Shown piece by piece: positions 1 through 64,000 of a stretch of DNA of 64,000 nt. The notes below the pieces were generated by a model. That model saw only the letters and a program-made list of their open reading frames with translations, was not told where the DNA came from and searched no databases. This DNA is from Lytechinus pictus (lineage: Eukaryota). The stretch spans positions 10,974,001 to 11,038,000 of the forward strand of contig NC_087254.1 in assembly GCF_037042905.1 (NCBI RefSeq), in the 5' to 3' direction. The stretch's first letter is position 1. Every line of letters begins with the position of its first letter. The position numbers and the translations under genes were made by a program.

Positions 1-1227
1 ATAATGACATAATACCACGTTCATTGACCATAAATGACATTTGAACAGAGACTTAAGACTGTCAACTACACCCATGTCCACATTTCATTCACTCTATCCA
101 TAAACTTTCAAAGTTATGATGGCACTTCAACAATTACCCCAACATGGCCTAAGTTTATTGACCTTAACTGACCTTTGACTTGGTTTTGTGACCTGAAACT
201 CACAGGGGATGTTCAGTGATGCTTGATTACTCTTATATCCCAAGTTTTATGAACTAGATCCATAAACTTTCAGTTAGGATGGTAATTCAACAAATACCCC
301 CAACACGGCCAAAGTTCATTGACCTTTAATGACCTTTGACCATGGTCATGTGACCTGAAACTCGTACAGGATGTTCAGTGATACTTGATTACTCTTATGT
401 CCAAGTTTTATGAACTAGATCCGTAAACTTTCAGAGCTAGGATGGTAATTTAACATATACCCCCAACACGGCCAAAGTTCATTGACCTTAAATGACCATT
501 GACCATGGTCATGTGACCTGAAACTCGCACAGGATATTCAGTGGTACTTGATTAACCTAATGTCCAAGTTTCATGAACTAAATCCATACATTTTCAAAGT
601 TATGATGGTAATTCAACAAATACCCCCAACTTGGCCAAAGTTCATTGACCCTAAATGACCTTTGACCTTGGTCATGTGACCTAAAACTCAGGCAGGATGA
701 TCACTAATACTTGATTAACCTTATGTCCAAGTTTCATGGACTAGATCCATAAATTTTCAAAGTTATGATAGTAATTCAACAAATACCCCCAACTTGACCA
801 AAGTTCATTGACCCTAAATGACCTTTGACCTTGGTCACGCGACCTGAAACTCGAGCAGGATGTTCACTAATACTTGATTAACCTTATGCCCAAGTTTCAT
901 GAACTAGGTCCATATACTTTCTAAGTTATGATGTCATTTCAAAAACTTAACCTTCGGTTAAGATTTTGAAATAATTTTCCCAACATGGTCTAAGTTCATT
1001 GACCCTAAATGACCTTTGACCTTGGTCATGTGACCTGAAACTCAGGCAGGATGTTCAGTAATACTTGATTAACCTTATGTCTAAGTTTCATGAACTAGGT
1101 CCATATACTTTCTAAGTTATGATGTCATTTCAAAAACTTAACCTTAGGTTAAGATTTGATGTTGACGCCGCCGCCGTCGGAAAAGCGGCGCCTATAGTCT
1201 CGCTCTGCTATGCAGGCGAGACAAAAA
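1..1227. mobile_element. Tandem-repeat-bearing interspersed element (Helentron/HINE-like), left end outside window
   Basis: ~162-bp unit (CCAAAGTTCATTGACC..TGACCTTTGACC..GTGACCTGAAACTC) recurs at ~148, 308, 470, 633, 797, 988. It ends in a hairpin GTCTCGC..GCGAGAC plus an A-run at ~1196-1227. Family assignment is inference. Confidence 0.6.
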
Positions 1228-1336
1228 CTAAAATAAACAAAAGACACATAAATAAATAAAAGGAATGAAGGAATGAATGAATGTAAGAATGAATGAATAA
1301 ATTAGTAAGTAAGTAAAGACACAAGGAGCCATTTAC

Positions 1337-4300
1337 CTTCCTGGTGTGATGGGTATGTGAACTGCTCCGTATCCCCTGACCACAGCTGTGCCAAAAGCAT
1401 CCAAACCGTACACACTTAAAACCAACTGAGGCCCTGCATCAAGAGATAGGGGAGAGAGAAAGGGGGAGTAATATCAAGACCATTTTGGAGTGCTAAAAAT
1501 GTATGTAAGCTATGCATAAAAATACATATGAAAAGCTTGGATTTACTGTAAGCCTCACAATATCCAACTTCATGCTTCTCATTTCTACATAAGCAAAATA
1601 TTTCACTCAGGTTGCTACATAAGCACTTGCCCGATTGCCCTGGGGGAAGTAAAAGTTAGAGTCGGGCAAGTGTTTTGAAGTAAAAACCAAAACTACTTGC
1701 CCGAATTGGGCAAGCAAAATTCTCACAGTAAAATGACAAAAATTAGGGTCGATATGATATGATATTGACCCTAATTTTTGTCATGGCAGGCAAGATAAAA
1801 TCACTTTGGAAAAAGAAATGCAATAACAAGGTAGATCAGTTCATGTCAAAAGAGAGAAAAGGGTCAATGGTTTATAAAACTGCAATACATGTACTTTCTT
1901 TAATTTGAAGAGGTAAAACTTTTTTTCAGGATTTTTTTTCGGGCAAGTGAAACAGATTTTCAGGCAAGTATATTACAACTATTTAAAAATTTACTTGCCC
2001 GACTGGGCAAGTGCTTCTAAAAAGTTATGTAGCACCCTGATTTCACTCAATGCACAGTGTACTAATACTCTAGATATTCAAGATAAGGAGATGGAAGGCA
2101 ATAGAAGAGAGGAGGTGGAGAGGAGAGTGGGAAGGGAGAAGAAAACTAGTGAGAAGAGAGGAGATGCAGGGTGAGAGGAAAGGAGAGAAAGAGAAGATAA
2201 GGGAGGGGAAGAGGAGAAAGCAAAGGGGGAGGGGAAAGAGAAAAGTAGAGGGGAGAGGAGAGATAGACTGGAAAAGAAAGAGGAAGTGGTGGGGGGGAGA
2301 TAGTGGGAAGAAGAAAAGGGGGAGAGGGGTGGAGGATGATGGGAAGAGAACAGGGGAGAGGAATAAAAGAAGAGGACTGGGGGAGGAAAAGGAGAAATGA
2401 ATAGAAAAGGGAAGAGAGTAAGGAGAGGCAGCAAAAAAGGAGGAAGAGGAGAGGCATGGAAGAGAAAAGAGAGAGAAGAAAATGAGGATGAGATGATGGA
2501 GAAGAGGAAGGAGAAAGATGATGAAGAAGATTAAAAACATCAACAATCCTAAAAAAAATTGTGATTCAATATTCCTATTAGTTCTACTTACAGCCATAAG
2601 GGTTAGTGCTCTTGAATGTCACATCCAGAGGAAAGTTCCACACAAAATATTGGTTTCCATAAACATTCTTCTTGCAAACTTGTGAGATACCTTCCTCAAG
2701 ACCCTAAGATAAGACAAATAGACAATTAAAATAATGATTGATTTTTCTCATGATAAAAACATTACAAAATATGTACATTCGAACAATAAAAACATAATAA
2801 TTGAATCAATAATATAGTGAATAGGTATATGACTGAAATACATGTATTTTACGCATTAATTTCAATATTTTTTTTATGGCGAGGGCAATTTTAAAAGGGG
2901 TCTGATGGGAAAATTGAATAGGGCATAGATATCCAAGGGCCAGAAAATGGACATTGAGGACAATCAGTAGAATATCTGAGGTCAAAGACTTAGATGACCT
3001 TCAAGGTTATTTAAGCCCTGGATATCACAATGGTATTCACATCTGTGTATTTATTGAAAATTAAATTATCAAACATCAGTATCATGTTACAGTGTACAAA
3101 ATCAATAATTTTTCAAATTAATTTTTGGGAATAAAATCATGCTGATAAAAACAGTGATTACACAATTTACAAAGGGTTATGTATTGTAATGAATTGAAAG
3201 TTAAAAACAAGAAAATAATGGGAATTATTCAAACTTTGTACTTACACTTGTAATGACCCAGTCTGGACCATACACAAAGTTGTATTTGACATAGAGATCA
3301 TCAAACTCTGGAAACTAAATATGAGAATTGAATTAAAAAAAGTGAGTTTTATACATGAGACCAAACTAATATTCTTTTTCAATGCAGTTCAAGCAGCTAG
3401 CATTTTAAGATTGATTCTTTAAAATAAAGATGAGATCATATAATCAAAGATCCACTACATTTAGTAGATTTCAACATAAAAGGGAATACTGTGACTATGA
3501 ACACAAAAAATATTGAGATCAACATGAGATAAGGGAAGCATTCCTTTCAACCTTCCAAGCAGCACCGTCATGAGCCAGGCAATATGGATGTCTGAATTAT
3601 CTAAAAGTTAGGCTATATCGTTTGAAAACTATTCCAACAGAAATCTCTGTGATGATGTGGCCTTCCAAATCCACTCACTGCAAAGGACACTTAAATATAA
3701 ACACCCCTTCCCAATATCACACAAGAATTATCAATACATGTATGGAGAGTGGGGTAATAAGGCCACCTGTTAGTTTTTAGCTCACTGCTCAAGAATGGGA
3801 GGGTCAAATGGATTACAAGTTTCATAATTGGCGATTTAGAGCCAGTAACATTTTCCTCACACATACATGTATTAATTCACTGCCAATTCCAATGCAGTTT
3901 GCGATGTTTTGGAATCGGCAGAGAATTAATACCAATTTTGTGACTGATAGAAGCATGGAAAAGAAGTGAAACTTTGTGAAAAGTAAGAATATTAGTTTCC
4001 ATTGTTTTAAAAGATCGTGTTGTTGCATGAATTTTATATTTCCCCCCATAAAATCCACCTTTGTCACTCGGAGTATCAGAGTTCACCACTTTGATGTTCA
4101 GGTAGGTGTAGCGTAGTGTAGCGGTAGTGAAGTGGAGCCCAGCTAAACGAACATCACTTGAGGTATGCTGGGGCATGAAACTCTACTCTAGCTACCAACA
4201 TTAACCTTCCTCAAACTAAGGCTGAATCCTTCTTCATTTCACGTTTGGTCAAGTCTCCACATTTACTTTCCTTTCTTTGTGGTTTGTCTTTGACTTTTAC

Positions 4301-5763
4301 TTTAGTTCATGATGAAAATTGAAATTCTATTCATATCCCCTTCCCTCCTCTTCTTCTTTCTCTCTCCTCTCCATCTTCCAGTTTAACAAAGTTAAGTTTT
4401 ATTTACATATGGGCCATTCCCTGCTTTTGGGAACTGGTCACCAAATCAAATTTGTACCTCCTTTCACCACGATATGTAAAGAAACTTCGCTTCGGCGATT
4501 TTGAAAAAATGGATGCGAGAGGCTTTTTTTACGGTGCAAAACTCCTCACACAACTGGTTATCTCTTTCCTCATGCGATATTTATCAGGCTCAGATTGCAT
4601 GTGGGTGGACAAGTATTCAGATGACATCGATTCCGCGGAATCATAATTTTTGTAATTATATCCATCTACCCCGCATTTCCGTGCTCTTCAAGACCACTCT
4701 GCCACTTTCACAATGTTGACATAAAAAATGATTACAAAATCGATTCACTAAATAAATCACAAACAAGATATATATGGGGATGAATCACTTTAATACACTC
4801 TATCCATTTTCACATCACGAGTAGATAAAGACAGTTTACTAGTGAAATTTATGTCATCAGAATCATCACTGACGAAATAAATCTCATTGGCAATCTCTCT
4901 TTATATCTACTCTTCAAAATAGGAACCCCTTAAGAAAATTCTACTGAATTATACATGCTGGTTCCCATTTTCACGAGTAGATAAAGACAGATTAGTGAGA
5001 TATATTTTGACAGAATCACCACTAACGAAATAAATCTCATTGGCAATCTATATCTACTCTTCAAAATGGGAACCAGCTATGGAAAATTCTCCTGGATTGT
5101 GCTGGTTCCCATTTTCACGAGTAGATAAAGACAGTTTACTAGAGAAAATCATCTCGTCAGAATCATCACTGACGAAATAAATCTCATTAATAATCTGTCT
5201 TTATCTACTCGCTGAAATGGGAACCAGCGTGTACAATTCTATGGACAATTTTCCACGCTGGTTCCCATTATAGCGAGTAGAGAAAAGACAGCGACAAAAT
5301 AAATCAAGCTCTTTGAAGGATTAGAATTTTTAGAATCAGTGCGCCAGCAGCGGTGAAGCAGTGTGCATGTGCAAGCTCGAAAAGGTCATGACATGTCTTG
5401 TCATGAAAAAGTGTCTGGTGGAAATTAGGAACTGCTTCCCAATTTCACGATAATGCCTACATGTGTATCATATAATAATGTGCACATGTTAATTCATAGC
5501 CAGTTAGTATCTCCATTACTCCAAGACAACGCAAAACATCAAGTCAATCTTTAGCGACTACCCTTAAATACACATTCAAACAAGACTACAAGAATCAGAA
5601 TGAATCTAAGTATCAAATCGGTTTGTCCACCAAGGCACCATTCTCTCTAAATGAGTTTATTTGATTCATATCATGACTACAGTTTTCAGAGCATAATACT
5701 CACATCTCCTCCTTCAATCTGACCGCTCATCATGAGCAAAAATACTGTTGGAGTAGAAGCCAT
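1337..5763 (-). CDS. B9D1: B9 domain-containing protein 1 (ciliary transition zone), 5' part; gene continues beyond left edge
   Basis: Exons 5763-5704, 3314-3246, 2703-2592, 1433-1337, GT-AG with consistent phases. Translation [95 protein letters not shown] matches B9D1. Confidence 0.95.
1608..2039. mobile_element. Non-autonomous hAT-type MITE
   Basis: TIR CAGG(G/T)TGCTACATAA / TTATGTAGCACCCTG; perfect 8-bp TSD ATTTCACT; second copy at 39352-39702. Confidence 0.85.
2085..2530. repeat. GA-rich low-complexity tract in B9D1 intron 3
   Basis: Nearly pure purine sequence on the + strand; it generates spurious ORFs. Confidence 0.9.
4800..5290. repeat. Tandem array of ~145-bp palindromic units
   Basis: Units GCTGGTTCCCATTTTCACGAGTAGATAAAGACAG...CTGTCTTTATCTACTC..AAATGGGAACCAGC at ~4800, 4957, 5101, and partial at 5257. 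Confidence 0.8.
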
Positions 5764-6130
5764 CTCATCATCTTTTTCGCTCAGCTAGCTCAGTTTCAGA
5801 CTCACTCTTTCTTATCTTCCTTCACAACTATTCAGATTGTAGCACGATTTGGTGTTACAAACTAAGGTGATTAGAGGTATCTTCTACGTATCATTAGCTT
5901 GTGAGAAAGTATACCAATCTTGTTAATGTTATTGATACCGCGACGTGATTAGCAGCTGGATCATTCCGGCGCACAGCATCAGTGGCTTACGGGGGACCGC
6001 GGGCCGCGCCGGGTGGGCCGGGCCGGGGGAGCGAGCTAGCTAGCGTTGAGCTGCGCTGGTACTGTGCTTCCCGGTCGCGTCGTCGGAGTTCGGAGTAAAT
6101 TTAGGTTTCCAAGCGAAGAGCTGTTACAAG
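5764..6130. promoter_or_regulatory. Putative bidirectional GC/CpG-rich promoter (B9D1 / GH99-like gene)
   Basis: Divergent ATGs only ~370 bp apart (5763 on -, 6131 on +); CpG-rich island at ~5935-6095 in AT-rich surroundings. Confidence 0.7.
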
Positions 6131-9100
6131 ATGCGCATTTCACCTGTTCTTCTATTCATTATGTGGTTTGGGTCATGGAGGACTTGTGCAGGAAAGTTGG
6201 TATGAATAATCTGTTCTAAACTTAATCATATTGTCTGCGTGTTTTCGACTTTTCGTAAATTTCTATGAACGACAACGTATTAACTTGTTACTTAGTCAAG
6301 TAGTAGTAATGGCCATGGGGTGTTGCAAGAAACTTGCGATCAATTGCAAGTCAATCCTAATCACATGTCTTGCAGTTAATTGCAAATTAGTGATTGATTG
6401 CTAATTTGTTCCTTGAAACAAGAAGTTTAATCTGATTTGCTATAGTATACTATAGCTAACGTTGATGTATCAGTTGTAAAACTGCAACAGAATATTTGCG
6501 ATTGATTGCAAATATTTTCTTGCAACACCCCCTTAAGAAAAAGTAGATTTCACAATTTTGACGATTCTGAAATCTGCTGTAACTTAGTAAGGGTTAGGCC
6601 CTACTAAAAATACTATTGGCCAGCAAAGAAGAAGAAAAATGTACTTTAAACAAATAAGAAATATTAAATATGATCATATGATTTTTACTCTATTATTGTC
6701 ATCTAGATACTTGCTGATGTGACAAGCAACAAGCTTACGAGGCAACACGATGGCAGCCTTGGTTTATGGTCTTTTCATGGGTAATTTCTTCTTTTAATTA
6801 GTTTTAAGATTTAGGTCACAATATACCTGACTTACAGGGGGAAAAATACACAAGGAAGGGGGCGATTTCACCCCAAAATACTCAAAAGAGCCCTGAAAAA
6901 TTAGCTCCTGAAAAAAAAAAAATAATAATAATTTGTTGCCTGCTGATTTATTATATGGTGGAAGGGAGTAAGTGGCTCGGAAAACAATTTGGGAATGGAT
7001 ACAAAATGAAGATATGCATTTTTCAAAAGAAAGTGTTCTGTTATTTTTGTCACTAATTGAAGTCTTTTGCTTTTTTATATATTTTTTTAAATGTTTTTTC
7101 TTTTGTAATTTCTGTTGTAGGATCGAAATTGCCCTTCATTGAATGAAGCTATTTCTTTTTCTGATTACTGTCCTTGTCTATTGAATATGATCATATCCTG
7201 TATGCTCATGCCCTGCATTTATTTGCAAATATAATTTTATATTTTAATATGTCAAACTGGAATCAAGTATTTTAATTGCACCAGTTTACTTTAGAGTGAA
7301 ATTTTCAGTCTAAAGTTGTTTCACTGTACTACTATGCCTTGCTTCATTGCACCTCCTTGCATTAGGAAGACAGAGTAAAAAGTTCACAAATTGTTTGATA
7401 ACCTCACTCTCAACTAACAGATCTAGCTGTCTACATTGAATGTTAGTATTATGCAGTGTTCATACTCTTGACCAGGGCCCAATTTCATAAGACTTGTTAC
7501 AAAAACGAATTTGCAATTTACAGTTTAAAGCAACTGAAATCATTCAATTTGATGACTGATACATGTAGTCAACTTGTAATAGAAATTGTGCCATTGTTAT
7601 TATAACAACTCTTTATGAAACAAGACATATTATCCTTAATAGTAATACTACTCTTTTTTTCATCTTGTATTTAATACAGAGTTGCAAAGAAAAGTCATGC
7701 TAGCAAGACACATTTCATCTACAATGCTGACCTTTTGACCTCTGATGGCTCGCATCATATAGACATAGCATCTTCGGTATATCCGAGCTTGGGTCTTACT
7801 TCTGATCATGATCCTATTTACCAGGTGAGCTCATCAAGGGAGCATTTCATGGAACAAGTAGTCAGTGATTATCTCTGGCTATTTGTTATAAGTTACTGAA
7901 ATCCTTGCATTTGATTGGCTCAGAGCTAATTTGTTAGTAAAAAAGTTTTTCATGAAACTGCCCTAATAAAATAAATCATAAATCAAGTATTTCTTCTTTT
8001 ATTTCTTGAATGTTATTAGGAACTTATACTAGTTGATAACAGTAATATACATTTGTGTGATTCATTGTTTATGAAAATATCATGTATTTATGGTTATGGC
8101 TCCTGTCATTTTGTAATTTAGTTTAAAAATGAAAGGGTTATTAGCTTTATTGAAAAGTTGCTGTTATTATCACCCTTTTCCCCACTAGCATACCTACTGA
8201 AGGGGGGGGGAGGGGGGGGGGGGTAGAGACTGCCCTCGCTTACCAAAATAGTGTAAATAATCCCCTCTCGCAATCCAAATGAGAAAAAAAAAAGAGACAA
8301 AGTTGGGGGGGGGGTTGTCTTTTGCACCTGGGGAGCGTTTCATCAATATTTTCATCCGACAAGTTGTCAGATCTGACATCTTTCCATGATTTTGATTGGC
8401 AGAGAGGCACTGTTCCTATGGTAACTGTCGGATAAAATGGGACTTGTCGGATAAAACGTCCGACAAGTCCTTTCATGAAACGCCCCCCATGCAGGTCTTC
8501 CCTGATGCATTTTTTCAGGTATACAACAGTGTATGTCCTACTGCTATGTGAAGTTTCATTTTGATGACCCTACCTTATCCCTCCCCGGCCCCTATTAATC
8601 ACCTATTGAATACCATACATAAAGTAACAAGAGTTGTAATTTAATCCAATTTCCAGGAATATCTCATTCTCCAAGCCAAGGTTGTGGGCATGGATGGTTT
8701 CATGATTGAGTGGGTAAGTTCATGAAAAAGAGCTCTGTTGATGTGTTAAATTGGCACAGAGAGCTGAACATACTATCTGAATAAATAAACTAAAATTAGC
8801 CAAGAAAACTAATATTTTTGTTCATCAAAATGGCAAAAGGCAAAAGGGCATTTATTTTAACCTGAAGCCTTCAAATATTTGGAAGATCATGAAGGCCGTT
8901 TCTGAGGGTATCAGAAGCCATGACCTTGGATTAATTTAAGCCCCTTCGTTGATTATGTGGTATTGACGTTTTTGTTTCCATTATTATTCGTAACAGATAA
9001 TTCAGATACAGTGTAAAAGAATTGCTGTAGAGGTTTCACAATAAGCCATTTTGTAATTAGATATCTTATTTTGGAATGGATGGTGGGGGGGGGGGTACTT

Positions 9101-12100
9101 CATGCATTTTGGTAGAGGAAAATATTATGTTTTTAGGTATATTTTTCTTCTATTTTTTTGAAGGGATACCAGAATCATTCAAGTGATGAAGCTCTGAAGA
9201 GTTATCTCACCCTAACCCAGAACAACGCTCCTTTTCAGCTTGCTGTAAATTGGTAGGTGTATATTTTTAATGATAAAGCCTCTTTCAAGCATAAAAATCT
9301 GAACATTCTTGATTTGTACTTTCAGTTGAATCTCTTGAATCTCAGATGAAATGAAAGATAACAGATTTTTTCTTTCTGCGTCCTTTTTGGGGAGAAATAT
9401 ACTGAGCACTTTGCAGGTGCGAAATAGAATTTAAAAAAAAACCATAATCCTTATTGTAGCTCTTTCAAACAATAGTAAGACATATGATAGTATTACAGAA
9501 AGAGTGATATTTGCTTAATCTGATTTAATTCTCTATTTGTCACATTGATGGGCCTTTTATAATCAGTCTTTAGTATTGCCTCTAAAGATATTGTTGAGAA
9601 TTGAAAATACGTCATTAACAAGATTTTTGAAAAATAAATTGTTGAGATTAGAAACTTAAAAGGGTATTGGTGTTTGTTATTAAAAGCCTTAACCTGTCAA
9701 TTATGTCAATTCATCAGCTCAATTCATGATTTATGAAGAAAAAAAATTGGGACAATGATTTCCCTTTCAAAAAATTGGCCTTTTCCTTTCCTTGGAACCT
9801 ATACCGTAATTCCATTTTAAACTTAACATAAAATGGAACTGCTGTATTGTCAGAGAAAATGTACACAGCAAAAACCTGAATTCCATTTTGTGAAGGTAAA
9901 TTCAATGAATTTTTCTGGGGTTTTTTTTGTATTTTTTTCAACGAGACAAATATATTGTATTTGAGCATTTAAAGGTACCATACCTGACTAGCTTTCATTC
10001 TATTTTCTGGTTCCTATTATCCTGTAAACTATTCTATTTCATTATGTCTTGTAGTGAAAATTGAATTGCACATGTTTTTAATATCAAACCAAGTTTATAT
10101 CATTGGAAGAAATAATTTATACATTTGATATTTCATATTTAAAATACAAAAGAAACATAGAGTGTGGACATTCATTCATTCATTTATTTATTCATTTTTC
10201 CAACAAAATTTATAATGCAATAATTACAATAAATAAAACATAACAGCAGAAAATATAAATGACATAAATATTCAAATAAACCGAATATAAAGAATATACA
10301 CCTGGTACAGAAGATAATATTTCCAATTTGATAATAACAATATGCAAGATATGTTGGAAAAATGGTTTATCATGTGCATACCACCTTTAATGTATAACTG
10401 TTTTATGAAAATAATACTTTAAAATATCATAATTTTCTCATTTTACTTTTGATTTGAAAGTGTTGTGTGTGTTGATGCTTGTTTTAATTCTCTTAAATCT
10501 TGCCTTTTATTTTTTATTTTGAAACATTCAGGTGTGACCATTGGTTAGCATCAGAGTTAACAAATAAATCATCACAAGAGGTATGTACAAACTCTGTCAG
10601 CTTTGATAAGATCAAGAAAAAGCAGGGGGTTGGAATACTCCTCAGACATTTCAAAAATATGTGTGTTACCTGTACAGGCTGGATTTTTATAAACAGGTGA
10701 GTGTTTCATAAAGCTGTTTGTAAGATCTACGAATGACTTTACGCGCACGACTGGTGAACCTTTCTTGTGCTATGTCATTCCCTATGTAATTGAGTTATGA
10801 CCTAAGAACATGTTCCAGTCGTGCGTAAAGTTGTTCATAACTTTACGAACAGCTTTATGAAACTCCCACCAGGTAACTCTGCCTAAGTCTACCTTCCATA
10901 AATCGAATAATCGCAAGTCAAAGCAATTTTTTAGACCAGGGTCCCGTAACACCAAGGTTAGCGATTAACCGTACGCTTTGTTTTCACGATTGATTGTACA
11001 TTGAAGTCAATGCAATCAATCGTAGGCAATGTTCTACGATCATTGCTAAGCTTTGTGTAACCGGTCCCAGATTATTCCAAACGTGTATTATATATCTCTT
11101 ATAAATCGAATTTTCCTTAAGTTGAAAAGATTTCTCTAATCCCAAGAGATTCGACCTAGGCAGAGTTACGTGTAATTCTCAACCATGTCATCAGGGGAGC
11201 TTTTCATCTGAATTCATTGTCTGGCAAGTTATTGGATGTGACAACTTTCCTTTGTTTTGATTGGCTGACCAGCTCTGTTACCATGGCGACCGTTGGATGT
11301 TAAAGATACTGTGTCGGAAGTCACAACCGCGTCTTTCCCGCAGGAATCCTGCAAGAGGGTTTTCTTCACAATCATCACAACCACCATAGACAAAAACAAT
11401 GGGGACTGCTGGAAAGATGCATAGCATCCTTATAGTGGGATTCCTGGTAAGAGCCGTGGCACAGACTTATGACAAGTTGCCTAAAACAGGACTTGTCAAA
11501 TAAAACGCCTGACAATTCTTTCGATGAAACACTCCCCGGTGTCAAATTGATAAGAATGATGTCCTTATCCAGTGTGGAGACTGAAATATGCACAGTAAAT
11601 GGGTTATATTTACTACTTGTACGAGTCGTATCGAGCACTATCTTTCACTTCATAATTAATGCAAAATCTTGTACCATCGCACTCATACCTATACGCTATT
11701 TATGTACCATCAGATTAATCACTGTTTTCATTCACAGATGTTCAACTATTTGCACCCAAACTATAATAATGAAAAGGTAAAAAAAAAATAAAAACATTTA
11801 TGAGTGCAAGGGATCATCATATCTTTCATCGCATGAAATAGTCTGTCCATTACATAAATGAAAAAAAAAAAATCATTATTTGTTTTATATCACATCTAAT
11901 ATAGATCCTTGTCATTTGGCATTCATGAATTTTGGTGCAAAAGTGTGTGCAGTTGAGCGAGCGCAGTCTTTCGGATGTACAGTAACACATGTCGCTCCAC
12001 ATAGGTGTTTTTACGGGTCGTGTTGGCGGTCTTGGCGAGCATGCAATGGACAAAATATGTGGATCCAAAATCGCACGATGAATGGATACCGAAATTGCAT

Positions 12101-15100
12101 GGATGACGACATCATTGTAAAATGGGCTGAATGGTCTGTATCAAACAACCAATGAAATGGCAAGGATCTCCATGTATCTAGGTGTCATATAATATGCACT
12201 GGTGAAGATTCCATTATAGGGAAGTTTTGAATCTATGGACATTTTGTATGATGTTTGGTGCACAGGTGATTAATGTGTTTCATCGTAATCTACAATACCT
12301 AATCGACACCCTCTACAGCTCACCTGTGGGGTTATATCACCATGGCAACCCGGTCATCTTCTTGTTCGGAGGAGGGTTAACGTCGAGACAGTTCAGAGGT
12401 ATTGTACCATCAATGTGCTATTTAAGAAGCCTACATTGTTAGCTCAAACACACCTAACAATATATGTCATTGTCACATAATGATATATCTAGATGTTGGT
12501 ATAATGGGTTTCTATCCATTTTTTTAAATGACCAATATCTGTATAGTGCTTATCACAGATGCAGATGATCTAAATCTCACATGTCTAACACCATCATATG
12601 GCTAAACCCACTCGGTCCACTATCAATTTGGACTAATTTGGTCTAATACTCACACTGGTCTAACTACCGGTGCTCACCTTGTGTAACTGTCATTGGCCTA
12701 ATTACCGTTTGGTCCAACAATTGTTTGGTCAAATACTCACTCTGGTCTAACTACCGGTACTCAGCTGGTGTAACTGTCATGTAGTCCAATTACCGTTTGG
12801 TCCAACTATTGTTTGGTCTGATACTCACTTGGTTTAACTCCTCACCTGGTCTACATGTAGCTGTCATTGGTCTAATGCTGGGAGTCTAATTTCCCCTTTA
12901 TCTACATTTTTGCATTATGTGGAATGGAAATTTAGTTGAGAAAGTGTATTTAACCGTGTAAACCGGGTGGTTTTAGACTAATTAGATAATAGATAAAATG
13001 TGTGTAGCCTAACTGGAATTAGATACAATGGTAAATTGGCAAAATGGGAATATAAACCAAATAATTAGTAGGCAACCTGGTTGGATATTGAGTGGCAAAT
13101 CACAGTAAACCTAAAAAATAGAAATTTTGATTTTCCTCATCTGACGTAAATTTTCATACAAAGGCTGGCATTATTGATTATTGACATTATCTTAGCCATT
13201 ATGGATCTTGAGTTTTTGAAAGTGAGTCAGGATAACTTGCTGGTAGGGATTTCGTATAGTTTGCTTAATCAACGTTACAAGTTATTTTACAAATGACTTG
13301 CGCATGTAATGCCAGAGCTAAAGATGATTATATGTATTCACCCATTGATATAGTGGTTAGCATTTGATAGATAAACTAGATTCTTGTCAGTAGGTTGTCT
13401 ATTCATACACCTGTGAGATGAAGAAGTGCAAATCAATTGATTTCCATGTTTGGATTAATTTGCTGCTCATGTAAAACACGGCATATATTGCATATATTCC
13501 AGAGATGATTTTTCAAAATGTGTATGGTACTAGACTTGTTATCACAGTTAGATCCCATAAGTGTTCCATCAAATCCCCTTTCATGTGTATTTCATTATAC
13601 ATACATTCTTAAGATATGTTTATATTTCTTGCAGTCCTCCAGTCTATGCCTCTTGACCTACCACCCGGTGCAAAGCCTCCTCTGTGGATCGGAAGCTTCT
13701 TGATTTTCGCTGCTACCCCAGCACTGTGGGAAGAGTGGGGTAGTCTATTGAACGGCACATTTGGCTGGTCCCCTCACGTAACGAGGCCCACTCCAGCAAA
13801 TATGTCCGAGTGGGATTTCTATGGCACTGTGGATGATGCTGTCCAGTATCAGGTCAGTGGGTGATTTCAAGTTCGGTTTTGGCCTTGGTGTTGGTGCTGA
13901 AATTTGGATTGCTTCCCCTAGCTCCAAAACTTATTCAGAGTTTGTAAAAACTGAGCCAGATCGCATTAATGACATCTCAACAACTAGTGAGTGACTTTTC
14001 GGGACCATCTTCATTTTATGTTTGGTGTTATAATCATGTAAAAATTGACCTAACACCAACACCAAAAGGTCAACACTGAACTTGAAATCACACCCAGTGT
14101 ACTTCATGCAAATAAATTTCTCCCAAGTCAAATAAATTTGTGTGTTTTCAAGAGATTTGACTTGGTTAGGAGGGACCCGTCTTACAAAGAGTTACGATTG
14201 ATATAATTAATCGTAACTCTATGGAAATCCATCAGTGTCATAATTTTTTCTATAGGAAATTTGCACAATGTCCTCTGTAAACAAAGAGAAGCACAGTGAA
14301 TTTTCAAGAATACAATGAATGCATGAATATACATCATAGTTAGAAAATATTCTGAACAAACATGAATAATACATGTTGACGTTGCTGGCCGTCCATAGTT
14401 CCGTTTGATTGGATCAATCGTAACTCTTTGTAAGACATGGCCCTATTTTATACATGTTCTTAAGGAAACACTGGGTGCAACTCATATGAATTTTTACGTG
14501 ACAAAGCCAACAAAGTGCACACAAAATGCTCAGAAAATATGTAGCTTAGTGCTCAAGCATTTTTTAAGTTGAATAGAGTCTGAACATTCCTGACCTATAT
14601 TACTGCATATGAACGATATCATTTTATGTTACCTAGTATTTGTAGTAAAAGTGGATGTTGGGTTATCCCGGGTCCTTAATATATATTTTTTCTCTCTCCT
14701 TGTGAAAAACAGAATTCCTTGTAGTAGCAAAGTAATTATGAATTAAAGAATTGCATGTAGTTGTGGAAGAGGGGATATGTATTTTCAATTCCTTTTATTG
14801 TGTGTAAACTTCCTCATATTGCTTGGATTACAGGCGCATGCTTACCATTCCCAGCCATGCAGAGTATATTTTTCTCATTGAATTTCTGTTCATAACCGGG
14901 GATTCCAACTTTATTATTGATTTGCTATCTGTTTTTGATTGATTTTCAGAGAAATGTCTCCCAATTTGGAGATGGCTGTTTACATGGAGGTTGGTGTGTG
15001 CTGTGGTGTGGGTCAGCCTCTCCTGGTTTCGACAATAGAGGGTGTGCTGCATGGGGTGATGAACTACGATACCTGCCTCGGCTTGATATGAGCAACCATT

Positions 15101-18100
15101 CCAGGTGGGTCCTTGTCGTCATGAGAATAGTATTTTGCAATTCAATTCAATCTTTATTTATTGCAACAATGCCTGCATATTGCAGGTAGGATTGCATTTA
15201 CAGGTAAAATGCCTGACAATTGTACACTTGATATTATAAAGATTGATCATTACAATAATTTAAAGTGATGGAATATAGTCTTAAAATGTGGACGGTACTT
15301 TCCTACATGTACAAATATCTAAAGGAAGAATAAAGTATCATACATGTGTTTAAGCACAACAAAAAGCATGTGACGTTAATCTAATAGAATGTTTGAAAAA
15401 GTTTATCAGAAATAATTAACAAGCCAAATCAAGGAAGTTTGCAATTTCAGTGTACTAGTAGTCAAAATATTAAATTCATTATTTTATTGTGGAGCTTTAT
15501 GGCCCAGTGGATTAGTCCTCTGACTTTGAAACAGAGGGTCGTGGGTTCGAATCCCAGCAATGGCGTAATTTCCTTCAGCAAGAAATTTATCCACATTGTG
15601 CTGCACTCAACCCAGGTGAGGTGAATGGGTACCAGGCAGGCTTAATTCCTTGAATGCATGAGTGCTGAAAGGCAGCTCAAGCTAAAGCCGGGGTGATAAT
15701 TATAATAACATCGCGCCTTGGAATAGAATATTTCTAGATAGATGGCGCTATATAAATGCCTATTATTATTATTAAATCTGCTTTTGTTCCGGTTGATCAG
15801 GGGGTAGCCAGATTCACCCCCACACGTGTGGCAATTACCCTTTCAGTCATAGATTGCATTAGTCTTTTTTATAAATGTTTATCTTAAACTTCTCCATCCT
15901 CACCTAGATCCACGTATAATGCACAGTGGGATTATCACATCAGTAGTAAAACATCGGCAGAGTGCATCATTATACCAACCATGAACGACTTCCCTGGTAT
16001 GTATCCCCCAGGGCCCCGTCTCAAAAAGAGTTACAATTGATCCAATCAATCGCAACTATGGACGGCCAGGAACGTCAGCATGTATTATTCATGTTTGTTC
16101 AAAATATTTTCTAACTATGATGTATATTCATGCATTTATTGTTTCCTTGAAAATTCACTGTGCTTCTCTTTGTTTACAAAGGACATTGTGCCAATCTCCT
16201 ATAGAAAAAATTATGACACTGATGGATTTCCATAGAGTTACGATTGATTGGATCAATTGTAACTCTTTGTAAGACGGGGCCCAGAACTTGACTCTTAATT
16301 CTAATTTACCGTTTGTATAGGCTAGCTATTTACAAAAAATGCAAATATTGCAGCTTTTTTTTTAATGATTATAATTTTTCAAAGACTATTGATATATTTT
16401 TTGGAGATAATATCGACTACTGTCCATTTTTCATGCGCAGAGGCTACTCCAATCATTGATGTGAATTCATCTGTATCAAGCCTGCACAGTACATTGATGT
16501 ATGCCGGTCAATGGAAGAATGCCACCTACGATCCCAGAGGACTTGTACTATGCCCCGTATGGTATCGGTTGTACAAAGAGATGCAGTTTTATAACAGGAC
16601 ACCAGGGATTAATGGTGAGTGCAATGTTTTGTGCAGAAGTACATAATGATGTGTCCCAGTCCAGGGACCTGTCTCGTAGAACTAGTTTGGTAACTTCCTT
16701 GGAACCCCTTTTTTTTCATTGGGTGCTAAAGCCCAGTCGCCATGGTGATTATCATGGTAACCTAGTTACCATAATCCATAACAGCTTAAGTTTATTACCA
16801 TGATTCATAACAGCCTAGCCTAAGTTCTTTATGTAGAATGTGGCCCAGGTCTTTTAAGACCAAAGCGACTAAAAAAAACCTTTCCTCTTTGATATGGAAT
16901 ATGATCAACTTTAATATAGGTCAACTTTAATTAGAAATTCATTGCATTGCATAGCCTGTCTGGCCAAGTTTCACTAAATGCGATCAATAGACCAGCCTTA
17001 AGGACCTGTCACACTGTTCCGCGTGCAAGCCTTGCGAGTGACTTGCGAGTTGCCACATTGACAGTATCTCGCAAGTCTGATTTGCACGCAGAAAACTTTC
17101 GAACATGCTCAAAAATTTGGCTGCGGGTGAGTTGCGGGCAATGAATTTGTTTTATATTGGGTTTGATGATATTTAAGAACTTGAATTAATTAGTTTTAAG
17201 ATGAATCAAGTAACTATTAATTTTTATTATTTCTTTCAGTAAAAACCATTGAGGATTCACTTCAAGCTGCCAAATTGGCAATAAGCCAGGGAACACAATC
17301 TTCACTGTCTAAATCTTCCATTCTGATTCAAAATGCAAAGTAAGTGTTGGGATTCTTTTATTTTATTCCTTAAGTGGAGGGGGGAGTTTCTTCAAATAAA
17401 TCATGATATTTGCAAAGTCCTTATTCATAGAAATATGATTAAGTTTTGCTTCCAAAAATTTTACAAATGACATATATTCTTCATATTATGTCACACTAAT
17501 TTGAAATAATATAAAAGGATCATGGAAAATTTGCCTTAAATATTAAGAACATCAGCTAAAGGACAAATGATTAGTGAATTATATTAATTATAGGTTATAT
17601 TAACAAATTTATATACCTAAATGCTTTTTTTATGTTTATGATGCATTTATTATAATTCATCATTTTTTTGTACCCATCAGGCACCAATATCAATACTTTT
17701 TGTTTTTAAAGGACATTTCCAACCCAACCATTAGTTGATTTGAATGGAAAGAGAAAAATCCAACAAGCATAACACTGACAATTTCATCAAAATCGGATGT
17801 AAAATAATAAAGTTATGACATTTTAAAGTTTTGCTTAATTTCACAAAAAGTTATATGCACACCCTGGTCGGTATGCAAATGAGGAGACTGATGACGTCAT
17901 CCACTCACTGTTTCTTTTGTATTTCATTGTATGAAATATTCTAATTTTCTCATTGTCAAGTGAAAGAAAGATTAATTCCTCCCTGAACATGTGGAAAAGG
18001 CATTGTTTTACTACGTGGTTCAGTCAAGTTGGTCCTTATTGTCAAATCTGTAAAAAATGAAATATTGTATAATTCAAACAAAAAAACAAACAAAAGAAAT

Positions 18101-20368
18101 AGTGAGTGATGGACATCATCGACTTTCTCATTTGCATGTCGCTGAGATGTGCATATAACCATTTTGTGAAAAATAAGCGAAACTTTAAAATGTAACTTTC
18201 TTATCTTACATCCCGATTTTGATGAACTTTTTAGCGTTTTGCTAGTTGTATTTTTCTCTATTTATTTAAATCATTTTTCCGGGGTGGACTTGACCTTTAA
18301 CCTACCAATATTCTATTCAGAGATCTCCTTGTGTCGCTGCTCAAATCAAACATCACATCAGAAGACATCCTGATACCGGTACCAAGCTCCACCATGTCTT
18401 TCTCCCTTCCACCGGTGATAGAGAATGGATCATATATCATCAATGAAACCAGTCAAATTTACCTTCACATGGGTGAGGAGACGGCATCAAGATTAAGGCT
18501 AAACAACTTCAAGGTAAACCCTGTTCTTGTATGCATTTAAAGATAAATGCCAGTTGTGGTAACGATCTCAAAATGACTTTACAGAATCCAATATAATGAC
18601 CACTCAAGTGTCTGTTTGTATGAATAAAAAAATATGTGCCAAATGATTCTGGAAAAAGTTGTGTAATTGCTGAGAAATAAGCAAAATAAGCACGGATTCG
18701 GGCACTTCCGTCGGGTCTTTATTCCAGCAATAATAATATACACTGTCCCACGTGTGCCTACCTGTGTTGGTGATCTTCAGTGTGATCGTTTTTTAGCTTA
18801 GATTTTATGATTTCACAAGGTTCAGTTTATGTAACTGTACCAGATCTAGATCCACGATGATATAGTAATACTTAACGTTGGTTTTACAGACTGTCTCACG
18901 ATATCAGTGTTTTACTGCAACTACCGGGTACTTTCATTTAGCTTTAAACTGCATTCTTTCAAAAATAACATCGATGCTTTTGTATTTTTTTCACCAAAAA
19001 ATTAATCTAAAAAAAGTTATACCCTTCTCATTATCTTCTTTCCTTGGTTATTATATGACCTTGTTTTTTTTCTCTCTCTCTCCTGTTTTGTGTTGAACAT
19101 AGCAAAAACCAAAAGTGAAATAAGCCATGGGGAAAAGATAGAGGCTTGCTTGGACATGGGACCAGCCTTTTGACAAGACCCCGTTTCTTATGACATGTAT
19201 ATTAGAAACCATGCTAATAATAATAATAGTGCGCCTTGGAATGGAGTATTCTTAGATAAATGGCACTGTGTATATGCCTATTGATATTGATTGTATTACT
19301 TATGCTTAATTCAACACTTCTATCTCTTGAAATTGATCATTCCTCTCTTTGCTCTTGTTTCTCCAGGGCTTGCTTAGGTTTCAGTACCAGCCACTTTTAC
19401 CAGGCCTTAGCTACATGAGAGTGAAGTCCTCCAGTGTGACACACAAATTAGACCCAGCTCATGAGTATACATTCTACTCTAAGGGACTGGGGAAGGAGGC
19501 TAGGTGTTTCAAGCACACAGTAAAGCCAGATAGATCTGAAGTGTGCAAGATACATGTTAATGGAACTACCAGCGGTGAGTATGATTCAGGGGCAGCGCCG
19601 CAGGGGACAGCTACCCCCCCCCCACCCTTCATCCCAGAAAGGGGGGGGGGGGGCTACAAATAGTGTAAAAAGGGTATGTTTGTGTCATTTAACTCTAAAG
19701 CATTGCCATTATTATTCAAATGAGAAAATAAAAGTTACACGTTTTGTTGAAGTGTCTTGATGAGAAAATAAGTTACACGTTTTGTTGAAGTGTCTCGAGA
19801 CCCCCCCCCCCCCCCCCCCCCCCGTTAAAATACCCTTATGCTGCCCCTGGTACAATTAAATTGCCACAAACTGGTGTCAGCTGAATTTGCTTGACTTCAT
19901 TTATCAATGTTTCTCTCCTTGGGGTCGGGGATGTTGCCTTATTAAATGATCTTGGAATCTCAGGAGAGGCCCACGGTTTATCAAGTAATTACTTTTTATT
20001 TTATTTTTATTTCTCTAGGCATTTCAGGTTTTGCATTCTTTTTATCACTTCCCCTTCCCACCCAGATGTAACAAGTTAATGCCAATCCTTCCAAATTAAC
20101 CAGTGAAAGTCACCGACAAAATGCTATGAAAAGCCCCCCCCCCCTCCCCCCTGCATATCGGTATTTACTCTTTCCCTATTTCAATCTTCTTTCTAATTTT
20201 TTTTTTTCATCTCCAGGTTCCTGGCAGAATGCAACCATAGCCATGTACAAAGAGAACACATCTTGGGATCATTCAGAGTCGTATAAATCGGATCTTGTCT
20301 TCGCCTCCATTGGATCATTTGCTATCAGAAATGTATCCCTTCGATTTACAATCTTCTCGAAAAGATAA
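6131..20368 (+). CDS. Secreted GH99/GH71-like glycoside hydrolase-fold protein, ~634 aa, 15 exons
   Basis: Exons 6131-6199, 6707-6780, 7680-7824, 8657-8713, 9164-9252, 10532-10580, 12266-12398, 13635-13852, 14950-15104, 15908-15996, 16441-16614, 17240-17339, 18321-18513, 19367-19574, 20217-20368 join in frame (1905 nt). Signal-peptide-like start MRISPVLLFIMWFGSWRTCAG. Motifs IASSVYPSLGLTSDHDPIYQEYLILQAKVVGMDGFMIEW, SPGFDNR and TMNDFPEAT resemble GH99/GH71-like enzymes. Confidence 0.8.
6317..6531. mobile_element. Palindromic MITE
   Basis: TIR GGGGTGTTGCAAGAAA / TTTCTTGCAACACCCC. Confidence 0.7.
8330..8488. mobile_element. MITE (GGGGAGCGTTTCAT TIR family) carrying CCAAT and X-box-like motifs
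   Basis: TIR GGGGAGCGTTTCAT / ATGAAACGCCCCCC; related copies at 11193-11537, 34143-34301 and more diverged at 7838-7963. Confidence 0.75.
11193..11537. mobile_element. Diverged copy of the same MITE family with an internal insertion
   Basis: GGGGAGCTTTTCAT...ATGAAACACTCCCC ends; shares the ATTGG-N12-GTTACCATGG core. Confidence 0.55.
14173..14442. mobile_element. PIF/Harbinger-like MITE, copy 1
   Basis: Long TIR GTCTTACAAAGAGTTACGATTGAT; related copies at 16012-16281 and 21102-21348. Confidence 0.75.
15490..15773 (+). mobile_element. tRNA-derived SINE
   Basis: Pol III A box TGGCCCAGTGG and B box GGTTCGAATCC, followed by a non-tRNA body and a TATAAATGCC(TAT)n tail; a 3' tail fragment also occurs at ~19228-19290. 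Confidence 0.85.
16012..16281. mobile_element. PIF/Harbinger-like MITE, copy 2 (opposite orientation)
   Basis: TIR GGCCCCGTC / GACGGGGCC with 3-bp TSD CAG; inserted 15 nt into intron 10 of the GH-like gene. Confidence 0.8.
17706..18300. mobile_element. TTAA-flanked non-autonomous DNA transposon (Kolobok-like)
   Basis: TTAA-AGG...CCT-TTAA ends with internal inverted similarity; a related, interrupted copy lies at 55001-56260. Confidence 0.65.
18537..18947. mobile_element. TTAA-flanked non-autonomous element
   Basis: TTAA-AGATAAATG ... CATTTAGCT-TTAA imperfect TIR. Confidence 0.45.
19587..19849. mobile_element. hAT-like MITE with poly-C/G tracts
   Basis: TIR CAGGGGCAGC / GCTGCCCCTG; degenerate 8-bp TSD GTATGATT/GTACAATT. 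Confidence 0.6.
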
Positions 20369-21101
20369 TGATGGGGTTTCTTCCAATTTTCATATATTCT
20401 GTAAATATTGATCTTCCAAGAAGATAATAGTTTTTATTTTGCTATGTCAAAGCAGGTAATGAATAATGTGTCAAATTTATTTAACTACTTTATTCGATCT
20501 GAAATCAAAGCTGCCAAATAATATGTTTTAATGATATTAGTATTTTTTTCATAATTAAAAGTGACAAAATATGATTTTTTATTGCAAAATATGTTTTTTG
20601 TTAAATTTGATTAGCATGCTTTATATGTGTAATTTATCAATTTTTGTACCAAAATATGATTTTAATTATGGATCAGTATGTTTTTTGCTCAACAGAGGTT
20701 GGCAGCTCTGTGAAAGAGTCTATACCATATGTTTTGTAACAAACAAATAATATAGATATATTTATTTATAAATCTTATCCATTTTGTCCTGCATTAGTAT
20801 GTCAGTCAGAGTAACATTTTACCTATGAGTTTATTTTTGCTGGGGTGGCAAGACCTTGTACCTCAAATTTGAGAGAATATCACTTGGATTTTTTAATGCA
20901 GCTGGCATGTATGTGAAATCATGTCAAAGTTTCTGCGCTCTATTTGAAAGTGAAGTCTATGTGGTATCAAAAGAAACAATCTTTTTATTTGATGGATGTT
21001 ATTGTGGCCATGTTTTTTTTTCATTCTGCTAAATGAATAATTATATTCTGCCACCCCAGCAATATTCAACCAGCATTGGTAGAGGGAAGAGAAGAGACCA
21101 A

Positions 21102-21348
21102 GGCCCCATTTTACAGAGTTACAATTGATCCAATCAACCTTAACTATGGAAAGCCAGCAACATCAACAACTAAAATGCATGTTCAAAATATTTTCTAGAT
21201 ATGCTGTAAAATTCATTGATTTCTTGGAAATTCAGAGTGCTTCTCTTTGTTTACAAAGGACATAGTGCAAATATTGTTTTGAAAAAATTGTGACATCAAT
21301 GGATTTCCGTATAGTTAATCTGATCAATCATAACTCTTTTTAAGGGCC
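21102..21348. mobile_element. PIF/Harbinger-like MITE, copy 3 (diverged)
   Basis: Colinear with 16012-16281. Confidence 0.65.
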
Positions 21349-21991
21349 TCGGAGGGGGGCGCTTCCATTATCGAGTATATTCCAGGCAAGACCATGGGGT
21401 TTCAAAAAGTACCCTTTACAAGTATTTTCCATGTTCTGACAATGCACCTCTTGTTTTAACAAGTACTAGCATGTGAAACCCTACCCTTGACAAGTATTCC
21501 CTGAATTGCCCCCCCCCCTAAACAAGTACAGCGATATTTTAATTATGTCAGACGTGATCACAGATGTCAGCTTTAACATTACTTATATTGGGTTTAGTAC
21601 CTCCTTACCTCGCTTAAATTGGACTCTAAAAATGTAGTGTTGGGGCCAAAAGTGAATCCTTTATAAAGCATTTGTCTTTTTATTAATTTTGTTAATGTAA
21701 CCGTAAACACTTGGCTTCCTAGCGAAATTTATACCCATTTTCAATATTTTAGTGTTTTTGACAGCCATATTACGTTACGTACGCATTCTTAAAGGACCAC
21801 TTTTACACGTTTTTTTGGTTGTGCCTGGTACCCACTCTATTGAAGTGCCTCCTCCCCCCCCCCCCCCCCCCCCGATGGGCCCCAGGGAGGGGCTTCACAA
21901 AATAAAAGCAACACGTATTCATCAAATAGCAAAGTAACAATAATGTTGGCAAGAAAAAAGAGAAGAGTGGAAAAGAGAGAGGGGTGTTTAA

Positions 21992-22744
21992 CCCTAAATA
22001 GACTGGGCTATTTCGATGCCTAAGAAGACTGGGGGGGGGGGGGGGCTGATTCAGCCCCCCCCCTATGATCTCGGCCGTCGACCGCGCCGAAAATTGGCAC
22101 GTGCATTACCCATGGCATAATCTCCAAGACTGTAGGATCAAATTGTCCGAAAAATCTCATAATTCATTAATTATGCTAATTTATGCGTAAAATCCAAAAT
22201 TTGCTCTAATTAATTAAATAAGGCCTCTAAACTGCTAATTTTTTATTCACAGACTCTTTGAATGATTCTGATCAAATGTACTTTTAGAAAAATTCAATAT
22301 CACAATTCTTTTCTTATGTATTTTATTGTTTTTCAAATTTCTTATGTATTTCTTTGTTTTGTGACTTTTTGTTTTTTATTGTTTTTTCAATGGAAATCGT
22401 CCGCTACTTTATTTTGACCATAAACAAGATGAAATTGATCGAGTTTGATTAGTAAAATTGAAAATAATGATACATTTATGAATTTCGGCTAAAAACACAA
22501 TTTGCATTGGATTTGTACACAAATTCACGTTTTTGAGCAATTTCGGTTCGACATGCACTTACAAAATGTTGCGTAATTTCAGAACCACGTACCCGGGCGT
22601 CGCAAATTTGGTCTCAAAAGTTGCGCAAGACTTGAAAGAAAAAAGTCATGGAACGGCGCGGTGCCAGCTTTTCGCGTTACAGATTTATCGCTAAAAATGT
22701 CGAGGGGGGGGCTGAATCAGCCCCCCCCCCCAGTCTTTTTAGGG
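21992..22744. mobile_element. Non-autonomous piggyBac-type element, copy 1
   Basis: TTAA TSD on both sides; TIR CCCTAAATAGACTGGG / CCCAGTCTTTTTAGGG; near-identical copy at 26933-27682. Confidence 0.85.
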
Positions 22745-23002
22745 TTAAAAATATAGAAATGAGGAATAGAAAATGTTGAGGTGGTCCTGAAGACCACAAA
22801 GAAAGAAAGGCAGGCAAGACGATCAATGAGGAACGAATAATAGGTGAGGGGGGGGTAGAATGCGATATTAAAGGGTGTGTATGACACAAACAAAAGTGAT
22901 ATTGGAAAGTTTGTGTGATAAGGAAAAAGAAAGAAAGAGGAAACGTCAAATTACAAAATAAAGACACCTGAAGTTCTCTTTTTTTTTAATCTAAAGATTT
23001 TA

Positions 23003-23818
23003 TTATCCTATCCTAAATGGGTCTGGGTACATGCCATAGTGTGTGGCACAGTGCCACGTGGATGTTGACCAAACCATACTCAAAGAGCATGCGATCATAG
23101 AACACCTCATGGAAGATTCATGGGCTAATTTGGAAAAGATAAAAATTACAGTAAGAGTTAGGATAACCTGGTATAGAAGCAATTCATATCGCTTCCATTG
23201 TATTTTGCATAACTGATCATTGCAATTGAAGTCGTAAGTAGTTTCTGTCTTAGACTGTACAGGGACTGAGCCGGTAGATTGACACAAAACGCTGGTACAG
23301 TTCACCCGCTGCTCCATGCAGCATTCGATGGCATTTCTTGATCCTAAACAAGCCATTGGTTTGACATCCTGTGATGACTCGGCTTTGCAGCTTGCACCAC
23401 ATTCACCATCTATGGCATGACGGCGAGAGCCGACAATACCGGTGGTAGAATCAAGTCCGACAGTTCCTGCCCCACGGGAGCTCCCACATGAAGACCAGAG
23501 CACCACACATCTGTTCACTTTACATGATCTTTGCATATTTTTTGTACCGTTAAAAGTGGCCGAATCTGAACATGATTTTGACTTGCACAGGTAGTAGATA
23601 ATACAAGACTCGTCCGCTAAATTATTCCTCACTGAGCAGGCACTTATACAGTGAAGGCATGATGTTGGCGATCGACCATAAGGGGGGTTCTGTACACCTA
23701 CTGTTGAATGAACAATGTTCTTGTGAAAAGGGGTAGATAGATCGACACTAGTACATGCTGGCCCTACAATCTCTAACACATTGCATGGGTAATCAAACAT
23801 GTTATCAAACAAACACAT
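23003..23818 (-). CDS. Orphan cysteine-rich ORF (~271 aa from first ATG), function unknown
   Basis: Frame open for 313 codons in AT-rich DNA, ~24 Cys. A polypyrimidine tract plus AG acceptor at 23838 precedes the ATG at 23818; candidate donor GTAAGG at 23951; AATAAA overlaps the stop. Confidence 0.5.
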   Translation of the reverse strand: MCLFDNMFDYPCNVLEIVGPACTSVDLSTPFHKNIVHSTVGVQNPPYGRSPTSCLHCISACSVRNNLADESCIIYYLCKSKSCSDSATFNGTKNMQRSCKVNRCVVLWSSCGSSRGAGTVGLDSTTGIVGSRRHAIDGECGASCKAESSQDVKPMACLGSRNAIECCMEQRVNCTSVLCQSTGSVPVQSKTETTYDFNCNDQLCKIQWKRYELLLYQVILTLTVIFIFSKLAHESSMRCSMIACSLSMVWSTSTWHCATHYGMYPDPFRIG

Positions 23819-24467
23819 CTTGCTCCACGTACTCGGTCTAAACAAAAACAAAAAGAAGATAACAGAAGATTGGAATGAATCGATAGGTAGGTTAATAAAT
23901 ATAGTGTACCTAATTTCTTCAAAAGACTTCCTGATTTTCAGCAAGCCTTACGATGACTGCTAGGCAGATAAATATCTCTCTCAAAAGAAAAGACTAGCCG
24001 TGTGTAACGAATACAAAAAGTATCCTTTGTAAATACTACAAATTGAATTCAAAAGTAATTATAACAGCTCAATTATTATAAAAATTATGAGGTATTACTT
24101 AAATATATATGTATTACAGTATTAGCAATTTATAAGAAAGATTAAGGTTAACTTCAAGATCTTACTTTGAAAAGAGAAATATAACTTGTGCAATACGAAA
24201 AAAAATCCTTGAAGGCTTACAATATTTTGATTAAATGCAACAAACAAATTTCACACAGAAATTCAATGACAATTCTAATATACCAACTACCAATTCAGAT
24301 AATGTAATAAGAGATATCGACCCGAACGATATCAGGTTCTATAAGATTCAGTGTCGTCTCCCGACACACTTCGTATTCGATCTCGCACACAAACTGACAG
24401 GAAGGCAGCAATCCCACGGGATGACAGACTCCCCTAGGATTCAAAACGCGGTTGGGTATCGTCTCGA

Positions 24468-27400
24468 CTACTCGTGATCGAATTCGTCGACTTCAGCACT
24501 CTCTTCTCCAATAAAGAATTCGACTACCTCCTCCTCGTCATTCTCCTCGTCGTGTTCAATCTCGTCGGTGTCCAAACCTGATAAAAACAGACAATTTTTA
24601 ATGAGTACAATCTAAAAATGTGATGCTGTATCGATAGGTTTTCTTAAATCTATCTATTTAAAAAATTTTTTTAAACACTTGCTATCAGTCGTGAGTTTGT
24701 TTTTCAGCGAGTCCATTAAAAAAGTCGGACATACAGTTGTGCTCAAATTTAGTGAACCCCATCACAAAATCCATTCCTCCATGCTGAGCGTTGAATGTAG
24801 ACAATACTACAATATTTGGTGAGCTCAGAGAAACAAACTTTATTGAAGGTAATATTCAATCACCTGACTTCACAATTAACCATCTAAAACATGGCAGAAC
24901 TTGAACACTTTAAATATGTTCATTTTCTGGGCACCACTGTATAGTCAACAAGCTTGCATATTCCCACCATCATCGTTATCATCATCATCTTCATTTATCA
25001 TTGTTTTGTTTTCTCTTGATAATATATTATAGCAATTGTTGGCTTGTTAGATTTTTTTCTTCTCTTTTTTACATTATACTTAATTGATACTTAAATAATT
25101 CGTAATGATCAATTCTGCTCATAATATGATTATATGGTAAATATATGTTTCGGTTTGTCATATTTTTCAAGCATTTTTGTGTGTGCTTACAATGGCAATC
25201 CATCTTCTGCTACTAATTTTATGCTAAATGATATATGCCTGATTTATTGTCAATATTTGTTATATCTATGTTATATTATATAGTTATGTAGAAGAAAAAT
25301 AAAATCAAATTAGATATCCAATACGTATCCTGAAAGTGGCTACTAACCTCCTCTCAGTTGCATCCTCGTCTCCTTCTCAGTTTTGTATCTCTTCTTCAAC
25401 CTCTCCAAGACTTCCAGGAAATCATTCATCTGTTGCTGGCGACGTTCGATCAGCTCCTGAATCACAAGATATTAATTCATTTAGTATAATACAAAGAGAT
25501 CAAGAATATATTATACAACTCCCAAGTATGTTCTGTAATCTGATTGGTCCAAATCGGATCACATGATATTCAGTGAATTGCACTATTGCATCCAAAATGC
25601 ACTATCCTGCACTCTGACGTCAAGAGTGCAGGATAGTGGGAGTTCTGGAATTGTCTAGAATTATCTAAAATTTAGATCAAATATAGCATTCGCGGCAACT
25701 CAGTACCATGGGTGAGGGTTGTATAAAACAAACAATGCATGCATTCTTGTGCATAGAGGACCTAAATAATGAACTCTGTGCTCGACTCGCCAAATGGATA
25801 TACCGCACTCGTTCCTGCGGACCTCGGTGCGTACATCCATTGGCTCTTCTCAATACAATACAACTGGGGCGGGGGGAAGGAGATTCACAACAGCAGCCTT
25901 AATAGCCCCATTGCCATCAACTTCTCATATCTGGCATGATTCATTACCCATAATGCAACACTGTGAGAAGTGTAGTCTTGTAATATAGACCCACTTGAAT
26001 GAATTCACTACTCCATACATTCATATCAAATTATTATACCACCAAGTAGCAAAACATTACATTGCTTTCATGCAGCATTGAGATCTAAACTATTAATGAA
26101 ATAAGTGTTCATCAGGAGACAATGCTAGCTGATTGAATGTATTGATTCACATACCTTTGACGCCTTGGACTTCCTCTTGGCGTCTTGGAGCTCAAACATC
26201 TTGTTATACGTCTTCATGTTCTTCTTGATCTCCTGAAAAGTTAACATCATACTGCAATATTAACGACCATACATTTCACTTCAGCTACCACACAAATCAT
26301 TTATGCATCAACAGTTGCTTAAAAATGACAATCTTCTTGAGCAGGCAACATGACCCTTCAAAAAGAATACATTTTGAAATAGGAAGGTCCTGGAGCAGAA
26401 AACTTAAGGTATATAGATTACAGAATATCCTAATGTGCTAATGTATCTGGTCTGTCGGCACAAGACTACATGGCTGTCAGACAGCATGGGTAGTCTTGCT
26501 TCAAGGACCGGATTAGTCTTACTCTCAGCCATTGTTTGGACTCCAAGCAACCACTGAACAGGTTGCATGATGTGGCAGAAACATGGCTGCATTCTTTCTT
26601 CAAATTATAAATCAAATAATTACACTGGGGTGTGAGAGATCACAAATAAAAAGAGCTGAAGAATGTTGACAAAACTGAAATTAGCTGAAAATCAAACAAA
26701 AAAACGAGCTGAAATCGGCTTAAAAAGCTCTCATCCCTGATTACAAGTCGATGATAAAGTTAATTATTCAAAATAAATTACAAAGCATGTCCCAACCTTC
26801 GCTTTAAAGTTCAAAATAGCTTGTGCAAAACAGAGCTTTTGTGCCACTAAATATTTTGATAAATCAACAAGCTTGTTGCATCATTTTTCCCCAAAAAGAA
26901 AACTGACAGAAGTAAATGCTATTATACCTTAACCCTAAATAGACTGGGCTATTTCGATGCCTAAGAAGACTGGGGGGGGGGGGGCTGATTCAGCCCCCCC
27001 CTATGATCTAGGCCGTCGACCGCGACGAAAATTGGCACGTGCATTACCCATGGCATAATCTCCAAGACTGTAGGATCAAATTTTCCGAAAAATCTCATAA
27101 TTCATTAATAATGCTAATTTATGCGTAAAATCGAAGATTTGCTCTAGTTAACTAAATAAGGCCTCTAAACTGCTAATTTTTTATTCACAAACTCTTTGAA
27201 GGATTCTGATCAAATGTACTTTTAAAAAAATTCAATATCACAATTGTTTTCTTAAGTATTTTATTGTTTTTAAAATTTCTTATGTATTTCTTTGTTTTTT
27301 TACTTTTTGTTTTTTATTGTTTTTTCAATGGAAATCGTCCGCTACTTTATTTTGACCATAAACAAGATGAAATCAATTGAGTTTGATTAGTAAAATTGAA

Positions 27401-30400
27401 AATAATGATACATTTATGAATTTTGGCTAAAAACACAATTTGCATTGGATTTGTACACAAATCCACGTTTTTGAGCAATTTCGGGTCGACATGCACTTAC
27501 AAAATGTTGCGTAATTCCGGAACCACGTACCCGGGCGTCGCAAATTTAGTCTCAAAAGTTGCGCAAGACTTGGAAGAAAAAAGTCATGGAACGGCGCGGC
27601 GCCAGCTTTTCGCATTACAGATTTATCGCGAAAAATGTCGAGGGGGGGCTGAATCAGCCCCCCCCCCCCAGTCTTTTTAGGGTTAATCCACTCTATATTC
27701 TGGAAAATCAACAAACCCCCCCCCCCCCCTGCCCCGGGGAATGCAGTGAAATGAATAAAATGTTACTATACCTTAATCTTCTCTTCATTAAGCGGAGTAG
27801 GTGGGCGAGGGCGCCAGAGCGCTTGACAGAATCTCTCTCGGTCACACTTCTGCAGAAGCTTACCCTGGAAACTCCAGACCCAGTATGCATTGTCAACCTG
27901 GATGTACAATGAAACAAAACAAACTTAGGCGCAAATTTCTCTCTCCATTACTTGCTTCAATATCCTAAAGTTTGAAAAATATATCAGTAGTCTCCAATGT
28001 AGGGAAAGTGATTTTCTGGAAGATGGAAAATGTGTTTTTGCTCTTTACTTCTCATGTAAAAATTCATTTGAAATTACCTTTGCAAAATGGATTTCATATT
28101 TTTGCTGTGTAGAGTTTCTATGACAAAACTGAATTTCCATTCAATGAGTCTCATACAGCGCATCGCAAAAAATCTGCAGTTTCATACAATCGGCCCCAAG
28201 GATGTAACGAGGTTGAGATGGCACTGTTCAAAGTGGTAATAGAAGCTTCAGTTCTGCTCTTATAATCAGCACAATACTTGTCAATATAACCAGCTTCAGA
28301 GAAAAAAATAAAAATCACATGACCTTTGGCCTATACTGACCTTGTGACTCCACCAGCTGACCCCAGTGATGACATAGCGACCAGTAGAATCCCATTCGAC
28401 GTCCGTTGCCATGAAGTGTTCTGTAGCATTCATCATGGTGATCGTATCGTTGCCAGTGTCGATGAACTCAAACACACCATTCATACTGTCAAGTGGGGGG
28501 AAAAGGGAAGCAATATTATTAATTTGCAGAAAAGGTCTTAACTCTCGTGCTCTACACGTAAAATACCAGTGAATTTGTATGATATATTTACAATGATTTT
28601 TGCGGTCCGGGGGAATAAGGCTGAAAGTGTAATTGAAATAAGAACCAATCTTTTCCCTGCAACACATTGATACCGTCTCAATCTTATGTCTTATGCCATT
28701 CTGCATGATTGCATTTTACTCAGTATGTAAAATTTACAAAAGTCATTGTAGTAGTAATGTTTATACAACAAATGTCCACACTAAGGAAAATAAAATGAAA
28801 ATAGATTGAATTTAATCAAATTGAATTCTGCAAATTATCCATTACAGCTACACAACTTGGTAGAGAAACACTGCCTGAAACCCATTCCTTGCCAATAATA
28901 ATTTGCTTCATTATTCTGTGGCTCAATACCAATATTTTGATCTCGTTTGTAAAACTGGAAAGAAACGAATTTTATCATTTAATCATCTTTGGTCAATGAT
29001 ATTTGAAACATGATAAAAATCTACATGAAGCAGGATGAATGTTTGAAGCTTTTTTGGCATAAATGCCCTACAAGATTTTTTATTGTACACAGGTGTATCT
29101 GGTCTGTCGGCACAAGACTACATGGCTGTCAGACAGCATGGGTAGTCTTGCTTCAAGGACCGGATAGGATTTACTCTCAGCCATTTGTATGGACTCCAAG
29201 CAACCACTGAACAGGTCACATAGAGTGTGTCAGAAACATGGCTCAGCGGAAACAGCGAGGAAGGAAAAAGGTAAGTGCATGAGTGAAATTGACTTACCTC
29301 CTAAGCCCAGCGAGCACAACAAACTGACCAGCCGGGGACCAGAAGATACTATTGGCTGTTCTCCTTTCCAGAGTCTCTGTACAAATAAAAATCGAAAAAC
29401 TATATTACATTTTGGCTGATCAGTATGATAAATCATTGTCACAGATGTTTAATCAACAGATATGCAGTGAATTATTTTTTAAACAATTTTAACTAGTACA
29501 GACAATACTATAGCCTTGTGTCAATACCTTGACATTTCTGGTACAGGCAAAAAGAAAAATCAACATTTTTTTCGGGGGCTACTTTTCACAACTAATTGCC
29601 TCAATCTGCAACACTGGATAAGCTTTAACATCGCAATGAATTGGGATTTTCCAGCCCCCCGTATTTTAGTTTCCCCGGCTCTTTTCAGCATTTTGGGGGC
29701 CAAATTGCCCCAGGCCCCTTGTATTTTTTTCCCGTTCTGGTGTATCTGGTCTGTCGGCACAAGACTACATGGCTGTCAGACAGCATGGGTAGTCTTGCTT
29801 CAAGGACCGGATAGGATTTACTCTCAGCCATTTGTATGGACTCCAAGCAACCACAGAACAGGTCGCATAGAGTGTGTCAGAAACATGGCTAAATCATGAA
29901 AAGTATTAGAGGTGAAATATGACTGAAACTTCAGTACGCACACAAACAATAAATAAACCCCAGAACTGAAATAAACTAACAATGTTTTTCACACTTATTT
30001 TCCTTGATACATGTATGACTAGGACGATATGGTAGCAGTTGTTACTTTCACGATATCAACACACTTACAAAAGCAAATTTTGAAGGCCGACTAGCAAATT
30101 CATAACTGAACAACCTGTAAATGTGAGCAAATGAGAGCAAAATCAAAGTTATACAAGACAAGCTTGCAGGTCAAACTCACTGATAAGCTCTACTTTTCCC
30201 TTTGGCTTGATGTTGTAGAAGCTAACCGAGATTCGAGGGGATTCCCCATGTAAGATGGCAAACTTGTTCCCTGTTGGCTCCCATGCAAACGCCACAATGA
30301 CTTCCTTCACTTCTATCGAATCCACCGGAATCTGCTTCTCTTGCATTCGGAAGATCTCGAAGTTGGTGAATTGGTTCTGAAAGAAGAGCACACACACAAA

Positions 30401-33400
30401 AAAAAAGGAATTAGACAAATCTCCAAGAAAACATTTTATATTTCTGAATTCGGAAGAACTCAAAGTTGATTGGTTCTGAAAAGAAGTATGGATTTCATTC
30501 CAGACCACACTTTCGGGTCCACTGGAACACAAAGGTTAGCAGTTGATCATAAGTTTGATTTTCACTACTGATTCTGTACATTGTAGTCAATGCAATCAAT
30601 TGTAAAGATATTCTTCAAGGATGACTGCTTAGCTTTGTGTTATAGCCTCAGATATTATTATTGTTTGAAATATTTAATATGAAAAGGGAAAATTATAAAA
30701 TAGTAATGGAGGAGAAACCAACATCATTGGCAAACACACAATTTTTTTCTCTCAGTTTCAGAATAATTTTCTATGGCATTGCAGGGGTATGAATAGCAAG
30801 CACCCTGTCTACGACAATTTTCTTCCATAAAAATAAAGATGTTAGATAATCGAATAAAAGATATGCTAAAAATAAAGTTGTCAGATGAATTTCACACAAT
30901 TTTTCCAAAATTCAGTAAGATCTTCCATCTCAGTATGAGGCGTAACAGTAAACTCCATACCTATGGCCGAATGTTTCCATGACAATGACAGTTAAATTGA
31001 TTTCACACGATCAATGACACACTGAAGCACAGGTTTCCAAATTCTGAATATATCAAGTCTGTATCTGGTCTGTCGGCACAAGACTACATGGCTGTCAGAC
31101 AGCATGGGTAGTCTTGCTTCAAGGACCGGATTGGTCTTACTCTCAGCCATTGTTTGGACTCCAAGTGACCACTGAACAGGTCACATGATGTGGCAGAAAC
31201 ATGGCTGAATCATTAGAAGATAACACATCTCTAGGACACAAATTACAATGAATGAATTCTGCTGCATAGCAAGAGCTCATATCCCATGAGGTAACATCTT
31301 AAACACACATAAAATAGCAAAAGCTGAATTTCTAATTCCATAAGTCAAATATTCGCCAAAGTGAAAGCAACTTTTTGTAACCAGATTATGCAAAACAGAT
31401 GAAATATCCCTCTTCTAAGTAAAAATTCTGCGAAGTCAAAAGATTTCTGGGATCCCAGGCGATTCAACTTACGCATAGTTACCTTGTCATGTGTCCGTTG
31501 GCATGTAACCACAACTTAAGTCACACTCAACTCTTTGTGAAACACTACCTCCAAGCTTTGTCAACTCACTCACCTTCTTGCTCTTTGAGAGCCTATGAAC
31601 CTTGCAGCACATGTAATGACCTTGTTTGTCAGGCCACAGACCTTGTTTGTTAGGTCAAAGACCTTGTTTGTTGCTCTCAGGGTTTGTCTACTCACTCACC
31701 TTCTTGCTCTGTGAGAGCCTATCGTCCTTGCAGCACATACCTTGTTTGTCAGGTCAAAGACCTTGTTTGTTAGGTCAATGACATTGTTTGTTAGGTCCAA
31801 GACGTTTGTTACTTTAAGGTTCAACTCTACTCACCTTCTTGCTCTTGGAGAGCCTATTGTCCTTGCAGCACATGTAATGACCTTGTTTGTTAGGTCCAAG
31901 ACGTTTGTTACTTTAAGGTTCAACTCTACTCACCTTCTTGCTCTTGGAGAGCCTATTGTCCTTGCAGCACATGTAATGACCTTGTTTGTTAGGTCCAAGA
32001 CGTTTGCTACTTTAAGGTTCAACTCTACTCACCTTCTTCCTCTTGGAGAGCCTATTGTCCTTGCAGAACATGTAATGACCTTGTTTGTTAGGTCCAAGAC
32101 GTTTGCTACTTTAAGGTTCAACTCTACTCACCTTCTTGCTCTTGGAGAGCCTATCGTCCATGCAGCACATACAATGACCTTGTATGTCACGTCAAAGACC
32201 TTGTTTGTCAGGTCAATGACATTGTTTGTTAGGTCCAAGACGTTTGTTACTTTAAGGTTCAACTCTACTCACCTTCTTGCTCTTGGAGAGCCTATCGACC
32301 TTGCAGCACATGTAATGGCCCTGTTTCTGCCAATGTAGCTTACAATCAGCCACGTTGAAGAGATTCTTGACTCTAACTTCTTTCCTAGAAGGGATGGCAA
32401 TCAATGTCACTCGGGCCGGGTTCTCTTTCTCTTCCGGAGTCCAGTAACTCAGGATGTTACTCGCAGGTGACCAGCAGAACTCCCTGGATAAAGAAGGGAT
32501 ACACATAAAATAACACTGATGTAGATCACAATGTTTGCAAGGCACATATAATTTTGTCTCTCTGCCTATCTCTATTTCTATCTATTTGCAGTGTATCTAT
32601 TAATGTGTCCATTCAAGATTTTGCCCTACCTACCTACCTACCTATCTGTAGTAATTTCAGTTGTTAAAACATTTCAATGATTCTATCTGCAAACAATACT
32701 CATATTAGAATTCACCTAGATAAAATGTTTCTGGTCTGTCGGCACAAGACTACATGGCTGTCAGACAGCTAGGGTAGTCTTGCTTCAAGGACCGGATAGG
32801 ATTTACTCTCAGCCATTTGTTTGGACTCCAAGTGACCACTATACAGGTCACATGATGTGGCAGAAACATGGCTGAATCATTAGACAATAACACATCTCTA
32901 GGACTAGGAAACAAATTACACTGAATGGGTATATCAGGGTTCCCAGCTTTTCAAGAAAACTAAATTCCCTGATTTTTCCCTGATGAAGTTTAAAAATTCC
33001 TTGATTATTATTTAAACCAATTCCCAAGTTCGCATGTTTTCTAAGTTGTTGCCATGAATTACATGTATTTTCAGTATAAAAACAATAATGTAAAACTTAA
33101 GTTAGTACTATTGCACAGGCATGTAATGGCCTCCCTTCTCCCCATACAGTCATCCTTTCCTCACCTTATACAGAAAGAGGTTGTTATGCAACAAAATATA
33201 AGAGTAGGACTGACTACCGTGCTTTCAACTTTTGGGCTGATCAAAATTCCCTGAATTTTCCCTCATTTGAGGCATTTTTCCCAGATTTGCGGTATTCTTT
33301 TAATCAAATCCCCTTATTTTTTCCTCACTGGAAAAAGTAAAATAATTTTCCATGATTTTCCCGATGGGCTGGGAGCCCTGGTATATACTCTACTGCATAG

Positions 33401-36400
33401 CAAGAACTCATTTTTCTCTATCCTCACTTTGCCTCATGATATTCTCAAACACACAGACTCTGTACATATCGGCTTTGAAGAAATCTGTTTTCTAACAGTT
33501 CAATATTCTCCAGTTGAAAGTTTGTTTTAGATTATGGTATTTGACAAAAATGCTACCTTATTATGCAGTATAACAAACTCAACTTTATTTTACCCGAAAT
33601 GCAATATCTACTGCATTGCAAGAACTCATTTTTCTCTATCCTCACTTTGCCTCATGATATTCTCCAATATCACACAGACTCTGTACAGATCAGCTTTGAA
33701 GAAATCTGTTCTCTAACAGTTCAATATTCTCAAGTTGAAATTTTGTTTTAGATTATCGTATTTGACAAAAATGCTAGCTTACTATGCAGTATAACAAACT
33801 CAACTTTATTTTACCCAAAATGCAATATCATATATTCCATGACAAAAATACCCTACCAACCATCATATAAAATACAACTGAGAATTTAATAGAAAATGTA
33901 ATAATCTCACCTAATGCCCACTATTTTGAGACTCTTTTTCTCCAGTAGTCCAAATGAAGGAGTCTCATATATACTAAGTGTGTCTTCTGACATCCTAGCA
34001 AAGAACTTTCCATCATGACTCCACCTATACAGTAGGCAGAGGGAAAACATGCAATTTGATTACAGTGCGGCTAGATCTGATATAAGAATGCAAGTTAGCA
34101 ACACGGAAAAAACAGCATTGTCATTTTTAGAACATGTATCATGGGGAGCATTTCATCAACATTTTCATCCGACGTGTTGTCAGGTCTGACAACTTTCCTT
34201 GAGCATGATTGGCTGAGAGGTACTGTTACCATGGTAACTGTCGGATAAAACAGTACTTGTCGGATAAAATGTCTGAAGTGTCCTTTCATGAAACGGTCCC
34301 CTACTAACCCTTTGGCCTGAATTCACAAAGGTGGTTATGAAAACCCACGGTTGAGTCCATGGTTTATGCAGATTTCCTGTATAAATTACGCTTATTTAAC
34401 CACGTATATTAAAAAATGTCCACTGCTGATGCGCGCTTTTGTCACGGTGCGCCAAATTTACACCTGTTGCCGTAGTTATCCACGCTATTTTATTCATGAG
34501 TCCACTGTTTTGAATCAATGAGTCCACTCTTCAAACAGTGGACTCATGGATAAAATAGCGTATCTAACTATGGTAACAGGCGTCAATTTGGCGCACTGTG
34601 AAAAAAACGCGCATTAGCATTGGACATTTTTTATACACGCGCCCTATACGTGTAATTCATACAGGAAATCTGCATAAACCATGGATTCAACCGTGGGTTT
34701 TCAAAACCACCTTTGTGAATTTGGGCCTTTGGGGTCCAACCCCAATATTTCTCCATTCTTACTCCACCACATGACCTGCTCAAGTCGTGATGATTGGATG
34801 GCAATCCAACTTTCCTTATGAACTAGAAGACAGAGACAAATCATTTCAAGGTCTTTAGCGGAATTGCCGATATATCATTTATCAATAGAAAGTATGTGAA
34901 CACTCCAATAATTTTCTTAATGTATCTGGTCTGTCGGCACAAGACTACATGGCTGTCAGACAGCACGGGTAGTCTTGCTTCAAGGACCGGATAGGATTTA
35001 CTCTCAGCCATTTGTTTGGACTCCAAGCAACCACTGAACAGGTTGCATAGAGTGTGTCAGAAACATGGCTGAAATCTGTACATTACAAACTCCACATAAG
35101 GCATTAGCAGTGAACATGTGCTGCAAACTACACAGGTAGGGCTTTGTTTAGTGATATGAAAGACCACACAAATGTTGCAAAGGCAAGCAACTTTTCTGTT
35201 GTTGCAAGGCAAGGCAAGGCAACAAATAACTACAGACACATCAAATCCTTAGGCCCAAATTCACAAAGGTGGTTTTCAAAACCATCGGTTTAACCCATGT
35301 TTTACGCAGATTTCCTGTATATATCATGCTTATTTACCGCGTATATTAAAAAATGTCCAATACTGATGCACACTTTTGTCACAGTGCGTCAAATTGATGC
35401 CTGTTGCTGTGGTTATCCACGCCATTTCATTCAGGACCACAGGTGACAAAAGCCTGCATCAGCATTGCACATTTTTTAATATACGCGGTAAATAATTGTA
35501 ATTTATACAGGAAATCTGCATAAACCATGGGTTAAACTGATGGTTTTAAAAACCTCCTTTGTAAATTTGGGCCTTAAAGTTTAACGCAATTCAAAACATA
35601 TATTTGCAAAATGATCGATTCATATTTGTGTGGACTATCGTAACTACTGACATGATTTAACACATCTCATGATGTTATGGTGAAATCATTATGATATAAT
35701 ATGATGCCAGCCATGACACCACAATAAAATCTTTTATATCATCTTGAGATTTCCATGCAGCTTTGGAGTTTAAATCCTCATTACAACTTGAAGAAAATGA
35801 TGCATGTTTATTAGCACAAGAGTTGGGATTTTTCTAACTCTACATGAAAAATATAAAGACGTTGCTATTCTTTTCCGAACCATAACTAAGCAAGGCTGAG
35901 GTGGGGGGGGGGGGAGGGTGGAGGATACTTTACAATAGGAAAGCCTCTTACTTGAATACTGGCCAATTGGAAGCATTATCACATGAGAAACCTCTCTTCT
36001 TGGCTCCCGTCTTGATGTCCCAGATGATGATTGCTTGAAACTCGTCTCTCGGATCATGAAGAGGGCTGAATGTCACAATATACCTGAGAAGGTGAATAAG
36101 AGGGAGAGAGAGAAATAGAATTAACTAAGAAATTATATCTCAAAACAATATATGCAATATTTATATAATACATAATACAAATGTTTCTAAATGCTTCACA
36201 TCATTACCCCAGCTTTGGTATAGCTGCCAATAAGGCAATACAGCTTTGCAGGGTATATAATCCAAGGATGATTGTGGCAAATGTAGGTTAACGCCTTGCA
36301 GAGGACATCAAGAGCGGAGGCAGGAATTAAACCCAGAACCTAATTATCTATAGTCTGGATCTATGTGGGAGGTTTCCCCTCCCCTTCTTTCTACACATGC

Positions 36401-39400
36401 AAACGAATAACACTATATTTAATACAAGTTGAATAGCGATCTATCTAATCAATCATACTACCTCTTCAAAATTCTAATAACTACTGATGCACTTATGTAT
36501 CTGGTCTGTCGGCACAAGACTACATGGCTGTCAGACAGCATGGGTAGTCTTGCTTCAAGGACCGGATTAGTTTTACTCTCAGCCATTTGTTTGGACTCCA
36601 AGCAACCACTGAACAGGTCACATGATGTGGCAGAAACATGGCTGTATTTCGTTTATCTAAACTCAAATTAAATAGCAGTATTGCACAGGGATGAGAGAGC
36701 ATCAAATATCAATCCAACATTAAGACTGTCCCACTGTGGGGCCACTTTCACAAGACTTCCAATTATGGCAGCTTTGCCATTATGGTAACTACCATGGTAA
36801 CAATGCTCAACAGCAATTCACAACCAAAGTTTCCAGGGTGGTTACCATTAGGGCAAAGTTATCCTAATCACAACGAAAGGACAGACCAGGGCCTCTAAGT
36901 ATAAAAGTGTTTGACCCACTGACCCTGGTAAAATAAGACGTAATAAATAAAATAAATAAATAGACCAATGAGTAAAACAAAGTACAACCAATTACTCCCG
37001 CCCTATTACATACCTTTCGCATGGTGATACATCAATGAGCTGGACACCGGGATGGGCAAACCTTCTGATCTGCTGGAAGTTTTCCCCACCCCACAATGCA
37101 ATACCTTTCTGATGGAAGGTCACGAGGTACGTCCCTAACGGAGACCAGCGAATGTACGTCTCCGTCCACCGCTGGAAAGAAATATTTCGCAATAGAGATG
37201 GTTTAAATTCACTTTATAGTCTACTTCAGTCTAATATCTCCACCTATTCGATATACAATCACTTTGGTCTACTTGACATTTGGTAGATTATTCTTGGTCA
37301 AATATCTACTCATGTCTAATTCTCATTTATTCTAATGACATTCAAATGTTCAGATATTCAAATTTCCACTTCGTATACCAAATATTTTGCACTTTGACGA
37401 ATGACAATTTAATCAATTTACATCATTAACAGTTCATCTAACCATTAGTCTAATTGGTCTTAGACGAAGTGGACATTTGACAAATGGTGAAAGCCTAACA
37501 GGAAATAAGAAATTAATTTACAATTAGAGACAGAACTCAGGAAATGAAAATGTCACCCCCCAAAAAAAAAAAAATAATAATAATAATATGGAAATAAAAA
37601 ATAAAAATTAGTAATAAGTTCTCATTTAGAATCTACTTCTTTCCCCACTAGAAGTGATGGCAAATAGTCTATTATTTAAATTTTACAAAACAGAGAAATG
37701 CCTGAAAATGCATACAACTATTCTGTGAGGAAAATGTATCTGGTCTGTCGGCACAAGACTACATGGCTGTCAGACAGCTAGGGTAACCTTGCTTCAAGGA
37801 CCGGATAGGATTTACTCTCAGCCATTGTTTGGACTCCAAGTGACCACTGAACAGGTCACATGATGTGGCAGAAACATGGCTATATGAAATGGCAAGTGTA
37901 TTTGAATAAGTGGGCAGGTCATTCCATGAAATAAGTACATCAGAAAAGTTATGCGAAACCTTCCTGCAAATATCTGTCTATATGCTTTTTTTTTTTCAAA
38001 TTTGGTTTGGTGAATCTTTTGAATCATAACTCAAGTGGCTCATCAATTGTAATAGTGTGTCGACAATGGGGCTTGGTATATAAAAAAAATGCTCATGTAC
38101 AGAATAAACACAGTATTATGTAGACTTCAAATTAGTGAAGTTAGTCAATAACATGTTATGTTACAGTTGATCATTCATGATGCAACCTGAATAACATTTC
38201 AAACTTCACAATGCATTAATTGACTTGTGATCAATTTCTGACCTTAATTTGATTTGCAACTGATTGCAATTTTCAGGAATGCCCTATAAGGTAAAACAAA
38301 AATATTCAAACATTGTCTAACCTTCCTCTCTTCTACAACCGACGCCTCTGTCTTGCTGTTGAGCAGGATAGCAGTGGTCTCACCACCATCAGATATGACA
38401 CTGTATTGATCGTTGCATTCCTTATCTAGCAACCAGCTCCTCATGTTACCCTGTCAATACAAACAATCAATGCATCTATATGAGGGTGTTTTTTCTTAAA
38501 TGACCAGTGGCATCCAAGAATGTGCATAAGACAAGAGCATCGTCAAATACTAAATTAAACTGCCAAGCAAAATGTAATGAGCGGTACAAGTTATACAGGG
38601 ATGCCAGTCACAGCATGTAGACATTGCAGCATCCCATGTGTTGTACAATACAAAGCCTGAAAATGGGAGGTTGCCAGTGCCTAAAATAAGAAAAAGCCTG
38701 CACCAATGCTGGCCTGCAGACTGACATATTTCTTTCAGAATGAAATTCAAATTGTGATGAACAGATAAGCATTTCAGCATAATACTATAGTGCTCATTGA
38801 AACATTTTTAGAACAAAAGTTGTTGTAAACGTACATTCAGTATACTAACCGCCCTTTCACACGGCACCAAAATCGTAATTTAAATGATGATTCCAGTGAA
38901 AAATAATACTAATGACAAATTTTTAGCACTTGTGAAACTGAACTAGAACCATGAACGCTAATCACGATCACGAATTCAAATTCTACTCCGGAGGTGAATT
39001 CCATTAAGTTTCACTCAAATTACGGTACAAATTTTTCGTCTGAAAGGGTTGACCTCCCGACGTCTTTTGAGGGGCCGAGCTTACGTGACCTTTCAAGCAC
39101 TTCCGTAGATAATACAATTGTCATGCACTCATCGTTTCGTTTTTGCAATGCAGTGCTTTGATTGGGTTTGATTGACAAGTCACCAAGGACACAGTACCGC
39201 CTTCGCTCAGGAATTCGAATTCAGATCAGTTTTCAAGCAAACGTGTGAATGGTACAATGATTCTAAAGACAAATTGCAATCATCATTACAATGATTATTC
39301 AAGATTCTCGTGTGAAAAGGCCCTAAGACTGCAAGAAAATTATTGAACATACAGGGTGCTACATAAGCACTTGCCCGATTGCCCGGGGCAAGTAAAAGTT

Positions 39401-42400
39401 AAAGTCGGGCAAATGTTTTGAAGTAAAGACCAAAACTACTTGCCCGAATTGGGCAAGCAAAAATTCTCACAGTAGAATGACCAAAATTAGGGTCATGGTG
39501 GAAAAGATAAAATCACTTTGGAAAAAGAAATGTAAGAACAAGGTACATCAGTTCATGTCAAAAGAGAGAAAAAAGGGTCAATGGTTTAACCGCAATATTT
39601 TCTTTTGAAGAGGCAAACTTTTTTTCAAGGATTTTTTCGGGCAAGTGAAATAGATTTCGGGCAAGTATATTCCAACTATTCAAAAAGTTATGTAGCACCC
39701 CGACATAGCTGTCAAAGACGGATAGCTGGACCAGGTGACGTGCACACATAATGGATAAGTTACCCACAAGGCACAAGGGTAAAGATGGGTCAGTACGTTT
39801 ATTGCTAAAAGCCTGAGCTAGACTTACATGATCTTTGTATGGCTGCTTCTCGGGTGAGGTCCATTCATCCGGTAGATTCATAAACCTATCAATAGAAGGA
39901 ACAATCAAATCAAATCATTAATCAAGCCTTTCTTAAATATGAACATGTATTTACAACAATTATGTACGAGGCAATTTTTCATGACATAATTCTTCACATT
40001 AATTTAAATCCGGGTTCCACACATCACAGCTGCCGCCGCCAAACTGAGCAAATTTCTGTGATCTGTGTGTCCAACGTTCTCATGGTCACATCTAGCAGTG
40101 CACCCTCCCTACATCTTATCTTAGTCTCTAGAACCTTGCCCCTAAAAAGCATGAACCACTTTTCCTTACACAAATAGCTAGAGCAAACATAGAAATCCCC
40201 CCCCCCCCCCAAAAGAAAAAAAAAAAACTTTCAAAGCTGCTCATCAATAACAAGTTGAAAACTACTATAATAAACTACTAAAATTGTGTCATCTAATAAA
40301 TGAAAGCATGAAACAACACCCTTGTCCTTATCAAAATCAGGATTATGGCACAAGAAGATGACCCTATCAAATCACAATATAAAATGGCTACAAGAAGAGC
40401 AACTTACTTGTCAAAATCTGTGATCAAGTTAACAGCAAACGTATGCTGTTTATCAAGCTTGTACCCACTCAATTGCTTGGCAGCTTCGATGGCGTTTTCA
40501 GGTGATTTGTATTCGACGAAAACATACCTGTGGTGCAAAAATTAAAAAGGAATAAGAATTCTTAATTACGTAAAAAGGATCTCCGTTGATGCTTTGCAAA
40601 AGAACAGTAAAAACAAATCTTGGTAATAAACTTCGGGATTCTTGATCTCTCAAGATTCCTTGTACCAATACTAGAATATTTCAATTCTACAGAATTAGAA
40701 AGAAACCTAGAAAGAACTAGAAAGAAAAGGAGGAAGAACTCTCTCCTATCCTCCAACATCAGACTATTCTAGGAGCTGTATTTATCTCCATTCTTCTTTT
40801 TGTCAAAATATCAGCAAAAATTGAAATATTATTCATGTAACAGAAGGCAAAAGAATCAGTGGCGCTGCTTCTCTCATGAGCACATCACTGTGCTGTACAT
40901 GTGTACATGTTTTGTGAAATCTTTCAAGATCCGATTTTTGATTAAATTAGTTTGATTCTTCTCTAACTATTCAAAATCAAGTTTTTTGTTGGGGGGGGGG
41001 GGGGGGAATGCCCTTTACAGTGAATGGGTGTCAGCTCTCATGGGGAATAGATTATTTGTTGATCCCAGATTATGTAAAAAGCAGTGGAAATACCTGTAAT
41101 AGAGGGTAAGCTGTCGATTCGTCTATTGCCAATTCATCCACTCATCACATGGTCTACCTTTATTTAGTCTCATGCCATTCCATCCATCAACATTTCGTCT
41201 AACAACCATTTGGTCCATTAACCATTTGGTCCAATAATTACTTCGTCTAATCACCAGTTCGTCTATGACCATTACGTCTAATAACCAGTTACATGTAGTC
41301 TTATACCCATTTTCTTTTCATTCATTTCGCCCATTCAACACTTATCCAATTAGACCAAATGGTTTATGGACTAAATGGCTATTGGACCAACTGGTTATTT
41401 ACCAAAAAGGTGAGTGGACGAAATGGCAATTGGACCATGTACTATAGTGGACGAATTGATGATAGATCAAATGATAGTAGATGAGTTGGTAATTAGAGGA
41501 ATTGGCATTAGACCAATTGGAAATAAACATAACAGAGACATCTTTTGGGGAAAGCAAACTCTGTATACCAGCAAGAAGCCTCGGGCAACAGTGTCAGGCC
41601 AGGAAATCTGAGAAAATGACTACCATATAAGGCATTTTCCAGTGGCATTACATAACAAGTCATAAATCTCAATCTTCCATGGTTAACCAAGAGTGGTGTC
41701 AAATCCCCCTTGAAAGCCGACACCCCCACTAACTTCAAAGATTATTACCCTTTTGTCTTGCCATCCTCAGCATCAGGATAGTGCTCTGTGCTGATCTCTC
41801 CATACTTGCTACAAACTTTCCTGATGACGTTCTTCAGCTTTGGTAACCGATCTGCTCCAACCTGTGGTACATTGTCGATGACAATTACAGAATCGATGCC
41901 AAGAGCTTCCTTTGGTTTGGTTCGAAGTATATCACCGAGAAGTTCTGCAATGAGAGGTTTATACAAGGTTTATAATATTAAGAATGATCTGCAAGTTCGA
42001 TTAAAAATAAGTTTATATAACTTACATTGAATGCACCATTTATTCTTCAGTAACTCAAATAGCTCTGCTATTTGAGCGTAACTAAGATCTTAGACCCAGC
42101 GAGTGTACAAGGTCATAAATGTGAAGACTCACAGGAAGATCAAACTTTTTGACAGCATTCCGTGAAGAAAGTCATATACATTACTGATTCATTTTGTCAA
42201 AAAAAATGTGGAACAACTTTTTTTATGTTACAACTCAACTTTATCATCTGCCGTGCCAGCCACATCCTCTGTGAGAAATGTTTTTCCTGATCTTGTTAAG
42301 GCTTTTTTTAGTGCTCAGTTAATATTGTTACATCATCAGTTATTTGCAATGTGCGATCTAGTCTTTTGCTGAGATTAAGAGGGTGAATTTCTAGAAGACT

Positions 42401-45400
42401 AGATTAGGTTTTGTACTGTTGTACCAAATATTTAACATACAAAAATAAAAGGTCATCAATAAAAAAAAAATGAAGGGCATTTGGTCACCACAGTCAGGGT
42501 CAGAGACATAGTCCAGACACCTGGGGCAGTTTTCTGAAAACCGTGTTAGCACAAAAACGGTGTCAGCTAACACGATTGGTATTCTAAAAATAGTGTTAGT
42601 ATGAAAAACATGTGGCCCAAGTGGTAACACCGAGTAGGTCATGAAATACGCAGTGCGCAACGTGCAACCCCCATACGCGGTGTTAGGGAGGAACATAACA
42701 TGAAATTTGGTATTCTGAAAATGGTGTTAGCTAAAATTTTGTTCAAAGATAAGTAGATAACACAAAAATTCAACACTGCGATAAGGAGGTTAAGTTAGGG
42801 AACACGATGGCTGCACTTTTCTAGCAGACGCAAACGTCAAAAAGAACATATCCGGGCATAAAGCTATCATCTGGCAGAATTTACTGTAATTTTCTTTCAT
42901 TTAGGGATGCCAGTTGGAATTGATCAGAGGGCCTGAAAATCACCTAGAATACAATAATTTGTACACAAAAATGCTATAACTACGGCCTGAAAATAAATTG
43001 CCAGAGCCTGAATTTCAGGCTTTTGCCTGAAGACTGGCATCCCTGTTTCATTATTCCAGCTTTATTTTCCATCTCCCTTTTCTCTACTAACAATGATTAA
43101 AGTTTAACAAAAATTTCTTTGGAATTTCCTGTGAAAATACACTTCAAATGCATCTTTAATTTGGATTAATTCAAATCATTATCATATATGCTCATGAGTT
43201 ATTTATTTGGTTACTTTTTGCCATAATATAAAAAAGACAAAAGGAGAGAAAGAAAATTAAAAACATCTAAAAAGGAGAGAAAGAAAATTAAAAACATCTT
43301 TAAAAAAGCATGAACGGAAATTAAAAAGAATGGAATTAGCGATTAGGGAACTCTTCTATAATATTCACAATTTTTTAAAACCCTTTTTCAATGGTTACAT
43401 GTATATATAGTTCCATTGATACAATTTTTTAAACTCTCAATGCTTCTAGGTAATCCTTAATTCATCTATCCCGCCAGTCAATCTATATGCTTCGGATGTG
43501 GGAGGATGGGGAGGGGGGGGGGAAGGGGCTGATCGCTACACGCATCAAATTTTAATTCTGTCTCCTGTTATAATTTCGTACCCATGCTGTCTGAAATAAT
43601 CCATTCTTAATTGTCACAATCACCCCTCCCCATGTCTCTTTCTCGCTCTAACTTTTTATTTAGCTGTAGATCTAGGCTCTATGCGTTTCCAAAATGATGT
43701 AACAATGCAGGCTTCATGTCATCGTGCGCACACTCCCCTTTTCCCTGAAAAGATTTTTTCTTTAACAGCGCATTTGATTGGCTTAAAAAGATGCAGATTG
43801 GGAGGAGCTGAAGCTAGATTAACACGAAATGAGATAACACGGTTTTCAGAATCCGGATTTGGGGGGTATTAGGGGCGTGTTAAATCAGAGATAACACGGT
43901 CAATATTTATACCAAAGTTAACACGTTAACACAGTTTTCAGAATACCGCCCCAGCAGTAACACAACTCCACCAGCGCATCCAGAAACTGAACTTGACGTC
44001 TTGACTCGAGACGAAAATAAATGGATGAACACAAAAATGAAGCCAGGCTTTTTTCATGTTTTTTTTTGGGGGGGTTCTTCTTATCTTATCAAAATATCAG
44101 CAACGTACTAGTACAGGTTAACACATGAACTGTAACATTAAAGCTTTCAACCGCTATTCCATACTAGTAGGGTGTCTGGACGTTTTTCAGAAATCACCTA
44201 TTTTGTGAATTAAATCACTGTCACGTAGCAGAAAGTGAAGAGAATATCTGAAATAACATGTAAATCAAGTTTCATAACTCACAAGCATTTAAATCCAGAG
44301 ATATTTGCTTCTAAAGTTTGGCACATTTTCAGATTAAAACGTAAGCGATATCACACCGATAGTGGCACATTTTGCTTGACCTAAAACACACACAGAGCTG
44401 CTGTACGCCGCATCGCATTGAAGGGGCCGGGGCGGAGTTGGAAGGGCGCGCAATACATTCATTACCGCTTTCGTTGTCAAGTTTGCCTTTCAAATACGCA
44501 ACTTATCAACTGCTCATGAATAATGCGTTCGTAGACGGACACGTCTGGGTCACTGCTCTAGTTGAAAGGTCACATATACGTCACAATAGAGATTACGAGT
44601 ACTTCGCCAAGCACAAGGTTGCATCTTATTTAGAGTGGAGATCAGTGGTTGCATCACAATGCATAAATCATCGGACTTGCATTCAAGTACATGTCGTATG
44701 TGCACACAATAATGGTGTGTGGATGTACCATGTGATTTACGTGCACCGTGCCGTACCGCGATATGCCATTGCTTTTGTGTACTACCAAGGAGCTTCTTGG
44801 TACTACCAGTACCAGGGATTCCCCGATGTGCGACGGCAACCCACGTGCAGCATGGAGTGATGAGTCATTAGTATGACGTACCAGAATGACATTGCAATAC
44901 GTCATAATAATGTTCTTACCACCATAGGCGGCGGCGGGACAGGTTCCCCCCTAAATTTGAGGTGGGGGGGGGGGTGGTCCCCCTAAATTTTAGTTGATAA
45001 TCTGTTTTATTTTATTTTTTTCTGCTTGTCAATTTTATTTCCTGCGTCCCCCCCCTAAAGTCAGCGTGGACCCCCCTAAAATGTTTCTGCCCCCCCCTAA
45101 AATTTTAGTTGATTGCCTTTTTTTTTTTGCTTGTCAATTTTGTTTAACCTGTTATCATCACAAAATTTCGGGTGGAACCCCCTAAATTTTTTGACTTCGC
45201 CGCCAATGCTTACCACACGCCAGATCAATTTCCTCATGTCAATTTAAGGTCTATACTTGACTTAATAAAATGTTTGAAAGGTGAACTCAGGGCTGAAAAT
45301 GATTTCTGAATAAATAGGGTAAGATTCACCAAGCAAAGGCTGGAAATTTTTATGAAAATCTGATAAAAAGTAACTAAGTTATTGAATTTTAAAGATTATT

Positions 45401-48400
45401 GATGTTTTGTGAAGATAATTATATGCACGTCGTCATCAATATTCATTAGGCCGATTATGTCACATCCCTACTCTTTTTTCTTAAGATATCACATATAAGA
45501 TGTGAGTATGGTATGTCTCCTTAACAAGCCTTGCAGCAAAGAGTATCAAATGTATTAAATCTGTTGTCAGTTTTTGTTTTCATTCTTGGAGGACAAATTG
45601 AACATAATTTTATAATATACGAAAAAATAAATTGGGATATTTCACGTGACACGATCACTTTGCTCATGATTGAATATTGATGAAGACAGTAAAGAGTTGT
45701 TTCACTGAAATCTTAAGCATGCTGTAACCTTGATATTAAGTGTCCAATTTTAATAATGTCGACTTTTGTTTCAAATAGTATTATTTTTCACATAGAGTTT
45801 CATTCCGATTTCATAACGATCATTGCTGATTTGATTTATACCCCCCCCCCTCACCCCACATACATACCCTAAGTCTTACGTTATTTATCATCATTGTCAA
45901 CCACCATCGATCACGCACTATTGTCATATTTTTATTAGGGCAATTCCATAAAATATGTACGTTCGAACCTCTATATTTGGGATCTTCATGAAATTTTCGG
46001 TCTCTATGATTCTTGGTTCTTTTGACAGTCTGTAACGCTGTCAAATGACCATGACTTGGCCAGTTTATTAAGTGATGTAAGACTTTAGAAAAATGGGGGT
46101 CGAATGTACAGAAAGCTTGATCATTTTACGGAATTGCCCATTATCCAAACCATCATGCAATCAAAACCATGCACACCCACTCGTACATCATCACCCTGAG
46201 TTCATTTATCACAAAGGCCAATCATCATCGTGAATCCATTTCATCACTTAGGAAAAAAAAGAAATAGTCATTAAAACTTTTTCTCTGTTTGTATATGTCC
46301 ATAAAACCATAAACATCAGAATCCACACTTCATTTCATGCAGGCAAATCATCACCATCAAAACACTTCATCATGGCGCATTATGTTTACCATCATTTTTA
46401 GATGCAATTAAACTTCAAGATGAAAATATAACTTTATTCTACTTTTCTTTATTTCAGATTTATTAGGAAACGATAGAGGGGTTTCGATCGTCGGACCTAA
46501 GAAATGAGAATCACCGAGAACTCAAAAATAAAACACATATATAGAGCTTGTATTTCTGTTTCCTTGTCAACTATTCAAGTCATCTTTATTCTAAAATCGA
46601 GTTGACATATATGATATATGCTGTTTCATTTCAAGATGCTTAACTCACACAAAATAACGGAATAATACCAAGTGAAATATTTTAAACCGTTCACAATTGT
46701 AAAATGTCCACAAGGTTTTTCTGAAGAACCTGTATATAATACTACTGAGAGTAACTGCCTCAATATCTTGTCAACTTTCAATTGGGGAAAACATTGAACA
46801 CACGAACTACCATACGCATTATTCTTTGCATGAAAATTGCTGTATTATTTGGAAGTTCAGCTGAATATTAAGCACAATTTGGGACACGACGTGGTTTTTA
46901 TGAATAGGCCTTTCAAGCCTCTTGCGTTTTCATTTTGTGTATCCCCAATTATTCATTTTCAAAACATTGAGTTCCCCATGAAATTGGCGGCATCACAGAT
47001 CGATCACCGCAAGGGGCTTACAGAGTGTATATATAGTGCATTTTTTTCTCTAATCTGCACATACCGTTACGACTCTTTACATTCTTATAAACTTATTATC
47101 ACAGAGTATATAATCATCGTATTATCATGGCCATATACAGCCGAGGCGATAATACTTTATTTGAGCAACAGAATCCCTACCCGACTGCTCTACCTTATTA
47201 CATAATATGTATTTACACAGGTATTGATTCATTTACAAAGACAATATATTTATAGAATAAACTCGTCTTTCTATAAGAGTAAAAGTTCAGTTCAATTTGT
47301 GCATATTATTCACGCAATTAATTACTTCGTAATTACTGCGTAAGGGCCTATACTCCCAATTCAGAATAATATGTTTGCCAAGAGCTTGCTTGATTACTGC
47401 TGTGTTGTATAATAAATAAAAAGAGCTCCAGTGTTGACAGTCTTCGATTTATACATAACGCGATGATCTTCCACCACAAGATGATAACTTGCTGAACTCA
47501 AAAGGTAAGTCCACTCTTCATGCTCTTTATTTTCGAGCGTCTGTTCAACTAACTCTATTTCTGCATGAATTGTGTTTACACTAAATTGGTACAAATAATG
47601 TGTTCACGTGTGTTCGTGATGGTCATAACGTCAAAGGTCATCTATTGGTCAAAATATCATGTCATACATGTAAGCGATAGAGACCACAGACCCGTGAACG
47701 ACCATGTTCATGAATGCATAGCAGAACTAAATGCTTCAGTCACTATTTTCTCCTTCCGGAAAAAAAATATAATCGAGCATTCATTGCAACTCGATATTCA
47801 ATACTAGTATAGGTATATGTTATAATAACTTTATATTTCTGAAGCTTTTTTTAAATTCCATCTATTACAATCGAGTATACATTGTAGCTCGATTTATGCA
47901 GCTAATTCTTTATATCAGTTGCCGTTTTCTTGCATCTATTAAAATAAGCTCATTCTGGCAATCATACCTTATATAATTCGATTTATAGGCCCAACTAAAC
48001 TTTCTCAAAAATTCGCACATCTCCTTTCCAATAATCTTCCAACAATGCTCCATCCCATGTATTTTCTTCGTCATCGCTTTCATCATTTAAACTCTCGTAT
48101 TCCACCTTGCAAGATTTATCTACACCATAGCCATCTTCTGCCTCAACTACATAACCGGTAAACCATACCTTTGCGTTGTCTACTTCCCATTTGTGTCTTA
48201 TCTTATACCCTACTAATTCTCTTGCTGATATATCTTTAACATACATATCCCCACTGTTCAAGTCTTCAACTACATCATTTTTGGGATACGAGTATACAGT
48301 TTGTGTATTGGACAAATAGACAAAATTCATCGACTCATTGTTTTTACTGAGGACGAATGCGGAGTACCAGTTTTCTCCTCCATCATCTTCTGTTAAATGT

Positions 48401-51400
48401 TGAACAATTTTACCAACTAAATCATTGTAATCTACGTTTCGGCCTCTTTTCACTCTTTTTCTTGACTTGTTTTCTATCTCAGATCTCTTCCTTTTCATTT
48501 CTTCTTTGAACTGGTATACCCTCTCCTCCGGTGCGAGCAGGATTTCCTCTACTTCGTTGTCATCCTTGTCAATTTCTTGGGTTCTTTCTCTGCTCCTTCT
48601 CACGACTGAAATAAGCTGTTCCTTTAACTCTTCCCACGTCTTCACTCTACCCCTTTCTGTGAAATTGAAGATACCTTCTGTGTTTTTCTCTCCGAACACA
48701 TATCGTCTAGCTTTCAATTGTACTTTCAGCATTTCCAATTTAATGTCATTGTTCTTCCTAGCGAGTCCTTGATCTATTTCATTTTCTGACATCCATATAC
48801 CACCACATACATTTCTGACTTCCTCGTATATATGTTCCTTTCTTACCGTTTCCTTTTCTTCTTTTTGGACCTTGCTATCTCTCCTTTCTCTTACTTTTTT
48901 CTCCCTTTCTTCCCAAATGTGCTTCGCCCTCTGACAATATTCCTTCCTTTGCTTGACAACCTGCTTTCTAGCTATACTCATGTACTCCGCCCTTTTCTCT
49001 TCTTCCAATTCTCTGACCCATTGATTTGTATTGTTCTTAGTGTACATTATAATGCTTTCCACTGCATAAATACTCGCCCTTGGCTTCTCTCTCATTATTC
49101 TATCCATCATTCCGAAATCTCGTTCAACGGATACATTTGTCTTAGGTACCCCACTAACTTCGTTTTCATTAACATCACTATATTGAGAAGAAATGTGCTC
49201 TCCAAGGAGCCTACTCGTAATCATGACATAACTACTGAATATAAGTTCGAGAACTTGTTTTGTAACTGCATTGTCTCCTATGAGAAGTGATTCATATACT
49301 TCATCCCTTTGAACTGGTATATCGTGGAATAACACGGCTGTGCCGTCCAATAATGGCGATGAGTCGACTGCCCATTCTTCAAATTTTGACAACATGATCT
49401 TGTATCTCTCGTCCATTGTCGTTATTCTCTCCTTACCCTCCAATACTCGCCACAATGGGGCTGTTACAAACTTATTTACTAGGCCCAATGCCCTACATCC
49501 AGTTAAAAAGTGGGGGACATTTAGATCTGAGTCTACTGCTTTAATTAATAAGTTATCTTCCCTATGATCTGCAAAAAAATCCTTTAAATCATGTCTTAAA
49601 TAATAAACACCTCCTCCATTATGAAATAAAATATTAAATCTATTACCTTTAAAGGGTGCTAACGGAACTAACGTTTTGCCCCTTTCCTTCAGAAATGCTC
49701 GGAAATGTACGGGCTTCCCTGATTTCTCACATCCTCTGTCTTGAATCGATTTACACACCGTTCTTACTAACCGAACTATCCCACCTTCTCCACCTTTTGG
49801 CGCCACTCCAAGCTTCTGTGCCCCTACCTGTTCTCCATTGAACACCATATCTTCCCAGACTTTCAACGTTTGTCCCGCCTGGTCTGCCAACCCGACTACA
49901 AAATGTAATCCGCAAAAGTAATTATTCATTTTTGAAAGTGATTCCCTTTCCAAGTCTGATAATTGTGCCCATTCTCTAACAACTGTTGGCAATATCTCTC
50001 TCCTATAATTTTGTAGAAGCTCATTAAATTTCTTTTGTACTATGTGCCTATCACTGATTGTATTTTTTATTCTTTTAATTACATTATTTATTTTACTTCC
50101 ATCATTAGTAACCAAACACACATCTTCTATTACCGTCTTCATCGTTTCAAGCATTTCCTCTGCTGTACCCCCAACCCCTGCTCTGACGCCTAAGACCAAA
50201 CACTCCCCACTACTTAAATGAATATCATACGCCCCATAGTGATGACCATACTTGGTAGTACCATCTCCTCCAACTGTCATATCAACCTCCTTCTCATCTA
50301 AGATTTTATTAGCTGCTTGTATTAAACTGAGAGCTCTGGCTTCCATATACATAGCAGATCCAAAATCCTTCTTTGGTACAGACTTAATATTTACATTACA
50401 GAGCCCTTCTAGTACAGTTTTCACAACCTCACCACCTTTCCTAGTACTAACACCCATTGAACAAACTAATTCTTGTACTACTGAACGAACTTCATCACTG
50501 TATCTCCCTCCTTCCTTTAACTCAACAACGTGCGAATCGGCCTTCAATCTTTCTTCTAATTTGTTGATCTTCCCAGTCATTTTCTGCATTTTCTTTTTCA
50601 TTCGAATGTTTTCTTTTCTAAGCATGTAATTAATCTTGTTCTTCGCTTTCAAATAACTTCGGCTCTGTTGCCTTCGTCTTACTAAGTCACCGTCTCTTCT
50701 CACAATTTTTTTAAGCATGAATATTCTATTCTCGAGGCCAGTGATTACTTTCCTTTTTTTGCACAATTCTATGTTCAATCTTATGATGGTTTCTTTTCTA
50801 ACTTTCATCGCATTCAACATCCTATCATTCCGCTTCTTTATATTCCTATGTTTGGCACATGCCTTTACAAACCTTACGCTGCATGCATCTATTTTTTCTT
50901 CAAGTTTTTCAATTTTTTTCTTCAACCTTATAACAACTTTCTTCATATATAACGCATCTACTTTAAATCCACTCTGACGAGGTCTAACACAGTTCCGTCT
51001 ACATTGACGGCACACCCTTGAAACAGTACTCTTTCTGAATTCTATTCTGATGTTTTTTTTCTGTTTCTTTTTCATTTCTTTTCTAGCGAACACAAACACA
51101 TCTTCCATTATACCTTCATTCTTGTTTACTCTTTTGTTGTTCTTTCTTACATTATCACACAAACTTCTGATCTTTTTGTACAAATTCTGATTGGAGATCA
51201 GCGTCGTATCTACATCAAAAAAACCTTCTAATAGAATCTTGAATTGTCCAGTCGTTAAATCCCTCTTCCTTCCCCATGAAAATAATTCTAGGACAGCGCC
51301 GTTCGTGAGGCTCTCCCATCCTATCTTCTCCCTATCATATTCCCCACACAACACGGCCTGCACATCTCCCTCGTAAATACCCAAACGATTACAATGTGGC

Positions 51401-53857
51401 CCTACTTCTGACAGTGTTTCGAACTCAGTTGTTTTTTCATTGCCCTTGCCCTGATTACATTTCTTTTCGCTCTTTCTCTTCAAATTACCAAGATGCACGT
51501 GACGATATGTATTGTTTTGAAACATATTTACAAACGCCAGCAGACAGTGCTGCCGTGACTCATCGCGAGGTCTTTGCTGTTCGGCATCACAATAATTAAA
51601 AAAATGCTTGATATCTCGATAGCGGAGACAGAGATCATCTTTTTGGGGCCTGTCATTGTAACAGGAGGTTGCAAATGAACGTGAATCCGACATGGTATTA
51701 CGGATTATATAACTTGGAGTATACTGGCAAGTCAATTTTTTGCAAGATTAAACACACGGGATCGGATTAATCTATACAAAATTCGAAAGGCCAAACCTAT
51801 TTTATTGACTTGCAGTTGCACGAACGGTGACGGTGTGAACTTGCGGAAGTATGAGGCTGAGTAACGGGCTGGTTCTCGGGTGCGTAGACGAAGAACGCGG
51901 GAGGAGAAACCGGAGAAGCACAGCCACAAAATATCAAAGAAAGGGATGATATATCACGAAATTTTGATGATCCGAGAAGCAAAGACCTCGCGAATCGCGA
52001 TACATCCACTCGATGTACAAATCAGTGGATGCTTGAAGAACAACACACTCGATAAAAAGAGTGAAATTGACATAAATATAGAGCAGTCGGGTAGGGAAAT
52101 CCTCTACACAAAACATGCACAAATTATATGAACATAAAAATCTCAACATTATTAAAACACATCGTCAATGAATGCACACACAACAAACACAACCGCGTGG
52201 TAATTCTCATCATAGCCAACGTACATGTTCCACCTCTACACACAGACATTCACACACCAAGTCGTAGTCACGCGGGCTCCCCATTCACTCATGTGTTTTC
52301 AAACTCGCGCGCTTGTGCTCACGTGGACGGCATGCCGCGAATTTGCATATGATGCAAATTAATTTGGGATTTACGCGCTCTACGTATGGCTTCGTTGTCA
52401 AGAAAATAGACGCGTACACCACGCCTCTAGATTTCGCTTGTCTGCACAAGGGTATTTTCAAATTGATTTTGCATTGTGATCTCGTGTAATCAGCCCAAAA
52501 CTAAATGCACCATCGAAATCAGCGATCCCGGAAATACTTAAGTCCAGCTGGACAAGTTTGTGGCACCCTCGATTGCTCTGCTGTCGCAAGGGTAAGCAGC
52601 AATTTCGTATTATCTTTACTTCATAATATAAGAGAAAACTTGTCCTTAGAAGCATATTATAGGAAATTTAATTCCCTTTCGAACCATATCATTTTTGTTT
52701 TAAAAAAATGATCAGATCACAATTTTCTGAGCGTTCAAAGGGGACCTTGTATTCAAAAAGTGTGTGCCATTTTCGCTTCAGTACGCGACGCGCATTGACG
52801 TGCGTGTATTAGGTATGGGCAAAGAGCTCCCACAGCTATCGCTGAGGCTATCGTTTGATCGTCCAGACACCCTAATACTAGATCCGCCCTGCAATCCACC
52901 CCCTTCCCCCTAATATTAATAATGATCTTCTGACTGAGCTGTGCACTGTGGCCACGTCTAAACTCGACACTCGACGTTACATGTACCGTACCGTATGGGT
53001 ACTAGTATTCAACCCGGCATAATTCAAACATTTTGACATATTCCCCAAAATATTTAGAAATAGGGAATTCATCTTACTTTCACACCTTTATTATTTCCAG
53101 GGTAATCTGTTGTCGATATTTTCTTTGTCAATCTGTCGACTGTATGCGCGGAGGATCGAATTATGCGGCGATGGCCTTTTGCACTGAATGGTACTAGTAT
53201 TCAACCTAGTGAGGATTGATAGCAAATCTCAAAAGGGTTTAAATTGCTAAATTAGATCTAGATCTATGTAAGTCTCTGGCTTTGATTAATTCCCTGTTTG
53301 GTCTCATCTCAAATGGTCTAGTCCATAGTCTGATGGGACAAGGGCAGATTGAGAGACAGGGCCATCTTTCATCGCTAGGTTGAATACTAGTGCTGACGGG
53401 TTGAATACTAGTACCAAAATCCGTCGCCGTATAATTCGATCGCCCGCGCACACAGTCAACTGGTTGAAGAAAAAAATAACGGAAAAAGAATAACCAGCAT
53501 TTGCTCTTGGAAATAAGACGGGTCTGAAATTCAGGTAAATTCTATATTTCTATATATTTGAGGAAACTCTCCAAACGGGTTGAATACTAGTGCCCTTACG
53601 GTATGTAGCTAGCCCGAGTTTCATTCATTCAATCATTGCACACACATGATCACACATGACAACTCAGCATATGCTTCAAAAACATCTCTATTTCTCAACG
53701 TACCTTCATCTGTTACATTGTCAACGTAGCCATCCGGATCGTTAAAGTCTGGCTCTTCCTCATATCCATTTTCCTCTTCATCATTTTGGTCATTTTCGTG
53801 AGTCCGGTCCATTTTATTTCTGCCTGCTGTTCTCTCCCTCTCGCTGCCTTCCGCCAT
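24468..53857 (-). CDS. EIF3B: Eukaryotic translation initiation factor 3 subunit B, ~704 aa, 16 exons
   Basis: Exons 53857-53704, 41944-41749, 40527-40408, 39885-39828, 38450-38322, 37171-37014, 36083-35952, 34024-33911, 32483-32273, 30376-30181, 29376-29298, 28485-28341, 27897-27772, 26232-26155, 25456-25348, 24577-24468 join in frame (2115 nt). RRM ([21 protein letters not shown]) and beta-propeller motifs ([32 protein letters not shown]) are typical of eIF3b. Confidence 0.97.
26439..26589 (-). ncRNA. H/ACA snoRNA copy, subfamily A (SNORA65/snR34-like), eIF3b intron 13
   Basis: Hairpin-H box (AGAGTA)-hairpin-ACA+3 nt on the - strand, sense to eIF3b. Confidence 0.85.
26933..27682. mobile_element. 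Non-autonomous piggyBac-type element, copy 2
   Basis: TTAA TSDs; same TIRs and body as 21992-22744. Confidence 0.85.
29091..29243 (-). ncRNA. H/ACA snoRNA copy, subfamily B, eIF3b intron 11
   Basis: Same two-hairpin H/ACA architecture; 5' pocket CTGACAC. Confidence 0.85.
29738..29890 (-). ncRNA. H/ACA snoRNA copy, subfamily B, eIF3b intron 10
   Basis: Near-identical to the intron 11 copy; H box and ACA intact. Confidence 0.85.
31057..31207 (-). ncRNA. H/ACA snoRNA copy, subfamily A, eIF3b intron 9
   Basis: H box AGAGTA and ACA intact; compensatory GTGACC/GGTCAC stem. Confidence 0.85.
31560..32320. repeat. Tandem repeat (99-bp core unit) of the eIF3b exon 9 3' end plus 5' splice site
   Basis: CTCACCTTCTT (reverse complement of AAGAAG|GTGAG) at 31569, 31695, 31830, 31929, 32028, 32127 and 32268 (the last is the true donor). 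Confidence 0.9.
32723..32874 (-). ncRNA. H/ACA snoRNA copy, subfamily A, eIF3b intron 8
   Basis: H box and ACA intact. Confidence 0.85.
32935..33380. mobile_element. hAT-like MITE
   Basis: TIR CAGGGTTCCCA / TGGGAGCCCTG; internal TTTTCCCTGA repeats. Confidence 0.55.
33389..33828. repeat. Direct tandem duplication of ~220 bp
   Basis: TCTACTGCAT..GCAAGAACTCATTTTTCTCTATCCTCAC starts at 33389 and again at 33607. Confidence 0.85.
34143..34301. mobile_element. MITE, same family as 8330-8488
   Basis: Colinear with 8330-8488; contains a perfect GTTACCATGGTAAC. Confidence 0.75.
34314..34727. mobile_element. Palindromic Harbinger-like MITE
   Basis: Nearly full-length inverted repeat GGCC..AATTCACAAAGGTGGTT; second copy at 35252-35573. 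Confidence 0.8.
34918..35071 (-). ncRNA. H/ACA snoRNA copy, subfamily B, eIF3b intron 7
   Basis: H box and ACA intact; 5' pocket CTGACAC. Confidence 0.85.
35252..35573. mobile_element. Palindromic Harbinger-like MITE, copy 2
   Basis: TIR GGCCCAAATT; 3-bp TSD TTA. Confidence 0.8.
36493..36644 (-). ncRNA. H/ACA snoRNA copy, subfamily A, eIF3b intron 6
   Basis: H box and ACA intact; the apical stem pairs by G-U wobbles only on the - strand. Confidence 0.85.
37732..37881 (-). ncRNA. H/ACA snoRNA copy, subfamily A, eIF3b intron 5
   Basis: H box and ACA intact. Confidence 0.85.
38849..39323. mobile_element. TIR element (Harbinger-like MITE)
   Basis: GCCCTTTCACACG ... CGTGTGAAAAGGCCC ends. Confidence 0.55.
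39352..39702. mobile_element. hAT-type MITE, copy 2 of 1608-2039
   Basis: Same TIRs and body, with internal deletions. Confidence 0.8.
42524..43951. mobile_element. TIR element (GGGCGGTATTCTGA family) with a nested small MITE at 42902-43045
   Basis: GGGCAGTTTTCTGAAAACCGTGTTA / TAACACAGTTTTCAGAATACCGCCC, CWG flanks. Nested TAGGGATGCCAGT / ACTGGCATCCCTG is flanked by a TTTCATT duplication. Confidence 0.7.
44923..45208. mobile_element. hAT-type MITE nested inside the 8.7-kb element
   Basis: TIR CATAGGCGGCG / CGCCGCCAATG; perfect 8-bp TSD CTTACCAC. Confidence 0.85.
47995..51693 (-). CDS. DDE transposase (hAT-like), ~1232 aa, with N-terminal basic coiled coil and C-terminal tandem Spin/Ssty-like Tudor modules
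   Basis: Single-exon ORF inside the TIRs. Catalytic-type motifs GGDGTT (D ~50264), ISDRH (D ~50051), FCGLH (CxxH ~49908) and SVERDF (E ~49124). C-terminal [18 protein letters not shown] and [22 protein letters not shown]. Confidence 0.88.
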   Translation of the reverse strand: MSDSRSFATSCYNDRPQKDDLCLRYRDIKHFFNYCDAEQQRPRDESRQHCLLAFVNMFQNNTYRHVHLGNLKRKSEKKCNQGKGNEKTTEFETLSEVGPHCNRLGIYEGDVQAVLCGEYDREKIGWESLTNGAVLELFSWGRKRDLTTGQFKILLEGFFDVDTTLISNQNLYKKIRSLCDNVRKNNKRVNKNEGIMEDVFVFARKEMKKKQKKNIRIEFRKSTVSRVCRQCRRNCVRPRQSGFKVDALYMKKVVIRLKKKIEKLEEKIDACSVRFVKACAKHRNIKKRNDRMLNAMKVRKETIIRLNIELCKKRKVITGLENRIFMLKKIVRRDGDLVRRRQQSRSYLKAKNKINYMLRKENIRMKKKMQKMTGKINKLEERLKADSHVVELKEGGRYSDEVRSVVQELVCSMGVSTRKGGEVVKTVLEGLCNVNIKSVPKKDFGSAMYMEARALSLIQAANKILDEKEVDMTVGGDGTTKYGHHYGAYDIHLSSGECLVLGVRAGVGGTAEEMLETMKTVIEDVCLVTNDGSKINNVIKRIKNTISDRHIVQKKFNELLQNYRREILPTVVREWAQLSDLERESLSKMNNYFCGLHFVVGLADQAGQTLKVWEDMVFNGEQVGAQKLGVAPKGGEGGIVRLVRTVCKSIQDRGCEKSGKPVHFRAFLKERGKTLVPLAPFKGNRFNILFHNGGGVYYLRHDLKDFFADHREDNLLIKAVDSDLNVPHFLTGCRALGLVNKFVTAPLWRVLEGKERITTMDERYKIMLSKFEEWAVDSSPLLDGTAVLFHDIPVQRDEVYESLLIGDNAVTKQVLELIFSSYVMITSRLLGEHISSQYSDVNENEVSGVPKTNVSVERDFGMMDRIMREKPRASIYAVESIIMYTKNNTNQWVRELEEEKRAEYMSIARKQVVKQRKEYCQRAKHIWEEREKKVRERRDSKVQKEEKETVRKEHIYEEVRNVCGGIWMSENEIDQGLARKNNDIKLEMLKVQLKARRYVFGEKNTEGIFNFTERGRVKTWEELKEQLISVVRRSRERTQEIDKDDNEVEEILLAPEERVYQFKEEMKRKRSEIENKSRKRVKRGRNVDYNDLVGKIVQHLTEDDGGENWYSAFVLSKNNESMNFVYLSNTQTVYSYPKNDVVEDLNSGDMYVKDISARELVGYKIRHKWEVDNAKVWFTGYVVEAEDGYGVDKSCKVEYESLNDESDDEENTWDGALLEDYWKGDVRIFEKV
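52989..53603. mobile_element. Long palindromic MITE (TA-flanked, Tc1/mariner-like)
   Basis: TACCGTATGGGTACTAGTATTCAACCCG / CGGGTTGAATACTAGTGCCCTTACGGTA, plus internal inverted blocks. Confidence 0.7.
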
Positions 53858-53861
53858 ATTT
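53851..53861 (-). promoter_or_regulatory. YY1-like motif overlapping the eIF3b start codon
   Basis: AAATATGGCGG on the - strand fits the AANATGGCG YY1 consensus common at housekeeping gene starts; GC palindrome GGGCGCGCGCCC at ~53880. Confidence 0.45.
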
Positions 53862-54063
53862 GTGTGAAGCACATGTATTGGGCGCGCGCCCCCAAAGCCT
53901 CCCATTTGACCTGTGCGTTAAGCACATACACTGAACACCGTACATTTTTGCAAGTATTATGATTATAATCAATCCGCGCGCACACAACACCCATGGAGAT
54001 ACCAAGTTCGGTGTTGGTGTTTAGTTGATTTTTACATAACATTAAATACGAAATAAAACGCTG

Positions 54064-54892
54064 GGGTGGTATTCTGAGATCCATTTTATCTCAGATAAAA
54101 TAAAATATTTTATCTCCGTTAAAATCAGTAAGATAAAATACCCTTAAAATCTCTCCGAATTGGTATTCTGAGAACAATTTTATCTTCATTTTATCTCTGT
54201 AAGACACACCTATTTTGTAATCAATATCCAATAAGAAACACGCTTTTATAGCTCTCTCATATCACTCAACCAATGGAAATCCATTCCGCTAGGAGGTGTG
54301 GCGAAGAGGTGAGATTGCGTCAATTTATTGACTTCAATACGCTTGCACTATACGCTTGCGCGTCTTTACAGAGATTTCTTTTTAACAAAAATGGCAATAC
54401 TCTCATCTTTTTTTCGAAGTCTATATCGCATCTTTTCAAGCATCATTTCAAAGACAATATTAGTGAAGAAAAGTCTTATGAAATGCTTCCTGATTGTACA
54501 GGAATAACTTTAAGGTGTTGTTCTCAATGAATATATCATTTTTCTTAATTTTCATGCCAACATTTGGAGTTAATTCAATTAAAAAATATTGACGAAATCA
54601 ACGTCGCGGAGATAAAATAGCCCCTACCCTCTTTTAAGTTTATTTTATTTTTTCTTCAAAGTAACTTGGGCGCAAGCACATCACCCGCGTTGCAATGGCC
54701 AGATACGCGATGGGTATGTTTACGCAGCCACTGCTCTGTTGCGTATCATCATAGATACGCAAGATAAAATTTATACGCAAGATAAAATTGTAAATTTAAT
54801 CTGAGAGATAAAATGTCATCTCAGAATACCAATTTCATTTTAAGAGATAAAATAAAATATTTTAAAGATAAAATGACCTCAGAATACCGCCC
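54064..54892. mobile_element. TIR element (Harbinger-like) between eIF3b and SLC25A19
   Basis: GGGTGGTATTCTGAG / CTCAGAATACCGCCC; 3-bp TSD CTG; subterminal GATAAAA repeats. Confidence 0.8.
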
Positions 54893-55000
54893 CTGGTTAT
54901 GATTGATTGTTCAAGTCATTTGAAATTTGGATGTTGACTTTCTGTATTTAGCTGCTTGCATATGATCCCGGCCGCTTGAGATTGACCCAATCACTAATTA

Positions 55001-55193
55001 TTAAAGATCAAGTCCACCCCAGAAAGTTGATTTGAATCAATAAAATCAAACAACAATAATATAGGATTTCCATGCTACCCAACTGGTTCGGCCAGTTAGC
55101 CAATTTCCAGTTGCCCAACATGGCCCCAAGCAGTGGCGTACCTAGGATTTTCCACAGGGGGGCAAAACCGTCCGCCAAAAAATTTGACAAGCG

Positions 55194-55225
<32 letters not shown>

Positions 55226-55274
55226 TCTTCGATATCAAAAGTAAAGGATTCCGTACCTGAAAAAAAATTAGACA

Positions 55275-55308
<34 letters not shown>

Positions 55309-56260
55309 TCTTCGATCAAAAATAAAGGATTCCGTACCTGAAAAAAAATTGACAAGCAAAAAAAAAAAAAAAAAAAAAAAAAGGTCTTCAAGCTCGTCAG
55401 GGGGGCAATAAAGGTCTTCAAGCTCGTCAGGGGGGGGGCAAAAAGGTTTTTCAAGCCCGTCAGGTGGGGCAAATATACGTCTTTTGCATTGGTTGTGACT
55501 CGTCAGGGGGGGCAGAGTGCCCCCCTGCCCCCCCCCCCCCCCCGTAGGTACGCTAGTGGCCCCAAGTTAGGATTTCCATGCAGTTACCCAACTGGTTCCA
55601 GTTAGAAGTCATTTTCCAGTTGCCCAACTGGTGCAGTTAGGATTTCCAGTTACCCAACTGGTTCCAGATAGATCATTCCAGTCGGAATTCCAGTTACCCC
55701 ACTGGTGATCCATTTACGATTTCCAGTCACCCTACTGGTTCCAGTTATAGAAATCATTTCCAGTTGTAAGTCATTTCTGGTTCCAGTTAGGATTTCCTGT
55801 TGCCCAAATACTGGTTTCAATTGGTTTCAACTAGAAATTGTTAAATTCCAGCTTAAACCAATTGAAACCAGTTGGAAATCCAACTGGTTTCAATTGGATT
55901 TTGGTCCTGGGTGCTGAAAATTTCATCAACGGTCGGATGTAAAATAAGAATTAAAGTTATATGTCACTAAAGTCACTAAAGAAATATAACTCTTGTTTCT
56001 CATGACAATAAGGAGAAAATTGAAATATTTCATGAGATACAAAATAAATATTAGTGAGTGGGTGATGTCATCAGTCCCCTCATTTGTATACTGACCAGGA
56101 TGTACATGCATATTTTTGTGAAATTTTAAAAGAGAAATTTTGAAATGTCATAACTTTAATTCTTATTTTACATCCGATTTCAATGAAATTTTCAGTGTAA
56201 TTTTGATTTTTCTCTACTTATTAAAATCAACTTTTTGTTGGGGTGGACTTTGCCCCTTAA
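55001..56260. mobile_element. TTAA-flanked (Kolobok-like) element interrupted by nested insertions
   Basis: The ends resemble 17706-18300; the body is split by an ~860-bp insert rich in CCAGTT/CAACTGG repeats. Confidence 0.6.
55131..55558. mobile_element. hAT-type MITE with poly-A tandem units
   Basis: TIR CAGTGGCGTACCTA / TAGGTACGCTAGTG; perfect 8-bp TSD GCCCCAAG. Confidence 0.85.
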
Positions 56261-56791
56261 ACATATGCCCACGAATGACGTGTGTCGTGTAGAATAATGG
56301 GAAGGTTTTTTTTATCCAATTTGGTTTTAGAAACCAATCGATATATGGGCTATATATCTTTGTGATTGCAAGACGATTATGGAAGTATGCCATATATGTG
56401 CACGTCTATTAAATTTTGACTGAGTGCAGTGCCCTTAATTGTAAAAGTTTGATAAGCTTCTTCTTTTTACTCAGTTTATGTGGTTTGAATCCGAGTTGGT
56501 GCTTGGAAAGACAAAATAACTTTTATAAAAGTATCACATACAAAGATGTATCACAACGCTACACTAGCACCGGTATCCCAAACACCGAACTAACGAGCTA
56601 GCGCTAGCTGCGCTAGGAAGCAGCGTATACGCGCGCATGTGCATTTCGATCACAAATCTCCTTATTCGCACGAAGCCTTTCTCCTCGAAATGTCCCCAAT
56701 AATGTCAATATTATCAATTATTAAGGTGCAATTAACGATAAACAAGATAAACCGTAGGTTATAGCCGGTATCTTTGCCAGCATATATCAGG

Positions 56792-59700
56792 ATGGTTGGA
56801 TACAAGCCCTCTGGCTCTGCAGAGATTGACAAGGGACAGCACCGGCAACTGACGAAGGTTGACTACGGATTTGCAGGAGCAACTAGCGGGGTCTTCACCC
56901 GTGCCTGTTTGCAACCTCTCGATGTGCTAAAAATTCGATTTCAGGTGAAGACTGTAGTGTAACTAAGCCTTAGCTTAGCTTAGTCTAGACTTAGTCGATA
57001 ATATAGTCTAAGTGTAGCCTATAGACTGCCAATATTCGTTTTCATTTTAAAGCAGACCATAGGCTACATTTATTTTAGTCATTTTATTAAAGGAAACCAA
57101 AACCCAACTTCCCAATTAAGAAGAAAAGTAAATATTGGAAAGGGTAAAACAAGAGCCTGAGTCTGAGAAGAGGAAATATTTAAAACAAGACAAGAAATTA
57201 AAATAGGCAAGGTTATTACTGAAGACCGAGACTGAAGCTTGTGGTCTAATATTTCATCTCTTATTTCTGTATTCATAATTTCAAAATTATCTTTTTAATT
57301 TACTTGTCTCTTCAAAAACTTTTCCTTCTCCCTTTTCATTATATTCTGAATTTATTAATCTTTTTGTTAAATACTTTCATCATTCCCATGTTTACCATTT
57401 TAGTCATATGGCAAGTTCCCCTAAGTCTGCGCAGTCCACCTTGTCTGCGCATACGCGTATCTGCACGATTCTAGTAAAAGAAGATACGCAACGAACACAA
57501 ACTTTACACATCTAATGCATATAGACAGATATTAATTACAAAATCCGACTCACAATGGTAGAAAAATAATGAAATGTGGGCATTTCTTGTGACGGCCTCA
57601 AAATGCAGCCTTTCTCATCAAGATCCCCGAATCGCGTGCAAAGTGAATGGGTGCGCAGACATGGGGCACCATTTTTTTTCAATCTGAAAATGACTGCCCG
57701 AGGTTTTTTCCAAAAAAATCATATATTTCTTTCATGTTTTTATTAGATATTTGGCACACTAACTCATAATAATGATATAAGGAACATTATCAACTGAAAG
57801 ATTTTGTGAAATAAAAAGAAATTCATGTTAAATCTTAAAGGGGAATGAAACCTCAGGAACAAGTAGTCTTGTGTCAAAACAGAAAAATCAAACAAGAACA
57901 AAGAAAGTTTGAGAAAAATAGGACAAATAATGAGAAAGTTATGAGCATTTGGATATTGCAATCACTAATGCCATGGAGATCCATCCCCATTATTTGTGAA
58001 CAACTTTCCCTTTGATGGACTATAAAATACCCCCCAAATGTCTCCTTTTTTTTTCTTATGGTGATACAAACTCTTTATCCATGATGTATTCTTTGAAAAT
58101 CTGTATTACATGCCCTATAGAAATAATACATGATCTACTGATAGATGTGATAAAAAGAGGCAGTTTAAGTGAAATATATAATAAAGTAATGGGGAGAGTT
58201 GTTCACAAGTGACATCACACATCTTTGTCGCATTGCCAACGTGAGGATCTCCAAAGCATTAGTGATCGCAATATTCAAATGCTCATAACTTTCTCATTAT
58301 TTGTCTGATTTTTCTCAAACTTTCGTTGATCTGTTTCTTTGGTTTTTCTGTTTTCACACAAGGTATCTTGTTCCAAAGGTTTCATTCTCCTTTAACTCAA
58401 ATCGTTAGGTGCGCAGACTTGGGACCACCATCATATATACTTTTTTATCATTGTAGTCCTATTTACCAGTGCTAATTCTTTATTACCTGTCTGGTTAAAT
58501 GACATTCTCCTATTTTCTTTTTAATGTATCTTTTTAATAGTTTTATCGACTTATCGTTTTAGTTTGTTGATTTCTAATATGTTTCCCCTAAAATTTTAAA
58601 TAAACTTTAACATATTGCTCCCTTTTTATACTATATTCACCTTTGCAATATAATTGTCCTATCTAATATAATCTCCTCATATATATTTTGTAGAACTTTT
58701 TTGTAGAAGGATATAGATGAATTATGAACATGTACAAAAATTTGAAGCTCTTCAGATTTTTTTAAATTTGAAAATATAGATTAAATAGGAAATAGATGAA
58801 TATGAAGAGAAATAGATACTGAGAAAGAACAATGAAAAGGATGTGCTGAATATAATATTGAAGATAAAGAAAAAGATATTGAAAAGATAAATAGATATAG
58901 ATATGAAGATGTTGAAAGGAAGATGTGAAAAATTATCTAAAATCAAGAGATAAACAAAGAGACAAATTAGTATTAAAAAGACCGATATATTGAAAAAATA
59001 AATCAGTTATAAAGTGTCCGGAAATCTGAACTTGAAAGGCAGTATTTTTTTTTCTTCATACAATTGTGATTTCTTTCAAATGCAAGCTTCAAGAGGAGCC
59101 AATGAAAAGAGGTGTTTCCACTGCCAAGTACAATTCTATCTTACAAGCTGCTGGTTCTATTATCAAAGAAGAAGGGCTACAATCCTTATGGAAGGGCCAC
59201 GTACCTGCCCAAGCCCTCTCTATAATTTATGGTATTGCACAGGTAAGTTTTACTCAGTGTAATCATATTCGTAAATCTTGCATACTTTCAAATATAGGCC
59301 TATGCCTGATCTTATAATGTAAATTATATACTACTGAACCTCTTTATAATCTATCTCTTAACCCTTATGATCTGTTATAATAATTTTTTTTAAATGTCCT
59401 TTGTTTTGTTTAATTTATATATTGAATGCTCATTATTTTCTTTTAATTTATCTACTCTTTGTGTAATGTTTTTGTATGGTATTGTGCTATATGTAAACAT
59501 GTATATTTGAGTCACTTGCTGGCAATCATGTATTATTAATAAACCATTTCTATTCTATTTGATACTATGAATTTTATATTTTCCCCCAAAAGTTCCCATT
59601 ACTCAAGGTGTGATGAATATAAATTTATGATTCAAGATAATACGATTCCTTCAATAATGACTTGTATTTTTCACACATGATTCTTTTTCAGTTTGTAACA

Positions 59701-61576
59701 TTTGAAGGGCTGACGTACGCGGCCTACCCTCATCTTCCCAAGGAGTTGACAACCGGCGTGTACAAACCAGTCTATCACTTCGTGTGTGGGGGAGTGTCTG
59801 GGTGTGTGGCCACCCTTGTGTCACTCCCTGCGGATGTTCTCAGGACAAGACTAGTATCTCAGGGAGAACCAAAAGTAAGAAATCGTCGTTTTGTTTTTAA
59901 ATGCTTTAACCTCTTTGAAGCTGTATTGATTTAAAGGCAAAACCAACTCTTGTTATGAAAGACAATAAAGATTGTGAAAATATAAAAAAAAAGTGGACAA
60001 GCAGTAAAAAAAATATGAGGCTGTTTGAATAATGGGACAACAGAAGTGTGTAAATTTCAAAATGGCAATTGTGTGAGTTTATGTCTACTTTGCAATTATC
60101 ACATATTTGCCGTTTTCACTCAGTCGGTTACCTTTTCCCTAGGAGCAGTATTAAAAATTATTTGTATAGAGTTTGTATCAATTTAAAGGTTACAAAAAGT
60201 CACTGACACCATGCCTCACTGAACAAATTAATCCTACAAGACAATGGTACAAGTTTTTTTTTTCCATGTTTGTTGCAACATTTGTGAATAGGATAAAAAA
60301 ACTGATCAGTCAGTAAAAAAAATTTCAGTCTTGCATTCATTCAAAATGATTTTATACCTGTTGGTCATATTATTCATCAGTTACCTTATTCCTAATGCCT
60401 TTTCTATGTCATTGCTAATTTATTCATTTGTAGAGTTTACCTTGCAATTCTTATTAACAGAGCCTTTAATGGGAGCAGTTTTTTAAAAGTATTGAAATTC
60501 ATATGAGGTTACAATGTGCATGAGACTAAAATAAATGATATCATTTTTTTTATATGATCAACATGTTTTTACACCAAGTTCTTTCATGAGATTTGTTTCT
60601 TCCTTTTAGATTTACAAATCGATATCCCATGCTTTGCGCTCAATGTACATGGAAGCTGGGATACGGACATTCTACAAGGGTCTTACTCCAACAATGATAC
60701 TGCTCTTCCCTCAAACGGGATTTCAGTTTGGTTTCTACGGTCTTTTCACAAGGATTTGGAAGAAAGCACAGGATATGACTGATTTTCATCAGCTTGGTGG
60801 TGAGTGTTGGTTCTGAGTCATTGCCCAAACTTCACGAAGCAAGAGGAAACCCTAAAATGACTGGGCTATTTTTTATGCATATAAAGATTAAGGGTCCATA
60901 ATGCCCTCCCCCCAAGCTCTTTAATGTTGACTGCATAATCTCATAAAAAATCAGTATGTTTTCCATGACATAATCTACAAATACTGGAAACTAGAATTCT
61001 TAGAAAAACCCTGTAATTACAATACTTCCTAACTGTCCCTAATTGGGGAAAGGAAAAAACATCACCCATAATGAGCCTGTTTCCCTATTTTATGAAAGTT
61101 TATCCATAGAGTTGTATGTTACCAATATTACTTTTCATTGATTTATAATTTGTCCCTGTTTCTGGACTTGCGTTGTTGGCAGGTATGTAACTAAGTGATT
61201 TATGCATAGAATATGAGTGAAATAATGAATAAAGTAAATGAATCTCTCTCTATCTCTCTCTTTTTCACTGTCAGGTTTCCAATCCCTGCTCTGCGGTGGT
61301 CTTGCCGGTGTGTGTGCCAAGTCGGGGGTCTACCCATTGGACGTCATCAAGAAGAGGCTGCAGGTTCAAGGGTTCGAAGAGGCCCGTCGGCCCTTCGGTC
61401 GGGTCACCCGCTACAGCGGGTTCCTGCATTGCACCACCACAATAGCCAAACGGGAAGGGATGAGGGGGCTCTTCAGAGGGCTCTCACCCAGTCTCCTTAA
61501 AGCATTCTTCAGTGTAGGATTGAACTTTGCTGCCTATGAGAAGTGCTGTCAGTGGCTTGCTCGAGCAGACAGGTGA
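56792..61576 (+). CDS. SLC25A19: Mitochondrial thiamine pyrophosphate carrier, ~327 aa, 5 exons
   Basis: Exons 56792-56944, 59087-59242, 59692-59874, 60610-60799, 61275-61576 in frame (984 nt). Three carrier signatures [18 protein letters not shown] and [18 protein letters not shown], plus MVGY start and WKGHVPAQ, are characteristic of SLC25A19. Confidence 0.95.
57835..58395. mobile_element. TTAA-flanked palindromic element (Kolobok-like)
   Basis: TTAA-AGGGGAATGAAACCT / AGGTTTCATTCTCCT-TTAA with long inverted arms. Confidence 0.75.
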
Positions 61577-62783
61577 CGTGACATCACATCCGATACAGAG
61601 ATACATGCAGGCGTAGATCCAGCCAGATTTGACACAATAGTTTTAATAGGCCGACTAGTGTACAAAAACAATATGGCCCCTGAAACTGAAATGGTATTGT
61701 GTCAAATACTGCTGGAGCCGCACCTGTGTACATGTAGATCTATATATGCCGAAAAGGTGTGAAAAGTCTTCATGCAAATACCAACTCCTTGACTTAGCAT
61801 ATTTTTAAAATCTATTTATTTATAACCTATTTACTATGTAGTGTTGATCACTGCATAAAAATGCCTATACATGTTGTATAAGCATATGATTATAAATAAT
61901 ATTTATTACGTACAGGTGGGTCTTTGCATAAAAGCATGTTAACTCTTTTATTTCGTATATAAATAATATTTTTACATACTCTGTATCAGTCATTGTGCAG
62001 GTATACAATTTTTATGCACTTATTGATCACATACACATACATGTATTATATATGCTGTATCAATCAGTGCTTTACCAAGCCGGTCTTATTTGGTACACAT
62101 GATAAACATGTAGAGTTTTCCTACGCAATACTTAGAATTTATCATATGTTGTATTTGTAGGTGCACTTTAATCCCGGACTTTCATGCTTCGTATTAGACA
62201 CTTTCACACGCTTCCGTTCGTACCCTCCTCCGTTGTCCCCATCCTTTTGCGCGATCATCAAATCATCATCACAAACGTCCCGTGGCACAACAAACATCAA
62301 AACTTAAAAGATGAAACCTCACTAAGTAAATTTAGTTCGATGATCTATAATTCTAGTCATTCTGCAGGGTTCCGTTACACACTCATCGATCCAAAAATAC
62401 ACAGAATCAATCAATTAAAGTATTGAAAGGGAGTCAAATTCGGAAGGTTGAAAATTCGTATGCCTTCGCCTGGTCCCATCTTGTACACGTTTTTTATAAC
62501 AAAATACTGCCCCTCGTCAATTTTAAGCCCTTACCAAGTTTGAACAAGAGATGGCGCTATTTCACTTCTTGGCAGTAACAGTATGCATAAAGGCCACCGC
62601 ACGCACATCTTACGACTTTTCGCGATCTGATTTTGGAGCAAATCGCATTTTGATCATTTTTTGAAAATGTGAATGGAACATATCATTTTATTTGAGGTTA
62701 AAATTAATTGCAAAAAGAAGCTGCTGAAAACTGCTTATCTAATAAAAGAGAGCCAATGGAGTAAATTATAAAGTCAAAAAGGG

Positions 62784-62822
62784 GCCTAAGCTTTCGATCC
62801 TAGCAGAATCTTCGTCGGAGGC
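62784..62822 (-). ncRNA. Minimal type I hammerhead-ribozyme-like motif
   Basis: GCCU-CCGACGA-A-GAUUCU(GCU)AGGAUC-GAAA-GCUU-AGGC: stems I and II, palindromic AAGCUU as stem III; the core reads CCGA instead of CUGA. Confidence 0.5.
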
Positions 62823-63732
62823 AAAATGACAAACATATAAAGTGGAACAACCATAATATAGACCACAAACAAGCTACAGCAACACTAGAAACAAGGAGAC
62901 AAAAGGGGCATTAGTGAGTAGAGAAGACCAATCAGGTTAGTGAAGGGGATGAAAGAAAAGGAGTAGGCAGACACAAAGGGAAGTTAGTGTAAGTAAGGCC
63001 AAGAGGGATTAAGATAATGAGGCAGGCAACATCAAACAGGATCTGGAACAAAACAGTGATAGAGGGATGAATAACTAGAGAATTAGTGAGAGGTGGGTCA
63101 AACAGGTTACAAAGAAAGGCTTAATAAACTGGTGCATAGGAGTGGGGGGAAAAAAAGAAGAAAAAGAATGGGGAACAACTGATAATGTGCAAAAGACATA
63201 TAAGTATATATGATAAAGCATTAAACAAACTAAGAGAAGAAGGTAAGTGTAAATATGTATCTATAAGTGATATGTATATAAATATATCCAAAAAAGAAAT
63301 GTATATGAAAAAATATATAAATATATACACATATGGTGTAACTGATATGGTAATCCGCTAGGTGTGACGGGAAAAAACATAGACTATATAGTAGGAAAGA
63401 AAAAAAATCTGTATATGTGAAAAAGAGGAAGCAAATTGCCTAAAAAGGTAAAAGCAAATATAGAAGAGAGGGGGTGTATTATGAAGAAACCATAGTATAC
63501 ATGTAAATAAGCAAATGTGGTAAATCTAAAAGAGGTGAGTGGAGAAAAAACAAATATATATATATATATATAATAATTATTATATCGCCTGAATAAGGAA
63601 GGAAAAATTGGAGCTGAGCTTGTATGAGATATGGGAGGAAAGTAGAGTAAGAAACTATAATGTAACTATTCAAAAGAGCTGAGGGGAAAAATTATATGTA
63701 TATATAAATTGAAAGTGGATAGGAAAGAAAAA

Positions 63733-64000
63733 TCAGTCGTTCCCCTCTTGGATGTTCAGGCCATGAGGTTGGGTGGTGCGAAGTCGTCTCATCCAGAGCT
63801 TCTCCCTGCTAGTACGGACTGAGTCAGGACGGGTACCTAAAGATTCGATGCCCTGTAGCATCATGTCAGTGATGGAGTGGTTGGGGAGGTTAAAATGGCA
63901 GCCAACTGGAGTGTCCAGCTTTGCTGTGTTGACGGTGGATCTGTGCCCGTAGAATCGTTTCTTGAGTGTGGTCTTGGTTTCCCCTATGTATTGTACCCTA
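63733..64000 (-). CDS. GIY-YIG endonuclease domain of a Penelope-like element (partial, starts outside window)
   Basis: Translation VQYIGETKTTLKKRFYGHRS..PVGCHFNLPNHS..REKLWMRRLRTTQPHGLNIQEGND*. Confidence 0.85.
   Translation of the reverse strand, partial: RVQYIGETKTTLKKRFYGHRSTVNTAKLDTPVGCHFNLPNHSITDMMLQGIESLGTRPDSVRTSREKLWMRRLRTTQPHGLNIQEGND

Follow-up and report, generated by a model that had tools for sequence, protein, structure and literature searches.

In yeast, snR34 is encoded by an independent gene, and its human counterpart SNORA65 (U65) lies in an intron of a ribosomal-protein gene, RPL12. Both of the rRNA sites concerned fall within the peptidyl-transferase centre, and the pseudouridine at E. 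coli position 2457 is universally conserved. Yeast snR34 guides psi2826, which is equivalent to E. coli 2457, and, 54 nt beyond it, psi2880 (PMC11121408). In vertebrates, snoRNA paralogues commonly arise by intragenic (cis) duplication into different introns of one host gene, and in the chicken some 90% of H/ACA snoRNAs are single-copy (PMC2653536). Our search of the literature returned nothing on sea-urchin H/ACA snoRNAs and no paper tying eIF3b to any snoRNA.

A repeat search of a 64,000-nt stretch of the Lytechinus pictus genome (the window) found a family of exactly eight copies, each about 150 nt long and 88-98% alike, all on the minus strand and all within introns of the gene for eIF3b. 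We set out below how these elements compare with snR34 and SNORA65 and with known intronic snoRNA arrays.

The host gene and its intronic copies

The S. purpuratus eIF3b protein, used as a tblastn query, matches the window in 15 exons with a mean identity of 87%, and a last exon at about 24471-24611 was placed from its open frame and from a DNA match to the last exons of S. purpuratus and Diadema. The host gene contains RRM_1 and eIF2A domains (Pfam) and matches PDB eIF3b chains with E of about 1e-30, and GT..AG splice joints in RNA-seq reads confirm three of its introns, namely 8 (32483-33909), 9 (30377-32272) and 10 (29377-30180). The features are as follows, with the limits given by the repeat search in brackets.

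24471..53857, minus strand: host gene eIF3b (tblastn, S. purpuratus eIF3b protein query)
53696-53857, 41748-41945, 40395-40526, 39819-39905, 38322-38453, 37004-37174, minus strand: first six eIF3b exons
35951-36085, 33910-34032, 32273-32506, 30158-30379, 29300-29377, minus strand: next five eIF3b exons
28338-28493, 27772-27900, 26155-26232, 25346-25459, about 24471-24611, minus strand: last five eIF3b exons
37732..37881 (37733-37884), minus strand: snoRNA copy in eIF3b intron 5, covariance model 177 bits, placed by the exon map
36493..36643 (36494-36645), minus strand: snoRNA copy in eIF3b intron 6, covariance model 187 bits
34918..35070 (34919-35070), minus strand: snoRNA copy in eIF3b intron 7, 177 bits
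32723..32873 (32724-32875), minus strand: snoRNA copy in eIF3b intron 8, 180 bits
31057..31206 (31058-31209), minus strand: snoRNA copy in eIF3b intron 9, 180 bits
29738..29890 (29739-29890), minus strand: snoRNA copy in eIF3b intron 10, variant 5' pocket, 173 bits
29091..29243 (29092-29243), minus strand: snoRNA copy in eIF3b intron 11, variant 5' pocket, 173 bits
26439..26588 (26440-26591), minus strand: snoRNA copy in eIF3b intron 13, 182 bits

An earlier reading of the window, made from the sequence only, had placed one element in each of introns 5-11 and 13, every one sense to eIF3b and none elsewhere in the window, and this arrangement is borne out on each point. The positions agree with the tblastn exon map and the RNA-seq splice joints, the last copy lying between exon 13 (27772-27900) and exon 14 (26155-26232) and intron 12 having no copy; covariance-model scores are 173-187 bits for the minus strand against 19-28 bits for the plus strand, and the model matches nothing in the window beyond the eight copies. 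When the copies are aligned, similarity starts abruptly at AGCCAUG and ends at ACA, and the copies have no flanking sequence in common, apart from some 50 nt that those of introns 8 and 9 share on their upstream side.

The intron-6 copy is nearest to the family consensus, and pockets and targets were sought with it as the reference; the intron-5 copy carries the standard 5' guide CUGCCAC. All eight copies retain the two boxes and the two hairpins, and their 3' pockets are identical. Three of the eight (introns 7, 10 and 11) depart from the consensus by an A-G mismatch at the centre of the 5' guide; in the alignments, the intron-7 copy shows it as a variant 5' pocket with a C-to-A change in the guide and a CU insertion. 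In the intron-8 copy, an A in place of U breaks the basal pair beside the ACA box.

Copies across the genome

BLAST and the covariance model agree on a total of ten copies in the 811-Mb genome, the eight in eIF3b and two at RPS3, where both are sense-oriented and the flanking exons carry KH_2 and Ribosomal_S3_C (Pfam). The sequence-only reading had named hundreds of dispersed copies in random orientation as the finding that would speak against it. Because the genome holds only two further copies, both sense at RPS3, the family is not a transposon. A SINE- or MITE-like short non-autonomous mobile element that landed by chance in eIF3b introns would share with this family its multiple copies, sharp borders and unshared flanks, and retroposition is a known route of snoRNA spread (PMC1687206); such an origin is nevertheless scarcely credible, as just ten copies occur in 811 Mb, all of them sense and in or beside two translation genes, and as covarying stems and conserved guides recur in three urchin species at matching intron positions. 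Comparison of the flanks likewise upholds the earlier report that terminal inverted repeats, target-site duplications and poly-A are wanting: terminal repeats, target-site duplications and a consistent A-tail are all absent. The mobile-element explanation is already contradicted by these observations.

Fold, boxes and covariation

The fold that had been proposed from the letters, hairpin-AGAGUA-hairpin-ACA, was recovered as the RNAalifold consensus. The H box reads AGAGUA in 10/10 L. pictus copies and AGAGAA, AUAGAA or AUAUAA in Diadema copies, and the ACA does not vary among the 26 copies of three species, with similarity stopping directly after it and the RNA-seq reads showing no end pile-ups. 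Compensatory changes had also been claimed, together with G-U intermediates that pair only on the minus strand, and both can be seen in the alignments: two pairs of the 5'-hairpin upper stem vary, as U-A/C-G/U-G and as G-C/G-U/A-U, and every one-sided stem change gives a G-U that pairs only in minus-strand RNA. Among the ten genomic copies, pairing holds in 98.7% of stem cells. Over the 26 copies of the three species, both-sided change affects five pairs and 15 cells, with 93% of cells paired, and the covariation score was reached by 0/500 shuffles, with slid controls only 26-43% paired.

Guide pockets and predicted rRNA targets

Targets were sought in L. pictus's own 18S, 5.8S and 28S rRNAs with canonical pocket borders and matches of at least 9 bp, and each pocket gave exactly one such match, the 3' pocket at 28S U3249 and the 5' pocket at 28S U3195. 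In the 5' pocket, CUGCCAC (5' strand) and GUC (3' strand) pair 7+3 bp at U3195, in AACUGGC[U]UGUGGCAG, with a distance to the H box of 16-17 nt, at the upper limit of the usual 14-16 nt; the 3' pocket (5' strand GAA, 3' strand GCCGACA) pairs 7+3 bp at U3249, in GAUGUCGGC[U]CUUCC, 15 nt from the ACA. Shuffled guides found 10 bp somewhere in 5-8% of trials, and at U3195/U3249 in 0/2000. The two uridines are separated by 54 nt, and a gap-free alignment places them at positions 2457 and 2511 of E. coli 23S rRNA; the pockets are thus predicted to guide the large-subunit uridines that correspond to positions 2826 and 2880 in yeast. In a looser definition, the 5' pocket can also pair 7+4 bp at 28S U2728; this rival target was ranked lower, as it leaves three guide bases unpaired under the upper stem and relies on nucleotides that are variable in Diadema. 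The rRNAs offered no convincing alternative target for the copies with the C-to-A change.

Relationship to SNORA65 and snR34

At gathering thresholds, Rfam gives no match anywhere in the window. SNORA65 (RF00302) is the only H/ACA family that Rfam reports, at 19.9-22.3 bits against a gathering threshold of 70, and the 5' hairpin fails to align structurally to its model; in the 3' pocket, the SNORA65 consensus AGGAA...UGUGCCGAA stands against UUGAAG...UGUGCCGAC here. A protein-database search by way of translated open reading frames found no snoRNA homologues.

These scores bear on whether the elements might be real H/ACA RNAs that do something other than guide the snR34 sites, as orphans, as guides for other RNAs or as Cajal-body scaRNAs. 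The shortfall from the Rfam score for SNORA65 is in keeping with such a role, as are the fit of U2728 to a looser 5' pocket and the shorter strand of each pocket, GUC in the 5' pocket and GAA in the 3' pocket, which forms only 3 bp. We nonetheless consider it unlikely, as the matches are unique at both sites of one known family and have the same 54-nt spacing (PMC11121408), as the guide positions are invariant over 26 copies, the C-to-A variants aside, while the stems vary, and as the CAB box UGAG is missing from both apical loops, which read UGUUCAGU and CUG. The best explanation overall, and one that we hold to be very probable, is that the elements are functional or near-functional genes for the sea-urchin equivalent of snR34 in yeast and SNORA65 in humans. 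That they are H/ACA snoRNA genes, one to an intron of a translation-factor gene, had been claimed from the window alone, and the ten sense copies, the target matches and the conserved array all support it.

Expression and processing

Two stranded rRNA-depleted RNA-seq runs and one poly(A) run were used, at low depth because only about 6% of each run was read. In the rRNA-depleted runs, reads lie on most of the copies examined in the same orientation as the eIF3b exons, at depths of 0-4.7 for the copies versus 0.7-4.6 for the exons, and in the poly(A) run the exons reach 15-31 versus 0.64 or less for the copies. Sense depth was 2.8-4.7 on the intron-11 copy in the rRNA-depleted runs (0.64 with poly(A)) and 2.0-2.5 on the intron-9 copy in the same type of run; the intron-7 copy had a mean depth of 1.28 in one run (X21) and 0 in another (X22), and the intron-8 copy had zero reads, in a count where multi-copy reads are not assignable to single copies.

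Because the copies are intronic, each would be transcribed within the eIF3b pre-mRNA, and exonucleases would presumably then trim each one out of its own spliced intron while the dyskerin complex protects it, a step modelled on how animal intronic H/ACA snoRNAs are made. With up to eight snoRNAs per eIF3b transcript, output would therefore be tied to host transcription, and an eightfold amplified dosage that links rRNA modification to the transcription of eIF3b, as the sequence-only reading supposed, is plausible. We infer that high dosage may be a selected trait.

The array in other echinoderms

A survey of eIF3b introns in related species had been suggested as a check, and it located the array in two other sea urchins. 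S. purpuratus eIF3b has ten sense copies, in introns 2, 5-11, 13 and 15, and Diadema antillarum eIF3b has six, in introns 5, 7, 8, 10, 12 and 13, with one broken copy in intron 14; positional orthology is read from intron number alone, because L. pictus flanks align with those of S. purpuratus or Diadema at exons only. The guides CUGCCAC and UGUGCCGACA are retained in both species, and the C-to-A guide variant occurs in three L. pictus copies and one S. purpuratus copy. No copies were found in the eIF3b genes of Apostichopus, Asterias, Amphiura and Antedon (sea cucumber, sea star, brittle star and feather star), the best match there scoring 12.7 bits (E = 0.2) with the three-species model and filters off. 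Nor did the model match three long animal contigs with an eIF3b exon (10 kb on each side); the exon-sized eIF3b query otherwise reached only distant ORF fragments. The exact 18-nt pattern of the 3' pocket was present in 28 bacterial or gut metagenome contigs, with 0 model matches, and these hits were put down to chance.

The copies cluster by species and not by intron, and this grouping points to concerted evolution. The array would have arisen in the echinoid lineage by within-gene duplication, after the sea-cucumber split and before the Diadema/camarodont divergence, with copy number since kept at 6-10 and with the copies of each species homogenised, gene conversion being the likeliest means.

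It might be argued that most copies are decaying pseudogenes and that one or a few, perhaps those at RPS3, supply the functional RNA. The mismatched 5' guide in three copies, the broken ACA-adjacent basal pair and absent reads of the intron-8 copy, and the broken Diadema copy in intron 14 are what decay would produce, but the boxes, hairpins and identical 3' pocket retained by all eight copies, their 88-98% identity amid introns saturated with change between species, and the 6-10 copies held in three lineages make this quite improbable. A stronger form of the counterpart reading, that the array is a long-lived, selected dosage device confined to sea urchins, kept uniform by gene conversion for about 200 million years or more and with a guide that is beginning to diversify, is put forward tentatively, as a possibility to which we give rather less than even weight. 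If it were true, snoRNP assembly on most eIF3b introns might feed back on host splicing or output. Ribosome production is very high in sea-urchin oogenesis, and the array offers material for asking whether copy number matters in that setting.

Comparison with known systems

Compared with snR34 and SNORA65 (RF00302), the elements are alike in being two-hairpin box H/ACA guides whose predicted targets are both snR34 positions, with a 3' pocket that is nearly letter-for-letter the Rfam consensus UGUGCCGA of SNORA65; they differ in number, with ten copies per L. pictus genome versus one, and in their hosts, here eIF3b and RPS3. They would supply an apparently unannotated echinoid snR34/SNORA65 counterpart, missed by the Rfam model at its gathering threshold.

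Like other cis-duplicated intronic paralogues, the copies are found one per intron in the orientation of the host, with guides preserved as the stems change. Unlike them, they occupy 8-10 of 15 introns of a protein-coding host, which is high for H/ACA snoRNAs, and form an array that persists across echinoids with copies that cluster by species. The locus is also a clean case of a snoRNA family that switched host gene and then spread through most of the host's introns, and its concerted evolution in three species gives usable material on the homogenisation of intronic snoRNA paralogues.

With imprinted clusters of the SNORD115/116 type the array shares many near-identical copies, one per intron, in a single transcription unit. 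Those clusters, however, consist of box C/D RNAs, mostly orphan, in repeated non-coding host units, whereas the eIF3b copies lie between unique coding exons of an essential gene and have clear predicted rRNA targets. The array is an ordinary kind of gene at an unusually high copy number and no new kind of system; with it, a known family gains a new, amplified member and a new host.

Eight intronic H/ACA snoRNAs in eIF3b

The minus-strand exons are those of eIF3b: they match PDB eIF3b chains at E about 1e-30 and carry the Pfam domains RRM_1 and eIF2A. With the Strongylocentrotus purpuratus eIF3b protein as tblastn query, 15 exons were mapped at 87% mean identity, which marks the DNA as that of a sea urchin other than S. 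purpuratus, and RNA-seq splice joints gave GT..AG introns on the minus strand at 29377-30180, 30377-32272 and 32483-33909. A repeat search over 25000-39500 recovered a single family of exactly eight copies, ~152 nt each, where the sequence-only reading had placed eight paralogous snoRNAs. The exon map and splice joints agree with its claim of one per intron, the copies lying in introns 5, 6, 7, 8, 9, 10, 11 and 13, with intron 12 empty.

53696-53857, minus strand: eIF3b exon 1, beyond a transposon sitting in intron 1
31568-32412, eIF3b intron 9: tandem array of 99-nt units (repeat search)

A minus-strand alignment that included 20 nt of flanking sequence showed sharp borders to the copies, with similarity running from AGCCAUG to ACA between unrelated flanks. 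RNAalifold reproduced the proposed fold of hairpin, AGAGUA hinge, hairpin and ACA on the copy set, and the compensatory change described in the upper stem of the 5′ hairpin was recovered, with varying pairs U-A/C-G/U-G and G-C/G-U/A-U; one-sided stem changes are all G-U and pair in the minus-strand RNA only. With a covariance model derived from them, the copies score 173-187 bits on the minus strand versus 19-28 bits on the plus strand, and the model finds no further match in the window, as had been claimed. The 3′ hairpin is near-invariant. Two differences are common to the copies of introns 7, 10 and 11. One is a CU insertion, making the upper stem longer; the other, also present in the S. 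purpuratus intron-2 copy, replaces C by A midway along the 5′ guide and gives an A-G mismatch with the target described below. No convincing new target was found for this variant guide.

Other features of the eIF3b introns were also observed. Intron 1 contains a 1246-aa open frame (47995-51735, minus strand). Each 99-nt unit in intron 9 holds a copy of the last ~56 nt of exon 9 at 80-93% identity, judged against the S. purpuratus exon, so that exon 9 has ~six repeated pseudo-ends within this intron; the beginning of exon 10 is partly copied at 30445-30486. The intron-7 copy has repeats on both sides (34306-34729 and 35244-35575), comprising three direct-repeat families (D5-D7; 93-104 nt, 83-85% identity) and a 186-nt inverted match between the two flanks (80%), and contig depth there is very high in all runs, which marks these sequences as dispersed repeats of one family. 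At 34480-34563, a long perfect hairpin matches MIR6426 weakly (35 bits versus 96). In intron 8, RNA reads over 32962-33332 include backward joints, from 33258 or 33279 to position 32962, as well as short skips carrying extra bases; each of the three raw-read RNA runs (X21, X22 and X24) has such reads, the poly(A) run alone contributing 133, and they probably reflect a transcribed repeat or structural variant.

Predicted rRNA targets and relationship to snR34

Targets were sought in an rDNA unit of the same genome, with 18S, 5.8S and 28S delimited using Rfam. When the pocket borders are set canonically, a single site of at least 9 bp exists for each pocket across the three rRNAs. The 3′ pocket (5′ strand GAA, 3′ strand GCCGACA) is predicted to direct modification of 28S U3249 in GAUGUCGGC[U]CUUCC, pairing over 7+3 bp with the ACA box 15 nt away, and the 5′ pocket (5′ strand CUGCCAC, 3′ strand GUC) that of 28S U3195 in AACUGGC[U]UGUGGCAG, likewise pairing over 7+3 bp, with the H box 16-17 nt away. 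Among shuffled guides, 5-8% of trials gave a 10-bp match at some position and 0/2000 gave one at U3195/U3249. A rival 5′ site, 28S U2728 (7+4 bp), arises under a looser pocket definition; it ranks lower, as it leaves three guide bases unpaired below the upper stem and depends on positions variable in Diadema, where CUGCCAC is conserved.

The urchin 28S segment aligns gap-free to E. coli 23S. The annotated E. coli rRNA lacks one base at its start. Positions were counted from the peptidyl-transferase-centre landmark GAUAAC (G2447-C2452 in the established numbering), by which U3195 corresponds to E. coli 2457 and U3249 to 2511. In yeast, psi2826 (equivalent to E. coli psi2457) is directed by snR34, and psi2880 is tabulated among the modifications lost on snoRNA deletion (PMC11121408). 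The 54-nt spacing of U3195 and U3249 equals that of the snR34 sites 2826 and 2880.

In Rfam, SNORA65 was the sole H/ACA family matched by the copies, at 21-22 bits, under the cut-off of 70. SNORA65 is the human counterpart of snR34, and in the 3′ pocket its consensus reads ...UGUGCCGAA where the urchin copies read UGUGCCGAC.

Genomic distribution

BLAST with one copy as query found 10 places in the 811-Mb assembly of the same animal, and a covariance search in which scoring was limited to the top candidates of an initial pass recovered the same 10. The two extra copies are plus-strand copies on a different contig, lying among exons of that strand that encode KH_2 and Ribosomal_S3_C (Pfam) and identify the gene as RPS3.

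RPS3-locus copy 1, plus strand: intron after the S3_C exon
RPS3-locus copy 2, plus strand: ~2.4 kb past the exon ending ...SEQK

A transposon would be expected to leave hundreds of dispersed, randomly oriented copies; ten copies, all sense and only at two translation genes, are the opposite of that pattern. Downstream of RPS3 (C20:13916043-13923534; RPS3-region loci L012 and L014) lies a minisatellite of several kb, whose units give endless reading frames of the HHNTGPLLHTTPFSL type on either strand.

Expression

Two stranded rRNA-depleted runs with the same species label and one poly(A) run with a related label were used, ~6% of each being examined; multi-copy reads are not assignable to one copy. 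In the rRNA-depleted runs, reads on the copies have the orientation of those on eIF3b exons.

Mean depth in 200-nt bins, two rRNA-depleted runs
Intron 11 copy: 4.7/2.8
Intron 10 copy: 0.4/1.1
Intron 9 copy: 2.5/2.1
Intron 8 copy: 0/0
Intron 7 copy: 1.3/0
eIF3b exon bins: 0.7-4.6

In the poly(A) run, exon bins had a depth of 15-31 and copy bins at most 0.64. No RNA ends of the copies were resolved in this ~6% of reads. The pattern fits, if thinly, a stable non-polyadenylated intron product.

Evolution of the array in echinoids

Named echinoderm eIF3b proteins were obtained from a full-length eIF3b representative and their genomic loci compared. S. purpuratus eIF3b has 10 sense copies (161-187 bits; introns 2, 5-11, 13 and 15) and that of Diadema antillarum six (111-140 bits; introns 5, 7, 8, 10, 12 and 13), together with a broken copy in intron 14, its halves ~400 nt apart in intervals 20990-21151 and 21525-21684 of the Diadema eIF3b locus (L061).

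Diadema intron 14, 5′ half: guide and H-box region retained, 37 bits
Diadema intron 14, 3′ half: 3′ pocket and ACA retained, 73-nt apical-loop insert, 30 bits

No copy was found in eIF3b of the sea cucumber, sea star, brittle star or feather star, even when filters were disabled and the model was built from three species. The survey of relatives suggested in the sequence-only reading thus separates three urchins from four other echinoderms, which makes the array an echinoid feature older than the Diadema-camarodont split, about 200-250 million years ago. Among 26 copies pooled from the three urchins, five stem pairs and 15 cells are changed on both sides, the covariation score is reached by 0/500 shuffles, and 93% of cells are paired in the proposed structure versus 26-43% in slid controls.

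Copies from the same intron in this urchin and S. purpuratus are 92.0% alike and those from different introns 91.8%; against Diadema, too, same-intron copies are no closer. On the maximum-likelihood tree the species label requires 2 changes, the minimum, and the intron label 21, with clade support of 96 for Diadema and 85 for S. purpuratus; a derived base, CCUAGAAG for CCUUGAAG, is found in 10/10 S. purpuratus copies and 0/16 others. Between species the exons alone align, so the introns outside the copies are saturated with change. These results are most simply explained by gene conversion that keeps old copies of stable position uniform in each genome, together with some gain and loss of copies.

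Comparison with known systems

Intragenic duplication that places snoRNA paralogues in separate introns of a single host gene is described as common (PMC2653536). No paper linking eIF3b with a snoRNA, or treating H/ACA snoRNAs of sea urchins, was found in our literature search. The dosage interpretation proposed for the array is reasonable but unproven. The array is, on solid grounds, an additional example of the known intronic paralogue arrangement. Its specific features are its family, an snR34/SNORA65-type guide to the peptidyl-transferase centre, its hosts, eIF3b and RPS3, a copy number (8-10 of 15 introns) that is high for an H/ACA family, and the three-species evidence of concerted evolution.

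What the first reader, a model, noticed from the sequence alone, without database searches (positions are those of the whole stretch)
47995..48423. Transposase fused to two Spindlin (Spin/Ssty)-like Tudor modules: candidate histone-mark-guided DNA transposon
Seen: the last ~140 aa are two related repeats, [44 protein letters not shown] and [46 protein letters not shown]. Known (from memory): SPIN1 module 2 reads MIGKAVEHMFE..EWRGMVL..ITY..LYMYQLLDDYKEGDLRIM and binds H3K4me3 through an F/W/Y/Y aromatic cage. By eye the second repeat keeps aromatics (W, F, Y, W) at all four cage positions. Inference: the transposase may read methyl-lysine or methyl-arginine marks to choose targets. Consistent with this, the element sits about 1 kb from the eIF3b start codon, where H3K4me3 is expected. 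Spin/Ssty repeats were first described from vertebrate proteins, so an invertebrate transposon-borne version bears on spindlin origins. I do not know of this fusion being characterised, but cannot exclude it.
Basis: partly seen in the sequence, partly recalled or inferred. Interest (0 to 1): 0.88.

Follow-up and report, generated by a model that had tools for sequence, protein, structure and literature searches.

The report
hAT-like transposase with spindlin reader modules
An intact, recently mobile 8.7-kb DNA transposon sits in the first intron of eIF3b, and its hAT-like cut-and-paste enzyme ends in two spindlin-type (Spin/Ssty) Tudor-like modules with largely intact methyl-lysine cages, a fusion kept across a whole echinoderm/mollusc transposon family and, as far as I could find, not described before.

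Summary
The ORF at 47995-51735 (-) is uninterrupted (1246 codons, first ATG at codon 15). Its last ~140 residues are two Spin/Ssty-type modules.

- **Sequence:** a profile of this tail and 18 homologous tails hits human Spindlin-1 at E 2.6e-20.
- **Structure:** an AF2 model (pLDDT 90.5) has spindlins 1-4 as its top 46 PDB matches. Each module superposes on SPIN1 Tudor 2 (Z about 9).
- **Cage:** module 2 has aromatics at all four SPIN1 cage positions (W/F/Y/W). Module 1 has three (T/Y/Y/Y).

The body is a DDE transposase of hAT architecture. Its best PDB match is Hermes, and all top 30 Swiss-Prot models are hAT-derived. D491, D562, C608, H611 and W762 are invariant and E871 nearly invariant; no Pfam family matches.

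The element runs from 44168 to 52874, with 15-bp TIRs. Four complete copies have four different 7-bp TSDs, and copies are 98-99% identical.

69 of 93 homologues carry one or two such C-terminal modules; most of the rest are cut short.

Histone-mark-guided targeting remains an inference. The only support is anecdotal: the element lies in eIF3b intron 1, 983 bp from the ATG. The same scan noted similar fusions elsewhere in this genome.

The parts
44168..52874 (-). Complete DNA transposon, 8707 bp. The transposase gene is on the minus strand.
   Evidence: TIR pair. The full length aligns at 98-99.5% to copies on C16 and C14, and at 88-94% to C2.
44168..44182 (+). Terminal inverted repeat TAGGGTGTCTGGACG, at the 3' end relative to the ORF.
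   Evidence: There are 12 exact matches genome-wide against 1 for the control pattern.
52860..52874 (-). Terminal inverted repeat TAGGGTGTCTGGACG, at the 5' end relative to the ORF.
44161..44167 (.). Target-site duplication ATACTAG, left copy.
   Evidence: The other complete copies have GTAGGAG, ATATTAG and ATAAAGG.
52875..52881 (.). Target-site duplication ATACTAG, right copy.
47995..51735 (-). Uninterrupted open frame of 1246 codons plus stop. The first ATG is at codon 15 (51693).
50584..51693 (-). N-terminal region (residues 15-384). It holds a short, weakly conserved domain (G..C..LGI ... L.NG.VLEL) followed by a long K/R/E-rich coiled coil. No BED finger or other known DNA-binding domain was detected.
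   Evidence: Alignment A3, about 18% identity. A profile search against the PDB gave only coiled-coil noise. No Pfam match.
48706..50583 (-). hAT-like DDE catalytic core (residues 385-1010). It is an RNase H fold split by an all-alpha insertion domain. Key residues are D491, D562, C608-x-x-H611, W762 and E871.
   Evidence: Invariant columns in 40 sequences (residue numbers). AF2 model pLDDT 89.7 with a beta1-3/alpha/beta4/alpha/beta5 topology. Hermes E 9e-7, with the top 12 PDB matches all Hermes. All top 30 Swiss-Prot AFDB hits are hAT-derived.
48424..48705 (-). Charged helical linker (residues 1011-1104) between the core and the reader modules.
   Evidence: A long helix continues out of the core model, residues 528-593 of the model. 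Sequence.
48220..48423 (-). Spin/Ssty module 1 (residues 1105-1172). At SPIN1 positions F141/W151/Y170/Y177 it has T1115/Y1124/Y1140/Y1148. The equivalents of H139, Y179 and D184 are kept.
47998..48219 (-). Spin/Ssty module 2 (residues 1173-1246). At the cage positions it has W1183/F1192/Y1213/W1227. The equivalents of H139 and D184 are kept. An acidic loop ([11 protein letters not shown]) is inserted between strands 3 and 4.

Best explanation
Shown:
- This is an autonomous-looking cut-and-paste DNA transposon, 8.7 kb long, with 15-bp TIRs and a 7-bp TSD.
- Its single long ORF encodes, from N to C: a coiled-coil N-terminus, a DDE transposase core of hAT (Hermes/Ac) architecture, a charged helical linker, and two Spin/Ssty Tudor-like modules.
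- The fusion lies in one continuous reading frame and is a conserved trait of the whole transposase family.

Inferred:
- The modules act as readers of a methylated basic ligand, most likely a methyl-lysine or methyl-arginine on a histone tail.
- They do so through the aromatic cage, which is complete in module 2, together with the retained His and Asp pocket residues.
- This tethers the transposase, or the excised transpososome, to marked nucleosomes and so biases where the element integrates. The parallel is the chromodomain of chromoviral integrases.
- Which mark is read (H3K4me3 as for SPIN1 Tudor 2, or H3K9me3/H4K20me3/Rme2a, which SPIN1 also reads) is not determined.
For: Transposon:
- Inverted TIRs.
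- Four complete copies with four different 7-bp TSDs.
- Copies 98-99.5% identical along the whole 8.7 kb.

Transposase:
- Confident AF2 core model.
- Best PDB match is Hermes at E 9e-7; RAG1, P-element, ISCth4 and Mos1 follow.
- All top 30 Swiss-Prot models are hAT-derived.
- D, D, C..H and W are invariant and E nearly invariant.

Reader:
- Profile against SPIN1, E 2.6e-20.
- The top 46 Foldseek hits are spindlins.
- Each module matches SPIN1 Tudor 2 at Z about 9.
- Cage positions are W/F/Y/W in module 2 and T/Y/Y/Y in module 1, with H139 and D184 equivalents in both. The pocket definition comes from PMC8213585.

Conservation:
- 69 of 93 homologues carry one or two modules at the extreme C-terminus; most of the rest end within or right after the core.
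- Across the family, the Y170 position is aromatic in 84 of 85 modules. The F141 position is aromatic in 33 of 36 single modules and 21 of 24 second modules.

Context:
- The window copy lies 983 bp from the eIF3b ATG, inside intron 1.
Against: - No binding or targeting data exist.
- The window protein's own modules fall below Pfam's Spin-Ssty threshold.
- Module 1 lacks the first cage aromatic.
- The W151-equivalent is only half conserved in second modules (E in 8 of 24), and the Y177-equivalent is often L or C.
- The register at W151 is ambiguous by one residue: an invariant W precedes the aligned F/Y.
- I could not measure cage geometry, because model coordinates are not exposed.
- Only seven insertion sites are known, and their positions relative to genes are unknown except for one.
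- The CpG o/e excess of the flanks disappears against the neighbouring 1-3 kb, and no genome-wide background was available.
- Hardly any RNA reads matched the element.
Confidence: 0.5

Rival explanations
1. The architecture is as described, but the Spin/Ssty modules do not choose targets through histone marks. They bind something else: a methylated or unmethylated non-histone host protein (as SPIN1 binds SPINDOC), nucleic acid, or the transposase itself. They would then serve regulation, nuclear retention, oligomerisation or evasion of silencing.
For: - Cage positions 2 and 4 are variable across the family, and module 1 lacks one aromatic.
- A conserved acidic loop in module 2 could contact a basic partner without needing methylation.
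- Tudor-like and SH3-like barrels in other transposition and relaxase proteins appear among the structural matches: TnsB at Z 7.7 and TraI at Z about 6.
Against: - The best sequence and structure matches are specifically the methyl-lysine-reading Tudor 2 of spindlins, far above Agenet, SETDB1 or TnsB.
- The H139 and D184 pocket equivalents and 3-4 cage aromatics are retained.
Confidence: 0.33
2. The modules read a repressive mark (H3K9me3 or H4K20me3, both also bound by SPIN1). They would direct the element into heterochromatin as a safe haven, or sense the silencing of its own copies, rather than read the promoter mark H3K4me3.
For: - Solved structures show SPIN1 in complex with H4K20me3 and with H3K4me3K9me3 peptides (entry titles).
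- Chromoviral integrases use a royal-family reader in this way (established knowledge).
- The PDB list includes the BAHCC1 TTD with H4K20me1 as a near match.
Against: - The window copy lies in a housekeeping gene's first intron, 1 kb from the ATG.
- Insertion flanks are not CpG-depleted. This is weak evidence.
Confidence: 0.12
3. This is not a mobile element's transposase but a domesticated host gene, or an artefact of reading two unrelated ORFs as one.
For: - No Pfam transposase domain matches.
- Very little RNA support.
Against: - A single uninterrupted frame spans the core and the modules.
- Perfect TIRs occur with different TSDs at four loci, and copies are 98-99% identical, some with stops or nested insertions.
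- The fusion recurs in 69 homologues.
Confidence: 0.03

Closest known systems
Spindlin family (SPIN1-4; Pfam PF02513 Spin/Ssty), especially SPIN1 Tudor-like domain 2, the H3K4me3 reader
   Same: - Same barrel fold, Z about 9 at 23-26% identity.
- Same sequence signature: LVGK.V.H ... W ... Y ... Y ... L.(E/D)DY..GD.RI.
- Aromatic cage positions and the H139/D184 pocket residues are retained.
   Different: - Two modules, not three. The global superposition is poor (TM about 0.35), so the inter-module packing differs.
- The modules are appended to a transposase instead of forming a free 26-kDa protein.
- Module 1 has Thr at the F141 position.
- Module 2 has an acidic loop insertion and Gly at the Y179 position.
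- The window protein itself scores below Pfam's cut-off.
hAT superfamily transposases (Hermes, Ac, and their domesticated relatives ZBED, FAM200, KIAA1586)
   Same: - RNase H-like DDE core interrupted by an all-alpha insertion domain.
- A CxxH motif after the second D, and a conserved W in the insertion domain.
- The catalytic E lies in an S-x-ERxF(G/S) helix.
- The TIR begins TAGGG, which fits the hAT YARNG rule as I recall it.
- T at TSD position 2 and A at the penultimate position in most sites.
   Different: - 7-bp TSD in 4 of 4 complete copies, instead of 8 bp.
- No match to the Pfam hAT dimerisation domain or to any hAT model in 40 members.
- No BED finger.
- About 370 aa of coiled-coil N-terminus.
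- C-terminal reader modules.
Reader-domain-bearing retrotransposons: chromoviruses (Ty3/Gypsy integrase plus chromodomain) and Gypsy-10_Ec32 of Ectocarpus with a C-terminal Tudor domain (PMC12477816)
   Same: A mobile-element recombinase carries a C-terminal royal-family histone-reader fold. This is the proposed logic of tethering integration to marked chromatin.
   Different: - Those are LTR retrotransposon integrases; this is a cut-and-paste DDE transposase.
[quoted passage not shown]
Dada superfamily (6-7-bp TSD)
   Same: TSD length of 6-7 bp, and a C/DxxH motif after the second D.
   Different: Dada has no TIRs, uses DxxH, and inserts only into small-RNA genes. This element has 15-bp TIRs and CxxH, and its seven target sites are unrelated to each other.

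Membership tests
Spin/Ssty (PF02513) / spindlin-type Tudor-like module | Significant sequence match to the family model | tested here: inconclusive
   The window protein alone scores 13.8 bits against a cut-off of 25. The family profile hits SPIN1 at E 2.6e-20. Homologues and a same-genome paralogue pass the cut-off, at 27-39 bits.
Spin/Ssty (PF02513) / spindlin-type Tudor-like module | Tudor-like five-stranded barrel superposable on spindlin modules | tested here: met
   AF2 pLDDT 90.5. The top 46 Foldseek hits are spindlins. Both modules score Z 8.7-9.2 against SPIN1 residues 126-194.
Spin/Ssty (PF02513) / spindlin-type Tudor-like module | Four-residue aromatic cage (SPIN1 F141, W151, Y170, Y177) | tested here: met
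   Met at the level of sequence alignment only. Module 2 has W/F/Y/W and module 1 has T/Y/Y/Y. 3D geometry was not measured.
Spindlin proteins proper (SPIN1-4, Ssty) | Three tandem modules packed in a triangle, as a free small protein | tested here: not met
   There are two modules at the end of a 1246-aa transposase. The global TM to spindlins is about 0.35 with rmsd about 15 A.
Spindlin proteins proper (SPIN1-4, Ssty) | Binding of methylated histone peptides | not testable with these tools
   This needs a peptide array or ITC.
hAT transposase superfamily | DDE RNase H fold with an all-alpha insertion domain, a CxxH motif and a conserved W | tested here: met
hAT transposase superfamily | Sequence match to hAT family models (for example the hAT C-terminal dimerisation domain) | tested here: not met
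   No hAT Pfam family matched in any of 40 members at E up to 1, nor in the full protein.
hAT transposase superfamily | 8-bp target-site duplication | tested here: not met
   The TSD is 7 bp in all four complete copies.
hAT transposase superfamily | Short TIRs beginning YARNG | tested here: met
   The TIR is TAGGGTGTCTGGACG. The rule itself is recalled from memory.
Dada superfamily | No TIRs; insertion into small-RNA genes | tested here: not met
   The element has 15-bp TIRs and diverse targets. The family definition comes from PMC3706591.

The most novel reading that the evidence does not exclude
The Spin/Ssty module is ancestrally a transposon-borne reader. Vertebrate spindlins would then be a domesticated, triplicated offshoot of the C-terminal tail of this hAT-like transposase family, rather than the transposon having captured a host spindlin exon. 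Three observations are consistent with this:
- Every strong Spin/Ssty hit in this invertebrate genome is transposase-linked, or is a lone fragment.
- No three-module spindlin gene was detected in it.
- Spindlin modules sit interleaved among transposon modules in an unrooted, poorly resolved tree.
Probability: 0.15. Interest if true: 0.85.

Novelty: new variant of a known kind. Interest (0 to 1): 0.72.

Why it matters
Reader domains that steer integration are well established for LTR retrotransposons, where chromodomains do this. They are hardly documented for cut-and-paste DNA transposons.

A 2025 paper still describes a Gypsy element as the first TE with a Tudor domain. Here a whole family of DNA transposons in echinoderms and molluscs carries spindlin-type modules, with copies young enough to suggest recent activity.

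If the modules read a histone mark, three things follow:
- The family would be a natural example of chromatin-state-guided DNA transposition.
- It would offer a compact reader-plus-transposase design for targeted integration tools.
- It would give a handle on where the vertebrate spindlin fold came from.

The transposase core is also of interest on its own. It has a hAT fold, but a 7-bp TSD and no Pfam coverage.

Tried and rejected
- **Pfam and PDB searches with single sequences.** Pfam on the single protein and a PDB phmmer search of the tail gave nothing usable. Only profiles worked.
- **Core profile against PDB sequences.** No hit. The link to hAT is by fold only.
- **N-terminal region.** The N-terminal profile gave only coiled-coil noise, and no DNA-binding domain was identified.
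- **Dada superfamily.** I considered it because of the 6-7-bp TSD and rejected it.
- **A second gene in the 3.8-kb 3' part of the element.** tblastx against two paralogous loci found only a short DNA repeat.
- **RNA evidence.** 0, 0 and 7 reads in three RNA runs, with about 6% of each run read. There was no positive control for two of them, so this says nothing about expression.
- **Module phylogeny.** With 68 columns the tree is unresolved and gives no direction of transfer.
- **CpG o/e of insertion flanks as a proxy for unmethylated, promoter-like DNA.** Flanks average 0.81 against 0.52 in the window's gene body (p 7e-4). They equal their own 1-3-kb surroundings (0.88). This is not evidence either way.
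- **Organism names for distant homologues.** The look-up of encoding contigs returned none.
- **Literature.** Searches for spindlin, Ssty or Spin-Ssty together with transposase or transposon found nothing relevant.
Full report
**1. The observation**

The minus strand carries one uninterrupted frame from 51735 to 47995 (1246 codons plus stop). The first ATG is at codon 15.

These codons split into two units: residues 1105-1172 and 1173-1246. The units resemble each other only weakly in sequence (28% over 29 aa, E 3e-4). Taken alone, the tail gives sub-threshold Pfam hits to two Tudor-clan families (Agenet 23.9 bits, Spin-Ssty 13.8 bits) and nothing in the PDB by phmmer.

**2. The modules are spindlin-type**

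A search with the central part of the protein found 93 homologues, 28-49% identical. They come from sea urchins, a sea cucumber, a sea star, mussels, a clam, and many unnamed assemblies. Several carry PF02513 above Pfam's cut-off at their very C-terminus.

I aligned the window's tail with 18 homologous tails (A1). Three results followed.
- The A1 profile hits human Spindlin-1 at E 2.6e-20, then spindlins 4, 3 and 2. The next family (Agenet proteins, SETDB1) is 17 orders of magnitude weaker.
- The AF2 model of the tail is confident (pLDDT 90.5, pTM 0.82) and shows two barrels, each followed by a short helix.
- Foldseek's top 46 PDB matches are all spindlins. VIA-align superposes each module separately on SPIN1 residues 126-194, the H3K4me3-binding Tudor 2, with Z 8.7-9.2, rmsd 2.0-2.9 A and 23-26% identity.

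The whole-tail superposition is poor (TM about 0.35). The two modules therefore do not pack like two of spindlin's three.

**3. The aromatic cage**

The SPIN1 Tudor 2 cage is F141, W151, Y170 and Y177. The wider pocket adds H139, Y179 and D184 (PMC8213585). I aligned all modules to one HMM.

| SPIN1 position | Module 1 | Module 2 |
|---|---|---|
| H139 | H | H |
| F141 | T1115 | W1183 |
| W151 | Y1124 | F1192 |
| Y170 | Y1140 | Y1213 |
| Y177 | Y1148 | W1227 |
| Y179 | Y | G |
| D184 | D | D |

Two caveats apply. An invariant Trp directly precedes the residue aligned to W151, so the register there is uncertain by one. I also could not inspect coordinates.

Across the family:
- The Y170 position is aromatic in 84 of 85 modules.
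- The F141 position is aromatic in 33 of 36 single modules and 21 of 24 second modules, but is T/S/C in first modules.
- The W151 and Y177 positions are less constant.

Module 2 has a conserved acidic loop between strands 3 and 4, which is of lower confidence in the model.

**4. The body is a hAT-like DDE transposase**

Residues 385-1010 align across all homologues. In 40 sequences, D491, D562, C608, H611 and W762 are invariant and E871 nearly invariant.

The AF2 model (pLDDT 89.7) has the RNase H order beta1-beta2-beta3-alpha-beta4-alpha-beta5. The first D lies on beta1 and the second directly after beta4. A large all-alpha insertion follows, and the E sits on the returning helix.

Foldseek's top 12 PDB hits are all Hermes (best E 9e-7, about 600 aligned columns). 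RAG1, P-element transposase, ISCth4 and Mos1 follow at E of about 0.02 or weaker. In Swiss-Prot AlphaFold models, all 30 best hits are hAT transposases or hAT-derived genes, including KIAA1586, FAM200, Ac, ZNF862, ZBED1/4/5, ZMYM1/6, SCAND3, EPM2AIP1, RICESLEEPER and GTF2IRD2.

At sequence level nothing matches:
- No Pfam family in 40 members.
- No PDB hit for the core profile.
- The N-terminal 370 residues are a weakly conserved small domain plus coiled coil, with no BED finger.

**5. It is a mobile element**

TAGGGTGTCTGGACG occurs at 44168-44182 (+) and 52860-52874 (-), and nowhere else in the window. Genome-wide there are 12 exact matches against 1 for the control pattern. They form four pairs (C2, C10 which is this window, C14 and C16) plus solitary ends.

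Each pair is flanked by a different 7-bp duplication: ATACTAG, GTAGGAG, ATATTAG and ATAAAGG. Read on the appropriate strand, six of the seven known sites have T at position 2, and five have A at position 6. This recalls the hAT nTnnnnAn target rule (from memory), one base shorter.

The copies compare as follows.
- The full 8.7 kb aligns to the C16 copy at 98-99.3%.
- It aligns to the C14 copy at 98.6-99.5%. That copy holds two nested insertions.
- It aligns to an older C2 copy at 88-94%.
- The C16 ORF has one stop, and the C2 ORF has several.
- The window ORF is the only uninterrupted full-length frame among the close (84% identity or more) copies that the search returned.

The genome also holds divergent paralogous families with long open frames:
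- C4: 40% identical, 1234 aa.
- C15: 31% identical, 975 aa, ending in a module that scores 39 bits on Pfam Spin-Ssty.
- Others at 25-27% identity.

No second conserved gene was found in the 3.8-kb 3' part of the element.

**6. The fusion is a family trait**

I built an HMM from the modules. It finds one or two of them at the extreme C-terminus of 69 of the 93 homologues. Twenty-five, the subfamily nearest the window, have two. Forty-four have one. The remaining 24 mostly end within or just after the core, so they are truncated predictions.

An exhaustive profile search found 832 proteins at E of 1e-3 or better. These include vertebrate-type three-module spindlins, many fragments of this transposase family, and giant multi-Tudor proteins that score by summing many weak repeats.

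In this genome, the Pfam model finds only three places. Two lie at the end of transposase homologues, and one is a lone fragment. No three-module spindlin gene appeared.

A tree of 105 modules (68 columns) is unresolved. Spindlin T1, T2 and T3 each form a group, and these groups sit in a polytomy with several transposon groups.

**7. Context**

eIF3b is on the minus strand.
- Its RRM exon is at about 41745-41944.
- Exon 1 starts with the ATG at 53857 and ends at 53704, with donor GTACGT.
- Exon 2 starts at 41944, after TTGCAG.

The element therefore lies inside intron 1, in the same orientation as the gene. It is 983 bp from the start codon and makes up 8.7 kb of an 11.8-kb intron. This is the kind of place where H3K4me3 is expected, but it is a single case.

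Flanks of the seven insertion sites have CpG o/e of 0.81 against 0.52 for the window's gene body. They do not differ from their own wider surroundings, and I could not obtain a genome-wide background. RNA reads were too few to interpret.

**8. Mechanism and alternatives**

- **Shown:** the architecture, the mobility, and conservation of the fusion and of most pocket residues.
- **Inferred:** the tail reads a methylated histone tail and tethers the transposase to marked chromatin. This is the logic known from chromodomain integrases.
- **Main rival:** the barrels bind another partner, or regulate the enzyme.
- **Variant:** the mark is repressive rather than H3K4me3.
- **Excluded by the data:** domestication and artefact.

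**9. Novelty**

I found no paper linking spindlin or Spin-Ssty to a transposase. A 2025 study reports a Gypsy element with a Tudor domain as, to its authors' knowledge, the first such TE (PMC12477816).

First-stage notes of this scan flagged the same kind of fusion on two other pieces of this genome. This agrees with the paralogues I found.

I class it as a new variant of a known kind: a reader-domain-bearing mobile element, in a new combination (hAT-like DDE transposase plus Spin/Ssty). The transposase clade itself departs from canonical hAT in TSD length and has no Pfam coverage.

Noticed in passing
window 41944-53857 (-): eIF3b intron 1 (53703 to 41945, 11.8 kb) consists mostly of the 8.7-kb transposon, inserted in the same orientation as the gene. 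Exon 1 is 53857-53704 and exon 2 starts at 41944.
   Followed up: yes
window 52989-53603: A set of nested inverted repeats covers about 615 bp. The arms share GGTACTAGTATTCAACCCG, with 86-nt and 78-nt arms at 72-76% and 28-nt arms at 93% complementarity. It lies between the transposon's right end and eIF3b exon 1 and looks like a foldback or MITE-like element.
   Followed up: no
window 45005-45145 and 55177-55391: T-rich and A-rich tracts contain the motif GCTTGTCAATTTT / AAAATTGACAAGC, repeated in inverted orientation. One set is inside the transposon's 3' region and the other is about 2.3 kb outside its other end. A roughly 110-bp stretch at about 45300-45420 is also repeated twice at a paralogous locus (L031).
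   Followed up: partly
G000:C4:6408793-6411897 (L006/L031); G000:C15:27473049-27475361 (L030): Divergent paralogous transposase families occur in the same genome with long open frames: 40% identity over 1234 aa, and 31% identity over 975 aa. The C15 protein ends in a single module that passes Pfam Spin-Ssty at 39 bits. Their TIRs were not determined.
   Followed up: partly
G000:C10:36096876-36096968 (L029:5817-5996, -): A lone Spin/Ssty-like fragment (ISHRFAENEY...YKILEEYKNGNI, followed by a stop). No transposase homology was detected within 5 kb on either side. It could be a remnant or part of a host gene.
   Followed up: partly
G000:C8:27636239 and G000:C8:39109294: Two element ends 11.5 Mb apart on one contig share the same 20-bp flank. 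This suggests a segmental duplication, or an assembly duplication, of an insertion locus.
   Followed up: no
window 52591: Three RNA reads of run X23 leave the element at 52591 and continue into unrelated sequence (AAACGTAATCTTCATG...). A contig of run X1 leaves at 52593. This could be a splice site, or a junction in another copy, within the element's 5' region.
   Followed up: no
P0095, P0110, P0111, P0113, P0116: Giant proteins of 1400-6300 aa with 12-20 tandem Tudor/Agenet-type repeats surfaced in the profile search. One (P0110) also has SAM, EF-hand and cytidine-deaminase domains. Their organisms are unknown.
   Followed up: partly
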